From contig DATJKA010000054.1 in the NCBI GenBank assembly GCA_035491815.1, positions 15,004 to 79,003 on the forward strand: DNA of 64,000 bases. The letters run 5' to 3'. Below, piece by piece: positions 1 to 64,000 of the stretch. A program made the translations under genes and the position numbers. The notes under the pieces were generated by a model, which searched no databases, was not told where the DNA came from, and was given only the letters and a program-made list of their open reading frames with translations. The DNA comes from Gemmatimonadales bacterium. GTDB lineage: Bacteria > Gemmatimonadota > Gemmatimonadetes > Gemmatimonadales > GWC2-71-9. The stretch's first letter is position 1. Each line of letters begins with the position of its first letter.

Positions 1-173
1 CGCAGGGGCCTGCGAAGGAAGTCTTCACGTGGTCGGTCACACCGACGATCGGACCGATCCACATGGACCTGCTGGTGATGTCGATTACGTTGGGCCCCGT
101 CGGTCTGGACGTGTCGCTGCTCGCCGTGTTTGGTGTGGCGATCGCCTACCTCGTCGCCCGATCGCTGTTCTAG
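1..173 (+). CDS. 3' end of an unidentified CDS running off the window edge
   Basis: The frame is open from the window edge to TAG 171-173. The tail ...IHMDLLVMSITLGPVGLDVSLLAVFGVAIAYLVARSLF is a hydrophobic helix. No family recognised. Confidence 0.3.
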   Translation, partial: QGPAKEVFTWSVTPTIGPIHMDLLVMSITLGPVGLDVSLLAVFGVAIAYLVARSLF

Positions 174-190
174 CGAGGCCGCGTCGTCCT

Positions 191-415
191 ATGCTTGGCA
201 ATCTGAGTGGTAGCGAAATCCTCATCCTGATGCTGATCATCCTGCTGGTCTTCGGCGCCAACCGGTTACCGGACGCAGGCAAAGCGGTAGGGAAGGGCCT
301 CCGCGAATTCAAGCGCGCGTTATCGGATGCGGAGCATAGCATTCAGCGGCTCCCCTCTCAGGAAGAGGAGCTCCCCCCGACGCGGAACGCGAAGCCGAAA
401 CGGTTGGTGGAGTAG
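191..415 (+). CDS. tatA: Twin-arginine translocase subunit TatA/E
   Basis: ATG at 191. MLGNLSGSEILILMLIILLVFGANRLPDAGKAVGKGLREFKRAL is the short TM helix plus amphipathic helix typical of TatA. The upstream part of ORF 29-415 is Arg-rich and not coding-like. Confidence 0.9.
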   Translation: MLGNLSGSEILILMLIILLVFGANRLPDAGKAVGKGLREFKRALSDAEHSIQRLPSQEEELPPTRNAKPKRLVE

Positions 416-417
416 CG

Positions 418-2244
418 CTAGAGCGACGTCTCAGCCGGAGGCTGGGCCTTGAAGATGTCCTTGCGCCGGTCGACGATCTTGGCCTGCGCCCGCACCCCTT
501 CCATATACTGCTGAATCCGCGCCTGCTGTACCGCCTGGCGCAGCTGCGTCCGTTGCTGCTCGCGCTGTGCGAGCCAGGCTGTCGAGTCGGCGAGCTTGCG
601 TCCCAATGACTCGATGATGAATGCGCCGTTCTCACCCTTCAGCACGCCACTGCGTTCGCCGACCTGCAGTCCAAACGCGGTCCCGATGATCTCGGGCTCT
701 CGGCCGAGGTACGCGGGTGGATGGAGCCGGGTGAACGGCCCGAACTGATCGGCCTTCAGGCCGTGGGCCGTCGCCGCGGCGATGAGACTCGGTGTGCCGC
801 GCAGTGCAGTTGCGAGCGAGTCGGCGCGATGGGCTGCAATCACCTTTTGCCGCTCCAGCCGGACCGCCGCCGTCACGCGCGGGCGAATCTGATTCAGCGG
901 CGGCACGCCGGCGTCGCTCACGGAATCGAGCTGGAAGATGTAGTAAGCCGGTTGACCTTCGATCACCGGGCTGGTTTCACCGACGGGCGTCTCGAACGCC
1001 CAGACGCTGACATCCGGAATGACGTACTTGCCCAGATTGAAGCGCTCGCCCTGAATCACGGCGTAGCTCGGCGAGACCTGCAAGCCGAGCTTCCGCGCGG
1101 TGGTGTCCAGAATCGTCGGATCGATGCGTTCCGCCGCCATGCGCTCGAGGGTGTCGGCGCGTGCCTCGACCAGATCGCGATGCGCCCCTTGGAGCTCGAT
1201 CGGGATGAGGATGTGCCGCACCTTCAGGGAGTCGCCCTTCTCCTGGTCGATGCGGATCAAGTGATAGCCGAAGTCCGACTCGACCGGCGCCGACACCTGA
1301 CCGGGCTTCAGTCCCTGCAAGCCCTTGAGGAACCGCGGGTCGAAATTGGGCTCGTTGCGTTTGATCCACCCGATCTCGCCACCGTGCTGGCCGCTCGTTG
1401 AATCGCTCGACTCGCGTTTGGCGACGTCCTCGAACTTCGCGCCACGCGCGAGCTCGGCGCGCACGCGCGCGACGTGGGCCTTGGCGGCCGCGGTGTCGGC
1501 GGCGTCGGGCATGCGCGGCACGGCGACGAACCGCACGTACGCGATCGCCGGCCGCTTGAACTCATCGGGATGCTTCGTGAGGTAGTCGGACAGCTCGGCG
1601 TTGCTCACCGGCATCGTGTCGGTGAGCTGGAACGGCCACACCGGCAGCACCGCGATCTTCACCGAATCGTGCTGGTCCTTGTAGATCCGCCACAGCTTGG
1701 CGTCGGAGATGTACACGTCGCTCGTGAGATACTGCGCAAACTTGATGCGCGGGATCTGATCGCGATAAATCGCCTCGATCTGCGCCAGCACGTTCCGATC
1801 CGACGTCGTCGAGATGAACTGCTGCCATTTCCGGATGTCGAACTGGCTGTCGGTCTGGAACTGCGGATCGCGCATGACCTCGGGCGGCGGCGACGTGCGC
1901 GCGGCCTCGATGATCTCGTCGTCGCTCACGCTGATGCCGAGGCGCTTGTATTCCTGCTGCAGCAGCGCGTCCTGGATGAGCTGATTGATGACCTGATCCT
2001 GGACCTGCTGCTCGTCCTCGCGCGTCAGCTGCGCGTTGCCGTTCTGCTGGCGATACTGATCGTAGGCGAGCTGGAGACGCTGCTGGTATTCGGTGACCTG
2101 ATACTCTCTGCGATTGACCCGAAGCACGACATTGCCGCTGGGGCCGAGGATGCTCATCACTTGTCCGACCGCGAGCCATACCACGAAGGCGATGGCGAGG
2201 ATGTAGAAGACCCACTTCGCGTTGGCGCGCATGGTGCGCAGCAT
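418..2244 (-). CDS. ppiD: Membrane-anchored periplasmic chaperone / PPIC-type peptidyl-prolyl isomerase (PpiD/SurA-like)
   Basis: N-terminal anchor WVFYILAIAFVVWLAVG, a SurA_N-like region, and the parvulin signature GGEIGWI...FGYHLIRI. Start taken at ATG 2244 (MLRTMRANAK); ATG 2232 is also possible. Confidence 0.75.
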   Translation of the reverse strand: MLRTMRANAKWVFYILAIAFVVWLAVGQVMSILGPSGNVVLRVNRREYQVTEYQQRLQLAYDQYRQQNGNAQLTREDEQQVQDQVINQLIQDALLQQEYKRLGISVSDDEIIEAARTSPPPEVMRDPQFQTDSQFDIRKWQQFISTTSDRNVLAQIEAIYRDQIPRIKFAQYLTSDVYISDAKLWRIYKDQHDSVKIAVLPVWPFQLTDTMPVSNAELSDYLTKHPDEFKRPAIAYVRFVAVPRMPDAADTAAAKAHVARVRAELARGAKFEDVAKRESSDSTSGQHGGEIGWIKRNEPNFDPRFLKGLQGLKPGQVSAPVESDFGYHLIRIDQEKGDSLKVRHILIPIELQGAHRDLVEARADTLERMAAERIDPTILDTTARKLGLQVSPSYAVIQGERFNLGKYVIPDVSVWAFETPVGETSPVIEGQPAYYIFQLDSVSDAGVPPLNQIRPRVTAAVRLERQKVIAAHRADSLATALRGTPSLIAAATAHGLKADQFGPFTRLHPPAYLGREPEIIGTAFGLQVGERSGVLKGENGAFIIESLGRKLADSTAWLAQREQQRTQLRQAVQQARIQQYMEGVRAQAKIVDRRKDIFKAQPPAETSL

Positions 2245-2335
2245 GTGACGCAAGACTCCGATTCGAGGAGGGGTGAAGGGGCATAAGTCTAAACGCCGCA
2301 ACACACAAACTCAACCGCACACACCGCCGGGTCAT

Positions 2336-2365
2336 TTGACAGCAACGCCGGCCGAACACTATCTT
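2336..2365 (+). promoter_or_regulatory. Candidate sigma70-type promoter for the TPR gene
   Basis: TTGACA (2336-2341), an 18-nt spacer, then TATCTT (2360-2365), about 28 nt upstream of the GTG at 2393 in a divergent intergenic region. Confidence 0.3.
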
Positions 2366-2392
2366 CGTCCAATTCCCACATAGACTTAGGAC

Positions 2393-3988
2393 GTGGCCTA
2401 CACTAGCGAGATCGAGAAGCTCGAAGCGCGCTTTAATGACAATCCCAAGGGTCGCAACTTTGCGCCCTTGGCGGACGCCTATCGTAAAGCAGGGCTTATA
2501 GATAACGCAATCGTTCTATGTCAGAACGGTCTGCAGCTCCACCCCGATTACGTCAGCGCCCACATCGTTTACGCCCGCTGCCTCGTCGACAAGAAAGACG
2601 ATCCCGCGGCACTCGGCGTCTTCAAGAAGGTCCTCGAGCTCGATGGGCAAAACATCATCGCGCTGCGTGGCCTGGCCGAGTTGGCCGAGCGCAACGGCAA
2701 CTACGCAGAGGAAGTGCAGTGGCTGAGCCAGCTGCTCAACGCGGACCCGATGAACGGGGATGCCGCAGAGGCGTTGGCCCGGGCGAAGGGCAAACTGGCG
2801 ACGAAGCCGGTGGACGTATCCGAGGCGCCGACGGCCGCCATGGACAAGCCGGACTTCGCGGTGGAGCACGAGACACCGGAGGTGGTCGAGCTGAAGCGCG
2901 ATTCCTCCGCGGCCACGGCCGCGCCGGAGGTCGAGAACTTCGAGAGCCCGATCAGCTTCAATCCCAACGCGCACCAGGCGGCAAAAGCCGACGGGCTCGA
3001 GGTGCAGGAAGACGTCGAGCTGAACTCGCAGCAGATCGAGCAGGTCGAGATCGAAGGCTTGGCGCGAACGCAGTACGAAGGCAGCGGGATGTTCAAGCTC
3101 GATGCGCCGGAGCCTGCGGCCGCGGGCGCTGGACCCGACCTGGACGAAGCGTTGCCGCAGGTCGATTTGCCATTGATCATGCCGGACGACGAGGTCGCGC
3201 CTCCCAGAGCAGCGGCGCCACCTCCGCCGTTGGCGCCGCCTCCCGCGCCGCCACCTCCCGCTCCGCCACGGGTGTCGATTCCCGCGATCGCCTTGTCGGA
3301 TGACGACGGCGCTGCCGACACGGCGACCCTGTCGAAGGCTGAGCCCGTCGTCACGGAGACGATGGCGGAGCTCTATCTGAAGCAGGGACACACGCAGGAT
3401 GCGCTGCGCGTGTATCAGGCGCTGCTGGCGCAGCGCCCCAACGACGCGAAACTGAAGGGCAAGGTGGAGCAGCTCTCTTCGGGGGGCCGGAAGGGCTCAG
3501 GGATCTCGGCGCAAACGTTTCTCAAGAACATCTGGTCAGGGCGGCGGCCCACCCCGGTCGCGGCGGCTCAACCAGAAGAACAGACCACGCTCGAAGCCGC
3601 GTTCGACGTCGCCGGCCCACCGCCGCCACCGCCCGGCCAGCCGTCACACCCGGCCCAGGACCACATCTCCCTCGACTCCGTTTTCGGGGAAGAGGCGGCG
3701 CGCGCTTCGACCGCCGTTCCCAGTGCCGCACCGGAGCCGCCGCCGGGTCCTGGGGCGCCGCCGGCGCCGGACGCGTCGAAGACGGGCGGCTTCTCCTTCG
3801 ACGAATTCTTCGCCGGTGGGAAAGCCGGCGCTGCTGCGGGTGGGGCAGGGGCGGGTGGGGCGCCCGCGGATGCCACCGCCGCGAAGACGCCGGGCGGCAG
3901 CCGCACGTCGGGCCGCACGCAGCGGCCGCCGGAAGATGACGCGGAGGCCGATCAGTTCCAGCAGTGGCTGAAGAAGCTCAAGTCCTAG
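2393..3988 (+). CDS. TPR-repeat protein with long Pro/Ala-rich low-complexity regions
   Basis: GTG start. N-terminal TPR-like repeats (AYRKAGLIDNAIVLCQNGLQLHPDYVSAHIVYARCLV...), a second TPR-like stretch (AELYLKQGHTQDALRVYQALLAQRPND), and PPPPLAPPPAPPPPAPP tracts. Confidence 0.7.
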   Translation: MAYTSEIEKLEARFNDNPKGRNFAPLADAYRKAGLIDNAIVLCQNGLQLHPDYVSAHIVYARCLVDKKDDPAALGVFKKVLELDGQNIIALRGLAELAERNGNYAEEVQWLSQLLNADPMNGDAAEALARAKGKLATKPVDVSEAPTAAMDKPDFAVEHETPEVVELKRDSSAATAAPEVENFESPISFNPNAHQAAKADGLEVQEDVELNSQQIEQVEIEGLARTQYEGSGMFKLDAPEPAAAGAGPDLDEALPQVDLPLIMPDDEVAPPRAAAPPPPLAPPPAPPPPAPPRVSIPAIALSDDDGAADTATLSKAEPVVTETMAELYLKQGHTQDALRVYQALLAQRPNDAKLKGKVEQLSSGGRKGSGISAQTFLKNIWSGRRPTPVAAAQPEEQTTLEAAFDVAGPPPPPPGQPSHPAQDHISLDSVFGEEAARASTAVPSAAPEPPPGPGAPPAPDASKTGGFSFDEFFAGGKAGAAAGGAGAGGAPADATAAKTPGGSRTSGRTQRPPEDDAEADQFQQWLKKLKS

Positions 3989-4431
3989 TGTCTCCTCACA
4001 TCGCCGTGCTGAACGGCCCCAATCTGAATTTGTTGGGACAGCGCGAACCCGAGATCTACGGCAACACGAGTCTCGCCGAGGTCGAGCGGATCACGCGCGA
4101 GCGGGCACGGGCACTCGGCGTGGAATGCAGCTGGATTCAGACGAATCACGAGGGTGAGCTGGTCGAGGCGATTCAGGGACTGAAGGGACGCGCCGACGGC
4201 GCCGTGATCAACGCAGCGGCGTTCACGCATACCAGTCTCGCGGTGCGAGACGCGCTCCTCGCCGTGCGCGTGCCGTTCGTCGAGGTACACCTGTCGAACA
4301 TTTTTGCGCGTGAGCCGGAGCGGCGGCGCTCGTTGCTCGCGGACCTCGCGGTTGGCGTCGTCACGGGGTTCGGGGCCGACAGTTACCGTCTGGGTCTCGA
4401 GGGGTTGGTCGGTCATCTTCAGTCGCGATAA
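3988..4431 (+). CDS. aroQ: 3-dehydroquinate dehydratase, type II
   Basis: IAVLNGPNLNLLGQREPEIYG...IQTNHEGELV...INAAAFTHTSLAVRDAL...VEVHLSNIFAREPERR are type II DHQase signatures. GTG 3988 overlaps the upstream TAG by 1 nt. Confidence 0.9.
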   Translation: MSPHIAVLNGPNLNLLGQREPEIYGNTSLAEVERITRERARALGVECSWIQTNHEGELVEAIQGLKGRADGAVINAAAFTHTSLAVRDALLAVRVPFVEVHLSNIFAREPERRRSLLADLAVGVVTGFGADSYRLGLEGLVGHLQSR

Positions 4432-5527
4432 ACGGCCCGAGCGGCAGGCCGCGCTGGCCCGGCTTCTGGAAACGGAAGGGTTGGACGCGCTGCTCGTGAC
4501 GTCGCGATCCAACATCCGTTATCTCACCGGTTTCAGCGGATCGGCGGGCGTGGCCGTGGCCACGCGGAGCTCGGTCCTGCTCGTCACGGACTTCCGTTAC
4601 GACGAGCAGGCGCGCCAGCAAGCGGGCGCCGTCGCGCGCGTCGAGATCGAAGCGACGAGCGTATGGGACCGTCTCTTCAAAGAGCTCCCGACGCTCGGCA
4701 CCGCGACGCTGGGCGGGAACGTCATCGGGTTCGAGGCGCACGCGCTCAGCGTCAAGGACGCGGAGCGCTTCACGATGGGGCCGGGCGCGGCGTGGCGCTG
4801 GAAGTCGGCGGGAGAGCTCGTGGAGCGGCTGCGCCTGCGGAAGGATCCGGGCGAGGTCGCGGCGATTCACGCGGCGGCCACGCTGGCGGCCGCAGCGTTG
4901 CAGGAGACGCTCGCGGGCGTGCGGGTGGGGCAGACCGAGCTCGCGATCGCGGGTGCGCTGGAAGCGGCGCTGCGGCGCCAGGGCAGCGAAGGCCACCCGT
5001 TTCCCATCATCGTGGCGAGCGGTCCGCGCAGTGCGCTGCCACATGCCAACACGAGCGCGCGCACCGTAGCGGCGGGGGAGTGGCTGCTGCTAGACTTTGG
5101 CGCCGTCGTGGACGGGTATTGCGCCGACGTCACGCGCACGGTGGTCGTGGGGGCGCGCGCGGACGAGGCGCAGCGCGCGTTGTACGGACTGGTGCAGGAA
5201 GCACAGCGTCGCGCGCGGGAAGGCGTGCGCGCGGGCATGACGGGTCGGGAGGCAGACGCGCTCGCGCGCGACGTGATCGAGGCGCGCGGGTTCGGCGCGG
5301 CGTTCGGTCATTCGACGGGCCACGGCCTGGGACTCGACGTCCACGAGGCGCCGCGGCTGGCGCGCACGGCGAACGACCCGCTGCCCGCAGGTGCCGTCGT
5401 CACGATCGAGCCGGGCGTGTACGTCGCCGGGCGCGGCGGCGTGCGGCTCGAGGACGACGTGCATCTCTCGGCGGACGGTCCCGTGCTCTTGAGCGATGGC
5501 TGTACGGAGCTTGTCGAACTGGCGTAG
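4304..5527 (+). CDS. Xaa-Pro aminopeptidase / M24 family metallopeptidase (start uncertain)
   Basis: Creatinase_N-like N-domain (LDALLVTSRSNIRYLTGFSGS) and M24 core (DFGAVVDGYCADVTRT...HSTGHGLGLDVHEAP...TIEPGVY..VRLED). The only in-frame ATG/GTG/TTG codons upstream of the conserved region are 4304, 4310 and 4352, and all overlap aroQ. Confidence 0.8.
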   Translation: MRVSRSGGARCSRTSRLASSRGSGPTVTVWVSRGWSVIFSRDKRPERQAALARLLETEGLDALLVTSRSNIRYLTGFSGSAGVAVATRSSVLLVTDFRYDEQARQQAGAVARVEIEATSVWDRLFKELPTLGTATLGGNVIGFEAHALSVKDAERFTMGPGAAWRWKSAGELVERLRLRKDPGEVAAIHAAATLAAAALQETLAGVRVGQTELAIAGALEAALRRQGSEGHPFPIIVASGPRSALPHANTSARTVAAGEWLLLDFGAVVDGYCADVTRTVVVGARADEAQRALYGLVQEAQRRAREGVRAGMTGREADALARDVIEARGFGAAFGHSTGHGLGLDVHEAPRLARTANDPLPAGAVVTIEPGVYVAGRGGVRLEDDVHLSADGPVLLSDGCTELVELA

Positions 5528-5561
5528 TGGCGGCGAGGGGGAGGGGGGATATCTTCTCGGT

Positions 5562-6053
5562 ATGAAGCTCGACATCATCGCCCAGATCGTGCAGATCTTG
5601 AAGGATGCCCCGGAAGTGGGGGCGATCGAGATCCGCCGTGGGCTGTTTGGGGCCTGGTCGTCGGTGCGCGTGTCCAAAGCGGGTCATAACGCCACTTCCA
5701 GCCATGTCGTCGTATCGCAGCCGACCCTGCCGCCGCAGCCCGTGCCCCGTTCCGAAGGGGGACGAGGGGCGGGGGAGGGGGGAGCTCCGATCGCCGCGGC
5801 CGGTCCGCAACTCCTCGAGATCAAGTCTCCGATGGTCGGGACCTTCTATCAGTCGCCCGAGCCGGGCGCGCAGCCCTACGCCAAGGTCGGGACGCGCGTG
5901 AACGCGGGCCAAGTGGTGTGCATCATCGAAGCGATGAAGATCATGAACGAGATCGAGTCCGAGGTTTCGGGCGTGATCCGGGAAGTCGCCGCACAAAACG
6001 CGCAGCCGGTGGAGTTCGGCCAAGTCCTTTTCCGGGTGGATCCGCATGGGTGA
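5562..6053 (+). CDS. accB: Acetyl-CoA carboxylase biotin carboxyl carrier protein
   Basis: ATG 5562. Biotinyl-lysine motif CIIEAMKIMNEIESE, preceded by SPMVGTFY. Confidence 0.9.
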   Translation: MKLDIIAQIVQILKDAPEVGAIEIRRGLFGAWSSVRVSKAGHNATSSHVVVSQPTLPPQPVPRSEGGRGAGEGGAPIAAAGPQLLEIKSPMVGTFYQSPEPGAQPYAKVGTRVNAGQVVCIIEAMKIMNEIESEVSGVIREVAAQNAQPVEFGQVLFRVDPHG

Positions 6054-7206
6054 GGCGACACAGGGCAATCTCCCGGCATTCAACTTCAAGCAGGCGATCA
6101 CGAACATGGTGCAGCGCAACGGCTCCGACCTGCTGCTCAAGGTCGGGCGGCCGGCCACCATTCGCGTGAACGGCGAGCTGGTCGCACTCGAGACCTCTCC
6201 GCTGAAGCCTGAGGAGCTGAAGTCGCTCGCCGAGCAGATCATGACGCCACGCCAGGTCAAGGAGTTCGCCGAGCACAAGGAGGCGGACTTCGCGATCGGC
6301 GTCCCCGGCGTCGGCCGGTTCCGGACCAACGTGTACCAGCAGCGCGGGACCGTCGCGTTCGCATTCCGCGCCATCCCGTACGAAGTGAAGCAGATCCGCG
6401 AGCTGAACCTCCCCGGCGTGCTCGAGGAAATCGCGCTCAAGCCGCGCGGTCTCGTGCTCGTCACGGGCGTGACGGGGTCGGGCAAGTCGACGGCGCTCGC
6501 CGCGATGATCAATCATGTGAACATCAACCGGCGCGTGAACATCATCACGATCGAGGACCCGATCGAGTTCCTGCACCGCGACCAGAACGCCAACATCTCG
6601 CAGCGCGAAGTCGGCAACGACACGCTCACGTTCAATTCGGCGCTGCGGCACGTGCTGCGGCAGGATCCCGACCTGATCCTGATCGGCGAGATCCGCGATA
6701 TGGAGACGCTGGACACGGCACTCAAGGCAGCGGACACAGGGCACATGGTGTTTTCGACCCTGCACACCACCGACGCCACGCAGACCGTCAGCCGCGTCAT
6801 CTCCTTCTTCCCGCCGCACCAGCACGACGAAATCCGCCACCTCCTCTCCACGGCGCTGCAGGCGATCGTGTCGCTGCGCCTCGTGCCGCGCAAAGACGGG
6901 CGCGGCCGCGTGCCGGCGGCGGAGGTGCTGATCAACACCGCGGCAGTGGCCGACAACATCCGCGATCTCTCCAAACAGCTCAACATTCCCGACCTGATCG
7001 CCGAGGGCTCGGTGCAGTACGGCATGCAGAGCTTCGACCAGTCGCTATTCTATTGGTATCAGCAGGGCGTGATCAGCTACGAGAGCGCGATCTTCTACGC
7101 GACCAACCCGAGCGAGTTTGCACTGAAGGTCTCGGGCGTGGATTCGTCGGGGAACCGGCTGGGCGGCGGCGGCGCCAGCGCGGCCGGTATCGAGCTGACG
7201 CCGTAA
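6046..7206 (+). CDS. pilT: PilT/PilU-family type IV pilus retraction ATPase
   Basis: Walker [35 protein letters not shown], and the His box FSTLHT. ATG 6046 overlaps the accB stop by 8 nt. Confidence 0.85.
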
Positions 7207-8564
7207 TGTTCAAGAAAGTGCTGATCGCGAACCGCGGGGAGATTGCCCTGCGGGTGATCCGCGCATGTAAGGAGCTGGGCGTCGAGACGGTAGCGGTGTA
7301 TTCCGAGGCGGACCGCGAGTCGCTGCACGTCCGTTTCGCCGACGACGACGTGTGTATCGGCCGCGCTCCCAGCCGGGACAGCTATCTCAACATCCCCCGC
7401 CTCATTGCCGCCGCGGAAATCACCGGCGCCGACGCCATTCATCCCGGCTACGGCTTCCTCGCCGAGAACGCCGAGTTCGCCGAGAAGGTCGCCGCATCCA
7501 ACATCACGTTCATCGGTCCGACGCCGGATCAAATCCGGCAAATGGGCGACAAGGCGGCGGCCCGGAAAATCGCCAAGCAGCAGGGCGTGCCGACGGTGCC
7601 CGGCTCTCCGGGGCCGGTGGAATCGCTCGACGACGGCAAAGAGATCGCGGGCAAGATCGGTTTTCCGGTCATCATCAAGGCGGCGGCGGGCGGGGGCGGG
7701 AAGGGCATGCGGGTCGCGAACGACCCCGACCAATTCGCGCAATCGTTCACGCTCGCCAAGCAAGAAGCGCTCGCGGCATTCAACTCCGACGAGGTCTACA
7801 TCGAGAAGTATCTCGCACGTCCCCGCCACATCGAGATCCAAATCATGGGGGACACGCACGGCAAGGTAATGCATCTGTGCGAGCGCGATTGCTCGGTGCA
7901 GCGCCGCCACCAGAAGCTCGTCGAGGAGGCGCCCTCGCCGGTCGTGGACCAGACGCTGCGCGAGGACATCGGCGATGCCGCGGTCAAGCTGGCGCAGTCG
8001 ATCGGCTATGTTGGCGCCGGGACCATCGAGTTTCTGCTCGATACCGACGGCTCGTTCTATTTCATGGAGATGAACACGCGCATCCAGGTCGAGCATCCGG
8101 TGACCGAGATGTGCACGAACTTCGACCTGGTCAAAGAACAGATCGCCGTGGCGGCCGGCGCGCCGCTCTCGTTCGTCATGAACGGGAACCGGCTGCGTGG
8201 GCACGCGATCGAGTGCCGCGTCAACGCGGAAGACCCGTCGAGAAACTTTCAGCCGTCGCCGGGCGTCATCACCGCGTATCATCCGCCGGGCGGTCCCGGG
8301 GTGCGGGTAGATACGCACATCTATGCCGGCTATACGGTGCCGCCGTACTACGACTCGCTGCTCGCGAAGGTGATCGTGCACGGCAACACCCGGACGGAAG
8401 CGCTGGCCCGTATGCGCCAGGCGCTCGACTCGTTTATCATTGAAGGCGTGACCACGACGATTCCGTTTCTGGGCCGGGTCATGCGCCACCCGGACTTCGT
8501 CGCGGGCAAGGTGGACACGAAATTCCTCGAGCGCGAGCCGCAACTCCTCAAAGACCAGACATGA
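7206..8564 (+). CDS. accC: Acetyl-CoA carboxylase biotin carboxylase subunit
   Basis: [25 protein letters not shown]..., an ATP-grasp core and [17 protein letters not shown] 7206 overlaps the pilT TAA (TAATG). Confidence 0.95.
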
Positions 8565-9285
8565 AGATCGACGTTTACCATACGCCACTCGGCCTCAACG
8601 CGGGGGATCTCACCGGCCGAGCGGTCGTCGTCATTGACGTGCTCCGGGCTACCAGCACGATCGTGAGCGCGCTCGCGGCGGGTGCCAAGGCGATCGTGCC
8701 GGCGGCCAGCTCGGAAGAGGTCGTGCGGTTGACGTCGAATCTCGAGAAAAACGGCATCGTGCTCGCCGGCGAGCGACGGCTGCAGAAGATCGAGGGCTTC
8801 AACCTTGGCAATTCGCCACGCGAGATGACCAAAGAGTCCGTCGGCGGCAAGACGGTGTTCCTCGCCACGACCAACGGCACGCCCGCGCTGCTCGCGGCGC
8901 AGGGCGGGGACCCCGTGCTCGTCGCGGCCGCACTCAACTTCAGCGCCGTGGCCGAGCGCGCCCGCAATCTCTTCACCGAGCGCGGTGACCTCGTGATCAT
9001 CTGCGCGGGCCGCGAGAAGCAGTTCGCGCTGGAGGATGCCTACACGGCCGGCCGCTTGATCAAGGCCGTGAAGAAGGGCGTGCCGCCGAAAAAGCTGACG
9101 CTCAACGACGCCGCCCAGGTCTCCCTGGACCTCGCGGCGCAGCAAGGCGGCTGGCTGGATGCCCTCGGTGCGAGCGACGCCGCGCGCCAGCTCGGCGAGG
9201 CCGGCCTTGGCGACGACGTGAAGTTCTGCGCGAGTCCCGACAAGCTGTCCATCGTCCCCGTGTACGCGGACCGACGCATCGCGGC

Positions 9286-9289
<4 letters not shown>
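8561..9289 (+). CDS. comB: 2-phosphosulfolactate phosphatase (ComB) family protein
   Basis: [21 protein letters not shown]...[17 protein letters not shown]...TTNGT are ComB-family motifs. ATGA overlap with accC. Confidence 0.7.
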
Positions 9290-11514
<2,225 letters not shown>

Positions 11515-11542
11515 ACTTTTTGGATTAAGCCCTTCCTCGATT

Positions 11543-11569
11543 CGAGCTAACTCACTAAGGTGGGATCGT
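11543..11569 (+). promoter_or_regulatory. Conserved AT-rich leader element upstream of beta-helix gene 1
   Basis: CGAGCTAACTCACTAAGGTGGGATCGT matches 22220-22246 (CGAGTTAATTCATTAAGGTGAGATCGT) at 23 of 27 positions. It is followed by the SD AAAGGAG and ATG 11598. Confidence 0.4.
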
Positions 11570-11597
11570 TAAGCCTCACCGACAAAGGAGTCGCTCG

Positions 11598-13097
11598 ATG
11601 AAGGTTCTCAAGAGTCTCTTGATGCTGGGCGCAGTCGCCATTCTTGCCGGTTGTGCGGGCGAGGCGGTGGCCAACCCCTCCATCCCGTCCGATACGACGT
11701 CGGCGCCGCAGCCGCAGCCCGAGCCCCAGCCGCAACCGTCTACACATGTGGGTTATTACGCCTCCCCGACGGGCGCGAGCGCGGGCGAGGGCAGCATCGA
11801 CCATCCCTGGGACCTGACGACGGCGCTGAACGGCGCCAACGGGAAGGTGCAACCGGGGGACACCGTGTGGCTTCGTGCCGGCACCTATCGCGGCAACTTC
11901 CGCAGTCTGGTCTCAGGCGGGCAGGGCAAGCCCGTCGTGTTCCGCGCTCTTCCTGGTGAGCGCGCGACGATCGACGGTACGCTGCGCGCCGACGGTGCCG
12001 ACGTCTGGTTCTGGGGACTCGAAGTCATGCGCTCGACGCCCAATGACCGCTTGCCAGGTCTCGAATCGCGCGGCGCGCGCCAGAAGTACATCAACATGAT
12101 CGTGCACGACGCGGCCCAACAGGGAATCACGTTCTGGGACGAGGCGATCGACGCCGAGCTGTACGGCAACATCGTGTACAACAACGGCACCCACGAGAAC
12201 CTCGATCATGGCACGTACGTCCACAACATGAGCGGCACGAAGCTCATCATGGACAACGTGTTCTTCGACAATCTCGCGTACGGCATCCACGTCTACGCCG
12301 GTCCAACCGACGGCACACAGCGGAATGTGCACGTCGTCGGAAACGTGTCCTTCAACAACGGCACCATCTCGCACAACTACCCGGCCAAGGGCAACATCCT
12401 GCTGGGCGCGGAGTCGCCCGACGAAGGGATGCAGGCGATCGACAACCTGCTCTACTTCTCCGGCAGCGACGGGGAGAATCTGCGCGTCGGCTATACGGCG
12501 GCGAACGCCGACATGCTCGTCCGTGGCAACACGGTCTGGGGCGGCGCCACCGCATTCGTCGTCGGTCAATGGCAGCGCGCGACGGTGGACCACAATCTGT
12601 TCGGCGGCTCCGCCGACATGGTGAATCTGTTGAATGCGCCGGGAAGTTACGCGTGGAGCTCGAACACGTATTACCGCAGCGCGCGCGCTCAGGCGTGGCG
12701 AACCGCGACGGGATCTGCGCTTCCGCTCAGCGACTGGCAATCTGCCACGGGGCTCGGCGGGAGTGACGAGGCACCGGCGGCGGCGCCAGGGGAGACGCAG
12801 GTCTTTGTGCGGCCCAACAAGTACGAGGCGGGGCGCGCGCTCGTCGTGATCTACAACTGGGGATCGGTCAACACCGTGAGCGTCAAGCTCGACGGCATTC
12901 TGCGCGCCGGCCAGCAATACGAGGTGCGCAACGTTCAGGACATGTTCGGCGCTCCCGTCGCGAGCGGGACGTTCAACGGCAGCACGATCACGTTGTCGAC
13001 GTCGGGTGTCAATCCGCCGCTGCCGATCGGACGCAGCACGCCGACACCGCCGAAGACTGGCCCCTACTTCGATGCGTTCGAGGTGCTTCCGAAATGA
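11598..13097 (+). CDS. Lipoprotein, right-handed parallel beta-helix family (paralogue 1 of 4); putative polysaccharide lyase/hydrolase
   Basis: Lipobox ILAGC and a PQPQPEPQPQP linker. Shared family motifs DHPWDL..AL....VQPGDT.WLR.GTYRG.FRS, PGERA.IDG, NV.F.N..YGIHVY and VRPNKYEAGRA.VVIYNW...VRNVQD. Confidence 0.75.
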   Translation: MKVLKSLLMLGAVAILAGCAGEAVANPSIPSDTTSAPQPQPEPQPQPSTHVGYYASPTGASAGEGSIDHPWDLTTALNGANGKVQPGDTVWLRAGTYRGNFRSLVSGGQGKPVVFRALPGERATIDGTLRADGADVWFWGLEVMRSTPNDRLPGLESRGARQKYINMIVHDAAQQGITFWDEAIDAELYGNIVYNNGTHENLDHGTYVHNMSGTKLIMDNVFFDNLAYGIHVYAGPTDGTQRNVHVVGNVSFNNGTISHNYPAKGNILLGAESPDEGMQAIDNLLYFSGSDGENLRVGYTAANADMLVRGNTVWGGATAFVVGQWQRATVDHNLFGGSADMVNLLNAPGSYAWSSNTYYRSARAQAWRTATGSALPLSDWQSATGLGGSDEAPAAAPGETQVFVRPNKYEAGRALVVIYNWGSVNTVSVKLDGILRAGQQYEVRNVQDMFGAPVASGTFNGSTITLSTSGVNPPLPIGRSTPTPPKTGPYFDAFEVLPK

Positions 13098-14137
13098 TTG
13101 CGCCGAGAATTGCGACCGCGTAACACCGATCGGTACACGCGGAGGACTTTGGCGGTGAGGACATTCTCGTCGAGGTGCTGCACCGCCGCGCGGCCGGCGA
13201 CGCGACCACCGCGCGTGAGCACGCGCTCGAGCGCGGCGGCGATGGTGGCAGGCTGATCATCGATGCAGAGCTCACAACCGGCGACGTGCCGCAAGCGCTC
13301 GGGCACGTCGCCGACCCTCACCGAGACGACCGGCAGATCGCATGCGAGCGCCTCTTTCACCGCGTTCGGCGACCCTTCCTGCATCGACGTGAAGACCAGT
13401 GCGTCGCAGGCGTTCATGTACAGCGGCATCTGGTGATGCGGAATGTTCCAAGCAACGACCAGGCGGGCCGGCAGCCGTTCATTGAGGAGCTCGACCGCTT
13501 GCTTGGCCAGCGCGCAGCGCTTGCGTGCTTGATGTGGCCGGCCGACAAACAGCACGAGTCGCTCCCCCAGATCGAGTCCTAATTGCGTGCGGGCCTCATC
13601 CCGCGGTATCGGCCGAAACAGCGTGAAATCGATCCCCGACGGAATGACGTGTTGGGGCGCGCGCGTGTGTAAACCGTCGCCGAGGTGAGGGGAGACCAGA
13701 ATGACGGCGTCGGCGCACTTGGCGACCAACTGGGATGCGCGCTGCAACCAGCGTCCCGCCCGCGAGTAGCGCCCGTCACGATCGCTCACGATTCCCAGGA
13801 TGTCGCTGCCGCGCAGCGTAACAACGAGTGGGATACGCTTGGGGAGGGCCAGGAGACCGCTCTGCCCGAACTGTGCATGCACGAGATCAAAGCGTCCCGC
13901 ATGTAGTCGACGCCGGAATCGTCTCCAGGCGCGGAGGTAGTTGAGCGGGTTCTTCTCCCCGCGGAACGCGAAGACCTCCAGATCCACGCCGGCACGTTGT
14001 ACAAATTCCGCCTGCCGCCGGATGAAGGCCGTGGTTCTCGGCACCGCGGGGTCCGGCCAGTCGCTCGTCACCATCAATACGCGCAGTGGGCGCGGGCGCG
14101 AACGCGGGCGCGAACGCACCACGCGCGTCCGCTTCAT
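13064..14137 (-). CDS. Glycosyltransferase family 4 (GT-B, GT1-type)
   Basis: Start taken at ATG 14137 (MKRTRVV...). N-domain LRVLMVTSDWP, C-domain ...ACDALVFTSMQEGSPNAVKEALACDLPVVS (EX7E-type). The 3' end overlaps the convergent gene by 34 nt. Confidence 0.8.
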   Translation of the reverse strand: MKRTRVVRSRPRSRPRPLRVLMVTSDWPDPAVPRTTAFIRRQAEFVQRAGVDLEVFAFRGEKNPLNYLRAWRRFRRRLHAGRFDLVHAQFGQSGLLALPKRIPLVVTLRGSDILGIVSDRDGRYSRAGRWLQRASQLVAKCADAVILVSPHLGDGLHTRAPQHVIPSGIDFTLFRPIPRDEARTQLGLDLGERLVLFVGRPHQARKRCALAKQAVELLNERLPARLVVAWNIPHHQMPLYMNACDALVFTSMQEGSPNAVKEALACDLPVVSVRVGDVPERLRHVAGCELCIDDQPATIAAALERVLTRGGRVAGRAAVQHLDENVLTAKVLRVYRSVLRGRNSRRNHFGSTSNASK

Positions 14138-14404
14138 CTGGCGGTTCCGGCCAACCTGCCTTTTGATGTGTGTATCCTCGCTCGCGCCCGACCTGAACGA
14201 GGCAAGAAACAGGCCGGGCAAGGACAAGCAAGCCTTCATGCCAAAGGCGTAGATCCGGAGGACTATGCTAATCCCAAATTCCCCCAACCCTGTCTAAGTC
14301 TGTTTTCCACCCGCTGAGTGATGTTCCCACCTCCGTTCTCACCCTAGAATCATTTTCGCTAGTACTCACGCCACTCGGTTCTTCCGATTCTTAGAGGAAA
14401 CACG

Positions 14405-14908
14405 ATGCTTGAGCATGTCGTCGAGATGCCCGAGGTCCCCGATGTCCCCGAGGCTTCCCCGCTTTCTCTTCGTGTACGTATTCCGATTCAGGATTCGGCC
14501 GATGTCGCGGTGGCGGGCGAGCACGGTCGGCGACTCGCATCGCAACTCGAATTCTCTTCTGCCGACGTCACCGTCATCACCACCGCCATCCTCGAAGTGG
14601 CGCGCAACGTCCTGGCGTACGCGGGTCGCGGCGATCTGCTCCTGCACCTGATTCAACAGGGCGGCCGCTCGGGACTCTCTGTTGTGGCGCACGACGACGG
14701 TCCGGGCATCCGTGACGTGGAAAACGCGCTGCGCGACGGGTGTGGCGAGGGGCGGTCAGGCGGACTGGGCCTCGCCACGGCTCGCCGGTTGATGGACGAG
14801 TTCCAGATTCAGTCCGAACCCGGGCGGGGCACGACGGTGCGGATGCGGAAGTGGACACACCGCCGCCGAGTCGAGCGCGCCGGCGCGCGCCAGGGAGATG
14901 GGGAATGA
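14405..14908 (+). CDS. RsbW/SpoIIAB-like anti-sigma-factor-type Ser/Thr kinase (stand-alone GHKL ATPase domain)
   Basis: N box [14 protein letters not shown]1 DDGPGI, G2 [13 protein letters not shown]. No DHp/His-phosphotransfer domain. Confidence 0.75.
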
Positions 14909-16320
14909 TTTCCGTGCCGCTCGAGACAGTCGCCGAAGCCGACGTCGACGTCGGGCTCACTCCGCCGTCGAAGTGCACGCCTCCTCGCCTCCTGGGAGTG
15001 GGAGGCGATCAAGCGCTTTTCCGCGAGCTTGCGCGCTACGTCGAGCAATCGGGAGCGACGTTGGAACGCACCTCGGACGAAGCGGCCACCCTACAGGCGC
15101 TCGCACACGGCGGGTGGGACGCCGTCCTGACGGTTTTCGACCGCGATGCCGACGTGCAGCTGGAATGGTGGGAGGAAGTGCTGCCGCGACTGTCGGTTCG
15201 CCCCCGGATGATCGCTGTGACGCCGGCGCCGTCGATGAGCCTGGCGCTACGGGCGACGGAGCTCGGCGTCACCGCTGTCTTGCCGTTACCGCTGGAGCGC
15301 GATCAGCTGCGCGCGACGCTCAACCGCGTGCTCGCTGCTGCGGCCGAGTTGCCGATGGCCCTCCCAACAGTAACTCCAATGACTGTAGGGCCTTACCACA
15401 TTGTCTCGCAGAGCGCCGCGATGGTCGATGTCTATCGCACCATCGCCCACGTCGCGCCGAGTACCGCGACGGTGCTCATCCAGGGGGAGTCGGGGACCGG
15501 CAAGGAGCTCGTCGCCCGCGCCATCCATGCGCACGGGCCGCGGAGCGCGAGGCCGTTCGTCGCCGTGAACTGCGCCGCGATCCCGGAGAACCTGCTCGAG
15601 AGCGAGCTGTTCGGGCACGAGAAGGGCGCCTTCACCGGCGCGGTAGCGCGCAAGATCGGGCGATTCGAGCGCGCCACCGCCGGTACCCTATTCCTCGACG
15701 AGATCGGCGACATGAGTCTGGTCCTGCAGAGCAAGATTCTGCGGGCGATTCAGGAGCGGGAAGTCGAGCGGGTAGGTGGTGGGGACCCGATTCCCGTCGA
15801 CGTCCGTCTGATCGCGGCGACCAACAAGGATCTGAAGCAGCTGATCGCGGAAGGAAAATTCCGCGAGGATCTGTACTACCGGCTCGCCGTCGTTACCGTT
15901 CGCCTTCCACAGCTCGTCGCCCGCGGGGACGACCTGCTGCTCTTGACGGCATACTTCCTCGATGAGTTCGGACAACAGTACGGCAAGCGGATCCCCGCCA
16001 TCTCCGATCGTGCGGCGCTGCTGCTGCGCTCGCACCCCTGGGTCGGCAACGTCCGCGAGCTCCGCAACGTGATCGAGCGCGCAGTGCTGTTGTGTGAGGG
16101 TGACGTCCTTCGGTCCGTCGATCTGCCGGAGGAATGGCTGGCCAGTGCGCCGAAGAACGACCCCGCCACCGTCGGTCCCCTCGCGACGCTGCAGGAAGCC
16201 GAGGCGCGGCACATCGCACACGTGTTGGCTCACACGCACGGTCAGATCGGCGAAGCCGCGCAGATTCTCGGCGTCCACCGCAATACGCTCGCCCGCAAGA
16301 TCAAAGAGTACGCCCTCTAG
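14905..16320 (+). CDS. Sigma54-dependent transcriptional activator (bEBP) with a degenerate receiver-like N-domain
   Basis: ATG 14905 overlaps the kinase stop (ATGA). Walker [15 protein letters not shown] motif, Fis-type [18 protein letters not shown]. The receiver-like domain has GGD where the acidic pair usually is, and LPLP where KP usually is. Confidence 0.9.
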
Positions 16321-16334
16321 CACCGATTTCGGGC

Positions 16335-16373
16335 AAAAAAACGGGAGGTCCTTGCCCTAGGGCAGGGCCTCCC
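16335..16373. terminator. Hairpin terminator candidate downstream of the sigma54 activator gene
   Basis: A7 tract (16335-16341), then GGGAGGTCCTTGCCC-TA-GGGCAGGGCCTCCC (16343-16373), then TTGGTCT. Read on the minus strand the hairpin is followed by T7, so it could act in either direction. Confidence 0.45.
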
Positions 16374-17882
16374 TTGGTCTACTCCATTGGAATGGTCCCC
16401 AGCGAATCGGACTAAGCCATTGCTTCCGTGGGAGTAACAAGGTGTAGGTCTTCTGACCCAAAAGGATGGGCTGCTGGCGCGGGAAATGCATCCCGATCGA
16501 ATGCCCTGTGCCAACCCTAGAACCGAGAGAGCAGACCGTGAGCCTTCCGCAGAGTGCCGCCTCGCACCCTGTCGCGCCGCCCCCGCTTCGAGTCGAGCAG
16601 GCCTTGCGCTTGCTGCCGGACATCGACGACCTCGCCCCCCTTCGGGGATGTGTGGTTTCCCTCTCCTCGAATCGGTCACCTGGTGGAGGCATCTGGGCCG
16701 GAGCGGATCCCAACGGCACGATCGGCAAGCGTACGCTCGACCCCGGTGCGCTCCGCAGTCGGATGCCGCTCGTCCTCGATCGCGTGACTCGTCGCGTTGC
16801 CGTGCTGTACGACGCCGCCGTGGATGCGCTCGAATCCGAGCAGAGCGGAGACATGTCCCAGGCGGTTCGCGCGCTGGTGCGGGCCGGTGAATTCGAAGAG
16901 CGCTCTGTTCGTTTTTCGCACGCCCGCGCGTGGTATCGCCAGGCGCTCGGCATCGCGGAGCAGTTGCGCGACCGGCAGCCCGAAATGGAAACGCTGTGCC
17001 ACCTGGGACGACTCGAATCGACGCGCGGCTACCTGGACGAAGGCGCGCGGGCCTACCAGCGGAGCCTCGCGCTCGCCGAAGCCGAATACGATCATGCGCA
17101 CGCCGCCGGGGCGTGCCAGGGATTGGGCGACGTCTTGTTCGCGCAATCGCAGTGGGTCGGGGCGGAGGCCTGGTTCAGCCGCGGACTGCAGTACGCCGGT
17201 GCGAACCACACCATGAAGGGTTCGCTGTCGCTGGGTCTGGCGCAGACCGCGCTGCGCCGGCGCGACTACGGCGCCGCGGCCGAGCATGCCAAGGTCGCGC
17301 TCGAGAGCTTCGAGTCGGCGCGCGACAGTAGCGGGATTGTGCGCGCACTTCTCACGCGCGGTCTCATCGAAGCCGCCCAGGGCAAGCGGTCGGACGTACT
17401 GGTGACGTATCGCGAGGCGCTGGCCCGCCTGCCCACGAGCGACGTCGACGGCGTTCTGGAGCTCGCCGTGCGGCTCAATCTCGCCGAGATCTATCTCGAG
17501 CTGGGTCGCCTTCCGGACGCGGAGGACGAAGCGCGTCGCGCGGAGAACCTCGCCGTGATCAATGAACAACAGGGCGCGCTGGCGCGCGTGTACGTGATCA
17601 TGGGACGACTGCGTGGCCGCCAGGGCGACGAGAGCGGATTCGTGTTCTTCGAGCAGGCCATCCAGCTGTGTCGCAGTGGCGAGCCGGCCCGCCGCCTCGA
17701 GGTTGAAGTTTATCGCGAGTACGCGCGGTTTCGGACGACCATGGGCGACCGCGATGAGGCGCGCGCGTATCTCGAACGCGCGCGAGACTTGCTCGAGCCG
17801 TTCGGCGACGACGCCGCGCGGGATCGCATCGCCGGCGAGCTGCGCGAGCTCGACCTTTGGGTTGGGGCGGGGACCGGACCGG

Positions 17883-19070
<1,188 letters not shown>

Positions 19071-19133
19071 GCACGATTCCAAACGCACGAATCGGACCAA
19101 TCACCCTTTGATTAATACTTATGACAACTTCGT

Positions 19134-19147
19134 ACTAATTCTCTTGT
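19134..19147 (+). promoter_or_regulatory. Conserved leader motif ACTAATTCTCTTGT upstream of beta-helix gene 2
   Basis: Identical 14-mer at 22200-22213, upstream of beta-helix gene 3. It lies in an AT-rich divergent intergenic region (19101-19210). SD AAAGGAG precedes ATG 19211. Confidence 0.4.
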
Positions 19148-19210
19148 AACGGCCGACTTAGATCGCTACTCTGCCTTCGCTTAATCACGATCAAGCGAAA
19201 GGAGTAGCTC

Positions 19211-20602
19211 ATGTCGTTCTCGAAGATCTTCTGGATGGTGGGTGTGGCCGCTGCCCTGGCCGGTTGCGCGGGGGAGCAAACGATTCTCGACCCCACGTCC
19301 AAGCCGGATACGAGCACTACGACGCAGCCGCAGCAGCCCCAGCAGCCCCAGCAGCCGCAGCAGCCGGCACCGACCGGCGGCTTCTATGCGTCGACCGAGG
19401 GCTCCAGCACCGCCGACGGCAGCAAGGATCACCCATGGGATCTCGCGACCGCCGTGACGGGCGCGGGCGGCAAGGTGCAGCCGGGCGACACGATCTGGGT
19501 GCGCGGCGGCACATATACCGCGCCATTCCGCAGCTCGCTGAACGGTGTGGCGGGGAAGCCGGTCGTGGTTCGCGCCTATCCGGGTGAGCGGCCGATCGTC
19601 GATGGTGGACAGACGACGGGGGACAACTTCACCGTCACCGGCTCGTATGTGGTGATCTGGGGGCTCGAGTTCACGAATTCGAACTCGTCGCGCTACACGT
19701 CCGTGATCAACCACAACTACCGCGCCAACAGCGTGGTGAACAACGGGTCGCACAATAAGTACATCGACCTCGTGGTGCACGACGGTGGCACGGGCTTTTA
19801 CAGCTACTCGCAATGGAGCGACGTCGAGGTCTATGGCGGCGTGTGGTACAACAACGGGTGGCAGGCTCCCGACCGTGGCCACGGGCACGCGCTGTACATG
19901 AAGTCCGATGCCGGTCCGCTGGTCGTCAAGGACAACGTGGTGTTCAACCAGTACGGCTACGGGCTGCACATCTACACGAATGTCGGCGACGGCTTGCTCA
20001 ACAACATCCGCGCCGAGGGCAACGTGTCGTTCGACAACGGCTCGTTGGCGTCGACCGGAACGTCGGCCAACATCGGCAATTTGGGTATGCCGCTGGCGAA
20101 CAACCTCGCCATCGTCGGCAACATGACCTACATGGCGCCGAGCCTCAGCGGGGACAATCTCCTGCTGGGGTCGGGCAACGGGCTCACGGTGACGGACAAC
20201 TTCGTCGTGGGCGGCAACGGCCTCGCCAAGGGCAGCTGGAGCGGATCGGTCGAGAACCGCAACAACACGTCTCAGGCGGCGGGCGGGTCGTCGCAGTCGG
20301 CGACGATCTTCGTGCGGCCCAACGCCTACGAGCGCGGCCGGGCGAACGTCGTGATCTACAACTGGAGTGGGCAGAGCAGCGTGTCGGTGAACCTGGGGAG
20401 CGTGTTGCGCTCAGGCGATCACTACGCGGTTCGCAACGTGCAGGATCTACAGGGCGATCCTGTGGCGAGCGGCACGTATGACGGCGGACCGGTCAGCATT
20501 CCGATGACCGGGGTCACGCCGCCGAAGCCCGTGGGTGTGGGCTCCTCGCCCGCGCCGCGGACTGGGCCCTATTTCGACGTGTTCATCGTGACGCGGCAGT
20601 AG
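19211..20602 (+). CDS. Lipoprotein, right-handed parallel beta-helix family (paralogue 2 of 4)
   Basis: Lipobox ALAGC and a QPQQPQQPQQPQQP linker. Family motifs DHPWDLATAV...VQPGDTIWVRGGTY, DRGHGHALYMKS, VVFNQYGYGLHIYT, VRPNAYERGRANVVIYNW, VRNVQD. Confidence 0.8.
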   Translation: MSFSKIFWMVGVAAALAGCAGEQTILDPTSKPDTSTTTQPQQPQQPQQPQQPAPTGGFYASTEGSSTADGSKDHPWDLATAVTGAGGKVQPGDTIWVRGGTYTAPFRSSLNGVAGKPVVVRAYPGERPIVDGGQTTGDNFTVTGSYVVIWGLEFTNSNSSRYTSVINHNYRANSVVNNGSHNKYIDLVVHDGGTGFYSYSQWSDVEVYGGVWYNNGWQAPDRGHGHALYMKSDAGPLVVKDNVVFNQYGYGLHIYTNVGDGLLNNIRAEGNVSFDNGSLASTGTSANIGNLGMPLANNLAIVGNMTYMAPSLSGDNLLLGSGNGLTVTDNFVVGGNGLAKGSWSGSVENRNNTSQAAGGSSQSATIFVRPNAYERGRANVVIYNWSGQSSVSVNLGSVLRSGDHYAVRNVQDLQGDPVASGTYDGGPVSIPMTGVTPPKPVGVGSSPAPRTGPYFDVFIVTRQ

Positions 20603-22003
20603 TCAGGAGGCGCGTTGTGCGGTGCGCTGCCGCAAGGCCGTAGCCCGCACCTCTGGTGGGACGTTACAGACCACTGCCCGCACCTTGCCGTTCGAGGTGC
20701 GCGGCAGTGCGTCCACCAGCTCGACGGTGACGCGAATGTCTCCCATGCGGTCGAGCAGATTCCCGATCATCTCCGTCGCGTCGGCTTTCGTGAAGCCCGG
20801 GGCCGGTGACAGCAGCACCCGCACGTGGTCGAGCGTTTCCTGAATGATCTGGGCCTCGCGGATGGCGTGCGTGCCTTTGAACACGGGATCGAGGCGGCCA
20901 ACCAGCCGCCCATCCGGCGTCACGAGCACGTCGTCGCGCCGCCCATCGATTGCCCCCATCCGAGGCAGACCTCGGCCGCAGGAGCACGGACCCTGCTCGG
21001 CCGCGTTCCCGCGGTCGCCGACCCGGTAGCGAATCAGCGGCATGTCGGGATTGAGCAGCCCGGTGCAGACCAGCTCGCCATCCGGCATGACCTCCACGTG
21101 GCCGAACTCCGGCCACTGGTGCAGCGTGCCGTGCGGACATTCGCTCGCGCCGGCGACGCTCTCGGCCATCCCATACGTCTCGCGCACGGGGCACTGGAAT
21201 GCCGCCGAGATCGTCTCGCGCTGCATCGGGAGCAGCGGCTCGGCGTTCGTGTGGACGGCCAGCATCGGCAGATCGTACTTCAGGCGCAGGGCTTCCTGCG
21301 CGAGCGCGAATACCGATGACGGGTAGCCTGCGATGTAGACGATGCGATAGCGCGCCAGCGCATCGAGGTAGTGTGGAATGAGATCGGGTGCGAGGTGGTA
21401 GGACGAGAGATAGAGCTGCCGCATCGCGGCATTCCAAACCCAGAACGGCGGCTTGCGTTGGCGCACGGGCGTGACGAGTTGCCCGCCCAGTCGCGCCCAC
21501 CGCACGCCCTTGGGAATGTTCTCCCAACCGCAGGTGCGGTCGTCCGCGATCGCGTAGAGCTGCCCGAGCGATTCGCGCGAGCGCCAGATGATCACGGGCG
21601 TCCCCGTCGTCCCGCTCGTGTGCTCGCGGAACAAGCGCCGCGGATCGCAATCGTCGGCGAGGAATTCCTGGGGGTGCATGCGCACGGCGGTCTTCTCGAG
21701 GAGCGGCCAGTGCGCCAGGACGTCCCATGCCGCGCGATCGCCGCGACGCCGCCGTTCCTGCCACAGGTTGCGATAATAGGGCACCCGCGTGGCGGCGCGG
21801 TGCAGAATGTATGCGACGCGCTCCTCAACCCACGTCTTCCATTGCTGGGGCGTCCATTCGTCGCGCTCGCGGGCTTCGGCGCTGAGCGCGGCGCTGCCTT
21901 TGCCATAGCGCGAGCGGCGGAGATACCAACCGCGCAGCGTAGCGACGGCGCTGCGCGCACGGGGCGGCAGCCGATGATAGACCTTGAGGAGACGCGAGCT
22001 CAT
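20603..22003 (-). CDS. CapK / phenylacetate-CoA-ligase-like adenylate-forming enzyme (paralogue 1)
   Basis: AMP-binding motif HTSGTTGTP and PaaK/F390-synthetase-like architecture. Aligns along its length with 27941-29344. Its stop abuts the stop of the convergent gene with a 0-nt gap. Confidence 0.8.
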   Translation of the reverse strand: MSSRLLKVYHRLPPRARSAVATLRGWYLRRSRYGKGSAALSAEARERDEWTPQQWKTWVEERVAYILHRAATRVPYYRNLWQERRRRGDRAAWDVLAHWPLLEKTAVRMHPQEFLADDCDPRRLFREHTSGTTGTPVIIWRSRESLGQLYAIADDRTCGWENIPKGVRWARLGGQLVTPVRQRKPPFWVWNAAMRQLYLSSYHLAPDLIPHYLDALARYRIVYIAGYPSSVFALAQEALRLKYDLPMLAVHTNAEPLLPMQRETISAAFQCPVRETYGMAESVAGASECPHGTLHQWPEFGHVEVMPDGELVCTGLLNPDMPLIRYRVGDRGNAAEQGPCSCGRGLPRMGAIDGRRDDVLVTPDGRLVGRLDPVFKGTHAIREAQIIQETLDHVRVLLSPAPGFTKADATEMIGNLLDRMGDIRVTVELVDALPRTSNGKVRAVVCNVPPEVRATALRQRTAQRAS

Positions 22004-22024
22004 GCGAACCCGGGATGAGGAAGA

Positions 22025-22094
22025 GCGGGAGGCGGTGTCGAAGCCGCGACCTCCGGGGTGGTATTCCCCGGCGCTCTCACTGAGCTACTCCCGC
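22025..22094 (-). tRNA. tRNA-like element with a tRNA-Gly-type acceptor and D arm; non-canonical, possibly a pseudogene
   Basis: The minus strand reads GCGGGAGTAGCTCAGTGAGAGCGCCGGGGAATACCACCCCGGAGGTCGCGGCTTCGACACCGCCTCCCGC followed by T. 7-bp acceptor stem, D stem GCTC/GAGC with a 5-nt loop, 5-6 bp anticodon stem, 4-bp T stem with TTCGA. No U33 in the 7-nt loop register and no encoded CCA. Confidence 0.4.
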
Positions 22095-22199
22095 AAAGAT
22101 TGTCATGTGACCAGCGCCCTGGTGATGCACGAACCGCGCCAGTCATTGCAAAGAGCGACCCCGGTTAACACCCAGGGTGAAATTCCCCCGTGCGTTCGG

Positions 22200-22246
22200 A
22201 CTAATTCTCTTGTGGCATCCGAGTTAATTCATTAAGGTGAGATCGT
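22200..22246 (+). promoter_or_regulatory. Conserved leader elements upstream of beta-helix gene 3
   Basis: ACTAATTCTCTTGT (22200-22213, identical to 19134-19147), followed by CGAGTTAATTCATTAAGGTGAGATCGT (22220-22246, similar to 11543-11569). Confidence 0.4.
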
Positions 22247-22383
22247 CGGATGTGAGCCCTCCTGAGAGTGGTCTCTGACCTAGGGCACCGCTCCCCCGAC
22301 TCCTTTACAACAGGCCGCACCTAAGCACCGACCTGCAGCCACGGGCCGGACGCTCGGCTTCTAGCGGAAAGGAGTTAGGTCTC

Positions 22384-24075
22384 ATGTGGTTCGGATTTAA
22401 ACTTTCGCAGCGATTGGCCAGGGGATTCTTCATGTTTGCGAGCGCCGCATTGTTCGCGGCGTGTGCCGACGTACGTCCCACAGAATCCCCGTCCCATCCC
22501 GTTTATACCGTCATCGTCTCTCCAGACACTGCCACGATCGCCGTGAGTGATACGCTCAGGCTCGCCGTCGCGCTCTTCGACGCGAACGGGACTGCCTTGT
22601 CGGGCCGCGCGGTCACGTGGAGCAGCGACGCGGCGGGCATCGCCGCCGTTTCCCCCGACGGACTGGTCTCTGCAGCAGACAGCGGCACGGCCACGATCAG
22701 CGCGACGAGCGAGGGCAAGGTCGCGACCGCGCGCGTGAAAGTGCATGGCCATCCGGCTACTGACCACGCCGGCTTCTTCGTGTCGCCGAGTGGCTCGAGC
22801 ACCGCGGATGGCAGCATCGATCATCCGTGGGATCTGCCGACGGCCCTCGCGAACGCGAGCAGCCGCGTGCAGCCCGGTGACACGATCTGGCTCCGCGGCG
22901 GCACATATCGCGGCAACTTCCGCAGCATGCTGAGCGGCACGGCGTCGCAGCCGATCGTCGTCCGGCAATATCCCGGCGAGCGCGCGATCATCGATGGCGC
23001 GACCGGCAACTCCACGGCCAGCACCTGGTACGTGGGCGGGCAGTACAGCGTCTTTTGGGGCTTCGAGCTCATCAACTCCGATCCCAATCGCGTGCTGTCG
23101 TCCACCGGGCGGCGCTACAACGTCGTCGCGAACTACGCCAACCACACGAAGTACATCGACCTCATCGTGCACGACGGCGGTGTGGCGTTCTACAACGAGT
23201 CGCCGTACTACGACGTCGAGATCGTGGGCTGCATCATCTACGACGAGGGCTGGCAGGGGCCCGACCGCGGCCATGGCCACGCGATCTACCTGCGCAGCAA
23301 CACCGGGCCGGTGACGGCGCGGGACAACATCATGTTCAACCAGTTCGGCTATGGGGTGCACGTTTTCACCAACCCGGGCGAGGGGCAGCTGGACAACATC
23401 CACCTCGACGGCAACGTCTCGTTCAACAACGGCACATTGTCGAACAATTCGAACTCGTCGAACATTCTCTTTGGCGGTGACGACTATTCCACGGGTGGCG
23501 TCCTGCAAAACAACATGACGTACGAGTCGCCGGGCGTGCCGGGACCCAACATCGAAGTGGGCTACGGCGCGACCGTGAACGGCACGGTGCAGCTGAGCAA
23601 CAACTACATCGCGGCCGGCGGCACGGTGCTCGCCGTCGGATATTGGTCGTCGCTCACGGCGAGCAGCAATCAGCTGATCGGCACGGGGCAGATTCTGCAG
23701 ATCAACGATCCGAGCATCTCGGCCAGTACGTTCTCGGGCCAGACGCAAGGCGCGCTGCCGACGCTCACCAAGGTCGTCGTGCGTCCCAACCCGTACGAAG
23801 CCGGCCGCGCCAACATCGTCGTGTACAACTGGGGCGGGCAGAGCGCGGTGTCCGTGGATCTGTCGGCCATCGTGCCGCGTGACGCCCAGTTCCAGATCCG
23901 CAACGTCCAGGACTGGTTCGGGACGCCGGTCGTGAGCGGCATCTACAGCGGCGGTTCCGTTTCCATTCCGATTCGCAGCGTGACACCGCCGACGCCCATC
24001 GGCATGTCGAGCTCGCCCGCGCCGTCCACCGGCACGGCGTTCGCCACTTACGTGGTAACGATTCAGGGTCAGTAG
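22384..24075 (+). CDS. Lipoprotein: Big_2 domain plus right-handed parallel beta-helix (paralogue 3 of 4)
   Basis: Signal ...FMFASAALFAAC. Big_2 (VSPDTATIAVSDTLRLAVALFD...ATISATSEGKVATARVKV), then family motifs DHPWDLPTAL...VQPGDTIWLRGGTYRGNFRS, DRGHGHAIYLRS, IMFNQFGYGVHVFT, VRPNPYEAGRANIVVYNW, IRNVQD. Confidence 0.8.
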   Translation: MWFGFKLSQRLARGFFMFASAALFAACADVRPTESPSHPVYTVIVSPDTATIAVSDTLRLAVALFDANGTALSGRAVTWSSDAAGIAAVSPDGLVSAADSGTATISATSEGKVATARVKVHGHPATDHAGFFVSPSGSSTADGSIDHPWDLPTALANASSRVQPGDTIWLRGGTYRGNFRSMLSGTASQPIVVRQYPGERAIIDGATGNSTASTWYVGGQYSVFWGFELINSDPNRVLSSTGRRYNVVANYANHTKYIDLIVHDGGVAFYNESPYYDVEIVGCIIYDEGWQGPDRGHGHAIYLRSNTGPVTARDNIMFNQFGYGVHVFTNPGEGQLDNIHLDGNVSFNNGTLSNNSNSSNILFGGDDYSTGGVLQNNMTYESPGVPGPNIEVGYGATVNGTVQLSNNYIAAGGTVLAVGYWSSLTASSNQLIGTGQILQINDPSISASTFSGQTQGALPTLTKVVVRPNPYEAGRANIVVYNWGGQSAVSVDLSAIVPRDAQFQIRNVQDWFGTPVVSGIYSGGSVSIPIRSVTPPTPIGMSSSPAPSTGTAFATYVVTIQGQ

Positions 24076-24099
24076 CAGAACCAACCCGGAGCTGGTCCC

Positions 24100-24145
24100 A
24101 ACTACTAGGCGTCTAGGCGCCTTGGCGTCTCGGCGTCTAGTAGTT
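24100..24145. repeat. Four tandem 8-nt units (NGGCGYCT) bracketed by a 9-bp inverted repeat
   Basis: AACTACTAG (24100-24108) pairs with CTAGTAGTT (24137-24145). Between them lie AGGCGTCT, AGGCGCCT, TGGCGTCT and CGGCGTCT (24107-24138). Located between beta-helix genes 3 and 4. Confidence 0.8.
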
Positions 24146-24180
24146 TGGCACCCCGCCGCTGAGCCGGGGTATCGTGGCTG

Positions 24181-25596
24181 ATGCCGAGACTCACGAGCCG
24201 CATTGCCTTCCTCGCCACTGTCGCCGCCCTCACTGCCGGGTTTGCGCCGAGCGTCGCACAGAACGGGCGCAGCTACTACGCCGCGCCCACGGGAACGCAT
24301 GCCGGCAATGGCAGTCGCGCGCATCCCTGGGATCTTGCGACCGCGCTGGCGGCGCCGTTGCAGCCGGGTGATACGCTGTGGCTCCGGGGCGGTGTCTACC
24401 GCGGCGCGTTTCGGTCGACGCTGCAGGGGCGCGAATCCGCGCCGGTCGTGGTCCGCCAATATCCCGGCGAGCGCGCCATTCTCGACGGCCGGGGGTCACA
24501 CAGCCACGGGCTCACCGTCCGCGGCGACTACTCGATGTTCTGGGGCTTCGAGCTGACGAATTCCGATCCCGCGCGCGCGACGGCGGTGCTGGGCACCGAG
24601 GTGCGACCCGACGTCGTCGTCAACGACGCCTCGCACACCAAGTACATCAATCTCATCGTGCACGACGGCGGAGTGGGTTTCTACAACGAGCCGCAATCAC
24701 TCGACGTCGAGGTAGCGGGCTGCGTCTTCTACAATAACGGCTGGCAGGGACCAGACCGCGGGCATGGCCATGGTCTGTATCTCAAGTCATACGCGGGGCC
24801 GCTGGTGGTGCGCGATAACGTCGTCTTTAACCAGTTCGGCTACGGGATCCACGCGTACACCAATGCGGGCACGGGCAAGCTGATCAACATCCACATCACC
24901 GGCAACGTGTCGTTCGACAATGGGGTGCTGGCGTCGAAGCCCGGCTCGGCGCCCAACATTCTGCTCGGCGGCGCCGATTACGCGAGTGGGGATGAGGTGT
25001 CAGGCAACTTCACGTACTTCCCGCCCACCGTGCGGACGGCCGACGTCAACGTGCGGATTGGATTTGGGCAGACGCGCAACGGCGACGTGCAGGTGACGGA
25101 CAACTATTTCGCCGGCGGTGATCCGGTGCTCGAGTTCGGCTTCTGGGCGGCGGCGCGGATCGCCGACAACACGCTGCTCGCGCGCGGCAGCGGTCCGTTG
25201 ATTCGCCGCATCGATCCGGTGGGCGAGGCGAGCGCGTCGCATATCTGGCGCGACAATCACGAGGCGACGCCTCCGGCCGACGCGAAGATCGTCGTGCGAC
25301 CGAATCCATACGAAGCGGGCCGCGCGATCATCATCGCCTACAACTGGGGGCATCAGGCCACGGTGACGGCCGATCTGTCGGCCGTCCTCGGCCGCGGCGA
25401 CAATTACGAGATCCGGAGTGTTCAGGACGTCTTCGGCGCGCCCGTGACGTCCGGTACCTTCGACGGTAATGCCGTCCGGGTGCCGATGCACCGGACGGCC
25501 CCGCCGATTCCGGTGGGAATGACGAACTCACCCGCGCCGGTCACGGCGCCCGAGTTCGACGTCTTTCTGGTGACCCGCGCACCTTCAAAGCCCTAG
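24181..25596 (+). CDS. Secreted right-handed parallel beta-helix protein (paralogue 4 of 4)
   Basis: Sec-type signal ...TAGFAPSVAQNG with no lipobox. Family motifs AHPWDLATALAAPLQPGDTLWLRGGVYRGAFRS, DRGHGHGLYLKS, VVFNQFGYGIHAYT, VRPNPYEAGRAIIIAYNW, IRSVQD. Confidence 0.8.
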   Translation: MPRLTSRIAFLATVAALTAGFAPSVAQNGRSYYAAPTGTHAGNGSRAHPWDLATALAAPLQPGDTLWLRGGVYRGAFRSTLQGRESAPVVVRQYPGERAILDGRGSHSHGLTVRGDYSMFWGFELTNSDPARATAVLGTEVRPDVVVNDASHTKYINLIVHDGGVGFYNEPQSLDVEVAGCVFYNNGWQGPDRGHGHGLYLKSYAGPLVVRDNVVFNQFGYGIHAYTNAGTGKLINIHITGNVSFDNGVLASKPGSAPNILLGGADYASGDEVSGNFTYFPPTVRTADVNVRIGFGQTRNGDVQVTDNYFAGGDPVLEFGFWAAARIADNTLLARGSGPLIRRIDPVGEASASHIWRDNHEATPPADAKIVVRPNPYEAGRAIIIAYNWGHQATVTADLSAVLGRGDNYEIRSVQDVFGAPVTSGTFDGNAVRVPMHRTAPPIPVGMTNSPAPVTAPEFDVFLVTRAPSKP

Positions 25597-26066
25597 CTCC
25601 AGAAAATCGATCGATAGACCGCCAACATGCGGCCGACCAGTAGCGCGTCGTCGAGGCCGGGCGGGATGACGTGCACCGGCGCCCGCGTGCGCACTTGGGC
25701 GCGTTCGGCATCCGACGCCACGATCACGGCGTCTGCCCTGCGGACCAGCAGACTGCGGGCGTTTGCGGCATTCACGTTCACGACGAGCGGCACGCGTTTC
25801 GGCAAGGCGATCCAGATCGTCCCCGGCGCGTCGCAGTGCGCCACGTCGTAGCGTCCGCGATGCAGGCGCGGCCGCAGCCGGGTCCAGGCCGCGAGATATC
25901 CCCACGGATTTCGGCCGCCGTGGAAGGCAAAGATCTCCACCGGCACACCCGCAGCGTGCAGCGCGGCAGCGTGCTGTTTGGCGATGCTTGGCGGTGGCCG
26001 AGGGGGAGGGATGCGGACAACCGGCCATTCCCCGGTCAGCAGCAGCACCCGGGGAAATGTGAGCAT
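25593..26066 (-). CDS. Internally deleted GT4 paralogue (N-domain remnant with an intact ORF), probably non-functional
   Basis: 157 aa. It aligns to the N-domain of the GT at 13064-14137 (VEIFAFHGGRNPWGYLAAWTRLRPRLHRGRYDVAH versus LEVFAFRGEKNPLNYLRAWRRFRRRLHAGRFDLVH) and to its extreme C-terminus (MLAVYRSI versus VLRVYRSV). The EX7E catalytic half is missing. Confidence 0.6.
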   Translation of the reverse strand: MLTFPRVLLLTGEWPVVRIPPPRPPPSIAKQHAAALHAAGVPVEIFAFHGGRNPWGYLAAWTRLRPRLHRGRYDVAHCDAPGTIWIALPKRVPLVVNVNAANARSLLVRRADAVIVASDAERAQVRTRAPVHVIPPGLDDALLVGRMLAVYRSIFWS

Positions 26067-26864
26067 CTACGAGGGCCGCTCCCGTGTCCGCAACCGGACG
26101 TACTGGGCGTATAAAGGAGGGAAGAGGTGCCGCGCGACGCCGCGGAGCCAGCGCACGAGCTGGACCCGCTGCCACCCGCGGAACGCGACGAGCTGCGCGA
26201 TCGTCGTGGCCGACACGCCGGCTTTCAGAATCACCCGGCCGAGCACCCAGGTCTGGCCGACGCGGCCGGGGCGCAGCTGCGGCTCCGAAGTGAAGAGATA
26301 GTGGAGTCCCGCCTCGCTGACCGACTCCAGCACGGCGGGCGAGATGTCGCCCCCGGGCACCGACGCCGCCACGCACGGCTCGCCGAGCAACCCCTCGAGA
26401 ATCGCGCGGCTGACCCCCCACTCGGTCGCCATCATGCCGCGCGAGAGGTTGCGGAAAATGTCGGGGTGCGTGTGCGAATGTGTACCGACCACGTGTCCCG
26501 CGCTGCGCAGCGTGCGGATGTCGGCCGGCTTGAGGAAGGTCCGCTCGCCGATGCGCGACGTGATGATGAAGAAGTGCGCGAGCCAGCCGCGGCGCGCCAG
26601 CTCGTCGGCGACGTACATGGCGCTCGCGCCGCCGTCGTCGAACGTCAAGGCGAGATGGCGGCCGCGCTCGAGGTCGAGTGCCGTCACGAGCTCCGGTCGG
26701 AGCCCACCTTTGGCGATCGCATCGAGATGTTTGTTGAAGACGCGTGGACTGAACGTGTATGGCAGCGCGCCGGGACGCTGAAAGCCCGACGTCGTGGGAT
26801 CGTCGGTGACCTCGTGGTACATCAGTCCCGCGACTTCGGTGTGCGACTTGCCGGTCATGCTCAC
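26067..26864 (-). CDS. Polysaccharide deacetylase (NodB-homology, CE4)
   Basis: Motifs TFDDGG, HSHTHP, and ...LFTSEPQ. Confidence 0.8.
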   Translation of the reverse strand: MSMTGKSHTEVAGLMYHEVTDDPTTSGFQRPGALPYTFSPRVFNKHLDAIAKGGLRPELVTALDLERGRHLALTFDDGGASAMYVADELARRGWLAHFFIITSRIGERTFLKPADIRTLRSAGHVVGTHSHTHPDIFRNLSRGMMATEWGVSRAILEGLLGEPCVAASVPGGDISPAVLESVSEAGLHYLFTSEPQLRPGRVGQTWVLGRVILKAGVSATTIAQLVAFRGWQRVQLVRWLRGVARHLFPPLYAQYVRLRTRERPS

Positions 26865-26882
26865 TCACCCTTCACCGCGGCA

Positions 26883-27944
26883 TTAACGCGACAGCGGGAT
26901 CGCGGTCGGGTCGCGCCACAATCCTCTCCGCCCGAGCAGCGCGCCGCGGAGGCCGCGCAGGAATCCGAACCCGTAGCTGAAATGCACGACGGGGAAGACC
27001 ACGGCGAGCGCGGCGGCGCACCGCACGCCATGCGAGCGCACGACGCGGCCGACGCTGCCCAGCACCCCCAACGCATAGAGCGCCGCCAGCCCCAGGCCGA
27101 TGTACCAGGCGGGACGCCAGAACAGCCCCCCGATCAGTGCCGCGCCGAGCGCGCTGACAAAGCCGGCCGGCACGAGCTGCCGCAGCGTCATCACGCGACC
27201 GACTTTGCGCGCGACCAGCGGTTTGAACGCGCCATACTGATAAAACATGCGCGACAGCTGGGGAATTGAGCCGCGGGCGTAGTAGTAGCACAGAACGTCG
27301 GGGAGCAGACGGATGCGCCCGCCCCGCGTGAGAATACGGGCATTGAACTCGTCGTCCTGGTTGCGCACCAAGTCCTCGTCGAAGTAGCCGACCTTCTCGA
27401 AGATCTCGCGGCGGTAACAGCCGAACGGCACGGTGTCGACGTAGCGCGCCTCGCGCGCGCCCAGCCGGAAGTGCGCGTTGCCGACGGCGAACGGATGTGC
27501 CATCGCGATGGCAATCGCCTGCGCCATCGCGGTGCCGTCGGCCGGCAACGTGATCATGCAGCCGCCGACGTTATCGACGTCGCCCTCGGAGAGACCCTGG
27601 ACCAGCCGCGGCAAATACTCGGGCGGGTAGATGACGTGCGCGTCCATCCGGACGATGATGTCTCCCTGCGACGCGGTGATGGCCGTATTCAACGCCGTCG
27701 GCACGATCCGCTGCGGATTGTCGAGCAGTCGAATCTCGGGATTGTGGGCCGCCAGATCCTGCACGATCCGCCGCGTGCCGTCCGAGCTCATGCCGTCGAC
27801 CACGAGAATCTCCAGGCGATCTTTGGGATACGCCGTCGCGAGGATCGAGTCGAGACAGGCCGCGATGTATCGTGCCTCGTTGCGGCAGGGCAGGATGACG
27901 CTGACGTGCGGCTGCGTCCCGGGGGGGAGAGAGGACGTGCTCAC
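26883..27944 (-). CDS. Glycosyltransferase family 2 with C-terminal TM segments
   Basis: VSVILPCRNEARYI, VVDGMSSDGT, IVRMDAH (DXH). Hydrophobic C-terminal third. GTGA overlap with the upstream gene. Confidence 0.85.
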   Translation of the reverse strand: MSTSSLPPGTQPHVSVILPCRNEARYIAACLDSILATAYPKDRLEILVVDGMSSDGTRRIVQDLAAHNPEIRLLDNPQRIVPTALNTAITASQGDIIVRMDAHVIYPPEYLPRLVQGLSEGDVDNVGGCMITLPADGTAMAQAIAIAMAHPFAVGNAHFRLGAREARYVDTVPFGCYRREIFEKVGYFDEDLVRNQDDEFNARILTRGGRIRLLPDVLCYYYARGSIPQLSRMFYQYGAFKPLVARKVGRVMTLRQLVPAGFVSALGAALIGGLFWRPAWYIGLGLAALYALGVLGSVGRVVRSHGVRCAAALAVVFPVVHFSYGFGFLRGLRGALLGRRGLWRDPTAIPLSR

Positions 27945-29344
27945 GCCGGCACTGCTCCACGATCCAATGCGGCGGCGCGCTCCGCCGGCGAGAGCCGGGA
28001 CACGACCGCGCGCAGCTTGCCGTTCGAGGTGCGCGGCACCTCGGAGACGCGCTCGATCTGGACGCGGACGGCGCCCATGCGCTGCTGCAGCCGCTCGACG
28101 ATCAGTTGTTCATGCGATTCGCCGAACTCAGGCGCCGGCGCGACCAGCACGATGAGGAGATCGAGCGCCTCTTGCACGATTTGCGAATGGCGCACGGGAA
28201 GCCCCGTGAAGACGGCACCGACCCGCGCCGCCTGGCGCCCATCTTGCGTCACCAGCACGTCGTTGGTGCGGCCCTCGATCGGCCCAAGCACCGGCAGACT
28301 GCGGCCGCAGGGACACGGGCCTCCCGGCGCCCCCATGGGGCGCTGCCCGCGGTCTCCGACCCGGTAGCGGATCAACGGCATGTCGGGATTGAGCAGGCCG
28401 GTGCAGACCATCTCGCCCGAGTCGCGAATCTCGATGTGACCGAATTCGGGCCATTGGTGCAGCCGGCCCGCCGAGCACTCGCTCGCGGCGGCGACCGCCT
28501 CGGCCATGCCGTACGTCTCGCGCACGGCGCAATGGAAGGCGGTGCGCACCAGCTGCCGCTGCTCGGCGGAGAACGGCTCGGCGTTCGTGTAGATCGCGGT
28601 CATCTGCAGATCGAGACGCTCCTGGCGCATCGCCTCGTGTGCGAGCGCGTGCAGCGCCGACGGATAGCCCGCCATGTAGACGATGCGATACTGGGCGAGC
28701 GCGTCGAGGTAGTGGGGGATGAGATCGGGCGCAAGGTGATACGACGAGAGATAGAGCTGCCGCATCGCGGCGTTCCACACCCAGAACGGCGGCCGCCGCC
28801 GCTGCACTGGCGTGACGAGCTGGCCGCCCAAACGTGCCCAGCGCGCAGTAGCGGGGATCCCGTCCCAGCCACGCGTGCGCGCGTCGGCGATGGCATGGAG
28901 CGTCGCGGTCGTCGTGCGCGAGCGCCAGATCTCGATCGGCGTGCCGGTGGTGCCGCTCGTATGCTCGTGATACATGCGGCGCGGGTCGCAGTCGTCGGCC
29001 AGGAAGGCGCGCGGGTTGGCGCGCACGGCGTCCTTCTCGAGCAGCGGCCAGTTCTTCAGCAGGTCCCATGACGCACGGTCGCCGCGGCGCCGCCGTCCCG
29101 CCCAATGCTCCCGATAGAACGGCACGCGCGTCGCGGCGCGGTGCAGCACGTACGCGAGGCGTTCGGCCAGCCACGTGTCCCACTGCGCCGCACTCCAGCG
29201 ATCGCGCTCCTGAGCTTCCTCCATCAAGGCGTCGCTGTCGGGGCCGTAGCGCCAGCGGTTGAGATACCAGCCACGCAGCGTGGCCGCGGCGGACCGCAGG
29301 TGCGGCGGGAGACAATGGTAGAACTTGAGCAGGCGCGCAGTCAT
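27941..29344 (-). CDS. CapK / phenylacetate-CoA-ligase-like adenylate-forming enzyme (paralogue 2)
   Basis: HTSGTTGTP. N-terminus MTARLLKFYHCLPPHLRSAAATLRGWYL matches MSSRLLKVYHRLPPRARSAVATLRGWYL of 20603-22003. Confidence 0.8.
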   Translation of the reverse strand: MTARLLKFYHCLPPHLRSAAATLRGWYLNRWRYGPDSDALMEEAQERDRWSAAQWDTWLAERLAYVLHRAATRVPFYREHWAGRRRRGDRASWDLLKNWPLLEKDAVRANPRAFLADDCDPRRMYHEHTSGTTGTPIEIWRSRTTTATLHAIADARTRGWDGIPATARWARLGGQLVTPVQRRRPPFWVWNAAMRQLYLSSYHLAPDLIPHYLDALAQYRIVYMAGYPSALHALAHEAMRQERLDLQMTAIYTNAEPFSAEQRQLVRTAFHCAVRETYGMAEAVAAASECSAGRLHQWPEFGHIEIRDSGEMVCTGLLNPDMPLIRYRVGDRGQRPMGAPGGPCPCGRSLPVLGPIEGRTNDVLVTQDGRQAARVGAVFTGLPVRHSQIVQEALDLLIVLVAPAPEFGESHEQLIVERLQQRMGAVRVQIERVSEVPRTSNGKLRAVVSRLSPAERAAALDRGAVPA

Positions 29345-30291
29345 GCGGTTCTCCGTAAACCGGCGAGGGCGGCAAGCACCGGAGCGAAGGACAATCGCGC
29401 AGCGCTGTGCCAGCGTCCTGATTCAATCGTCGCGCCGACCTGACGTAGAAAGGCTCGGCGCGGCTCTCCAAAACGACGCTGGAGTTGATCGGGGACGAGT
29501 CCCCGGCCGAACAGCCGGCGATGCTCACCATCCACATAGGACAGGTAGCCGCTGACGGCGGGCACCACGCCGCACGCGAGCGCCGTCGCGAACAGATAGT
29601 CCCAGTCGATGGGCGGCGCGCGCCGCAGCAGCGGCATGACCCAGGCGAGGTCGGCGAGCCGCAGTCCGGCAGGCGCGTACGCGCGCTCCACCACGAGCAG
29701 GAGGAAGTGATCCTCGGGCGTGGCGACTCGGCAGGTCGTGCGACCCACCGGTTGCGGGCGCGCCCGTCCCAGCAGCTGGCGCGCGAACCACGCGTGCTCG
29801 CCGAACCGGCCGACCCGGCCGTGACGCACGCGGATCTGGATGCCGTACGGCGCCACGTACGTGGACGACCCGGCGAGCTGGCGGTGCAACGCGATGCCGC
29901 GCCGCGCCGCGGGGCGCGCCGGCGTATCACGGAGAATTGCACGGTCCAGCGCGGCCGAGCGGGGCGCATCGATCAGCAGCGCAACACGTCCGCTGTCGGG
30001 GTACCGCTCCGCGACGCCGAGGAATGCGTGCGACAGGCCGAGCGCCGTACAGCGATCGGTGAGGCGATCGACGATGGCGAGCGTGCGCTCCGTGGCGGCG
30101 CACGCCGTGGCGGCCGTCGCTCCCAATCCGGGCGGCAGCTCGTCGCCATGGGCGAGCAGGACGTCCGCCAGCCGGACGATCACGCCGCCCGCGCTTGCGA
30201 GGCGCTCGGCCTCCACGAGATCGAGGGCGTCGGGATCGCCGACGCGGTCGTCGACGAGGAGCCGCAACACGCTGGCCTCGGCGCTCGTCAC
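29341..30291 (-). CDS. Hypothetical protein, possibly of the uncharacterised nucleotidyltransferase (NTP_transf_5-like) family
   Basis: 316 aa, soluble, with 4-nt overlaps on both sides. The family call rests on a weak by-eye resemblance only. Confidence 0.5.
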   Translation of the reverse strand: MTSAEASVLRLLVDDRVGDPDALDLVEAERLASAGGVIVRLADVLLAHGDELPPGLGATAATACAATERTLAIVDRLTDRCTALGLSHAFLGVAERYPDSGRVALLIDAPRSAALDRAILRDTPARPAARRGIALHRQLAGSSTYVAPYGIQIRVRHGRVGRFGEHAWFARQLLGRARPQPVGRTTCRVATPEDHFLLLVVERAYAPAGLRLADLAWVMPLLRRAPPIDWDYLFATALACGVVPAVSGYLSYVDGEHRRLFGRGLVPDQLQRRFGEPRRAFLRQVGATIESGRWHSAARLSFAPVLAALAGLRRTA

Positions 30292-31565
30292 GCGGCGCTT
30301 TCTCCCTCGGCGAACAGTGGCCGCGTGACCGGTGCGGGCGCCGGCGCGCGGCGTGTGTTCTGAAGCAGCTGTGCGAGCTGCACGCCGTTGCGCCAGAGAT
30401 CGTACTTCTCTTCGGTGCGTTTGCGCGCCCGGATCGCAATCTCCCGGCGCTCGTCGGGATGGCGGAGCAGGCGCGCGATCTCCCCCGCGAGCGCGTACAC
30501 GTCTTGGGGGGGCACCAGCACGCCGCAGCCGTCGCGCAGCGCATCGGGGATGCCGGCGACGTCGGACGCGACGACCGGAGCGCCGAGCGCCATCGCTTCC
30601 CGCACGACGTTCGGGAGACCGTCACCCAACCCGTCGGACGGATGCACGACCATGGTGGCGCGATTCATGGCTTCGCGGACGCCCGCAAACGACTGCCACC
30701 CACGGAAGTCCACGTGTTCGGCGATGCCGAGCTCGACCGCGAGCGCCTGCAAGCGGGCGCGGTCTTCGCCGTCGCCGACGAACTCGACGGTGATGGGCAG
30801 CCCCTGCGCACGCAGCACCTGCGCCGCGCGCACGAGATAGTCGAAGCCCTTCATCTTCGTCAGCCGGCCCACGGCCAGGAGCGTGTGCGAGGCGCGACCG
30901 TCGAGCTGGAACGGAAACTCGTCGAGATTCAGGCCGTGGTGGGAGACGTGCACCTTGCTCTGAATTCCCGGTACGTCGCTGAAATGCTCGACGATGTAGC
31001 TCTGGTTGAACTCGCAGCACGTCAGGACGTTGTCGGCATACGCCAGCTTTTCGCGCATGAACGCCGGCGAGCGGTACAGGTCCGTACCCGCGTGCAGCCA
31101 GATCGAGAACGGCAGCTGCGGTGCCGCCAGCCGGTGGAACGCGTAGGCGATCGTCCCGGCGTAGTTGCCCCAGTACGCGAGCACGTGGTCGTAGCGGTGC
31201 GTGTACTGCGCCGCCCACGCCCACGCCTTCGGCAGCGCGTAGGCGGTCTTGGCGAGCCGCATCGGCCCATAGCGGGCGGCGGCCCGCAGCACCGCGACCG
31301 CGTCGCGTCCCGCGATCGGCAGACGCCGGCGCAGCACGGGCCGCGAGAGGTTGAGCGCCTGCAGGAACTCGAGATGATGAATGCGGTGCCGCGGGAGATG
31401 CGCGGGTCCGAGCAGGTCGAGCGAATTTCCCCACTCCGACGCATCGAGCGGGTAAATGGGAAACACGTCGATCTCCACCCCGGTCTCGATCAACGAACGC
31501 ATGTCACGCTCGAAGAAGGTGGACACGCGGGCGGGGTACTTGCTCGTGAATACGGCGAGGCGCAT
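30288..31565 (-). CDS. Glycosyltransferase family 4 (GT-B)
   Basis: MRLAVFTSKYP...; C-domain ...MVVHPSDGLGDGLPNVVREAMALGAPVVASDVAGIPD (EX7E-type). Confidence 0.85.
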   Translation of the reverse strand: MRLAVFTSKYPARVSTFFERDMRSLIETGVEIDVFPIYPLDASEWGNSLDLLGPAHLPRHRIHHLEFLQALNLSRPVLRRRLPIAGRDAVAVLRAAARYGPMRLAKTAYALPKAWAWAAQYTHRYDHVLAYWGNYAGTIAYAFHRLAAPQLPFSIWLHAGTDLYRSPAFMREKLAYADNVLTCCEFNQSYIVEHFSDVPGIQSKVHVSHHGLNLDEFPFQLDGRASHTLLAVGRLTKMKGFDYLVRAAQVLRAQGLPITVEFVGDGEDRARLQALAVELGIAEHVDFRGWQSFAGVREAMNRATMVVHPSDGLGDGLPNVVREAMALGAPVVASDVAGIPDALRDGCGVLVPPQDVYALAGEIARLLRHPDERREIAIRARKRTEEKYDLWRNGVQLAQLLQNTRRAPAPAPVTRPLFAEGESAA

Positions 31566-31586
31566 GACGGGCTCCGTTTCCTCAGT

Positions 31587-33512
31587 TCACCAGGACAGCT
31601 CGTGATCGCGCATCCACGTCTCGAGCGAAAGCAGCATGAAGACGCGCTGGTACAGGCCGGCGCGGCTGATCGCTCCGCCCCGCGGCGCGTAGGACGCCTC
31701 GCGGAATCGGGCCAGCCAGGTTCGCACCAGCGCCCGGTTGAGGAACCAGCCGGTGCGGGCGTCACTGGCGAGCAGTAGATCCTCCACCGCGGTGTGCACG
31801 GCAGGTGTGGCCATGATGTCGAGCGGGATCGAGAAGCCGTGCTTCTTGTGGCGCGCGACCTCTCCGGGCAGCCATTCGCGCGCCAGCGCGCGCAGCACGA
31901 GCTTGCCCTGACGCCCGTCGGTCTTGAAGCGGTGCGGCAGCGTGAGGCCGAGCTCGACGATGGTGTCGTCGAGGAGAGGCACGCGCACTTCGATGGAGGC
32001 GCGCATGCTCATCATGTCCACCTTCCGGAGCATGTCGGAGGGCAGGCTGACGGAGAACAACTTCTCCGTCATCCGGCGCGAGAGCTCTTCGAGCGAGCCC
32101 GCCGCTTCGGGGCGGTAGCCGTCGAAGTGGCGGTACACGGGTGCGAGTCCCTCCCCGACGGTCGGCAGCAGGAGCTGGTTCTTTTGGTTCTCGGACAGGT
32201 AGTTCGACAGACCGGAGATCAGCACCGACGAGTTCTGCCGCCCCACCTCGGCCAGGACCGCCGCTTTCGCCAGCTGGCGCCCGAAGTCGCGCGTGCAGCC
32301 GGCGAGTGCATTGCCCGCGCTGATCGCGGCCGAGCGTGCCCAGCGGGGCAGGCGCATCAAGCGGTCGAGGCGATTGGCGCGCCAGAAGCGGCCGTATCCG
32401 CCGAAGGCCTCGTCGCCGCCGTCGCCCGACAACGCGCAGATGATCCCCTGGTCGCGAATCGCGCGCGACACCCAGTACATCGGAATGCAGCTCGTGTCCG
32501 CGAACGGCTGGTCGAAGTGGCGGACCAGGTTGATCAGGGTGTCTGGGCTCAGGTTGTAGTCGTCGAGCCGGATCACGTGGTGGTTGGTCCCGACGTGATC
32601 GGCGACGGCCAGCGCATGCGCCGTTTCATCGTGCCGCGGATCGGGGAACTCGACGTTGAACGTCGTCGTGCGCGTGTCGGTCGCATGGCGGTGCGCCGCG
32701 ACGACGAGCGACGAGTCGATGCCGCCCGACAGCAAGGCGGCCACGGGAACGTCGGCGACGGACTGCCGCTGCACGGTGTCGAGCAGTCGCTCACGCAGTG
32801 CGTCGACCGTGAGCTCCATGCGCGTGGGCTTCGGCGCGGCGCTGATGGTGTGATACGCGCTTTCGCGTCGTCCCGCGGGATCGGCGACCAGGAACGACGC
32901 GGCCTGGAGCGCGCGAATCTCGCAGAATCCGGTGGACGGCTCCGGGATGTAGCCGAGGCCAAGGAAGTCCCAGCACGCCTGGCGATCGATGCGGGGCCGA
33001 AAGCGCGGCAGCGCGACGAGCGCTTTGATCTCGCTCGCGAACGCGAGCTGCCCCTCGTGCTCGGCATAGAACAGCGGCTTCACGCCGTAGCGGTCGCGCG
33101 CGAGGAACAGCCGGCGCCGCGGCGCGTCATAGATCGCGAACGCGAAGATCCCGCGCAGCACCTCCACCATGCGCTCGCCGCGCTCTTCGTACAGGTGCAC
33201 GAGGACTTCGGTGTCCGACGTCGACCGGAAGTGGTGCCCGCGCGCCTGCAGTAACAGCCGCAGCTCGCGGTGGTTGTAGAGCTCACCGTTGTAGACGATC
33301 TGGATCGTGCCGGTCTCGTTCGTCATCGGCTGGCGGCCCGACTCCGAGAGGTCGATCAACGCGAGGCGGCGGTGCACGAGCTCGCAGCGCTCGTCCCGGA
33401 AATGGCCGGAGCCATCCGGGCCGCGATGCGCCAGCAGCCGATCGGCGCTTTGCGCCCATCCGTCCGCGGCGGGCAGCCCCTCAGTGTGGAACCGTCCTGC
33501 TATGCCGCACAT
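31587..33512 (-). CDS. Asparagine synthase (glutamine-hydrolysing)-type amidotransferase
   Basis: Start MCGIAG (Cys2 nucleophile) at 33512. HRGPDG, and the PP-loop LLSGGIDSS. Confidence 0.9.
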   Translation of the reverse strand: MCGIAGRFHTEGLPAADGWAQSADRLLAHRGPDGSGHFRDERCELVHRRLALIDLSESGRQPMTNETGTIQIVYNGELYNHRELRLLLQARGHHFRSTSDTEVLVHLYEERGERMVEVLRGIFAFAIYDAPRRRLFLARDRYGVKPLFYAEHEGQLAFASEIKALVALPRFRPRIDRQACWDFLGLGYIPEPSTGFCEIRALQAASFLVADPAGRRESAYHTISAAPKPTRMELTVDALRERLLDTVQRQSVADVPVAALLSGGIDSSLVVAAHRHATDTRTTTFNVEFPDPRHDETAHALAVADHVGTNHHVIRLDDYNLSPDTLINLVRHFDQPFADTSCIPMYWVSRAIRDQGIICALSGDGGDEAFGGYGRFWRANRLDRLMRLPRWARSAAISAGNALAGCTRDFGRQLAKAAVLAEVGRQNSSVLISGLSNYLSENQKNQLLLPTVGEGLAPVYRHFDGYRPEAAGSLEELSRRMTEKLFSVSLPSDMLRKVDMMSMRASIEVRVPLLDDTIVELGLTLPHRFKTDGRQGKLVLRALAREWLPGEVARHKKHGFSIPLDIMATPAVHTAVEDLLLASDARTGWFLNRALVRTWLARFREASYAPRGGAISRAGLYQRVFMLLSLETWMRDHELSW

Positions 33513-34741
33513 GGCGTCGATCTCCGGGGGATGGCTGCGCCGGCGGCGACGGCGACGGCAAAGGCGAACCACAGCATCTTGGAGGCGATCCAGGTGCCGC
33601 TGATGCAGCCGATCAGGACGGTCACGAGCAGCGCGAACGGAAACACGCCGAGCGGTCCGTTGCGGGCCCGCCAGGATTCGCGCAGGCAGAGCATGAGCCC
33701 GACGAGAAACGGAATCGTGCCGAGGATGCCGACGGTAGAGAAGAGCTCGAACATGATGTTGTGCGCGTCACGGCGGTCCTTGTTTTCTTCGCCGATGCGT
33801 TGGGCGATTTCGTATTGGTTCTCGATCGGCCCCCACCCGAGCAGGGGGCGCTCCCGGATCATCGACAGCACGGCGGGATAGATGCGCTCGCGGCCCGCGA
33901 GTGAGCCTTGCGTGAACGCTTGCTCGAACCGCACGCGGAGCATCGGGGAGCGGTATGCCGCGACGCCGAGTGCCGCGAGAGCTACGAAGCCGACGAACAC
34001 GCCCCGCAGCCGCGCGAACATCGTTCGACCATGCCACAGCAAGGCCAGCGTCCCAACCGCGGCGCAGAACAACCCGCCACGCGATCCCGTCTGAATGAGC
34101 GCCAACCCGATCACGCCTGCGACCAGCCAGGCGACGATCTTCAGACGCAAGTTCAATACCGTGACAAAGCCGGCCGACAGGATGATCGCGCTGTAGTTGG
34201 GATTCTGGCCGAGCACCGTCACGCGCACGCCGCCGGTCCATTCGGCGTGCGTGGATGCGGCGATACCGAGCACCTGCATGCCCGCGCGCACGGCGCAGGC
34301 GAATGCGAAGGTGAGCAAGGCGCCGCGCATCGCGCGCGGGTCGCGCATCACGTTGCTACCCGCCCACAGGATCAACAGCAGCTGCGCGAATTCACCGAAC
34401 AGCTCGGCGACCTGCGCGACGTGATCGGCGCGATTCCACATCGTGCTGAGGCCGAAGCACCAGAGGTACGCCACGAACCACAGCATGGCGGTGGGAATGC
34501 GGCGGTAGATCACGCTCAAGTTGAGCACCGTCGACAGCAGGAAGATGCAGGCCGTCAGCGTCGGGATCTCGATCGGGAATGTGCGATCGGGCATCTCGAA
34601 CGGGATCGTCAGGACAAAGAGGTAGAGCGCGACGCGGACGAGCGCGCTTACGCGCGTCGGCGCGGTCGCGGAGCTGATCGCGATCGGCGCGGGTGGCGCG
34701 GGGAAGAGCGGCTCGAACGCTCGCGGATGCGCGACGGTCAT
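33500..34741 (-). CDS. O-antigen ligase/polymerase family membrane protein (Wzy-like)
   Basis: Start ATG 34741 (ATGA overlap). About 10 hydrophobic segments. Wzy_C-like motif RRDAHNIMFELFSTVGILG. Confidence 0.75.
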   Translation of the reverse strand: MTVAHPRAFEPLFPAPPAPIAISSATAPTRVSALVRVALYLFVLTIPFEMPDRTFPIEIPTLTACIFLLSTVLNLSVIYRRIPTAMLWFVAYLWCFGLSTMWNRADHVAQVAELFGEFAQLLLILWAGSNVMRDPRAMRGALLTFAFACAVRAGMQVLGIAASTHAEWTGGVRVTVLGQNPNYSAIILSAGFVTVLNLRLKIVAWLVAGVIGLALIQTGSRGGLFCAAVGTLALLWHGRTMFARLRGVFVGFVALAALGVAAYRSPMLRVRFEQAFTQGSLAGRERIYPAVLSMIRERPLLGWGPIENQYEIAQRIGEENKDRRDAHNIMFELFSTVGILGTIPFLVGLMLCLRESWRARNGPLGVFPFALLVTVLIGCISGTWIASKMLWFAFAVAVAAGAAIPRRSTPCAA

Positions 34742-36351
34742 GCGCGTTTCGGGCGAAGACCCGTCACCATGCCGCGCACGCGCTTGACGAGCATGCGGCG
34801 CGTATCGGGCGTCGCGCCGACGAAGAGCGCGAACGCGGCGACCAGCGGCACCGTCGCCGCGACGGCCGCGGCCCAGAGATACCAGCGCGACACGCGCACG
34901 TGGCTGCCGGCCAGCATCGCCGCGACGAACAGCAGCGCCGTGACGAGCGTCATGCGCCACGCCGCCCAGCGCGCCGCGGCGTCCTTCGGCGGATTCTGGA
35001 GACAGTTGCGGACGATCAGCGGATATCCGATCGATTGAATCGAGCGGCCCAGGAACATGCCGAGGCACAGCCCGAGGATGCCGAGCAGATGCGTGAGCAC
35101 GATGCCGAGCGCGAGCGTCGCCACGACGGTGACGGCGCCGATGATCACGCGGCCGCGCGGCCGCAGCGCGGCGTCGATGATGTACGAGTCGGTCCGGATG
35201 AACGCGGTCTGCGAGATCACCAGAACGATCAGCAGGTTCACTAAAGGACCGGCGTAGTTCTTACTGCCGACCCAGAGATGCAGGAACGATGGATTCCACA
35301 CGAGCACGGTCGCACCGACGATCGTCGTGAAGAGCCACGTCAGCGTCCGCAGCTCGCGGCGCAGCTGCACCGCCTTCGCGAACTGCTTCTGCCCGAGCAC
35401 GCCGCCGAACCCCGGCATCGCGGCGCCCGCGGTAAAGACGAACACGCCGAGCCCGATGCGCGCCGAGTAGCTCGTCAGCACGTAGGTCGTGACGGCCACG
35501 GGCGAGACCACCCAGCCGAGCACCAGCACGTCGCTCGCGAGGAGCAGCTTGGAGACGAGGTCGCCGACGGCGAGCCAGACGCTCATGTTGAGCAAGCCTT
35601 TGACGGCTTCCTTGGTCGGCTTGGCGACGTGGAACCACGGCAGGTAGCGCCGCACGAGCAGCCAGTAGACGGCGCCAACGATGAAATCGCGCGCGATCCA
35701 CGAGCTGCCGAGGCCCGGAAGGCCGAAGTCGGCTTTCACCGCCCAGACCGCGATCCCGCCGACGACGACGCTGGTCGCCGATTGGAGGCCCATCCGCTTG
35801 TAGCCGAGATTCATGCCGCGCAGCACCGACTCGGGCACGGCCGCCAAGCCAGCGAAGATGAACGCGACGACGAGCAGCGCGCAGGTGAGCCGGACCGCGC
35901 CGCGCTGCGCCTCGGGGGCGTGCGTCAGCGTCGGAGCGAGCCAGGCGAGCCCGCCGCCAACCAGCGCCACCAGCGGCAACATCAGCACCCAAACGACGAG
36001 CGCCGCGCCAATCGACCGCCGCTTCTCGACCACATCGGCCGTCTGGTTTTGAGAGATCACCAGGCGCAATGCTTCGCTGGCCCGGCCGTCGGTCGCGGCC
36101 ATGTAGCCGATCATGCGTCCCAGCATTTCCCAGATGCCGTACAGCGAGCGGCCGAGCGTGGTGACCAGGATCGGCGTGATCACCAGCTGCACGCCGGCCT
36201 TCACGGAGTAATCGAGTAGCGAAGCGACCGCGGTGAGCGACGCTCGTCTGGTCAGCGCCTGCGATTTGGGTTTCGCAGCAACGGAAGGCGCCGCTTCAGT
36301 GACCGGCGGCACCACGCTCGCGGGTGGGATCGGAAGCGCGTTAGTTCCCAT
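34738..36351 (-). CDS. MOP-superfamily polysaccharide flippase (Wzx-like)
   Basis: 537 aa, polytopic throughout, with at least 12 hydrophobic segments. Sits next to the Wzy-like gene. Confidence 0.7.
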   Translation of the reverse strand: MGTNALPIPPASVVPPVTEAAPSVAAKPKSQALTRRASLTAVASLLDYSVKAGVQLVITPILVTTLGRSLYGIWEMLGRMIGYMAATDGRASEALRLVISQNQTADVVEKRRSIGAALVVWVLMLPLVALVGGGLAWLAPTLTHAPEAQRGAVRLTCALLVVAFIFAGLAAVPESVLRGMNLGYKRMGLQSATSVVVGGIAVWAVKADFGLPGLGSSWIARDFIVGAVYWLLVRRYLPWFHVAKPTKEAVKGLLNMSVWLAVGDLVSKLLLASDVLVLGWVVSPVAVTTYVLTSYSARIGLGVFVFTAGAAMPGFGGVLGQKQFAKAVQLRRELRTLTWLFTTIVGATVLVWNPSFLHLWVGSKNYAGPLVNLLIVLVISQTAFIRTDSYIIDAALRPRGRVIIGAVTVVATLALGIVLTHLLGILGLCLGMFLGRSIQSIGYPLIVRNCLQNPPKDAAARWAAWRMTLVTALLFVAAMLAGSHVRVSRWYLWAAAVAATVPLVAAFALFVGATPDTRRMLVKRVRGMVTGLRPKRA

Positions 36352-37015
36352 TGCGCCGCTGCAGCAGCGTGGTCATCAGCCGGTCGGTGTTCTCGCGCTG
36401 GGCGCTGTCATCGGTCCGCAGCGCGTCCACCACCAGATGGCCGGCGCGGGAGATCTCCGCGATCACGCGGTCGAACGCTTTGCGGAATCCGGCAGCAAAG
36501 CCGTAGATCTCCTCGTCCGAGCTGTTCTTGACCAGATGATCTTTTTCGCGCGTGCGGATGCGCTGCGCGAGCGTCGAATCGGACGCGTCGATGAAGACGA
36601 CGACGTCGAGCAGGGACGCCCAGTCGGAGATCGCACGGCGCCGCCACGCCGGCGCGCGGTCGCCGTTGCGCGCAAAGTAGAAGTCGATCCAGCTCAACGC
36701 GAACACCGGTCCTTCGTCGAGAATGATCACGCGGTGCTTGCGGGCTTCATCGTCCACGATGCGGCGCAGCGCACCGAGCCGGATCATCTGCGCCATCTCT
36801 TCCCACTGCAGGCGGCGCGACGGCCGGACGGCGGCGGTGAGAAACGTGGGAATGAGCGGAATCACCGCCTCAAGGAGCTTCGGGCGGGGCAACCCCCAGA
36901 GGGTGAGACCGGAGCGCACCGTGGGATCGACGGCACTGACTCCCTGGGCGAGAGTTGTCTTGCCGGCGCCCGCCGGACCGACGAGCTCCACGACAACCCC
37001 ACGCTGCCGATTCAT
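36341..37015 (-). CDS. P-loop NTPase / small-molecule-kinase-like protein
   Basis: Walker A GPAGAGKTT and Walker B-like VIILDEGP. No signal peptide. Confidence 0.6.
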   Translation of the reverse strand: MNRQRGVVVELVGPAGAGKTTLAQGVSAVDPTVRSGLTLWGLPRPKLLEAVIPLIPTFLTAAVRPSRRLQWEEMAQMIRLGALRRIVDDEARKHRVIILDEGPVFALSWIDFYFARNGDRAPAWRRRAISDWASLLDVVVFIDASDSTLAQRIRTREKDHLVKNSSDEEIYGFAAGFRKAFDRVIAEISRAGHLVVDALRTDDSAQRENTDRLMTTLLQRRNGN

Positions 37016-38460
37016 AGATTCTTCCAGAACGTCGTTTTGAGTGTACTGATGACCTGTGGCAACGGTTGTGCCGCGTCGACGACGATCGCGCCGCTGGTTG
37101 CCCAGTCGGCGGCCGCCGTGAGCCGCGCGCGCTCGCGCACGTACTCCGCCGGCTCCGACGGCTTGCGGTTCACCGCGGTCTCGGCGTCGAGCTTCAGGAC
37201 GAACGTGAGATCGGGGCGGGGCATCCGCTCATAGAGCGAGCGCTCGTAGCGGCGCAGCCGATCGGCCATGCGGGACTGTGCCTTCGTCGCATGGCCTTGC
37301 ACCTCGCTCGGCCCCGAGAGTGTCCAGCCTTCGCGCGAGGGATAACGCTCGCAAATGGCGACGCCGCCGCCCGCGGCGCAGCGGAACGCGCGCCGCACGA
37401 GGCGCGCGCGATCGCGGCCCGTGCACACGCTACGAAGCAGCTCGAGATGCGCGACGAACCGCCGCGACAGTCGCGCGCGCTCTGCAACCTTGAGCAGTCC
37501 TCCCACGACCAACGTGGTGAGCGAGCGCGTGGGGCGGCCGAGGTGCAGATGGATCGTCGCGATCACGGGCGCGAGCCAGGTGGTCAGCGCGTCGGCACAG
37601 GTGGACTTCCCCGATCCGTCGCCACCCGCCAGCGCGACCACCACGCCGCCGCCCGCGAGCGGTTGGCCCTGCGGGCGCACGCGACGCCAGAGCCGCTCGG
37701 CGAATGCAAAGATCGGCGGGCGACTGGCATGCACCGATAGCGCGCGCGTCAAGCGCCAGCGCGTCAGGACGCGCCGCCAGGCGGGACATCCCGGCAGCAA
37801 GGAGGCACGCGCCTGATCGACCAGCTTCGGCGACACTTCCGGCAGCAGCCGCGACAGGACGTCGACAACCGCCGCCGGTGTGGCTTGCTCCTCGAGGCGG
37901 TCGAGCTCCGAGAGCGCGCCATCGAGCCAGCGGGGCGGCTCGCGCCGGAGCAGATCCCGCAGCTCGTGCCGCAGCGCCAGCCGCAGCACCAGGACGACGA
38001 GCTCCAGCTCCGGAGCGGCGGTCTTGAATACGCCGTCGCTCTCGAGCTTCGCCGATGCCAACAGCTCACGCTCGAGCGGAATGCGATAATGCGTCCGCCA
38101 CGGCGACCCGATGGCGAGCCGCTCGTAGACGTGGAGATGGATCAGCTCACCGCGACGACCGTCGAGCCCGAAGAAATGCATGACGCCGCTCGCTTCACGG
38201 CCGGCCGGCGGCAGCGCCAGCTTGAACCCCAGCTCACCGAGGATCTCGGTGAACTCGGTCCAGGAGGCGCGGTCCACCAGCAAATCGATGTCGCCGCGAC
38301 CGCTCTCCCAGCGCTCGCGCTTGCCGTGGCCTTTCCACTGGCAGTAGGTCACGCCGCGCTGCGCCAGCGCGTCGCCCAGCTTCGTCACGAGGCCGAGCGG
38401 CGGTGGCGCACCGTACCCGGAGCGCGGCGGTGCGGCAGTCGGCAGCAGGCTCAATGACAC
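37012..38460 (-). CDS. Two-domain protein: nucleotidyltransferase-fold-like N-domain plus P-loop kinase-like C-domain
   Basis: N-part [10 protein letters not shown]... Walker [13 protein letters not shown] in the C-part, which resembles dNMP/thymidylate kinases. GTG start. Confidence 0.6.
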
Positions 38461-39611
38461 GAGCCTGATCCCGAGTCGGTGAACGTGACGCCCGCCGCGG
38501 GAACGAACTGCCAGTCGTAGCCGCTCTGCCTGAGCGTGAGCTTGAGCACTCCGAACGCCGCCGCGGGAGAGCGCACCTCGCTGTGCGGGTGAACGACGGT
38601 GAAATCATCCACGCTCTCGCCGCCCGTCCCCACGCTGAACTCGCGGATGCCGCGCGCCGTATCGACTTCACCTGCGGGTGTCATCGGTGCGAAGCGCTCA
38701 TAGTTGTGCTGCTGGCCGTTGAGGACGACGTCCACACCGGCGTTGTACAGCGCGTCCCAGATCGGCTTGTGCTCGGGATTCACGTTCCAGCCCGGTGTGT
38801 TCGACGAGAGAAACAGCGGCACGTGCCACATCGCGAGCGTGCACGGCTTCGTGTTCGCCGCGAGATCGCCCGTGAGCCAGGTCATCTGATCGGGGTCGAT
38901 GGTCGCGCCGCCGTGATCGTTCAACACGATGATGTGCCAGTTGCCGAGCTCGTAGCTGTAGTAGCCGAGTCCCTTGGGGCCGGCGTGATCGCCGAAGTAG
39001 TTGAATGCCGCGTCGGCATTGCCGAGGTCGTACTCGTGATTGCCGAACACCGCGTGCGTCCGATCGAGGAATTGGCCCCACGTCGGGTTGTAGCAATTGT
39101 TGTAGTTGTCGGCCGTCCCTTGCGGGAAGACGTTGTCGCCGAGCGTGAACACGGACGCGCTGGGGACCGCCGTGATCAGCGCCGCTGTGGCGAGATCGTA
39201 GTTGGTTCCGCAGCTCGAGATGTTGCCCGCGCCCATGAGCACGGGTGCCAGCGCGACGGTCGCGGCCGCGGTGTCGGGAGCACTCGCCGCGCCTTTGCTA
39301 TCGGTGACCGTCAGCGTGATCGTGTACGGCCCCGGATTCGCGTAGGTATGCGTGCCCTTCGCGTCGCTGCTCGTCCCACCGTCGCCGAACTGCCAGGCGA
39401 AGGTCAACGCGTCGCCGTCCGAATCGGACGAGGCGCTGCCGTCGAAGTTGATGACGCCCGTCTCGCTGGTGTACGGCCCGCCGGCATTCGCGACCGGCAC
39501 ATGATTCGTCGGTGGCGGGGGCGGCGGCGGTGGCGGTGGCGCCGACGAATCGGCCGGTTGACATGCGACGCCCACAGCCAAGAGCAGCGAAAAGTATTTC
39601 AGGCCAGCCAT
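38451..39611 (-). CDS. Lipoprotein: poly-Pro linker, PKD domain, MPE domain with altered metal ligands (paralogue 2)
   Basis: ATG 39611 gives the signal [17 protein letters not shown]; the ORF extends to 39632. 10 Pro. PKD motif FAWQFGDGG...[20 protein letters not shown] motifs [32 protein letters not shown]. Tail [23 protein letters not shown]. Confidence 0.85.
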
Positions 39612-40852
39612 TACGAAGGTCTCCCGTGACAAGTCCCAGAACCGGAATCGGTGAACGTGCCCTGGCCGGGGGCGGGCAAGAACTTCCAGTCGTAGCCGCC
39701 GGCCTTGAGCGTGAGCTTGAGGACGCCGAACGTCGGGTTTTCGCCGTTGCCCGCTCGAACTTCGAGGTTGGGCACGGTCGGGCCGAAGCCGTACAGGCCC
39801 TCGCCGCCGCCGGTACCGACGGTGATTTGGCGAATCCCGAAGGCCGCGTCCGCTGTGCCGTCGGGCTTCATCGGCTTGAAGCGCTGATACGTGTGGTCAT
39901 GTCCATTCAGCACGAGATCGGCGCCGTAGTCGTACAGCGCTTGCCAGATCGGCGTCGTCTCCGGCCGAATGAACGGCCGATCGGTGACGGTGCTGAACTG
40001 CGGATGGTGCATCAGCGCGAGCGTGCATTGCTGCGTGTGACTCGCGAGCTCGCTTCGCAACCACTGCTCCTGCGGGGATCCGGCGGCGATGAAGTTCGCG
40101 TTCTCGGTCCCCGTGTTCACCACGATGACGAGCCACGCCCCGAGGACGAAGTCGTAGTAGCCCTTGGTCGGGTCACCGGCGACGGCGCCGAAATACCCGA
40201 AGTAGCCGTCGGCGTTCTTGGTCGCGCCGGGGTTGTAGTAGTCGTGATTGCCGAGGACCGGGCGCATGCGGTCCTTGGCGTGGCCCCACGCGGGATCGAA
40301 GCAGGTCGCAAACTCGGTCGGCGTGCCGCTCAGGTACGCGTTGTCGCCCAGCGGCATGACAATGCCGGCGATCGTGTCGAGCAGGCTGCCGGTGGCGTCG
40401 TCGCTGGTGCGATTGCAGTCGCCGATGTCGCCGGCGGCGATGATCACGGGATCGGTTGCGTTGACGCTGAGCGAGTCCGTGCCCGTCGCGGCGTGACTGT
40501 TCGTGACGCTGACCTGCACCGTGTAGTTGCCGGTCGTGGCATACATGTGCGTCCCGGTGATCGGCGCGATCGTGCTCTTCGAGCCGCTCGCGTCGGTCGT
40601 CCCGTCACCCCAATCGACCCTGTAGCTCCAGGGCGCGCTGGCCGTGGTGGTGTCGGTGAACGTCGCGTTCAGGTCGAACGTCGTGCCGACGGGGAGCTTG
40701 TCGTTCTGGCCCGCGGTCACGACCGGCGCACCCGGAGGCGGGGGCGGCGGCGGTGGCGGTGGCGGCGGGCCAGGTGGCGTGGCGCCGCGGCAAGCCACCG
40801 CGGCGATCAGAAGCAGGGCGCCGTGTAGGCGAAGCAGAGTCTTATGTGTCAT
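39611..40852 (-). CDS. Lipoprotein: poly-Pro linker, PKD-like domain, MPE domain (paralogue 3)
   Basis: ATG 40852 gives the signal [21 protein letters not shown]. 12 Pro. PKD-like YRVDWGDG...[18 protein letters not shown] motifs [31 protein letters not shown]. Tail [24 protein letters not shown]. Confidence 0.85.
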
Positions 40853-41091
40853 TGTTCCGCGATGGTGGCGGATGGCCAGGGAAAATTGCCGCCACCGCCC
40901 GAGTCCTTCGGTGTCGCTTTCGGCGTCACCTTGGGCTCCGGTGCGGGGGCGGGCCGCTTGGTCTGCGGTTGCAGGACTGGAGAAGGCACCGCGGCCGGAG
41001 GCTCCGGTTGGTGCGATCCGCCGCCGCACGCGAGCAGCAGCGCGGTCTGCAGCGCCACTGCCATCGCGAAACGTCCGGCGAATCTCACCAT
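40849..41091 (-). CDS. Small Pro-rich lipoprotein, function unknown
   Basis: Signal plus lipobox ...AVALQTALLLACGGG, then a Pro/Lys-rich tail. Its stop overlaps the MPE3 start (ATGA). Confidence 0.5.
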   Translation of the reverse strand: MVRFAGRFAMAVALQTALLLACGGGSHQPEPPAAVPSPVLQPQTKRPAPAPEPKVTPKATPKDSGGGGNFPWPSATIAEQ

Positions 41092-41116
41092 CGAAGCCTC
41101 CAGCGCGGGTTATGAG

Positions 41117-42463
41117 TTAGTTGCAGGCGACCGACGAGGTGCTCTTGTCGGTGAAGCCACCCGCAGCCGTCGGGATGAATTCGTAGTCGTAGCTGCCGTC
41201 GTGGAGCGTGAACTTCATGACGCCCCAGCTGTCGGCCGTCCCAGTGACGCCGCCGAACTGCGCGGCGACCGGATTGCCACCGGTTGCGGCGTTCATACGG
41301 TCCAGACTGCGGCCACCCGTGCCGACGATGAATTGCGCGAAGCCTTTGGGATTCGCCGCGCCGTCAGGATCCGACTTCGGGAAGCGCTCGTACTGCTTGT
41401 CCTTTGCGCTGACCAGAACGTCCGCGCCGCTGGCGTACAGCGCCTCGGCGATGGCGTTTAGGTTCGCGTTGCGGCCCAATTTGCCAGGATCTGGCGCCCC
41501 GGTCGTGTATAGCCGGCGTTCCCAGGAGATCGCCAGGATGCAGGGTTTGGTGTTCGTAGCGAGATCCTGCGTCAGCCAGGTGAGCTCAGGGTGCGTTGCG
41601 ACGGTGTCACAACGGCTACCGCCTGGAGCGCCATCAGTCGACCAGCCGCACGTGCCAGGGGTCTGTTCGCTGGTCGTGTTCAGGACAATGATGTGCCACG
41701 ATCCAGCGTTGAAGCTGTAGTAACCGGTCGGCGCACCAGCCGAGTTGCCAAAGTACGAGTAGACGTTGGCAGCTCCACCAACACTCCTGAAGTCCATATC
41801 ACCGAGAGCGACGTGCATCCCGCCCTTGGCCGTCAGGAACTTTCCCCATGTCGGACCAAAGCACGCGTTGGGATCGGTGCTGCCGGAGCCCGACGCGATA
41901 TTGTTGCCGGTGGTGAACACGATGGTGTTCGAATCCGCCTTGATCTGGTTGTCGATCAGCGTAGCCGTCGCCGCGTTGCCGAGGCTCGAGCAAGTCGTGA
42001 TCTCACCGGCGCCGATCAGCGTGATGCTACCGGCGCCTGCGGCGAGCGTCGTCGCAGTTGCCGTCGTGCTCCACGCCGAGGAATCCGTGGCGTTGAACGC
42101 GCGCACCCGATAGCTGTACGGCGTGCTGGCCGCGAGGCCAAACGTGTCGGTGAACGCGACCGTATTGGCCGCCAAATTCGTTCCGACCTGCGCGAACGTC
42201 GTGCAGGCCGCGCCGGAGCAGCGATCGACGCGGAAACCGGTCTCATTCGTCGCGCTGTCGGTCCAGGCCAGATTGATGCCCGTCGCCGAGACGGCGGTTG
42301 CGGTCAGCCCGATCGGCGCCCGGATCGCCGGTGGCGGCGGGGGCGGCGGCGGGGGCGGCGGATTCGTGCCGCTGTCGTTCTTACAGGCGCCGATGGCGCC
42401 GATCACGCCGGCGGCTGTGAGAACGAGCGCGGCGCGAACCATGTTGCGGGGTGTGACCTTCAT
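41117..42463 (-). CDS. Lipoprotein: poly-Pro linker, fibronectin-III domain, degenerate MPE domain (paralogue 4, probable pseudo-enzyme)
   Basis: Signal ...AAGVIGAIGAC. 11 Pro. FN3 (GLTATAVSATGINLAWTDSATNETGFRVDR...YSYRVRAFN). The MPE motif positions read GAGEITTC, GNNIA, GDMDF, SWER and AKDKQYERF. Tail SYDYEFIPTAAGGFTDKSTSSVACN. Confidence 0.8.
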   Translation of the reverse strand: MKVTPRNMVRAALVLTAAGVIGAIGACKNDSGTNPPPPPPPPPPPAIRAPIGLTATAVSATGINLAWTDSATNETGFRVDRCSGAACTTFAQVGTNLAANTVAFTDTFGLAASTPYSYRVRAFNATDSSAWSTTATATTLAAGAGSITLIGAGEITTCSSLGNAATATLIDNQIKADSNTIVFTTGNNIASGSGSTDPNACFGPTWGKFLTAKGGMHVALGDMDFRSVGGAANVYSYFGNSAGAPTGYYSFNAGSWHIIVLNTTSEQTPGTCGWSTDGAPGGSRCDTVATHPELTWLTQDLATNTKPCILAISWERRLYTTGAPDPGKLGRNANLNAIAEALYASGADVLVSAKDKQYERFPKSDPDGAANPKGFAQFIVGTGGRSLDRMNAATGGNPVAAQFGGVTGTADSWGVMKFTLHDGSYDYEFIPTAAGGFTDKSTSSVACN

Positions 42464-42494
42464 ACATCGCTCCTTAGGTGGAAACGTGAGACAG

Positions 42495-42725
42495 TTACAA
42501 GCAGAAGCCGGTGCCGGAGTCGGAGATCGTGCCGCCGGCAGCCGGCACGGTTTCCCATGAGTAGGTCAGGGTCAGGCAGCTCGCATCGCTCGCCCCACCC
42601 AGGAATGCACCGCCGCCCATATCGCTCGGCAGCGTTGCGCCAAAGGCGTTGCGACACGAGACCACCGCGAGCACGGCGCCCAGAATCACGAGGGCACGCA
42701 GGAACAGCATCATGGCAGGTCGCAT
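42495..42725 (-). CDS. 76-aa mini-lipoprotein carrying only the C-terminal tail motif of the MPE family
   Basis: Signal plus lipobox MRPAMMLFLRALVILGAVLAVVSC. The C-terminus CLTLTYSWETVPAAGGTISDSGTGFCL aligns with [22 protein letters not shown] of the MPE paralogues. It sits 3 nt downstream of the FemAB/ATP-grasp gene. Confidence 0.5.
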   Translation of the reverse strand: MRPAMMLFLRALVILGAVLAVVSCRNAFGATLPSDMGGGAFLGGASDASCLTLTYSWETVPAAGGTISDSGTGFCL

Positions 42726-42728
42726 CGG

Positions 42729-44996
42729 TCACTCCTTCGCGCTGCGCAGTGTCAGCGGCGGTTCGTTGGAGCCCCGAACGACGCGCGCCAGCGAGTCGAT
42801 CCCGCGGCGGACGGTCGCGCCGATCATGGGCAGCGGGTCATCCCACGCGAAGCCACTCTTCGCCTGACAGCGAATGACCCACAGGGTCCACTCGGCAAGG
42901 GACATGCCTGCCGCGCGCGCGGCGAATTGGTCTTTCCACGGCTTGCACCAGCGCACGAATGGACGGGCCGGCCCCAGGATGGGGCGCGGTGTGCCGACCA
43001 GGTCGCCGTAAACGAGTGCGGGAAGGTTGATGCCGGCGATCGCGCCGAGGTGATGCCAAAGATTGAAACGCGGATTCACCTCGAGCAGCCGCAGCGTGCC
43101 GTCGGGGGCGCGTTTGAAATCGAATTTCGCGACGCCCCGGAACTTGAGCTTCTTGACGAGCACGCGGCCGAGCGTGAGGACGTCCTGCGCGTCGCTCGTC
43201 TCGAGCGCCGTGCTGTCGCCGTAGGACGCGGGCCACGTGCGGATCTTGCGGCCCGCGAACTCGCCGACGACCTGACCGCGCTCGTCCACGTAGGCGTGAT
43301 AGCTCTCGATCCGCGCCTCGTCGCCCGGCACGAGCTCCTGCGCCAGAATCGGGAGATTCGCGGCCATGATCTTCGGCCAGAGCGCGCGCAACGCGTCGAG
43401 ACTCTCGAGCGACGTCGCCTTCCCGGGACCCGCGAGCGGCTCCCAGCGCGCCGGAATCCGCACGAGCGGTTTCAGAATGATCGGGAAGGGAATCGCGAAG
43501 TCGTCGCCGGGCAGCGGATCACCGGGCGCGATCACGCGCGCCTGCGGCACCGGCAGATCGATGCGCGCCGCGAGCTGCTGAAACCGCGCCTTGTCCACCA
43601 GCTGCTCGACCAGCTCGGCATCCGGCACGACGAAGCGGAACGCCTCGCGCAGGCGGTCGCGATGGCGCGACACCAGCAGCAGCGTTCGGTCTTCCTGGTA
43701 GAACAACGCCGGCGGCTCGGGCTGCGCCTGGCCGAACTTCACCAGTGCGTCGACGAGCTCTTCCGGCCGCTCCCACGCGTTGTGCCACGGGAAGACGGCG
43801 CGCGTGTGGCGCGAATAGCGGACCGGCGCGCCGGGCGGGCACAGGACCGTCGACGGAATCCGCGCGAGGCCGAGCGCGCGGACCAAATCCACGTCGCCAA
43901 GGACGACGGCGGGTGGCCGGACGGGATGGGCGCGGTGGCCGCCGCGGCCGATGAATGCGGTGCTCCCGCGCGTGACGCGCGCGAGCTGCCCGCGCGCCGC
44001 CTGCTGCACGCCGTAGACCCGTTTCGCGGCGTTCCGCGCCGTCATGAGCCAGGCACGCCGGCCGCGCAGCCAGCGCCGCTTCGACAGATCGAGCTCGGCG
44101 CCGAACTTCGCCTTGAAATCGCCGCGGCCCATGAAGTCCACGTGATCGCAGCCGAGCTCGAGGGCGCGCTGCATCACGGTCCACGTCATGAGCTCGGTGG
44201 GGCGGTACCAGCGATAGTGCTGGCGGTGCGCCCACATCCAGAGCTGGAGCTCGGTGCCTTCGCGGAAGAAGAGGCCGGTCGCGATGTTGACGCGCCCGCC
44301 GGGCAGGTAGACGGAGATCGCGAGCAGGTTGCCGGCGGCCTTGAGCCGGCGGAACACCTCGAGCACACGCTGCTTGCTGAACGGCACGGCGAAGCCGCCG
44401 CGCCGGTAGACCTCTTTCACCTGCGCGTAGTGCTCGTCCACGAACGCCTCGTTCTCTTCGAACCGCGTGACGAGGCCGAGCCGTTGCGCGCGCTTCACGT
44501 TGCGACGCGCGCTGACCTTGAGCTGCTTGAAGGTGCGCGCCGTGTCACCCGGGAACAGCCGGGCGCACATTGTCGGTGCCTCTTCTTCGGCGAATCCCGC
44601 GGCGCGCATCGCATCCGGATCGAGCGACAGGCTGAGCAGCTCGATGTGATCGACGTCGTGCTCGCGCTCGAGATACGGCACGAGCGCGGCCGTGAAGGCG
44701 GCGGTAGAGAAGCGTTCCGGATCGAACGCGGGGCCGAGGCTGACGGTCTGCCAGCCTTCGAGCGGCGAGCCGAACAGCTTCCAGCGCAGCGCGGTGACGA
44801 GCAGCCCCGGACAACAGCCGACGATGCCCTGATCGTCTTCGAGCAGCAGGTACAGCGGTTTGCCGCAATTGCTGGCGGCGAGTGCGTCGATCCAGCCGCG
44901 CGTATGGGGCACGCGGGTGTTCGGAAAGCGGCGGACGATCGCGTCCCAGTGCTCGAGCTCCTCGGCGGTCGCCTCGCGAATGCGCAATGTGTTCAT
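42729..44996 (-). CDS. Fusion protein: FemAB-like/GNAT (Acetyltransf_6-type) N-domain plus ATP-grasp carboxylate-amine ligase C-domain
   Basis: Start ATG 44996 (ATGA overlap). The N-part is FemAB/CelD-like (..WDAIVRRFPNTRVPHTRGWIDAL.., ..ELMTWTVMQRALELGCDHVDFMG). The C-part has ATP-grasp motifs (FPIILKP, LAQELVPGDE, FRGVAKFDFKRAPDGTLRLLEVNPRF). Confidence 0.65.
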   Translation of the reverse strand: MNTLRIREATAEELEHWDAIVRRFPNTRVPHTRGWIDALAASNCGKPLYLLLEDDQGIVGCCPGLLVTALRWKLFGSPLEGWQTVSLGPAFDPERFSTAAFTAALVPYLEREHDVDHIELLSLSLDPDAMRAAGFAEEEAPTMCARLFPGDTARTFKQLKVSARRNVKRAQRLGLVTRFEENEAFVDEHYAQVKEVYRRGGFAVPFSKQRVLEVFRRLKAAGNLLAISVYLPGGRVNIATGLFFREGTELQLWMWAHRQHYRWYRPTELMTWTVMQRALELGCDHVDFMGRGDFKAKFGAELDLSKRRWLRGRRAWLMTARNAAKRVYGVQQAARGQLARVTRGSTAFIGRGGHRAHPVRPPAVVLGDVDLVRALGLARIPSTVLCPPGAPVRYSRHTRAVFPWHNAWERPEELVDALVKFGQAQPEPPALFYQEDRTLLLVSRHRDRLREAFRFVVPDAELVEQLVDKARFQQLAARIDLPVPQARVIAPGDPLPGDDFAIPFPIILKPLVRIPARWEPLAGPGKATSLESLDALRALWPKIMAANLPILAQELVPGDEARIESYHAYVDERGQVVGEFAGRKIRTWPASYGDSTALETSDAQDVLTLGRVLVKKLKFRGVAKFDFKRAPDGTLRLLEVNPRFNLWHHLGAIAGINLPALVYGDLVGTPRPILGPARPFVRWCKPWKDQFAARAAGMSLAEWTLWVIRCQAKSGFAWDDPLPMIGATVRRGIDSLARVVRGSNEPPLTLRSAKE

Positions 44997-45670
44997 ACGC
45001 CGTCTTGCTCTAGCAACCGACGTGCCGCGGTCATTTCGGGCGGCGGCGCGAACTTTCGTCGCCCCGCGGCGACCGCGCCGATCGCCCACAGCGTGCGGCC
45101 GATGATCTCCATGTCGCGTCGCATCGAGGCGCGGCGGAGGTACACGCGATCGAGCGCGAGTTTCGTCTTGAGCAGCTTGTCGACGTAACGCGCTTCGGGA
45201 TCGTTGCCGGTGAGCAGCTTGTCGCCCGACGTGAACTGGTAGATGCTGCCGGGACTCGCGAGCCCCGGCCGGACGCCGAGGGTTTCGAGATCGCCGGTGG
45301 AGTAGTGCTCGAGGACGATAGCGGGGTCTTCGGGCCGCGGACCGACGATGGCCATGTCGCCGCGGAGCACGTTGAACAGCTGTGGGAGCTCGTCGATTTT
45401 GGAGCGGCGCAAGAAGCGCCCGATCGTCGTGATCCGCTCGTCGCCGTGACCCGTGATGACCGCGCCGCCGGCGTCACCATCCTCCTCGTGCTTCATCGTG
45501 CGCAGCTTGAACATCGTGAACTCGCGGCCGAGATAGCCGACGCGGCGGGCGCGATAGAACACGGGCCCGCGATCGCTCAGCTTGATCCCGATGGCGGCGA
45601 TGGCGATGAGCGGTGCGGTGACGACGAGCGCCACGGTGGCGCAGACGACGTCAAATAGGCGTTTGACCAT
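44993..45670 (-). CDS. Small monotopic phosphoglycosyl transferase (bacterial sugar transferase, PglC/WbaP C-domain type)
   Basis: MVKRLFDVV..ALVVTAPLIAIAAIGIKL..GPVFY...FTMFKLRTM...DELPQLFNVLRGDMAIVGPRP. Confidence 0.9.
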   Translation of the reverse strand: MVKRLFDVVCATVALVVTAPLIAIAAIGIKLSDRGPVFYRARRVGYLGREFTMFKLRTMKHEEDGDAGGAVITGHGDERITTIGRFLRRSKIDELPQLFNVLRGDMAIVGPRPEDPAIVLEHYSTGDLETLGVRPGLASPGSIYQFTSGDKLLTGNDPEARYVDKLLKTKLALDRVYLRRASMRRDMEIIGRTLWAIGAVAAGRRKFAPPPEMTAARRLLEQDGV

Positions 45671-46325
45671 GATGCAGCGTGCGGCGAACGGTCATGAAGA
45701 CTTCGGCTGCATCGAGGCACTGCTGATTGCCCCAGGCGAGGGCCCGGTAGCGCAGCGCGTCGAGCGAGCGGGGATGAGGGTAGTCGCGCAGCTCGCTGGT
45801 GTAGCACGCCATGGCGGCGAGCTTCATGTCGAGCGTCGCGGAGATGTCCACCCACGTGTCAGCGGTGAACGTCCGCGGATACGCCCACTCGGTGCTGCTG
45901 GCCGTGTCGAAGGCATACACGGCCTGCACCCAGCAAGCAGTCGGCCGCGTCGCGACGAGCGCGGCCTGAAACAGCAGGTGATGGTCGCGATTGATGTCGC
46001 CGCCCCACTGGCAATACACGACCTGGGGCTGGACTTCCTTCACGATGGTCACGAGCGGCGTGATCAGCTCGGTCAGCGGAAACGTGTCGAGGCGCTGGTC
46101 GGCGAAGCCGAGCGGCCGCACGTCGCGCACGCCGAGCGCCGCGGCGGCGCGGCGAATGTGCTCGGGCTGTCCGACGCCTTTCTGGCCGTAGCGGAGCGAT
46201 TCGCCCTCGCACATGATCACCGACGTCACGTCGTCACCCGCGCGCGTGTGGAGCGCGACGGTGCCGCCACATCCCAGGACTTCGTCGTCCGGGTGCGCGG
46301 CGATCACGAGGACGCGGCGCGTCAT
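45651..46325 (-). CDS. PIG-L/LmbE family deacetylase
   Basis: Start ATG 46325 (ATGA overlap). VLVIAAHPDDEVLGCGG and the later HxxH region (NRDHH). The upstream part of ORF 45651-46808 is Arg-rich and non-coding-like. Confidence 0.85.
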   Translation of the reverse strand: MTRRVLVIAAHPDDEVLGCGGTVALHTRAGDDVTSVIMCEGESLRYGQKGVGQPEHIRRAAAALGVRDVRPLGFADQRLDTFPLTELITPLVTIVKEVQPQVVYCQWGGDINRDHHLLFQAALVATRPTACWVQAVYAFDTASSTEWAYPRTFTADTWVDISATLDMKLAAMACYTSELRDYPHPRSLDALRYRALAWGNQQCLDAAEVFMTVRRTLHHGQTPI

Positions 46326-47281
46326 GCCGCTTCTCCTTGCCAGCGCTTGCCGGTCCACCGCTGATCGCTCAACGCCTGGCCGCGGAGCCTGACGCCGGCG
46401 TCGTCTTCGACCTCGAGCAGCACGAGCGCGCCCGAGCCGCATGCGACCAGCTGGCCGCAGGCGGACTGCGCGGGACTCACCACCGGGCCGAGGACCTCGC
46501 CCGGCTCGGCGCCTGCGATGGGGCCGCGATCGGGGAGCAGCGCGGCTTCCCAGATCCACCACTGCCTGCCCTCGAGGGAGCTGAAGGCGCCGGGGTAGGG
46601 ACGCGTGAGCGCGCGCACGAAGTCGTAGACCATGGACGCGGGACAGTCCCATGTGATGCGGCCGTCGGCGGGGCGGCGGCGGCGCAGCACAGGCTCGTCC
46701 CCGCGCGGCTGCGGCCGGCCGGGACGCTCGCCCGCGAGCAGGCGCGGCAGCACCTCGAGCAGCATCTCGCGATTCGAGGCGGCAACGTGCGCGTAGAGCG
46801 TGCCGCACGTGTCATACGGCGTAATCGGGAACGCGCGCTGCGCGATGATGTCGCCTTCGTCCACGCCTTCGGCCAGCCACATCAGCGTGTTGCCGGCCTG
46901 CTGCTCGCCGCGAATCAGCGTCCAGTTGATCGGTGCGCTGCCGCGATTGTGCGGGAGGATCGACGCGTGCGCTCCGATCAGGCCGACGCGTGCGAGCCGC
47001 ATCACCGGCGGCCGCACGATTTGATGCCAGCCGATGACGAAGATCACGTCGGGCGCGAGCGACTCCAGAATCCCGACTGCGTCCGGCTCATTGATGCCGG
47101 TGACGTAGTGCAGCGGCACACCGAACTCCGCGCACGCGGGCCCGTAGTCCACTCCGCCCGAGCGTTTGGCGGCGAGCTCGGGCTTGAGCGTCAGCACGGC
47201 CGCGATCGGCGCGCCGGCGCCCAGCAACGCCTGCAGCGCTGCCACTCCCTCTGCGTGAAACCCCACCCACGCGAACTTCAC
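46322..47281 (-). CDS. Formyltransferase (Fmt/ArnA-N-type), predicted sugar N-formyltransferase
   Basis: Start GTG 47281 (GTGA overlap). HASILPHNRGSAPINW, DEGDII, and a C-terminal Formyl_trans_C-like domain. Confidence 0.8.
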   Translation of the reverse strand: MKFAWVGFHAEGVAALQALLGAGAPIAAVLTLKPELAAKRSGGVDYGPACAEFGVPLHYVTGINEPDAVGILESLAPDVIFVIGWHQIVRPPVMRLARVGLIGAHASILPHNRGSAPINWTLIRGEQQAGNTLMWLAEGVDEGDIIAQRAFPITPYDTCGTLYAHVAASNREMLLEVLPRLLAGERPGRPQPRGDEPVLRRRRPADGRITWDCPASMVYDFVRALTRPYPGAFSSLEGRQWWIWEAALLPDRGPIAGAEPGEVLGPVVSPAQSACGQLVACGSGALVLLEVEDDAGVRLRGQALSDQRWTGKRWQGEAA

Positions 47282-48459
47282 CGGCGATAGGTCTGCACCA
47301 CGTCCACCACCGCGTCGATGACGTCGGTGACGTCCTGATCGCTGAGGCCGGGATGCATGGGGAGGCTCAACAGCCGCTCGAAGTTCGAGAACGCGACGGG
47401 GAAGTCGAGCGGCGCGTAGCCGTACTTGTTGCGGTAGAACGGGTGCACGTGGACCGGAATGAAATGGACCGACGTACCGATGTTGCGCTTCGTCAGCTCG
47501 TCGATGAATTGGTCGCGGCCGATGCGCAGCGCCTCCGACTTGAGACGCAACACGTAGAGGTGCCAGGCGTGCCCGACGTGCGGGCGCTGGACGGGCGGCT
47601 GCAGCGCCTCCTCGGCGCTGAACGCAGCGGTGTACGCTTCCGCGATCTCGACGCGCCGGCGATGAAAGGCCTCGAGCTTCTTGAGCTGCCACAGACCGAT
47701 GGCCGCGGCGACGTCGGTGAGGTTGTACTTGAAGCCCGGCGCGATGATCTCGTAGCGCCAGCTGCCGCCCTTGTCGTAGCGCTTCCACGCGTCGCGAGTC
47801 ATGCCGTGCAGCGCCATGACGCGCGCGCGCTCGAGGAACGCCGGATCGGCGGTCAGCATCCCGCCTTCAGCCGTCGTCAGGTTCTTCGTCGCATAGAAGC
47901 TGAACGCGACGGGATTCGCGCTCGCGCCGATCGCCTGGCCGCGAAAACTCGCCGGCAGCGCGTGCGCCGCGTCTTCGACCAACGCGAGGTTATGCGTTCG
48001 CGCCAGTGCCTCCAGCACGTCACGCTCGGCCGGATGGCCGGCGTAATGCACGGGCAGGATCGCGCGGGTGCGCGGGGAGATCGCGCGGGCGACGAGGCGG
48101 GGGTCGATGTTGAGCGTGTCGGGCTCGACGTCCACGAACACGGGCTTCGCGCCCACGTGCTCGATGACGTTCGCCGTGGCGGCGAACGTCATCGGCGTCG
48201 TGATCACTTCGTCGCCGGGACCAATGTCGAGGCAGGCGAGCGCGACGTGCATCGCCGCGGTGCACGAGTTCACCGCGAGAGCGCCCGGTGCCTTGAGCCA
48301 CGCCGTGAACTCCTCTTCGAAGCGCCGCGTCTTCGGACCCGTCGTAATCCAGGGCGAGCGGAGCGTGTCGACGACCTCGCGGATCTCTTCTTCGCCGACC
48401 AGCGGTGGATTGAACGGCAGGAATTCGCGCCGCGACGTCCGAGCGAGAATGTCGGTCAC
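47278..48459 (-). CDS. DegT/DnrJ/EryC1-family PLP-dependent sugar aminotransferase
   Basis: FNPPLVGEEEIREVVDTLRSPWITTG...; PLP-Lys region AFSFYATKNLTTAEGG. Confidence 0.9.
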   Translation of the reverse strand: MTDILARTSRREFLPFNPPLVGEEEIREVVDTLRSPWITTGPKTRRFEEEFTAWLKAPGALAVNSCTAAMHVALACLDIGPGDEVITTPMTFAATANVIEHVGAKPVFVDVEPDTLNIDPRLVARAISPRTRAILPVHYAGHPAERDVLEALARTHNLALVEDAAHALPASFRGQAIGASANPVAFSFYATKNLTTAEGGMLTADPAFLERARVMALHGMTRDAWKRYDKGGSWRYEIIAPGFKYNLTDVAAAIGLWQLKKLEAFHRRRVEIAEAYTAAFSAEEALQPPVQRPHVGHAWHLYVLRLKSEALRIGRDQFIDELTKRNIGTSVHFIPVHVHPFYRNKYGYAPLDFPVAFSNFERLLSLPMHPGLSDQDVTDVIDAVVDVVQTYRR

Positions 48460-50600
48460 TGCCGCCCTCCCAGGCCCGCGGCGGGTGGCGTCGGCGCTGG
48501 TGTCGTCGTCGGATCAATGGCCGGTTCCTCGACCAAAGCGTCAATGACCTGCTGTCGCGGCGACGACGAGCGGCGGCGGTGACTTCCACCGTTTCCCCCG
48601 CCTCCACCCCCGTTGCCGTTCCCGTTCCGGCGTGCCGGCCCGGGGTTCACGAGCTCGAGGCGTTCGGGGCGGTATTCCTGGACGATGGCCCCGAGCGCGC
48701 GCATCACGGAGCGCTCGTCCGCTTGCCCGGTGACGCTGATGAGCGAGCGGATCTGGCGCGCGAGTGCCGCACCGGCGCCGGCGTCGTTGCCGGCGACCAC
48801 CCGGATCTTGTCGATGCTCGTCGGCGCCAATGTCTCGCCGGGGGCGACGAGCTCCTCTTCGAGCTTCTCGCCGGGGCGAAGGCCGGTGAAGACGATTTGC
48901 ACGTCGTGGTAAGGCACGAGTCCCGACAAGCGGATCAACTGCTCGGCTAGCTCGAGGATGCGGACCTGCGTGCCCATCTCAAGCACGGCGATACGACCTG
49001 CGGCCTCCGGCAGCGCGGCCGCCTCGAGCACGAGCTGCGCCGCCTCGGGAATCGTCATGAGGAAGCGCTTCATCTCGGGATGAGTGACCGTTACGGGGCC
49101 GCCCACGGCGATCTGCTTCTTGAACAGCGGCACCACGCTCCCGTCGGAGCCCAGCACGTTGCCGAAGCGCACGACGCGGAAGTCGGTTCCCGAGGCGCGG
49201 AGCGACGGCAGCTCGCGGACGATCTGTTCGGCCACGCGCTTGGTCGCGCCGAGGATGCTCATCGGGTTGACGGCCTTGTCGGTGGAGATCAGCACGAACT
49301 TGCGCGTGCCCACGCTCGCCGCCGCCTGGGCGAGCCGGAGCGTCCCGACCACGTTGTTCCAGACGCCCTCGATCATGTTCCACTCGAGCATCGGCACGTG
49401 CTTGTACGCCGCCGCGTGGAACACGCAGTCGGGCCGATAGCGCTCGAACACGCGCTCGAGGCGCGCCGCGTTCGTGACGCTCGCCAGCACCGGCACGACG
49501 TCGATGGCCGGATGCGCTTCGCCGATCTCGTGATAGATGAAGAACAGCGGACTCTCCGCGCGGTCGAGCAACAGCAGCCGGCGCGGATTGAAGCGCGCGA
49601 TCTGCCGGACCAGCTCTGAGCCGATCGAGCCGCCTGCGCCGGTCACGAGAATCACTTTGCCCGCGAGCTCCGGCGCGACGTCCTTCAGATCGAGCTGCAC
49701 CGGGTCGCGGCCGAGCAGGTCTTCGACTTGCACGTCGCGCACCTGGTTGAGATGCGGCGATTCGGCGGCGAGGAGGTCCATCTGCGCCGGCAGGATCTTG
49801 ACCGCGGCGCCCGTCTCCGCGGCGCGCGCCACGAGCCGGCGAATTTCCTCGGCGGAGGCGGACGGAATGGCGATGACGATCTGTTGGACGGCATGCATCG
49901 CGACGAACCGGCGGAGGTCATCTGAACCGCCCATTACCGGGACGCCGTGCAGCGTGCGGCCGTGTTTCGTCGGATTGTCATCCACGATCCCGACGACGTT
50001 CAGCGGATGCCGGGGGTCGTGTTGCAACTGACGGAGCAACCGTTCCCCGGCGACTCCGGCGCCGACGATGATCGCCGGGCGGCCGCGACTCCGCTGCCGC
50101 CGCCGGAACGGCTCCTCCTTTATCCACCGCAGCAAGCCGCGCTGACCCCGGCTGGGGCGGCGGAACGGCTCCTCGTTGATCCAGCGGGCCAGGAAGCGGA
50201 TCCCGCCGGCCAGCATGATCGTGCCGACCCAGTCCAGGATCGGTACGACGAGCGGCATGGTGCCGAGCCGGCCGACGAAGATCAACACGCCGACGAAGGC
50301 GAGCGAGCCCAGCGACACCGCGGTCACGATCTGGCGGAGATCGCGAACGCCGACCAGGTGCCAGTATCCGCGAAACAGCCCGTACCGGTGGAACAGCGCC
50401 AGCCGGATGACTAAGAGATACGGAAGGGTTTCGAAGTAGCGGCGGAGCTGCTCGGAGGGAATGCGGAAGTCGAAGCGCAGCGCGTACGCGAGGAGGTAGG
50501 CGAACGAGACAAGCGCCAGGTGACCAACGATGGAAATCGGGCGCCGATAGCGACGCAAGAAAGAAAGAGGTTCCATAGGCGTTGCCGCCTCGTATTGCAC
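48456..50600 (-). CDS. Membrane-bound CapD/PglF/WbpM-type nucleotide-sugar 4,6-dehydratase
   Basis: N-terminal TM segments and two Rossmann regions (IIVGAGVAGE; VTGAGGSIGSEL). Unusual Gly/Asn-rich C-terminal tail (GNGNGGGGGGNGG). Confidence 0.85.
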   Translation of the reverse strand: MQYEAATPMEPLSFLRRYRRPISIVGHLALVSFAYLLAYALRFDFRIPSEQLRRYFETLPYLLVIRLALFHRYGLFRGYWHLVGVRDLRQIVTAVSLGSLAFVGVLIFVGRLGTMPLVVPILDWVGTIMLAGGIRFLARWINEEPFRRPSRGQRGLLRWIKEEPFRRRQRSRGRPAIIVGAGVAGERLLRQLQHDPRHPLNVVGIVDDNPTKHGRTLHGVPVMGGSDDLRRFVAMHAVQQIVIAIPSASAEEIRRLVARAAETGAAVKILPAQMDLLAAESPHLNQVRDVQVEDLLGRDPVQLDLKDVAPELAGKVILVTGAGGSIGSELVRQIARFNPRRLLLLDRAESPLFFIYHEIGEAHPAIDVVPVLASVTNAARLERVFERYRPDCVFHAAAYKHVPMLEWNMIEGVWNNVVGTLRLAQAAASVGTRKFVLISTDKAVNPMSILGATKRVAEQIVRELPSLRASGTDFRVVRFGNVLGSDGSVVPLFKKQIAVGGPVTVTHPEMKRFLMTIPEAAQLVLEAAALPEAAGRIAVLEMGTQVRILELAEQLIRLSGLVPYHDVQIVFTGLRPGEKLEEELVAPGETLAPTSIDKIRVVAGNDAGAGAALARQIRSLISVTGQADERSVMRALGAIVQEYRPERLELVNPGPARRNGNGNGGGGGGNGGSHRRRSSSPRQQVIDALVEEPAIDPTTTPAPTPPAAGLGGRQ

Positions 50601-50732
50601 CTTCTGTGCTCGGACGTCGCGTGCTTGGCCATGAGAAAAAACGCCTCAACACTCAGCGCGCCGCGGCCGCGGGCGCCACGCAACAGGGCGCAAGCGAGTG
50701 ACGGCTGTGGGGTTAGTGCGATTCGCCGCGAG

Positions 50733-50747
50733 CGGCACTGAGCTTGC
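50733..50747 (+). promoter_or_regulatory. Sigma54 (-24/-12) promoter candidate upstream of the Wzc/Wza genes
   Basis: cGGCACtgagcTTGCg has GG (50734-35) and GC (50746-47) at the canonical spacing of TGGCAC-N5-TTGC. It is followed by SD AAGGAG (50772-77) and ATG 50787. Confidence 0.55.
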
Positions 50748-50786
50748 GTGGCGAGGCTCTATATGGAGCCCAAGGAGCCAACCGAG

Positions 50787-53189
50787 ATGTCCGGTACGAA
50801 CGGTGATAACCCGCGTATTCCTGTCCTCCGCTCTCCCTCGTCAGACTCGACGAGTCTCGATGCGGTGCGGCTGAAGAGCCTGGCCGCCGCCCCGCCCCCG
50901 CCGCCGGCGGAGCAGAGCGACTGGCAGCGGTACCTCAGCTCGATCATGCGGCACAAGTGGTTCGTGCTGACCGTGACGCTAGTGGGCACGGTGCTCGGCA
51001 TCATCGGGTCACGGTTTCTCGATCCGCGCTACACCGCGAAAGCGATTCTGTGGGTGGACGTCGCGCCGGTGAATCGCAACCAGTCCGCCGACCAGCCCGA
51101 CCAGCTGCTCGGCGAGCGTGGCTGGATGGAGCTGGTCACGTCGAACACGGTGCTCGACACCGTGGTCGTCCAACGGCGGCTCTTCATTCATACCGACACG
51201 CGGGAGGACTCAGCCGCGCTCGCTTCGTTCAGCGTCGCCGAGCGAGTCGTTCCAGGCGCGTACAAGCTGGTGGTGGACAAGGCGGGACGGGCGTTCCGCC
51301 TTGAGATGGAAGACGGCACCGTCGTGCAACGCGGGCGGGTAGGGCAGCCGGTCGGCGATAACATCGGGTTCCTCTGGACGCCGACGGCACAAGTGCTGAA
51401 GCCGGGGATGACCTATGCCTTCAAGGTCAGCGCCATTCCCGATGCGTCGGCGGCGCTGGCGCAGGACGTCAAGTCGCGCCTCGATCCCGCCGGCAACTTC
51501 CTGCGTCTCCAGCTCAAGGCCTCGAGCGCCGCGGGCGCGGCGGCGACCCTGAACGCCATCGCCAACCGGATCGTCGCGGTCGAGAGCGAGATGAAGCGCA
51601 GCAAGTTCTCGGCACTCGCGGGCGTCATGAGCGATCAGTGGAATCAGGCCAAGCAGACGATGGAGCAGGCCGACAACGCGCTGCGCGATTTCCGCCAGCG
51701 CAACTGGGACCGGCCGCTCATTACGCAGACGCCGAACGGCAGCCTCGCCGTCGAGGGCAGCGGCACGGCCACGCAGCTGCGCGAAGACAACAACCAGCGG
51801 CAGCGCGATCGCCAATTCCTCGAGCAGCTCGCCACGCGCGCGCAAACCGGCAGCGTGTCGATCGTGATGTGGAACAGCATTCCCGCGGTGCAGAATTCGG
51901 AATACATGAAAGCGGCGCTCGCGGATCTCGCGGCCAAGCAGGACAGCCTCCGCAACGCGCGGCTCCGTTACACCGATTCGGCGGCTCCGGTACGGCAGCT
52001 ATCCGCCGACCTTGCCGTGCTCGAGCACCAGCAGATCCCGTCGCTCGCGCGCATGCTCGCGCGCGATCTGGGCGAGGTCGTCGCGGTCTCCAAGCCGCGC
52101 GTCGATACCGCGCTCGGCCAGCTGCGCGCCGCGCCCAACTACGCCATGGAAGAGGACCGCCTCGTGCGCGAGCAGCGCCTCGCCGCGGACCAGTTCGCGA
52201 CCGTGGACCGGGAATATGGGACCGCGAAGCTCGGCGTCGTGAGCAGCCTGCCCGACGTGCGGATCCTGGATCCGGCGACCGAACCGCTCCGTCCCGCGAG
52301 CGATTACGGTTTGCTGCTCATTCTGCTGGCGATGATGCTCAGCTTCGGCTTCGCGGCGGTGTTCGTGAATGTCCGCGACAAGATGGATCCGAAGGTCCGC
52401 TATCCCGAGCAGATCACGGGGCAGATGCGGCTTCCGATTCTTGGCGCGGTCCCGCACGTCAGTTGGCGCCTCGGGGCCAACGGTGACGGGCCCGCCCAAG
52501 TGATCGAAGCGCTGCGGGGTCTCCGGCTCCGCGTGCTCCACGCCCATGCGGGCGGACCGCTCACGCTCACCATCACAAGCCCCGGCATCGGCGACGGCAA
52601 GTCGTTTGTCTCGCTGAACCTCGCGCTCTCGTTCGCGGACGCCGGCTATCGCACGCTGCTCGTGGACGGTGACACGCGGCGCGGCGTGCAGCACAAGGCA
52701 CTGAAGACGCCGTCCACCCCCGGTCTCACCGATGTCGTGGCCGCGCGAGTGCCGCTCGACGCCGCACTGCGGCAGACGTCGTATCCGGGGCTCACGTTCC
52801 TGAGCTCCGGCACGCGGATGCAACGCGCGCCCGAGCGGCTGCTGTCGCAGAACATGCGGGACCTGATGGCGAAGCTGCGCTCGATGTACGACGTCGTCAT
52901 CGTCGACAGCCCGCCCCTCGGTGCCGGCGCCGATCCGCTGGTCCTTGGTACGCTGACCGAGAACCTGTTGATCGTCATGCGCACGGGGCAGTCGGATATC
53001 AATCTCGCCGCGACCAAACTGGAAGTGCTGAACGCGCTGCCGGTCCGCGTCATCGGCGCGGTGCTCAACGACGTGCGCTCGAGCGGCGTCTATCGCTACT
53101 ACATGTACTCCTCGGCGGAATACGAGCTCGTGGACGACGAAGGTCCCACGCGCGAAGCGCTGCCGAGCATCTTGGGGGGACGGTCATGA
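50787..53189 (+). CDS. Polysaccharide co-polymerase / BY-kinase (Wzc/GumC-like chain-length determinant with tyrosine autokinase domain)
   Basis: The ORF is open from GTG 50748. ATG 50787 is preferred because of its SD and the position of the sigma54 candidate. Wzz-like domain with two TM segments, P-loop ITSPGIGDGKS, VIVDSPP, and a Tyr-rich tail YRYYMYSSAEY. Confidence 0.85.
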   Translation: MSGTNGDNPRIPVLRSPSSDSTSLDAVRLKSLAAAPPPPPAEQSDWQRYLSSIMRHKWFVLTVTLVGTVLGIIGSRFLDPRYTAKAILWVDVAPVNRNQSADQPDQLLGERGWMELVTSNTVLDTVVVQRRLFIHTDTREDSAALASFSVAERVVPGAYKLVVDKAGRAFRLEMEDGTVVQRGRVGQPVGDNIGFLWTPTAQVLKPGMTYAFKVSAIPDASAALAQDVKSRLDPAGNFLRLQLKASSAAGAAATLNAIANRIVAVESEMKRSKFSALAGVMSDQWNQAKQTMEQADNALRDFRQRNWDRPLITQTPNGSLAVEGSGTATQLREDNNQRQRDRQFLEQLATRAQTGSVSIVMWNSIPAVQNSEYMKAALADLAAKQDSLRNARLRYTDSAAPVRQLSADLAVLEHQQIPSLARMLARDLGEVVAVSKPRVDTALGQLRAAPNYAMEEDRLVREQRLAADQFATVDREYGTAKLGVVSSLPDVRILDPATEPLRPASDYGLLLILLAMMLSFGFAAVFVNVRDKMDPKVRYPEQITGQMRLPILGAVPHVSWRLGANGDGPAQVIEALRGLRLRVLHAHAGGPLTLTITSPGIGDGKSFVSLNLALSFADAGYRTLLVDGDTRRGVQHKALKTPSTPGLTDVVAARVPLDAALRQTSYPGLTFLSSGTRMQRAPERLLSQNMRDLMAKLRSMYDVVIVDSPPLGAGADPLVLGTLTENLLIVMRTGQSDINLAATKLEVLNALPVRVIGAVLNDVRSSGVYRYYMYSSAEYELVDDEGPTREALPSILGGRS

Positions 53190-53908
53190 ACTGCAGGATG
53201 TGGGCTGTGGTGGGTGGGATGTGGGCACTCATGGGCGCGACGTCACTCGCCGCGCAGGACAAGAATGCGGTCAACCGGCCGCTCGCGACGCGCGCCGAGC
53301 TGGAAGCCGCAATGCAGCAGGCGGGCGGGTCGCAGCTCGCGGTGCAAATCAAGAATCGCTTGACCATGGGCGATTTCCGCCGCGGCGACCGCATCGCGTT
53401 GATGGTGCAGGGCGAGGAGACGCTGACCGACACGTTCACCGTGGGCAGCGGCGCCGAGCTGATGCTGCCGCCGCCCACCGTTGGCGCGCTGTCGCTCAAA
53501 GGCGTGCTGCGCTCCGAGCTCGAGCCCAAGGTGAGCGAGTACGTCAACCGGTTCCGCAACAACGCGATCGTCCGCGCGCAACCGCTGATTCGCCTGTCGG
53601 TCCAGGGCGAAGTCAACAAGGGCGGGGTCTACGCCGTGCCCGCGGATGCACAGCTCGCCGACGCGTTGATGGCGGCCGGCGGGACAACGCAGTTCGCGAA
53701 AGCGAATGAAGTGACGATCGAGCGTAACGGCAAAGCGTTCTGGAAGGGCTCGTCGTTCGACACCGACCTCGACGCCCTGGGGGTCCAGGATGGCGATCAA
53801 ATCGTCGTCGGATCACACCGTCCGGGCGGTGGCGACACGCTCCGGATTACCGCACTGCTCGTCAGCATCGCGGGCGGTCTGTACGGCTTGAGCAGGGCAA
53901 TCCACTAG
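53186..53908 (+). CDS. Polysaccharide export protein (Wza/SLBB-like)
   Basis: ATGA overlap with the Wzc-like gene. Signal ...GATSLAAQD. Poly_export/SLBB-like core (GDRIALMV...VSVQGEVNKGGVYAVP..QLADALMAAGG). C-terminal hydrophobic helix. Confidence 0.7.
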   Translation: MNCRMWAVVGGMWALMGATSLAAQDKNAVNRPLATRAELEAAMQQAGGSQLAVQIKNRLTMGDFRRGDRIALMVQGEETLTDTFTVGSGAELMLPPPTVGALSLKGVLRSELEPKVSEYVNRFRNNAIVRAQPLIRLSVQGEVNKGGVYAVPADAQLADALMAAGGTTQFAKANEVTIERNGKAFWKGSSFDTDLDALGVQDGDQIVVGSHRPGGGDTLRITALLVSIAGGLYGLSRAIH

Positions 53909-53914
53909 CCCCTC

Positions 53915-55789
53915 GTGCCGGCGACGACGACACCCGACATTCGACGACGGCTGCCCATCGGTGCGGAAGTGACCCCTGCGGGGGTTCACTTTCGCGTCTG
54001 GGCGCCGAAACGCCGGCGGGTCGAAGTCGCCGCGACCAACCGCTTCATCGAGCTCGACCCTGACGAGGCCGGGTATTTCGCCGGCCTCGTGCCCGACCTG
54101 TCGGCCGGCGGCCGCTACCGCTTCCGGCTCGACGGCGAGGGCAGCTTTCCCGATCCCGCGTCGCGCTATCAGCCGGACGGCCCACACGGCGATTCGCAGG
54201 TGATCGATCCATCGCAGTTTCGCTGGACCGACGCCGGGTGGCGCGGTCTCGCCGCGACGCGGCAGGTCGTCTACGAGCTCCACGTCGGCACGTTCACCGC
54301 GGCGGGAACGTATGCCGCCGCCGCCGATCACCTCACCGATCTCGCCGACATCGGAGTGACCGTCATCGAGATCATGCCCCTGGCGGAGTTCGCCGGTGCG
54401 TTCGGCTGGGGGTACGACGGCGTAGACTGGTTCGCCCCGTTTCACCGCTACGGGTCCTGTGACGACCTCCGTGCCTTTGTGAACCGCGCGCACGCGAGCG
54501 GTCTGGGCGTGATCCTCGACGTGGTGTACAACCACTTCGGGCCCGACGGCAATTACCTGCGCGAGTTTTCGGACACGTACTTCAGCAAGCCGGGCCGCTT
54601 TGTCACGGATTGGGGCGACGCGATCAACTACGACGACGACGGCTCAGCGGGAGTGCGCGAGCTGGTGGTGAGCAACGCCCGCCACTGGATCGCCGAGTAC
54701 CACCTGGACGGATTGCGCCTCGACGCGACGCAGGCGCTCCGCGATGAGTCCCCGACGCACATCATGCAGGACATCGGCGTGGCGGCGCGCGAGGCTGCCG
54801 GCGAGCGGCCGGTGATCGTCTTCGCCGAAACCGAGCCCCAGGATGCCCGCATCGTGCGCGCGCCGGCGCAGCGCGGGTACGGGTTGGACTACATTTGGTG
54901 CGACGACTTTCATCATCTCGCGCTCGTCACCGCCACGGGCCGGCGCGAGGCCTACTACACCGACTATACCGGCGGCCCGCAGGAATTCCTGTCGGCGCTG
55001 AAGCACGGCCCGTTGTATCAGGGCCAGTTCTATTCGTGGCAGAAGCAGCGGCGCGGCGCGCCCGCCTGGGACGTCGCGCTGTGGCGCATCGTGTTCTTCC
55101 TCGAGAATCACGATCAGGTGGCGAATTCCCGCGAGGGCCGCCGGTTGCATCAGCTCACGAGTCCGGGCCGCTATCGCGCGTTGACGGCGCTGCTGCTGCT
55201 TGCCCCGGAGACGCCGCTGCTGTTTCAGGGCCAGGAATTCGGCTCGTCCGCGCCGTTCCTGTATTTCGCCGATCACGAATCGGAGCTGCGGCGCCGGGTG
55301 CTGCAGGGCCGCCGGCAGTTTCTGGCGCAGTTCGTCTCGATCGGCGCCGACAAGGGCGCGGTGCTCCCGGACCCGGGGGACCCCGAAACCTTCGCCCGCT
55401 CTCGCCTGGACTGGGCCGAGCGGGCCCGCAACAGTGCGCATGTCGCACTGCACCGCGATCTCATCGCGTTGCGGGGCCGCGACGCCGTGCTTGCGGCGCC
55501 GCGCGAAATGGACGGCGCCGTGGTCGGACCCCACGCATTCGTCCTGCGATTCTTCGCCGCGGACGGGCACGACCGCCTGCTGGTGGTCAATTTCGGCGCC
55601 GACCTGCCACTCGAAACCGCCCCCGAGCCGCTGCTCGCGCCGCCCGACCAGGAGCGCGGCTGGAAGCGGCTGTGGCATAGCGAGGATCCGCGATACGGCG
55701 GTCTTGGGGCCGCACCACTCGAATCGGAGGTTGGGACGTGGCGCATTCCGGCCGAGTCGGCGACCCTACTCTCGGCCTTCGACGCCTAG
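53915..55789 (+). CDS. treZ: Malto-oligosyltrehalose trehalohydrolase (GH13)
   Basis: GAEVTPAGVHFRVWAP, VVYELHVGTFT, GWGYDGV, VILDVVYNHFGPDGNYL, GLRLDA, and CDDFHH. Confidence 0.8.
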   Translation: MPATTTPDIRRRLPIGAEVTPAGVHFRVWAPKRRRVEVAATNRFIELDPDEAGYFAGLVPDLSAGGRYRFRLDGEGSFPDPASRYQPDGPHGDSQVIDPSQFRWTDAGWRGLAATRQVVYELHVGTFTAAGTYAAAADHLTDLADIGVTVIEIMPLAEFAGAFGWGYDGVDWFAPFHRYGSCDDLRAFVNRAHASGLGVILDVVYNHFGPDGNYLREFSDTYFSKPGRFVTDWGDAINYDDDGSAGVRELVVSNARHWIAEYHLDGLRLDATQALRDESPTHIMQDIGVAAREAAGERPVIVFAETEPQDARIVRAPAQRGYGLDYIWCDDFHHLALVTATGRREAYYTDYTGGPQEFLSALKHGPLYQGQFYSWQKQRRGAPAWDVALWRIVFFLENHDQVANSREGRRLHQLTSPGRYRALTALLLLAPETPLLFQGQEFGSSAPFLYFADHESELRRRVLQGRRQFLAQFVSIGADKGAVLPDPGDPETFARSRLDWAERARNSAHVALHRDLIALRGRDAVLAAPREMDGAVVGPHAFVLRFFAADGHDRLLVVNFGADLPLETAPEPLLAPPDQERGWKRLWHSEDPRYGGLGAAPLESEVGTWRIPAESATLLSAFDA

Positions 55790-57858
55790 CCCGGCGGGCG
55801 CCCAGCCCGCTGCCCACGCTCCAGTTGAGCGCCGACCAGCGGCGCGATCTGCAGGAGCTGGTTGAGCACGAGTGGCTGGTCACGAACGGCATCGGCGGCT
55901 ATGGCTCGTCCACGGTTGCCGGAATCATCAGCCGGCGCTACCACGGGCTGCTCGTGGCCGCGCTGTCGAATCCTCTGGGCCGCACGATCATGCTCAACGC
56001 GCTGCTCGAGTCGGCGGAGGATGCCGACGGTGGGCGCGCGCTGTTGTCGCTCGAGCCACGCAGGCTACAGGGGAACGGCGCGTCGCTGCCCATCGCCGAG
56101 CTCGTCGAGTTTCGGCTCGACGGCGCCATTCCGGTGTGGCGCTACGCGCTGGCCCACGCGACGATCGAGAAGCGCATCTTCATGCCGCATCGACAGAATA
56201 CCGTCATCGTGTTGTATCGCGTGGAGGGGACGGAGGCGGTGACCCTGCGCCTGACGCCGGCCGTGCATTTCCGCGGCTATGAGGCGCCGGTCTCAGAAAA
56301 GCTGCACGAGCACTACACCTGCGCAGTCACGGGCAATCAGGCACGAATCACGACGGCCAATCTGCCGCCGCTGCACCTGGCGGTCGAAGGCGCCTTCGAA
56401 TTCATCGAAGGCGCCCGCCGATTCGATCAAGTCGGATACGCCGTCGAGGAAGCGCGCGGCTACGAGTTCCACGGCGACCTGTGGTCGCCGGGCACGTTCG
56501 TCGTGTCCGTGGCGCCGGGTCACACCGCGGCGCTCATCGGATCCACCGAAGATCCCGACGTCATGAAGGCGATGGGATCGGAAGAAGCGCTCGCCGCGGA
56601 GCTCGAGCGCGAGCGCCGCATGATCGATGCGGCGCCCCCTGAGGCGCGGACCGGGGCGGCGGCGCAGCTCGTGCTGGCCGCCGATCAGTTCATCATTCGT
56701 CCCGTCGGACGCGTGCGGGATACCGCGCGCGCTACCGCCGTCGGCGACGAGCTCCGCACCGTGATCGCAGGCTACCACTGGTTCACCGATTGGGGCCGCG
56801 ACACGATGATCAGCCTCGAAGGCCTGACGCTCGCGACGGGGCGCGCCCGCGAGGCCGGCTTCATCCTGCGCACGTTCTCGCAGTACGTGCGTGACGGGCT
56901 GATCCCCAATCTCTTCCCCGACGGTAGCGACCAGGGCTTGTACCACACGGCGGACGCCACGCTCTGGTTCTTTCACGCGCTGGAGCGCTACGGAGAGCTC
57001 ACCGGATACTGGTCCCTTATAGAAGAAGTGCTGCCGGTCATGCGCGAGATCGCCGAAGCGCACCTGCGCGGGACGCGCTTCGGCATCGGGGTCGACCCGG
57101 CGGATGGCCTCCTGCGCCAGGGCGCCGAGGGTTATCAGCTTACCTGGATGGATGCCAAGGTCGACGACTGGGTGGTGACCGCGCGGCGCGGTAAGGCCGT
57201 CGAGATCAACGCTCTCTGGTACAATGCGCTCACCATCCTGTCGCGCTGGGAATGCGATCTCGGAGATCAGGCGCGGTCTGGTAAGTACGCCGACGCCGCG
57301 GCACGCGCGCGCGAGTCGTTCAACCAGCGATTCTGGTTCGAGGACGGCGGCTACCTCTACGATGTGATCGACGGCCCCACCGGTGACGATTCGGCCTGTC
57401 GTCCGAATCAAGTGCTCGCGATCTCCCTGCCCAATCCCATTCTCGATCGGGCGCGCTGGGAGCCGGTCATGCAGATCGTGCACGACCGTCTGCTGACCGC
57501 GGTCGGGCTGCGCTCGCTGGCGCCGGGGAGTGCGGATTACAAGGCGCGCTACTTCGGCGACCTGCGTACGCGCGACGCGGCCTACCATCAAGGGACGGTC
57601 TGGGCCTGGTTGATCGGTCCGTGGATCGATGCATGGCTCAAAATGCATCCCGACGACCACGCGGGCGCGCGCCGCTTCCTCGACGGGCTCATCGCGCATC
57701 TGCCGGCGTTCGGCGTCGGCTCGATCGCCGAGATCTTCGACGCCGAGGCGCCATACACGCCGCGCGGCTGTATCGCGCAGGCGTGGAGTGTCGCCGAAAC
57801 TCTCCGCTGTCTCATCAAGACCGCACAAAAAGGGCACGCCGCGCGCGATTCGGATTAG
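55738..57858 (+). CDS. Glycogen debranching enzyme, amylo-alpha-1,6-glucosidase (GDE) type
   Basis: EWLVTNGIGGYGSSTVAGIISRRYHGLLVAA; an (alpha/alpha)6-type C-domain with WFTDWGRDTMISL and QAWSVAE. TTG 55825 is an alternative start that avoids the 52-nt overlap with treZ. Confidence 0.8.
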   Translation: MAHSGRVGDPTLGLRRLARRAPSPLPTLQLSADQRRDLQELVEHEWLVTNGIGGYGSSTVAGIISRRYHGLLVAALSNPLGRTIMLNALLESAEDADGGRALLSLEPRRLQGNGASLPIAELVEFRLDGAIPVWRYALAHATIEKRIFMPHRQNTVIVLYRVEGTEAVTLRLTPAVHFRGYEAPVSEKLHEHYTCAVTGNQARITTANLPPLHLAVEGAFEFIEGARRFDQVGYAVEEARGYEFHGDLWSPGTFVVSVAPGHTAALIGSTEDPDVMKAMGSEEALAAELERERRMIDAAPPEARTGAAAQLVLAADQFIIRPVGRVRDTARATAVGDELRTVIAGYHWFTDWGRDTMISLEGLTLATGRAREAGFILRTFSQYVRDGLIPNLFPDGSDQGLYHTADATLWFFHALERYGELTGYWSLIEEVLPVMREIAEAHLRGTRFGIGVDPADGLLRQGAEGYQLTWMDAKVDDWVVTARRGKAVEINALWYNALTILSRWECDLGDQARSGKYADAAARARESFNQRFWFEDGGYLYDVIDGPTGDDSACRPNQVLAISLPNPILDRARWEPVMQIVHDRLLTAVGLRSLAPGSADYKARYFGDLRTRDAAYHQGTVWAWLIGPWIDAWLKMHPDDHAGARRFLDGLIAHLPAFGVGSIAEIFDAEAPYTPRGCIAQAWSVAETLRCLIKTAQKGHAARDSD

Positions 57859-57889
57859 CGCCGCTCGGCACGCCGTTGTAGGTTCGCAC

Positions 57890-58282
57890 ATGTCGAGCGG
57901 CGTGCACAGCGATCCGGAGCAATGGAGCGATCCGCGCCATCGCCTGGGCCTCGCGTCCGAAGAGCAGGCGATGCGGTATCTCCAGTCGCGCGGTTGGGAC
58001 ATCGTCGCGCACCGGTTCCGAATCGGTCGAGTCGAGATCGACATCGTCGCGCGACGCGGAGCGCTCGTTGCCTTCGTTGAGGTGAAGGCGCGCCGGGGCG
58101 CGGCGTTTGGCAGTCCGTTCGAAGCGGTTACGGGAGCCAAGCGGCGAGAAATAGTGAAAGCGGCGCGGGGATGGATGGACCGGTTCGGGCAGCGCGGCGA
58201 CGTCTACCGCTTTGACTGTATCGGTATAGTTGACAATGAGTTAGAGCATCTAGAGGACGCGTTTCGTCCTGGATGGCGGTGA
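57890..58282 (+). CDS. yraN: YraN-family (UPF0102) endonuclease-like protein
   Basis: ATG 57890. [35 protein letters not shown]...[10 protein letters not shown]...SPFEAVT..KRREI. Confidence 0.8.
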
Positions 58283-58331
58283 CAGCGGTTTCGGTATATA
58301 TTCGGGCCTCAACCCAGGAGGCTCGCCACCC

Positions 58332-59413
<1,082 letters not shown>

Positions 59414-59417
<4 letters not shown>

Positions 59418-60040
59418 TTCTCACGGGACTCGCCCCCGATCCACGACGCCCAGACTATCGGCTGGTCGAAGTGGATCGGGGGCGGTTTGCGTCTCTCCCG
59501 GTGGCGGCGCTCGCGGACCTCGGTCTGGCGGTCGGCAGCGAGATTCCGCGGCCGGTCTTCGAGCGGCTCCAGGAGCTCGCCGATCTCGAGGCGGCACACC
59601 GCGCGGCCCTGCGGGCGCTGGGGCGCCGGGCACATGCGCGTCTCGACCTCCGGCGGCGCTTGCTGCAAAAACAGCATCCCCCTCACGCCGTGGACGGCGC
59701 ACTCGCGCGGCTCAGCTCGGCCGGATTGCTCGACGACATGCGGTTTGCCTTCGATTACGCGGCGTCCAAGGCGCGGCGCGGGCGTGGGCCCGCGCGGCTC
59801 GTGCGCGACCTGCAGGCCCAGGGGGTCGAACGGCGCACCGCAGAGGATGCCGTCCGCCGCTCACTCGCCGCCGAGGGCGTCGATCCACGCGATGCAGTGC
59901 GAGCGTTGGCGCAAAAACGGGCCAAGCAGTTGGCGGGCCTGCCGCCGATCGTGAAAAAGCGGCGGCTCGTCGCATTTCTTGCGAGGCGAGGCTTCAACGG
60001 TGGAGAAATCAGGGAGGTGGTCGAATCCCTTAACTCCTAG
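59414..60040 (+). CDS. recX: RecA regulator RecX
   Basis: GTG 59414 overlaps the recA stop. Three-repeat helical RecX pattern (...[36 protein letters not shown]...). Confidence 0.75.
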
Positions 60041-60059
60041 TTGCACTATATTTTACCGC

Positions 60060-62671
<2,612 letters not shown>

Positions 62672-62675
<4 letters not shown>

Positions 62676-62950
62676 CGCGAGACGACGTGCGCGCGTGGCT
62701 GGATGCCCGCCGACCCGTCCCGCCCGGCGCACTGCGTGAGCGACTGGATCGGGCGGTGAATAACCGGCTCCCGGCTCCGGGCTCCCGGCTCCCAGATTAT
62801 CTCGCCCAGCTTGGCCAGGCGTTGCTTGACACCGTCGCAAGCAGACCGGAGGGCGGACGCGAGCTGGCGCTCGACTTATTGGCGGCCGACGCGTTCGCCA
62901 CGTATGCCTTCGAAGCCCAGGCGGAGGAAGGATCGTTCGATGAGGCTTGA
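62672..62950 (+). CDS. Hypothetical protein (92 aa)
   Basis: ATGA overlap with alaS. The 3' end overlaps the next start by 11 nt. Coding-like composition. No family recognised. Confidence 0.45.
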
Positions 62951-63650
62951 TGGTCAGGGTTTGTTCGTGCTCGTGGATCCCGTGCGGACGACCGAAGCTG
63001 ACGCCGCGCGGATCGGCCGGGAGGCGAAAGCCGCGGGGGTGCGAGGCCTGCTCATCGGCTCGTCGTTCGACGGCGCGGCGCAGACGCACGTCATCGCGCG
63101 GACGCTCCGGCAGAGCGCGCCCGGCGTGCCGCTCGCGCTCTTCCCCGGGTCGGCGATGCAGCTCACCGATCAAGTGGATTTGGTGCTATTCCTGTCGCTC
63201 GTCTCGGGCCGCAATCCGCAATACCTGATCGAAGAGCACGTCCGCGCCGTCCCGTACCTGCAACAGCATCCTGTGCCGACGCTCTCCACCGCGTACATCC
63301 TGATCGACGGCGGGCGGGTCACGAGCGTCGAATCGGTCAGTCAGACGCGGCCATTGCCCGCGGACAAACCGGAGCTCGTCGCCGCGCACGCCACGGCGGC
63401 CCATCTCATCGGGATGCAGGCGATCTACCTGGACGCCGGCAGCGGTGCCGAGCGGGTCGTGGCGCCCGAGCTGATCCGGGCGTGTCGCGTCGCCGTGCCG
63501 GGGCGCCCGCTGTTCGTCGGCGGCGGCATCCGCACACCGGCTCAGGCGAAAGCGGCCCGTCAGGCGGGCGCCGATTTCGTCGTGATCGGCACGGTCATCG
63601 AAGAGGGGGCCAAGGAAAGCCTCGCGGCGTTCGTCGAGGCGGTGCGGTGA
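62940..63650 (+). CDS. Geranylgeranylglyceryl/heptaprenylglyceryl phosphate synthase family protein (PcrB/GGGPS-like)
   Basis: ATG 62940. TIM-barrel prenyltransferase pattern: LLIGSS...LFPGS......D..LFLSLVSGRNPQYLI......YILIDGG...V......IYLDAGSGA......LFVGGGIRTPAQA......ADFVVIGT. Confidence 0.7.
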   Translation: MRLDGQGLFVLVDPVRTTEADAARIGREAKAAGVRGLLIGSSFDGAAQTHVIARTLRQSAPGVPLALFPGSAMQLTDQVDLVLFLSLVSGRNPQYLIEEHVRAVPYLQQHPVPTLSTAYILIDGGRVTSVESVSQTRPLPADKPELVAAHATAAHLIGMQAIYLDAGSGAERVVAPELIRACRVAVPGRPLFVGGGIRTPAQAKAARQAGADFVVIGTVIEEGAKESLAAFVEAVR

Positions 63651-64000
63651 GCGTCGAGAAAATCCGCGCGTCCCTCGGCGGGCTGGCCGGCCTCGCGACC
63701 CGCGTGGCGGACGAGCAGGCGGCCGCGATCGCGGCGATCGCCGACCGCTACGAGCAGACGCTGCGCGGTGGGGGGACGCTGTTCTTCGCCGGCAACGGCG
63801 GCAGCGCGGCCGATGCGCAGCATCTCGCCACCGAATACGTGGTGCGCTATCAGACGAACCGGCCCGCCATGCGCGCGCTCGCGCTGACCACCGACACGTC
63901 GCTCCTGACGGCCTGCGCCAACGACATGGGGTTCGACGAGATCTTCGCCCGGCAAGTCGACGCGCTGGCGGAACCGGGCGACCTGCTGATTCTGCATTCC
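63647..64000 (+). CDS. gmhA: Phosphoheptose isomerase (SIS domain), 5' part; continues past the window edge
   Basis: GTG 63647 overlaps the upstream TGA. My own translation is VSVEKIRASL...TLFFAGNGGSAADAQHLATEYVVRY...ALALTTDTSLLTACANDMGFDEIFARQV..LAEPGDLLILHS. This ORF is absent from the ORF track because it is open-ended. Confidence 0.8.
   Translation, partial: MSVEKIRASLGGLAGLATRVADEQAAAIAAIADRYEQTLRGGGTLFFAGNGGSAADAQHLATEYVVRYQTNRPAMRALALTTDTSLLTACANDMGFDEIFARQVDALAEPGDLLILHS

Follow-up and report, generated by a model that had tools for sequence, protein, structure and literature searches.

Predicted lipoproteins with canonical and degenerate purple acid phosphatase-like cores in a Gemmatimonadales Wzx/Wzy exopolysaccharide locus

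The closest described relatives of the proteins analysed here are the plant purple acid phosphatases (PAPs), which give the best sequence and structure matches of the family and of which the kidney bean (1kbp) and sweet potato (1xzw) enzymes, the wheat PAP phytase (6gja) and lupin PPD1 (3zk4) were compared. In the plant high-molecular-weight PAPs an N-terminal beta-sandwich module precedes a binuclear metallophosphoesterase (MPE) core, and the same order of module and MPE core is found in four proteins, termed A, B, C and D, encoded in a 64,000-nt stretch of DNA (the window) from a soil Gemmatimonadales bacterium. B and D also share with the plant PAPs the ligand set Asp, Asp, Tyr, Asn, His, His, His and the catalytic His of the GNH[DE] motif, and the C-terminal hairpin of the family resembles, by eye, the C-terminal region of the PAPs. 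Identity to the plant enzymes is 13-17%, and unlike them the bacterial proteins are predicted lipoproteins with poly-Pro spacers, have an N-terminal module that is swapped among PKD, fn3 and Big_2, and occur in arrays and fusions where live and degenerate cores are mixed.

Other known systems resemble single aspects of the locus. The second-tier structural neighbours of the B core, Rv0805, GpdQ and Lmo2642 (E 3e-9 to 1e-6), are class III cNMP and glycerophosphodiesterases, which indicates that the fold readily handles phosphodiesters, although the Tyr ligand is missing from them, as are an N-terminal beta-sandwich and a lipoprotein anchor. VPS29 of retromer has an MPE fold that is no longer catalytic and instead provides a scaffold for binding; it is a precedent for C, but is eukaryotic, cytosolic, single-domain and sequence-unrelated, and has no live paralog as a partner. 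The nearest functional analogue of the phosphate editing proposed below appears to be PGAP5/MPPE1 and the yeast Cdc1/Ted1, luminal MPEs which remove phosphodiester-linked ethanolamine phosphate from an assembled glycan; these belong to a different MPE subfamily and are membrane proteins of eukaryotes, and the likeness is at the superfamily level. Finally, Pho18 from a soil metagenome, likened to the present proteins by description, is PAP-like with phosphatase and phytase activity and may serve as a model for the generic function of the family, with no array, pseudoenzyme partner or EPS linkage reported (PMC6355987). A description of the module presented here, or of bacterial PAP pseudoenzymes, was not found in the literature searched.

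Domain architecture and active sites

The window holds four full-length copies and no others, all on the minus strand (Table 1), and the open reading frames given for them in the initial annotation are real. Their cores are 30-52% identical in pairwise comparisons. All four proteins have the lipobox, Pro linker, Ig-like module and PAP-like core initially described, except that in D the Pro run sits between Big_2 and the core, and all end in the common C-terminal tail that had been claimed, terminating in ..SGSGSC(H).

Table 1 Positions of the family members and of the surrounding genes in the window
Feature	Position	Strand	Description
D	17883..19070	-	lipoprotein, Big_2, 24-Pro linker (18669-18740), canonical PAP-like core
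Wzy-type polymerase	33500..35068	-	Pfam Wzy_C
Wzx-type flippase	34738..36351	-	Pfam Polysacc_synt; syntenic in related loci
224-aa P-loop kinase-like protein	36341..37015	-	AAA_33/AAA_18; co-conserved with the array
482-aa protein	37012..38460	-	N part nucleotidyltransferase-like (GDIDLL, by eye), C part P-loop kinase-like
A	38451..39611	-	lipoprotein, 10-Pro linker (39510-39539), PKD, PAP-like core with variant site
B	39611..40852	-	lipoprotein, 12-Pro linker (40733-40768), PKD, canonical PAP-like core
80-aa small ORF	40849..41091	-	Pro-rich, lipobox LLLAC; stop overlaps B start as ATGA
C	41117..42463	-	lipoprotein, 11-Pro linker (42329-42361), fn3, PAP-fold core, all metal ligands replaced
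76-aa mini-ORF	42495..42725	-	lipoprotein signal peptide fused straight to the family C-terminal tail
FemAB/GNAT and ATP-grasp fusion	42729..45089	-	Pfam; directly upstream of the module; syntenic in related loci
Initiating phosphoglycosyltransferase	44993-45670		Bac_transf
Co-polymerase/tyrosine kinase	50748-53189		Wzz and AAA_31
Outer-membrane export protein	53186-53908		SLBB matches only, not Poly_export

Pfam confirms the Ig-like modules and assigns Big_2 and Metallophos to D, PKD_4 and Metallophos to A and B, and fn3 alone to C. The Metallophos (PF00149) scores of A (25.1 bits, weak), B (36.9) and D (35.1) all exceed the gathering cut-off of 21.5, whereas C has no such match at E<=0.01; Pur_ac_phosph_N and Metallophos_C are not matched at E<=0.01 by any of the four. 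The N-terminal position is occupied by PKD, fn3 or Big_2 instead of Pur_ac_phosph_N, and no NCBIfam family scores above its cut-off for A, B, C or D. As judged from sequence and predicted structures, the calcineurin-like/PAP superfamily is the home of all four cores, as originally supposed: PAPs rank first in a PDB sequence search, and Foldseek searches with AF2 models of B and C agree. The top matches of B (pLDDT 92.4) are the sweet potato and kidney bean PAPs (E about 6e-17, the best 5.6e-17, over about 435 columns), and that of C (pLDDT 85.6) is lupin PPD1 (1.8e-14).

In its canonical state the ligand signature, DDYNHHHH, comprises the seven PAP metal ligands and the catalytic His of GNH[DE], and among the four window copies only B and D carry the intact seven-ligand set. 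The five PAP motifs that had been ascribed to every copy are therefore present in B and D but diverge in A (GN..C / GDNVF / GNHEY / WHVP / GQQH) and C (GE..C / GNNIA / GDMDF / WERR / AKDK). These dead (C), live (B) and variant (A) ligand states hold clade-wide and are not sporadic. The canonical signature is found in 116 of 120 B-type hits, and since the ligands of the B clade are almost invariant, catalysis appears to be under selection; B is likely the catalytic member, a canonical binuclear phosphoesterase. The A signature, NDFNHHQH, has three ligands changed (Asp>Asn, Tyr>Phe, His>Gln) and is common to most of the 120 A-type clusters listed, which together with a dN/dS of 0.13 points to a fixed, altered metal site.

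In C every ligand is changed (ENADMWKK), and intact ligands occur in none of the 72 clusters of its clade. The former active site appears as a conserved Glu/Asp/Arg/Lys pocket, with E154, D224, R316, R317 and D355 kept in at least 54 of 56 orthologs. The gene has an AAGGAG ribosome-binding site ahead of its start, and its dN/dS is 0.27 against the ortholog in L008 and 0.21-0.43 over four comparisons, compared with 0.05-0.12 for the genes neighbouring the trio. C is hence a predicted pseudoenzyme, whose ligands are lost while the fold, the orthologs and purifying selection are kept. All four proteins had been called phosphoesterases, which needs correcting for C, apparently a dead enzyme that has stayed conserved, and for A, whose non-canonical site is likewise conserved. 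The match of C to PPD1 bears on a very improbable explanation, that the module attacks foreign substrates such as extracellular DNA or the phosphorylated polymer of a competitor. PPD1 is reported to degrade DNA, with a part for its FN3-like domain in binding it (PMC4062093). The paralog that matches it is, however, the one without metal ligands, and no toxin, immunity or secretion genes were found nearby among the window genes scanned.

A lipobox ([LVI][ASTVI][GAS]C, a PROSITE-style pattern) is present in A, B, C and D and, among full-length orthologs, in 57 of 63 of the C clade, 82 of 88 of the A clade and 60 of 90 of the B clade, and the four are predicted to be bacterial lipoproteins. The Pro runs are encoded by mixed CCG/CCA/CCC codons; phase variation via these tracts was ruled out because the codons are mixed and any slippage would stay in frame. 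Four cysteines are conserved and, by co-loss statistics, are lost in pairs across relatives, which supports disulfides C146-C184 and C276-C408 and contradicts the earlier suggestion that the penultimate Cys at the C-terminus pairs with the Cys of motif I. Such pairwise co-loss would fit an oxidising, extracytoplasmic location.

Two small lipoprotein ORFs, called by independent gene callers and unnoticed in the initial annotation, accompany the trio. The 76-aa mini-ORF ends in ..CLTLTYSWETVPAAGGTISDSGTGFCL and the stop codon, is kept at 73-77 codons in L008, L009, L064 and L005 (DNA alignment and translations) and has a dN/dS of 0.3-1.0. In L002 the homologous position is occupied by an Ig-less core of 298-313 aa, and from this comparison the mini-ORF is seen as what is left of a fourth paralog, of which L002 has the full-length form. 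An overlapping 90-aa ORF (42460-42732) from a mechanical ORF list was discarded; orthologous regions carry stops in it, and the conserved frame there is that of the 76-aa ORF. The 80-aa ORF shows protein-level conservation in L008 (87%), L009, L064 and L005 with a dN/dS of 0.20 and has no Pfam match.

The polysaccharide locus and the distribution of the tandem genes

The assignment of the surroundings to a Wzx/Wzy polysaccharide locus proved correct, with Wzx, Wzy, Wzc and Wza-type genes in one cluster. The Wzy ORF overlaps the Wzx gene, and for this reason its true start is probably downstream of 35068. A PEP-CTERM/exosortase EPS locus was ruled out: no exosortase was found among the window genes scanned, nor PEP-CTERM tails, and the FemAB fusion scores 48.9 bits against the PEP-CTERM-associated FemAB model TIGR03019 (cut-off 260). 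The B stop and the A start overlap as TAATG and the A stop overlaps the start of the 482-aa protein gene, so that the reported start/stop overlap with the flippase-side genes holds at these two junctions; between C and the genes called on either side of it there are about 265 nt and 25 nt, and of these two gaps one contains the 76-aa ORF, the 80-aa ORF lying beyond the other. A promoter and terminator scan of 36000-46000 gave nothing beyond shuffled expectation.

The 482-aa protein, adjoining A downstream, is co-conserved with the array, and its homologs (42-90% identity) trail the MPE array in L001, L002, L005, L008, L064, L067, L068, L071, L098, L110 and L119. Family matches are weak for both kinase-like proteins, in this one to Thymidylate_kin, AAA_29 and dTMP-kinase; neither exceeds an NCBIfam cut-off, and a PDB sequence search with the 482-aa protein gave no useful match.

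C-B-A is syntenic in at least six related loci. L001, L002, L005, L008 and L064 have the full arrangement FemAB/ATP-grasp, C, B, A, NTase-kinase, kinase, Wzx, Wzy, and L009, a 6.4-kb contig ending within B, has it up to B. In deeper loci, where identity has fallen to about 50% for Wzx and about 43% for the NTase-kinase, arrays occupy the equivalent position, with three cores in L067, six each in L068 and L098 and seven in L071; in all four, canonical and variant cores are mixed, with at least one canonical. The linkage of the tandem genes to Wzx/Wzy genes is thus stable across deep divergence, as had been anticipated. This adjacency, the conserved synteny and the predicted extracytoplasmic lipoprotein nature of the products would also suit processing of the lipid carrier, by cleavage of the undecaprenyl-pyrophosphate-glycan linkage or dephosphorylation of Und-PP after flipping and polymerisation, which would fill a poorly understood step of Wzx/Wzy-dependent polymer secretion, that of release or recycling; MPEs such as LpxH do cleave pyrophosphate bonds of lipid-linked sugars. 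However, the long poly-Pro spacers and the non-Asp residue after the lipobox Cys suggest a site off the inner membrane, as far as the +2 sorting rule of E. coli applies in this host, and members outside EPS loci would require another substrate, so that a carrier role appears improbable.

Multiple cores also occur within one chain. Among 148 representative proteins analysed, 31 contain two to four cores, and in 20 of these 31 both canonical and variant cores are present. Their usual arrangement, variant-canonical-variant, matches that of C-B-A and lends Rosetta-stone support to a unit. The live-plus-dead design recurs across the family and is not specific to EPS, since mixed arrays or fusions are also found beside SecY/Map (L066) and near an OmpL/Porin_O_P-like porin (L133); in L010 an array is located beside PglF/DegT/FemAB/Wzy homologs without the kinase pair. 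As two of the three trio cores are non-canonical yet conserved, a mainly non-enzymatic role may be considered, in which the module tethers the EPS to the cell surface, its Ig-like modules and degenerate cores being anchors that bind the polymer or resemble adhesins, and the site of B is incidental. Ig-like modules and Pro spacers are typical of surface proteins, and the trio genes show a higher rate of evolution than the surrounding genes for cytoplasmic proteins. We nonetheless hold such a role to be quite unlikely, given the near-invariant B-clade ligands and the presence of at least one fully canonical core in every array or trio of the 12 EPS-linked loci checked for signatures.

The family as a whole is large, with at least 7000 clusters at 90% identity and 13248 representatives at 50% identity. 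Single-copy canonical relatives, including the closest to D, have a scattered distribution without linkage to polysaccharide genes, and around those with some 10 kb of flanking sequence to either side no homologs of the genes of this locus were found. D itself lies at the edge of the polysaccharide locus and clusters with generic single-copy members in an NJ tree, and a D-like protein elsewhere is outside any polysaccharide locus. The initial annotation had named as a counter-indication that such genes might never be linked to polysaccharide loci; this describes the family and the D type, because most members are single-copy, canonical and not beside polysaccharide genes, but not C-B-A. A scan of contigs with B as the single query returned mostly PKD-only matches, the real relatives being only L008-L012, and the breadth beyond Gemmatimonadales, with one Saccharimonadales match at 34%, is sparsely sampled.

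The predominance of unlinked canonical members favours generic ecto-phosphatases or phytases for phosphate scavenging, which would share no more than location and expression with the EPS genes, the matrix retaining enzymes and products and polymer synthesis being independent of them. Also in line with scavenging, a Porin_O_P-type porin is encoded near two non-EPS members, L004 and L133, and the nearest solved structures belong to PAPs and PAP phytases with which plants acquire phosphorus. Phytase activity is also known for a PAP-like enzyme of non-plant type that functional metagenomics recovered from soil (PMC6355987). In contrast, the module is mid-operon and translationally coupled, its synteny is kept down to about 45% identity of the neighbouring genes, and a simple scan found no sigma-70-type promoter-like site near C-B-A, although this is weak evidence. 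Scavenging alone also leaves unexplained why two of the three members stay conserved although they lack a working centre, and we regard it as possible but doubtful.

Possible functions of the C-B-A module

The favoured interpretation, held tentatively and at somewhat less than even confidence, is that an accessory module acts as one unit on an extracytoplasmic phosphate ester or diester of the polymer or its precursor. C-B-A and the two small lipoprotein ORFs would form such a module, conserved and belonging to a single Wzx/Wzy exopolysaccharide locus of Gemmatimonadales, consisting of membrane-tethered, disulfide-stabilised PAP-like proteins which poly-Pro spacers and Ig-like modules would distance from the lipid anchor. 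B would be the sole canonical binuclear phosphoesterase of the trio, with C metal-free and A altered in its metal site, and the non-canonical cores may bind or present the substrate to the catalytic core. The unit would act outside the cytoplasm on the polymer of the locus or on a lipid-linked precursor, the phosphate group of which may be added by the two kinase-like proteins encoded beside the array. The analyses establish the architecture, the ligand states, fold, selection, synteny and fusions; for C-B-A we infer an outer-membrane or surface location, physical association, catalysis and the substrate, and the trimming of phosphate or phosphodiester substituents from the polymer by the module is a reasonable hypothesis.

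A rather unlikely elaboration is that C, B and A assemble into a heteromeric extracytoplasmic machine for an undescribed Wzx/Wzy step, either removal of a phosphate handle or release from Und-PP, with C as the recognition subunit. Such a handle would be transient, the adjacent kinase-like proteins having added it to the repeat unit, and the metal-free core would recognise phosphate or glycan.

If the module does act on the polymer or the lipid carrier, the Wzx/Wzy pathway would gain a phosphoesterase step; to our knowledge, the finishing of secreted polymers and their release from the carrier are poorly understood. Whatever the substrate, nature has in this family joined one canonical binuclear phosphoesterase to fixed non-canonical or metal-free cores many times over, in clusters numbering thousands, with up to seven genes in an array and two to four cores in a fusion. 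The series is a clean bacterial system for studying pseudoenzymes that partner active paralogs. The current database names, 'PKD domain-containing protein', 'fibronectin type III domain-containing protein' and 'acid phosphatase type 7', hide both the family relationship and the fact that catalytic residues have been lost. As soils are rich in Gemmatimonadota, the canonical members of the family may contribute to organic phosphorus turnover.

Architecture and fold of the four lipoproteins

The ORFs of the purple acid phosphatase (PAP)-like lipoproteins A, B, C and D were found on the minus strand where the initial annotation had placed them, and tblastn detected no other complete copy within the window. 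All four N-termini match the lipobox pattern, an extracytoplasmic targeting signal, and each protein carries, as had been described, one Ig-like module that differs between the copies, assigned by Pfam to Big_2 in D, PKD_4/PKD in A and B, and fn3 in C. The expected proline linker is present as runs of 10-24 residues in all four, encoded by a mixture of CCG, CCA and CCC codons, although the run in D follows the Big_2 module instead of preceding it. The common tail GV[LM]K[LF]TL..Y.[WY].F.P....FTD......C is likewise present in 4/4. The cores share 30-52% identity, C being the most divergent. The window (67% G+C) has its closest named relatives among Gemmatimonadales MAGs; isolate SMAG_U213 carries a gene 85% identical to B, and the C core recurs with 100% identity in a protein encoded by two short metagenome contigs, of which one is labelled soil metagenome.

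A PDB sequence search with B gave PAPs as the best matches (wheat PAP phytase, 5e-5; kidney bean PAP, 0.01), followed by Rv0805. In structure, too, B is closest to sweet potato and kidney bean PAP, which its AF2 model (pLDDT 92.4, pTM 0.87) matches at ~6e-17 over ~435 columns, with Rv0805, GpdQ and Lmo2642 ranking after the PAPs. Since these alignments exceed the ~280-residue core and therefore extend well into the N-terminal part, the combination of an Ig-like module and a PAP core is that of the classical high-molecular-weight PAPs, except that a different N-module has taken its place. The PAP-specific Pfam flanking domains were undetected in A, B, C and D. The core of C is also modeled confidently (pLDDT 85.6), and among PDB entries it is matched best by lupin PPD1, likewise a purple acid phosphatase (E 1.8e-14, 480 columns). 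NCBIfam holds no model for the four proteins; database names, where given, are 'PKD domain-containing protein', 'fibronectin type III domain-containing protein' [Gemmatimonadales bacterium] and 'acid phosphatase type 7'. While the fold and chemistry are already known, a lipoprotein design in which the Ig modules are exchangeable appears to be undescribed in the literature searched.

Four cysteines are conserved besides that of the lipobox, C146, C184, C276 and C408. Among 494 cores, C146 and C184 are both absent from 19, in several clades, while C146 is never lost alone and C184 is lost alone in five, in one of which a Cys is found displaced by five residues in the upstream direction; C276 and C408 are both absent from three. 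This co-loss supports C146-C184 and C276-C408 as the probable disulfides and argues against the pairing of the C-terminal Cys with that of motif I proposed earlier, as C146 and C408 are never jointly absent (0/494).

Coordinates of the features in the window
Feature	Coordinates	Strand	Description
Beta-helix protein	11598-13097	+	right-handed beta-helix
Sigma-54 activator	14740-16320	+	
TPR protein	16466-17914	+	
D	17883-19070	-	PAP-like lipoprotein, separate copy
Beta-helix protein	19211-20602	+	right-handed beta-helix
Beta-helix protein	22384-24075	+	right-handed beta-helix, Big_2 module
Beta-helix protein	24181-25596	+	right-handed beta-helix
Wzx	34738-36351	-	flippase
Kinase-like protein	36341-37015	-	224 aa, adjoins the 482-aa protein
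NTase-kinase	37012-38460	-	482 aa
A	38451-39611	-	PAP-like lipoprotein
B	39611-40852	-	PAP-like lipoprotein
80-aa ORF	40849-41091	-	Pro-rich, lipobox
C	41117-42463	-	PAP-like lipoprotein
76-aa ORF	42495-42725	-	lipoprotein signal peptide and family tail
FemAB/ATP-grasp fusion	42729-45089	-	
Alpha-amylase/CBM48 and glycogen-debranching (GDE) genes	53915-57858	+	

Canonical, variant and metal-free catalytic centers

At the PAP ligand and catalytic positions (D142, D170, Y173, N202, H203, H282, H318 and H320 in B), B and D have the canonical signature DDYNHHHH, A carries Asp>Asn, Tyr>Phe and His>Gln replacements (NDFNHHQH), and in C all metal ligands are replaced (ENADMWKK). The PAP-fold cores of the tandem trio C-B-A are one canonical and two non-canonical, and Metallophos has no Pfam match in C at E≤0.01. 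Judged by these residues, the centers differ in kind, which is the main correction to the initial annotation, where all four copies were taken for enzymes. The ligand states are traits of entire clades; the canonical signature occurs in 116 of the 120 best B-type clusters and NDFNHHQH in most of the 120 A-type clusters listed, and the ligand set is found in none of 72 C-type clusters, which have the consensus E-N-A-x-x-W-K-K. The former active site of C looks like a conserved charged pocket and not a ruin, because its replacement residues are conserved across 56 aligned orthologs: D224 and R317 in all 56, R316 in 55, E154 and D355 in 54, N188 in 51, W314 in 50, and K354 and K356 in 38 each. 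The dN/dS values against L008, the closest related locus, are 0.27 for C, 0.21 for B and 0.13 for A (0.05-0.12 for the cytoplasmic genes scored), and thus all three are kept by selection, with C evolving fastest. Such clade-fixed variant and metal-free cores also appear to lack a description in the literature searched.

The module within the polysaccharide locus

The polysaccharide locus spans genes from ~11.6 to 53.9 kb. Upstream of C-B-A lie, in transcription order, a PglF-like dehydratase, a DegT aminotransferase, a formyltransferase and a PIG-L deacetylase and then, nearest to the trio, a small Bac_transf initiating transferase and a FemAB/GNAT and ATP-grasp fusion; downstream are the NTase-kinase, the 224-aa protein, Wzx, Wzy and AsnB, and also glycosyltransferases, two CapK-like ligases and a polysaccharide deacetylase. 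The Wzc-like and SLBB export genes are divergently transcribed, and the sigma-54 activator and TPR protein genes lie at the other end of the locus. The stop of B and start of A overlap as TAATG, A in turn overlaps with its stop the start of the gene behind it, and the 80-aa ORF stop overlaps the B start as ATGA, so that several junctions in the module indicate translational coupling; C has its own ribosome-binding site, AAGGAG.

Both gaps flanking C are coding. The 80-aa ORF, without a Pfam match, is kept as a protein in the related loci L008, L009, L064 and L005, where the 76-aa ORF also stays open (73-77 codons; dN/dS 0.3-1.0). The latter joins a signal peptide to the family C-terminal tail (..CLTLTYSWETVPAAGGTISDSGTGFCL*), and at the same site L002 has a full-length Ig-less core (about 7692-8591, signature DDANRHQR), which identifies the ORF as the relic of a fourth tandem paralog.

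The C-terminal part of the NTase-kinase is P-loop kinase-like and its N-terminal part nucleotidyltransferase-like by eye (GDIDLL); for both it and the 224-aa protein, family matches are sub-threshold only and a sequence search found no PDB relative. The two genes follow the metallophosphoesterase array in nearly every exopolysaccharide (EPS)-linked locus seen, L010 being the exception. Wzx is 97% identical to its L008 counterpart (14502-16112) with a dS of 0.145, as against 0.37-0.59 for neighboring genes; the segment is locally younger, possibly through recent recombination of the flippase gene.

Further features of the locus were observed. The FemAB fusion has a weak match to TIGR03019, the FemAB model associated with PEP-CTERM; together with the sigma-54 activator and the TPR protein, this is reminiscent of exosortase-type EPS loci, but neither an exosortase nor any PEP-CTERM protein was found within the window. 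The four beta-helix proteins form a second paralogous family, three with weak pectate-lyase-like matches and one (19211-20602) with secretion seen by eye; they are candidates for lyases or depolymerases of polysaccharide, and their genes are interspersed among those for biosynthesis on the minus strand. The alpha-amylase/CBM48 and GDE genes directly after the Wzc/SLBB pair probably belong to glycogen or trehalose metabolism unrelated to the EPS locus.

Arrays, fusions and the function of the module

The mid-operon position of the trio is stable. L001, L002, L005, L008 and L064 all share the gene order FemAB/ATP-grasp, C, B, A, NTase-kinase, kinase, Wzx, Wzy with the window, to whose B theirs is 56-85% identical, and L009, a 6.4-kb contig ending inside B, follows this order up to that gene. 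Among eighty metagenome loci from a family-profile search, scored with the EPS proteins of the window as tblastn queries, arrays mixing canonical with variant cores immediately precede NTase-kinase/kinase/Wzx/Wzy homologs 38-51% identical to those of the window, with three cores in L067, six in L068 and L098 and seven in L071, and the arrangement is partially visible at contig ends in L110 and L119. In L071 (6064-14275) and L098 (9170-16625) the tandem cores lie between the Bac_transf and NTase-kinase/Wzx/Wzy homologs. Recurrent variant signatures of the arrays (NDYNHHHR, NDYDLHHG, DDGDAHHR) each have their own clade. At least one canonical core is present per array or trio in all 12 EPS-linked loci with signatures checked, and a mainly structural or binding role for the module is considered improbable. 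Both the array and fusion organization of the cores and the conserved array insertion into a Wzx/Wzy locus appear to be new with respect to the literature searched.

The family at large is abundant: searches with the B or A core, limited to 8000 candidates, gave at least 7000 clusters at 90% identity with E≤1e-5, and representatives at 50% identity number 13248 at E≤1e-3 and 3391 at E≤1e-30. In a genome scan, the sole match outside Gemmatimonadota was a canonical member of ~34% identity in a CPR/Patescibacteria genome (L012, Candidatus Saccharimonadales MAG, 10001-11008). Single-copy members in the eighty-locus survey are almost all canonical, and tblastn found no homologs of the window's EPS genes beside them, even where ~10 kb of sequence is available to either side, as in L075, L088, L105, L115 and L131; three genomic contexts of Ig-less or Big_2 members likewise gave no link to EPS genes. 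In a neighbor-joining tree, D clusters with the generic single-copy members, and A, B and C each fall in their own clade. The possibility that these are simply common phosphate-scavenging enzymes never linked to polysaccharide loci, raised in the initial annotation, therefore holds for the family background, whose single-copy relatives are unlinked, whereas it is untrue of the C-B-A module, which is syntenic with EPS genes. Generic phosphorus scavenging co-expressed with EPS is consistent with this background, with Porin_O_P-type porins nearby in two non-EPS contexts and with the phytase activity of a PAP-like enzyme from soil (PMC6355987), yet as an explanation of the module it appears rather unlikely.

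Fusion of cores is recurrent. Two to four cores occur in 31 of 148 representative proteins analyzed, and 20 of the 31, many with a lipobox-like N-terminus, combine DDYNHHHH with variant cores, most commonly in the order variant-canonical-variant, which is also the C-B-A gene order. L133 encodes three in-frame cores in one 1072-aa ORF (2505-5723), and cores are likewise joined in single ORFs of 1071 aa in L127 and 1340 aa in L066 (3470-7492). P0361 (1646 aa), P0362-P0370, L133 and L066 have three or four cores per chain with PKD repeats between, and such chains typically have one canonical core with degenerate cores on either side; in most of them the N-terminus is a lipobox-like signal. Single-chain fusions in the same order as C-B-A are classical gene-fusion evidence that the cores probably act together, and since L066 and L133 lie outside polysaccharide loci, the live-plus-variant design is a family trait and not peculiar to EPS loci.

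The initial annotation was largely right in its observation and is supported in part in its interpretation, while its two specific predictions, activity of all copies and the cysteine pairing, find no support. That the module attacks extracellular DNA or other foreign substrates seems very unlikely, and cleavage or recycling of the lipid carrier is given little credence. Tentatively, we propose that A, B and C could work as one unit, in which B would provide catalysis and C, perhaps also A, would bind or present the anionic substrate; this may be a phosphate ester or diester on the polymer of the locus or on a lipid-linked intermediate, with the phosphate conceivably put on by the adjacent kinase-like proteins.

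Follow-up and report, generated by a model that had tools for sequence, protein, structure and literature searches.

As judged by collinear comparison with its relatives, the small open reading frame (mini-ORF) at positions 42495-42725 of the window, the 64,000-nucleotide stretch of Gemmatimonadales DNA analysed here, is the internally deleted descendant of a fifth metallophosphoesterase (MPE) lipoprotein paralogue. Codon comparisons further show that, after the deletion, the signal peptide of 24 codons, lipobox Cys included, has become the most conserved piece of the neighbourhood. We lean towards a reading in which this exapted signal-peptide/lipobox unit is itself the selected product, either as a membrane peptide or as a peptide derived from the signal peptide. 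The C-terminal tail is best read as weakly useful but dispensable, that is, vestigial or accessory.

The mini-ORF is located in a Wzx/Wzy-type exopolysaccharide operon on the minus strand of a soil Gemmatimonadales genome, assembled from a metagenome (MAG), whose phylum we take to be diderm. The operon encodes a PglF-like dehydratase, a DegT aminotransferase, a formyltransferase, a PIG-L deacetylase and a Bac_transf phosphoglycosyl transferase. Additionally, it includes a FemAB/ATP-grasp fusion, the mini-ORF, three MPE lipoproteins and two P-loop proteins, as well as Wzx, Wzy, AsnB and glycosyltransferases. The FemAB/ATP-grasp enzyme resembles FemAB proteins of PEP-CTERM/EPS systems (NCBIfam), and an internal ATG is probably its true start. 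For the active MPE paralogue, the closest solved relatives are plant purple acid phosphatases. The immediate surroundings are composed of the following features:

42729-45089, minus strand: FemAB-like (Acetyltransf_6) and ATP-grasp fusion gene, assigned by Pfam and NCBIfam
42732-42737, minus strand: Shine-Dalgarno sequence AAGGAG of the mini-ORF, identical with the last two codons (K-E; AAG GAG) of the upstream gene
42495-42725, minus strand: mini-ORF (P0001), 76 codons plus stop, with syntenic orthologues in relatives
42464-42494, minus strand: spacer of 31 nt, holding a TCACGT motif (42484-42489) kept in most orthologous loci
41117-42463, minus strand: downstream gene MPE4, an fn3 plus catalytically degenerate MPE lipoprotein, assigned by Pfam and paralogue alignment

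The ATG of the mini-ORF lies at 42723-42725 and its stop at 42495-42497. The translation is a 76-aa product that starts MRPAMMLFLRALVILGAVLAVVSC and reads in full MRPAMMLFLRALVILGAVLAVVSCRNAFGATLPSDMGGGAFLGGASDASCLTLTYSWETVPAAGGTISDSGTGFCL, exactly as quoted in the initial annotation, which had proposed a lipoprotein signal; the lipobox V-V-S-C fits the consensus. The gaps reported there also agree with the coordinates, with 3 nt between the TGA of the FemAB/ATP-grasp gene (42729-42731) and the ATG of the mini-ORF, and 31 nt between its stop and the ATG of MPE4 (42461-42463), which has its own Shine-Dalgarno sequence (AAGGAG at 42470-42475). With these gaps, and with no predicted terminator, co-transcription of the mini-ORF with the flanking genes is plausible. 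The GC3 value of the mini-ORF is 0.79 (0.81-0.87 in the neighbours), and its lipobox, spacings and codon-position GC are gene-like. The AAGGAG sequence was found in 10 aligned loci plus L021, L023 and L027, with AGGAAG in its place in G012, where the gene is full-length.

The product can be divided into three parts, all encoded on the minus strand:

42654-42725, minus strand: signal peptide, codons 1-24, lipobox V-V-S-C with Cys24 at 42654-42656, the most conserved unit
42579-42653, minus strand: variable linker rich in Gly/Ala/Ser/Asp, codons 25-49, mostly 20-25 residues long in homologues, with pLDDT <50
42498-42578, minus strand: Cys50...Cys75 loop (...YSWETVPAAGGTISDSGTGFCL), codons 50-76, homologous to the last two beta-strands of the MPE fold

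The origin of the mini-ORF is apparent from full-length genes that occupy the same slot, between the FemAB/ATP-grasp and fn3-MPE genes, in one congener (G012) and in three metagenome contigs (L064-L066). In G012, the slot contains a 318-aa gene with a homologous signal peptide (MRPSTQLLLRALLALGAITAVTSC) and a homologous tail. In L064-L066, the gene order is formyltransferase, PIG-L, Bac_transf, FemAB/ATP-grasp, a gene of 307-313 aa without a Pfam match, and the fn3 gene, followed by two PKD-MPE genes in the contigs that extend further (L064 and L065). About 20 full-length homologues are known. The deletion itself is clearest in the 100-aa form of G027, in which nt 1-53 match nt 1-53 of the G012 gene and nt 128-266 are 81% identical to nt 815-953, with about 229 codons absent in between. 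At the protein level, residues 41-89 of G027 are 63% identical to residues 270-318 of G012, and residues 31-75 of G003 align with residues 273-317 of G012 without a gap. Furthermore, a deletion form of 90 aa (P0176) retains a tail nearly identical to the full-length one. The event took out some 230 codons, in frame, from the catalytic core and fused the signal peptide and a little linker to the last 45-50 residues. An in-frame deletion relic of a fifth paralogue was one of the two readings offered in the initial annotation, and the full-length gene in the same slot, collinear with the mini-ORF at both ends, bears it out. The number of deletions, one or several, is to be read against deep nodes with bootstrap values of only 44-47 and an interleaving of full-length and deleted forms in the tree, and recombination among these forms is likely.

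Alignment of the full-length protein with the MPE paralogues, which extends over its whole length at 43-53% identity, shows a fifth paralogue of about 310-320 aa that lacks the Ig domain and had already lost most of its metal-ligand motifs. It carries GDRDY, FYKRRF and GQDKIYER in the positions of the active GNHDY, WHHPRF and GHDHxYER, and no Pfam model matched the full-length protein. These degenerate motifs, together with the missing Pfam match, show that the parent was already a pseudo-enzyme before the deletion. In the more distant outgroups G017 and G023, no gene separates the FemAB gene from the fn3-MPE gene, which overlaps the FemAB stop.

Within the window, the tail of the mini-ORF is similar to the paralogues MPE2 (33.9 bits), MPE1 (33.1 bits) and MPE3 (29.3 bits), whereas 300 shuffles of the mature part gave a mean of 14.6 bits and a maximum of 23.5. 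The similarity to MPE4 is weak (16.5 bits, E 0.75). The initial claim that the tail aligns with all four paralogues therefore holds for three of them and not for MPE4; the tail is indeed homologous, but the parental homology spans the last 45-49 residues of the product rather than the last 27 or so. Four further MPE tails were detected by tblastn elsewhere in the same genome. The catalytic core is missing, as initially described: the mini-ORF aligns with the paralogues at the signal peptide and the C-terminus only, it matched no family among the Pfam and NCBIfam models, and the region of the MPE metal motifs (GD / GDxxY / GNH[DE] / H / GHxH) is absent from it. The tail retains a VPxAG motif and ends mostly in CL (30/45), while the parent ends in CH. 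Its internal Cys is new and takes the place of W in G027, or of F in the 76-aa forms, within the parental '...WGVIKF...'. The same collinear alignment ruled out that this Cys is a retained MPE motif-I Cys.

A signal-peptide ORF was found in 14/14 genomes with this locus type, which correspond to 14 of the 50 genomes of the genus, and in none of the 77 other genera sampled from the family. About 45 homologues of the mini-ORF were obtained from metagenomes, by a protein search that could return only ORFs of 42-133 aa and is thereby biased toward tail-bearing forms. An exhaustive profile search of 1.84 billion representatives gave only 13 matches, which comprise members of the mini/fifth-paralogue lineage and, in three larger proteins, matches to the C-terminal tail. 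The mini-ORF is restricted to one uncultured Gemmatimonadales genus. Start, Shine-Dalgarno sequence and Cys are kept in 14/14 loci, and the start is tightly coupled to the FemAB/ATP-grasp stop in every locus. The alleles occur in four forms:

Full-length gene, 318 aa: G012
Long mini-ORF, 100 aa: G027
Intact mini-ORF, 72-76 aa: G000, L021, L023, G003, G014, G008 and L027
Signal peptide only, 25-28 aa: G034, G021, G018, G001 and G007

Conservation along the gene is highest in the signal peptide, which ends in ...ALVILGAVLAVIS. Its n-region contains R2 and R10, followed by the hydrophobic stretch ALVILGAVLAV, a pattern that is invariant or nearly so in 46 homologues. Across these, L7, L9, R10, A11, L12, L15, G16, A17, A20, V21 and C24 are invariant, and M5, M6, V13, I14, V18, L19 and S23 are kept in at least 90%. 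The lipobox V21-[VILM]-S23-C24 fits [LVI][ASTVI][GAS]C, with positions -3, -1 and +1 conserved and -2 free. AlphaFold2, run with an alignment of the 46 sequences, predicts a helix at residues 5-29 (pLDDT 73-88). The small-residue face G16xxxA20 is fixed in the minis, while most full-length forms have Ala at 16.

Selection was measured as omega with GY codon models by maximum likelihood (ML; IQ-TREE), using a topology fixed from a codon tree of the 3' part of the FemAB/ATP-grasp gene. Codons 2-24 of the signal peptide gave an ML omega of 0.03-0.07 (2dlnL of 53-93 against omega = 1), obtained from 23 codons in 12-14 taxa with a very large likelihood difference; the 3'-terminal 196 codons of the FemAB/ATP-grasp gene gave 0.10. 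In NG86 counts, the signal peptide of the mini-ORF showed pN 0.035, pS 0.37 and omega 0.10, and the MPE4 signal peptide in the same genomes pN 0.16, pS 0.41 and omega 0.39. Tail-less and tail-bearing genomes are equal in this respect (NG86 omega of 0.09 and 0.10, respectively). The two signal-peptide-only alleles of G034 and G021 differ by 7 synonymous and 0 non-synonymous changes. Identity among 44 minis is 91% in the core of the signal peptide and 48% in the mature part, whereas the corresponding values among 12 full-length forms are 71% and 75%, so that the pattern of constraint was inverted after the deletion. The initial annotation had suggested dN/dS on orthologous mini-ORFs as a check and would have abandoned its interpretation for an ORF absent or disrupted in close relatives and free of purifying selection. 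The ORF is present in all 14 loci and purifying selection was found, acting mainly on the signal peptide.

Since any decaying gene keeps an open 5' stub for some time, the short ORFs are no proof by themselves, and the argument rests on omega. A competing proposal takes the mini-ORF for a non-functional stub that is open either because its start and ribosome-binding site (RBS) have so far escaped decay or because ribosome traffic across it protects or couples expression of the downstream MPE genes. Such a stub would agree with a parental gene that was already a dead enzyme, with the graded decay series of 318, 100/90, 72-76 and 25-31 aa, and with the frameshifted or post-stop tail remnants in G001 and G007. 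However, coupling or harmlessness would leave the amino acids free to change, and this is contradicted by the low signal-peptide omega at a pS of about 0.37, by the purely synonymous differences between the two signal-peptide-only genomes, and by the start, Shine-Dalgarno sequence and Cys retained in every locus. The outgroups, moreover, cope with a direct overlap of the FemAB and MPE genes. We regard the stub as quite improbable.

Conservation of the first 72 nt as a nucleic-acid element, such as an internal promoter, an RNA structure or an antisense gene, is very improbable. Codons 2-6 are nearly invariant, third positions included, the signal-peptide pS of 0.37 is slightly below the 0.40-0.58 of the flanking gene, and an antisense frame would share its third positions with the sense frame. 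In the remaining codons, however, synonymous sites are free and changes occur almost only at third positions. The minus strand carries no predicted promoter-like or terminator-like site, the fold z-score is only -1.5 and belongs to the 3' part plus spacer (42455-42600), not to the 5' 72 nt, and it is the sense frame that has the Shine-Dalgarno sequence, the start codon, the lipobox and the homology to a real lipoprotein gene.

The tail, to which the initial annotation had directed its interest, is under far weaker constraint than the signal peptide. From the internal Cys to the end, ML omega was 0.36-0.62, with p values of 5e-5 to 0.06 against omega = 1 depending on the frequency model; most model settings placed it significantly below 1. 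A purely neutral tail, as the NG86 omega of 0.55-1.0 had seemed to indicate, was rejected when codon ML lowered the estimate to this range. For the linker, omega is unreliable, the alignment being saturated with a tree length of 22-41. In the 46 homologues, only P61, A63 and G64 are invariant in the tail, and at least 90% have C50, V60, G73 and C75; the pair of Cys occurs in 44/46, mostly with 24-27 residues between them. Length changes among intact alleles are many, and all are in frame. Most of residues 31-76 have a pLDDT <50 in the AlphaFold2 model, and a stand-alone tail hairpin is accordingly unsupported by that prediction.

The tail has been lost at least four times among the genomes, and six times when metagenome forms are counted. 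It is gone in G018, the sister of which, L027, is intact (bootstrap 94-99), and in G001, which adjoins the intact G014 in the tree and contains a remnant out of frame. In G007, a premature TGA precedes the remnant, and the original stop has disappeared. The fourth case is shared by G034 and G021, and the lesions differ among G018, G001, G007 and the G034 and G021 pair. The further losses occurred in the metagenome lineages P0177 and P0183, which have signal peptides of other subtypes. The six truncations leave ORFs of 25-31 aa that end 1-7 residues past the lipobox Cys (CD, CGNA, CGNSV, CDFAK, CQSAVQ and CSHFVESL), and the Cys is never removed. MAG errors could mimic the frameshift of G001, but not the substitutions or deletions in the other tail-less alleles.

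These observations bear on an alternative in which the mature mini-lipoprotein is the functional part, forming a lipid-anchored, disulfide-stapled loop of about 25 residues for which the signal peptide only provides targeting. Such a loop would work outside the cytoplasmic membrane, where it could serve the neighbouring MPE lipoproteins as, for instance, a decoy or an assembly partner. The near-universal Cys pair with its loop of 24-27 residues, the invariant P61, A63 and G64 with the well-kept V60 and G73, the tail omega below 1 and the exclusively in-frame length changes of the linker are in its favour. The new internal Cys would likewise be expected if the C-terminal Cys had lost its partner with the deleted core and a replacement was then selected. 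Nevertheless, we consider this alternative unlikely. At least six independent losses of the tail have occurred, and the remaining signal-peptide ORF still has an omega of about 0.05-0.09. The signal peptide is over-conserved for mere targeting, its pN being about 4.6-fold below that of MPE4, and AlphaFold2 gives no confident fold for the mature residues. The prevalence of tail-bearing homologues is also inflated by the size range of the protein search. Of the retained stand-alone peptide suggested by the initial annotation, the retention of the ORF in every locus and of the Cys pair in nearly all homologues therefore stands, while the tail on which it was centred is relaxed and repeatedly lost.

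The initial annotation had also considered the peptide as a substrate of the adjacent FemAB/ATP-grasp enzyme, and a RiPP-like precursor or other substrate of this kind could be suspected from an ORF that begins 3 nt past the enzyme gene, with its start coupled to the enzyme stop in every locus. ATP-grasp enzymes are known to modify small peptides in graspetide systems. We find this role highly unlikely, since the tail is absent in 5/14 loci in which the enzyme is intact and highly conserved, and the enzyme occurs without such an ORF in G017 and G023. The Sec/lipoprotein signal would export the peptide from the cytoplasm, where the ATP-grasp enzyme works. In addition, conservation in the tail falls on C, V, P, A and G and not on the Ser/Thr plus Asp/Glu pairs of graspetides, and the enzyme, with its likeness to PEP-CTERM/EPS-associated FemAB proteins, sits among sugar-modifying genes.

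We return to the signal-peptide/lipobox unit as the product. With the whole signal peptide conserved, the Cys kept and the mature part dispensable, the signal peptide or a minimal lipopeptide is the simplest reading. In the proposed mechanism, the strong Shine-Dalgarno sequence would drive translation of the mini-ORF, the product would be targeted to the membrane, Lgt would lipidate Cys24 and LspA would cleave the precursor. The genome encodes these processing enzymes, with one match to PF01790 (Lgt) and two to PF01252 (LspA) above the cut-off. The product could then be a small membrane-resident helix, with the G16xxxA20 face binding a membrane component of the EPS machinery or of the lipoprotein pathway; the hydrophobic stretch after Arg10 comprises only about 14 residues, a small number for a transmembrane helix that is to be stable. 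The other possibility is a signal-peptide-derived peptide that is released by LspA cleavage and possibly processed further, although free signal peptides are normally degraded. In the genome of the window, a 52-residue mature lipopeptide, consisting of the flexible linker and the loop bracketed by Cys50 and Cys75, is probably still made and would be accessory and dispensable. Where it is kept, the tail is not neutral and may carry the main function in those species.

Among known systems, a lipoprotein precursor with the signal peptide as its conserved element is, by its sequence features, a variant on known lipoprotein precursors. Within the operon, the mini-ORF is homologous to the purple-acid-phosphatase-like MPE lipoproteins in its signal peptide and over its last 45-50 residues; unlike these, it has neither a catalytic core nor a Pfam or NCBIfam match, and its tail gained the internal Cys. 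The entericidins EcnA/EcnB and Lpp are very small lipoproteins with a conserved functional mature part. The mini-ORF resembles them as a short lipobox precursor with a mature part of a few dozen residues, but its mature part is the least conserved and can shrink to 1-7 residues. AcrZ, KdpF, MgtS and PmrR are bacterial small membrane proteins (<=50 aa) that tune membrane enzymes. The signal-peptide-only alleles of 25-31 aa are similar to these in having one predicted hydrophobic helix, a location in a membrane-enzyme operon and purifying selection. However, AcrZ, KdpF, MgtS and PmrR are full-length transmembrane helices without a lipobox, whereas the core of the mini-ORF product has the length of a signal peptide and a lipobox Cys.

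In enterococci, sex pheromones consist of the final residues of lipoprotein signal peptides; Lgt, signal peptidase II and Eep release them, and the pheromone role does not require the lipoprotein itself (PMC7117660, PMC4173765). The mini-ORF product parallels the enterococcal precursors (cAD1, cCF10, cAM373 and others), in which the active peptide comes from the signal-peptide segment just ahead of the lipobox Cys: its own signal peptide and Cys are conserved, and its mature part can be lost. The enterococcal systems differ from the mini-ORF locus in belonging to Firmicutes with the site-2 protease Eep, the exporter PptAB and plasmid-borne receptors; furthermore, only the last 7-8 residues of the signal peptide are conserved there, compared with the whole 24-residue signal peptide in the mini-ORF. 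The likeness lies in the pattern of selection and in the truncated alleles, and represents an analogy of design rather than membership in the same family. More tentatively, a signal peptide may have been captured as a gene product during the decay of a dead phosphatase-like lipoprotein gene, leaving in the exopolysaccharide operon a genus-specific gene of 25-76 aa, whose active molecule would be the signal peptide, either resident in the membrane or set free by LspA, or else the tiny lipopeptide that remains; it would be a Gemmatimonadales counterpart of the enterococcal pheromones.

Signal peptides are usually regarded as throwaway targeting tags, and gene remnants as debris. At this locus, an allele series runs from 318 through 100/90 and 72-76 to 25-31 aa while constraint on the signal peptide tightens, across 14 species and about 45 metagenome lineages. 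The shortest alleles, at 25-31 aa, are smaller than most gene callers accept and bear on how such genes are annotated. If the signal peptide is the product, the locus documents one route to bacterial microproteins, born from gene decay, and it would provide an easily synthesised peptide of 23-27 residues for tests on the envelope and exopolysaccharide of a poorly known phylum.

The full-length fifth paralogue, which in one genome (G012, L011:616-1572) occupies the slot of the 76-aa mini-lipoprotein between the FemAB/ATP-grasp gene and the metallophosphoesterase (MPE) lipoprotein gene MPE4, belongs to its own family of Ig-less lipoproteins of 307-323 aa, which also includes the metagenome proteins P0056-P0074. 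The tail of this family is very conserved, and the metal-ligand motifs are degenerate in most members (GNRDY / FHKRRF / GQDKFYER), with GHDH kept by two members, P0072 and P0074. JGI gives some members the label "acid phosphatase type 7".

A second mini-lipoprotein of 80 aa, P0004, was observed between MPE4 and its paralogue MPE3 (window 40849-41091, minus strand). It has a signal peptide, MVRFAGRFAMAVALQTALLLAC, a Pro-rich stretch and the ending ...DSGGGGNFPW. Its counterpart is conserved in locus L027 (MVRFATLTIMVVALQGLTIACGG...DSGGTTYPW), and that of G008 has a similar beginning; both loci carry an intact mini-lipoprotein. P0004 gave no significant match in Pfam or NCBIfam; it may be a further paralogue in reduced form, or a genuine linker-only lipoprotein.

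Beyond the window, about 8.6-11.4 kb past its end (G000:C54:87576-90413, plus strand), three more MPE-type C-terminal tails were reported, all within one 1276-aa open frame. Either this frame holds three tandem MPE genes that share a reading frame and have no stop between them, or it is a multi-MPE fusion. Elsewhere in the same genome, a second FemAB/ATP-grasp paralogue with 59% identity is encoded (G000:C115:6258-7148, minus strand), and similar second copies are present in G014, which has an intact mini-lipoprotein, and G034, which has the signal-peptide-only form. A sequence-match search of the whole genome found no match to the signal-peptide ORF outside the window's locus.

Within the 31-nt spacer 5' of MPE4, a TCACGT(C/T) motif (window 42484-42489, minus strand) is retained in most orthologous loci, including tail-less alleles and the locus of G012, where it lies behind the full-length gene. 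In the MPE4 leader, this motif may act in regulation or processing.

Across the window (42729-42790, minus strand) and the orthologous loci, the FemAB/ATP-grasp C-terminus takes two forms. The first ends in ...SRSDV, as LNPxSRSDV in G003 and G027 (intact and 100-aa mini-lipoproteins, respectively) and HVPTRSDV in the outgroups G017 and G023, and its stop overlaps or directly abuts the next start; the G012 protein ends in ...LNPASRK. The second, ...PLTL(R/V)(S/G)(A/V)KE, is followed by a 3-7 nt spacer in the remaining mini-bearing loci and by a longer spacer in L064, one of the metagenome contigs (L064-L066) that carry a 307-313 aa gene in the mini-lipoprotein slot. Because the distribution of these C-terminal forms is at odds with that of the mini-lipoprotein alleles, the sequences hint at recombination at the junction between the two genes.
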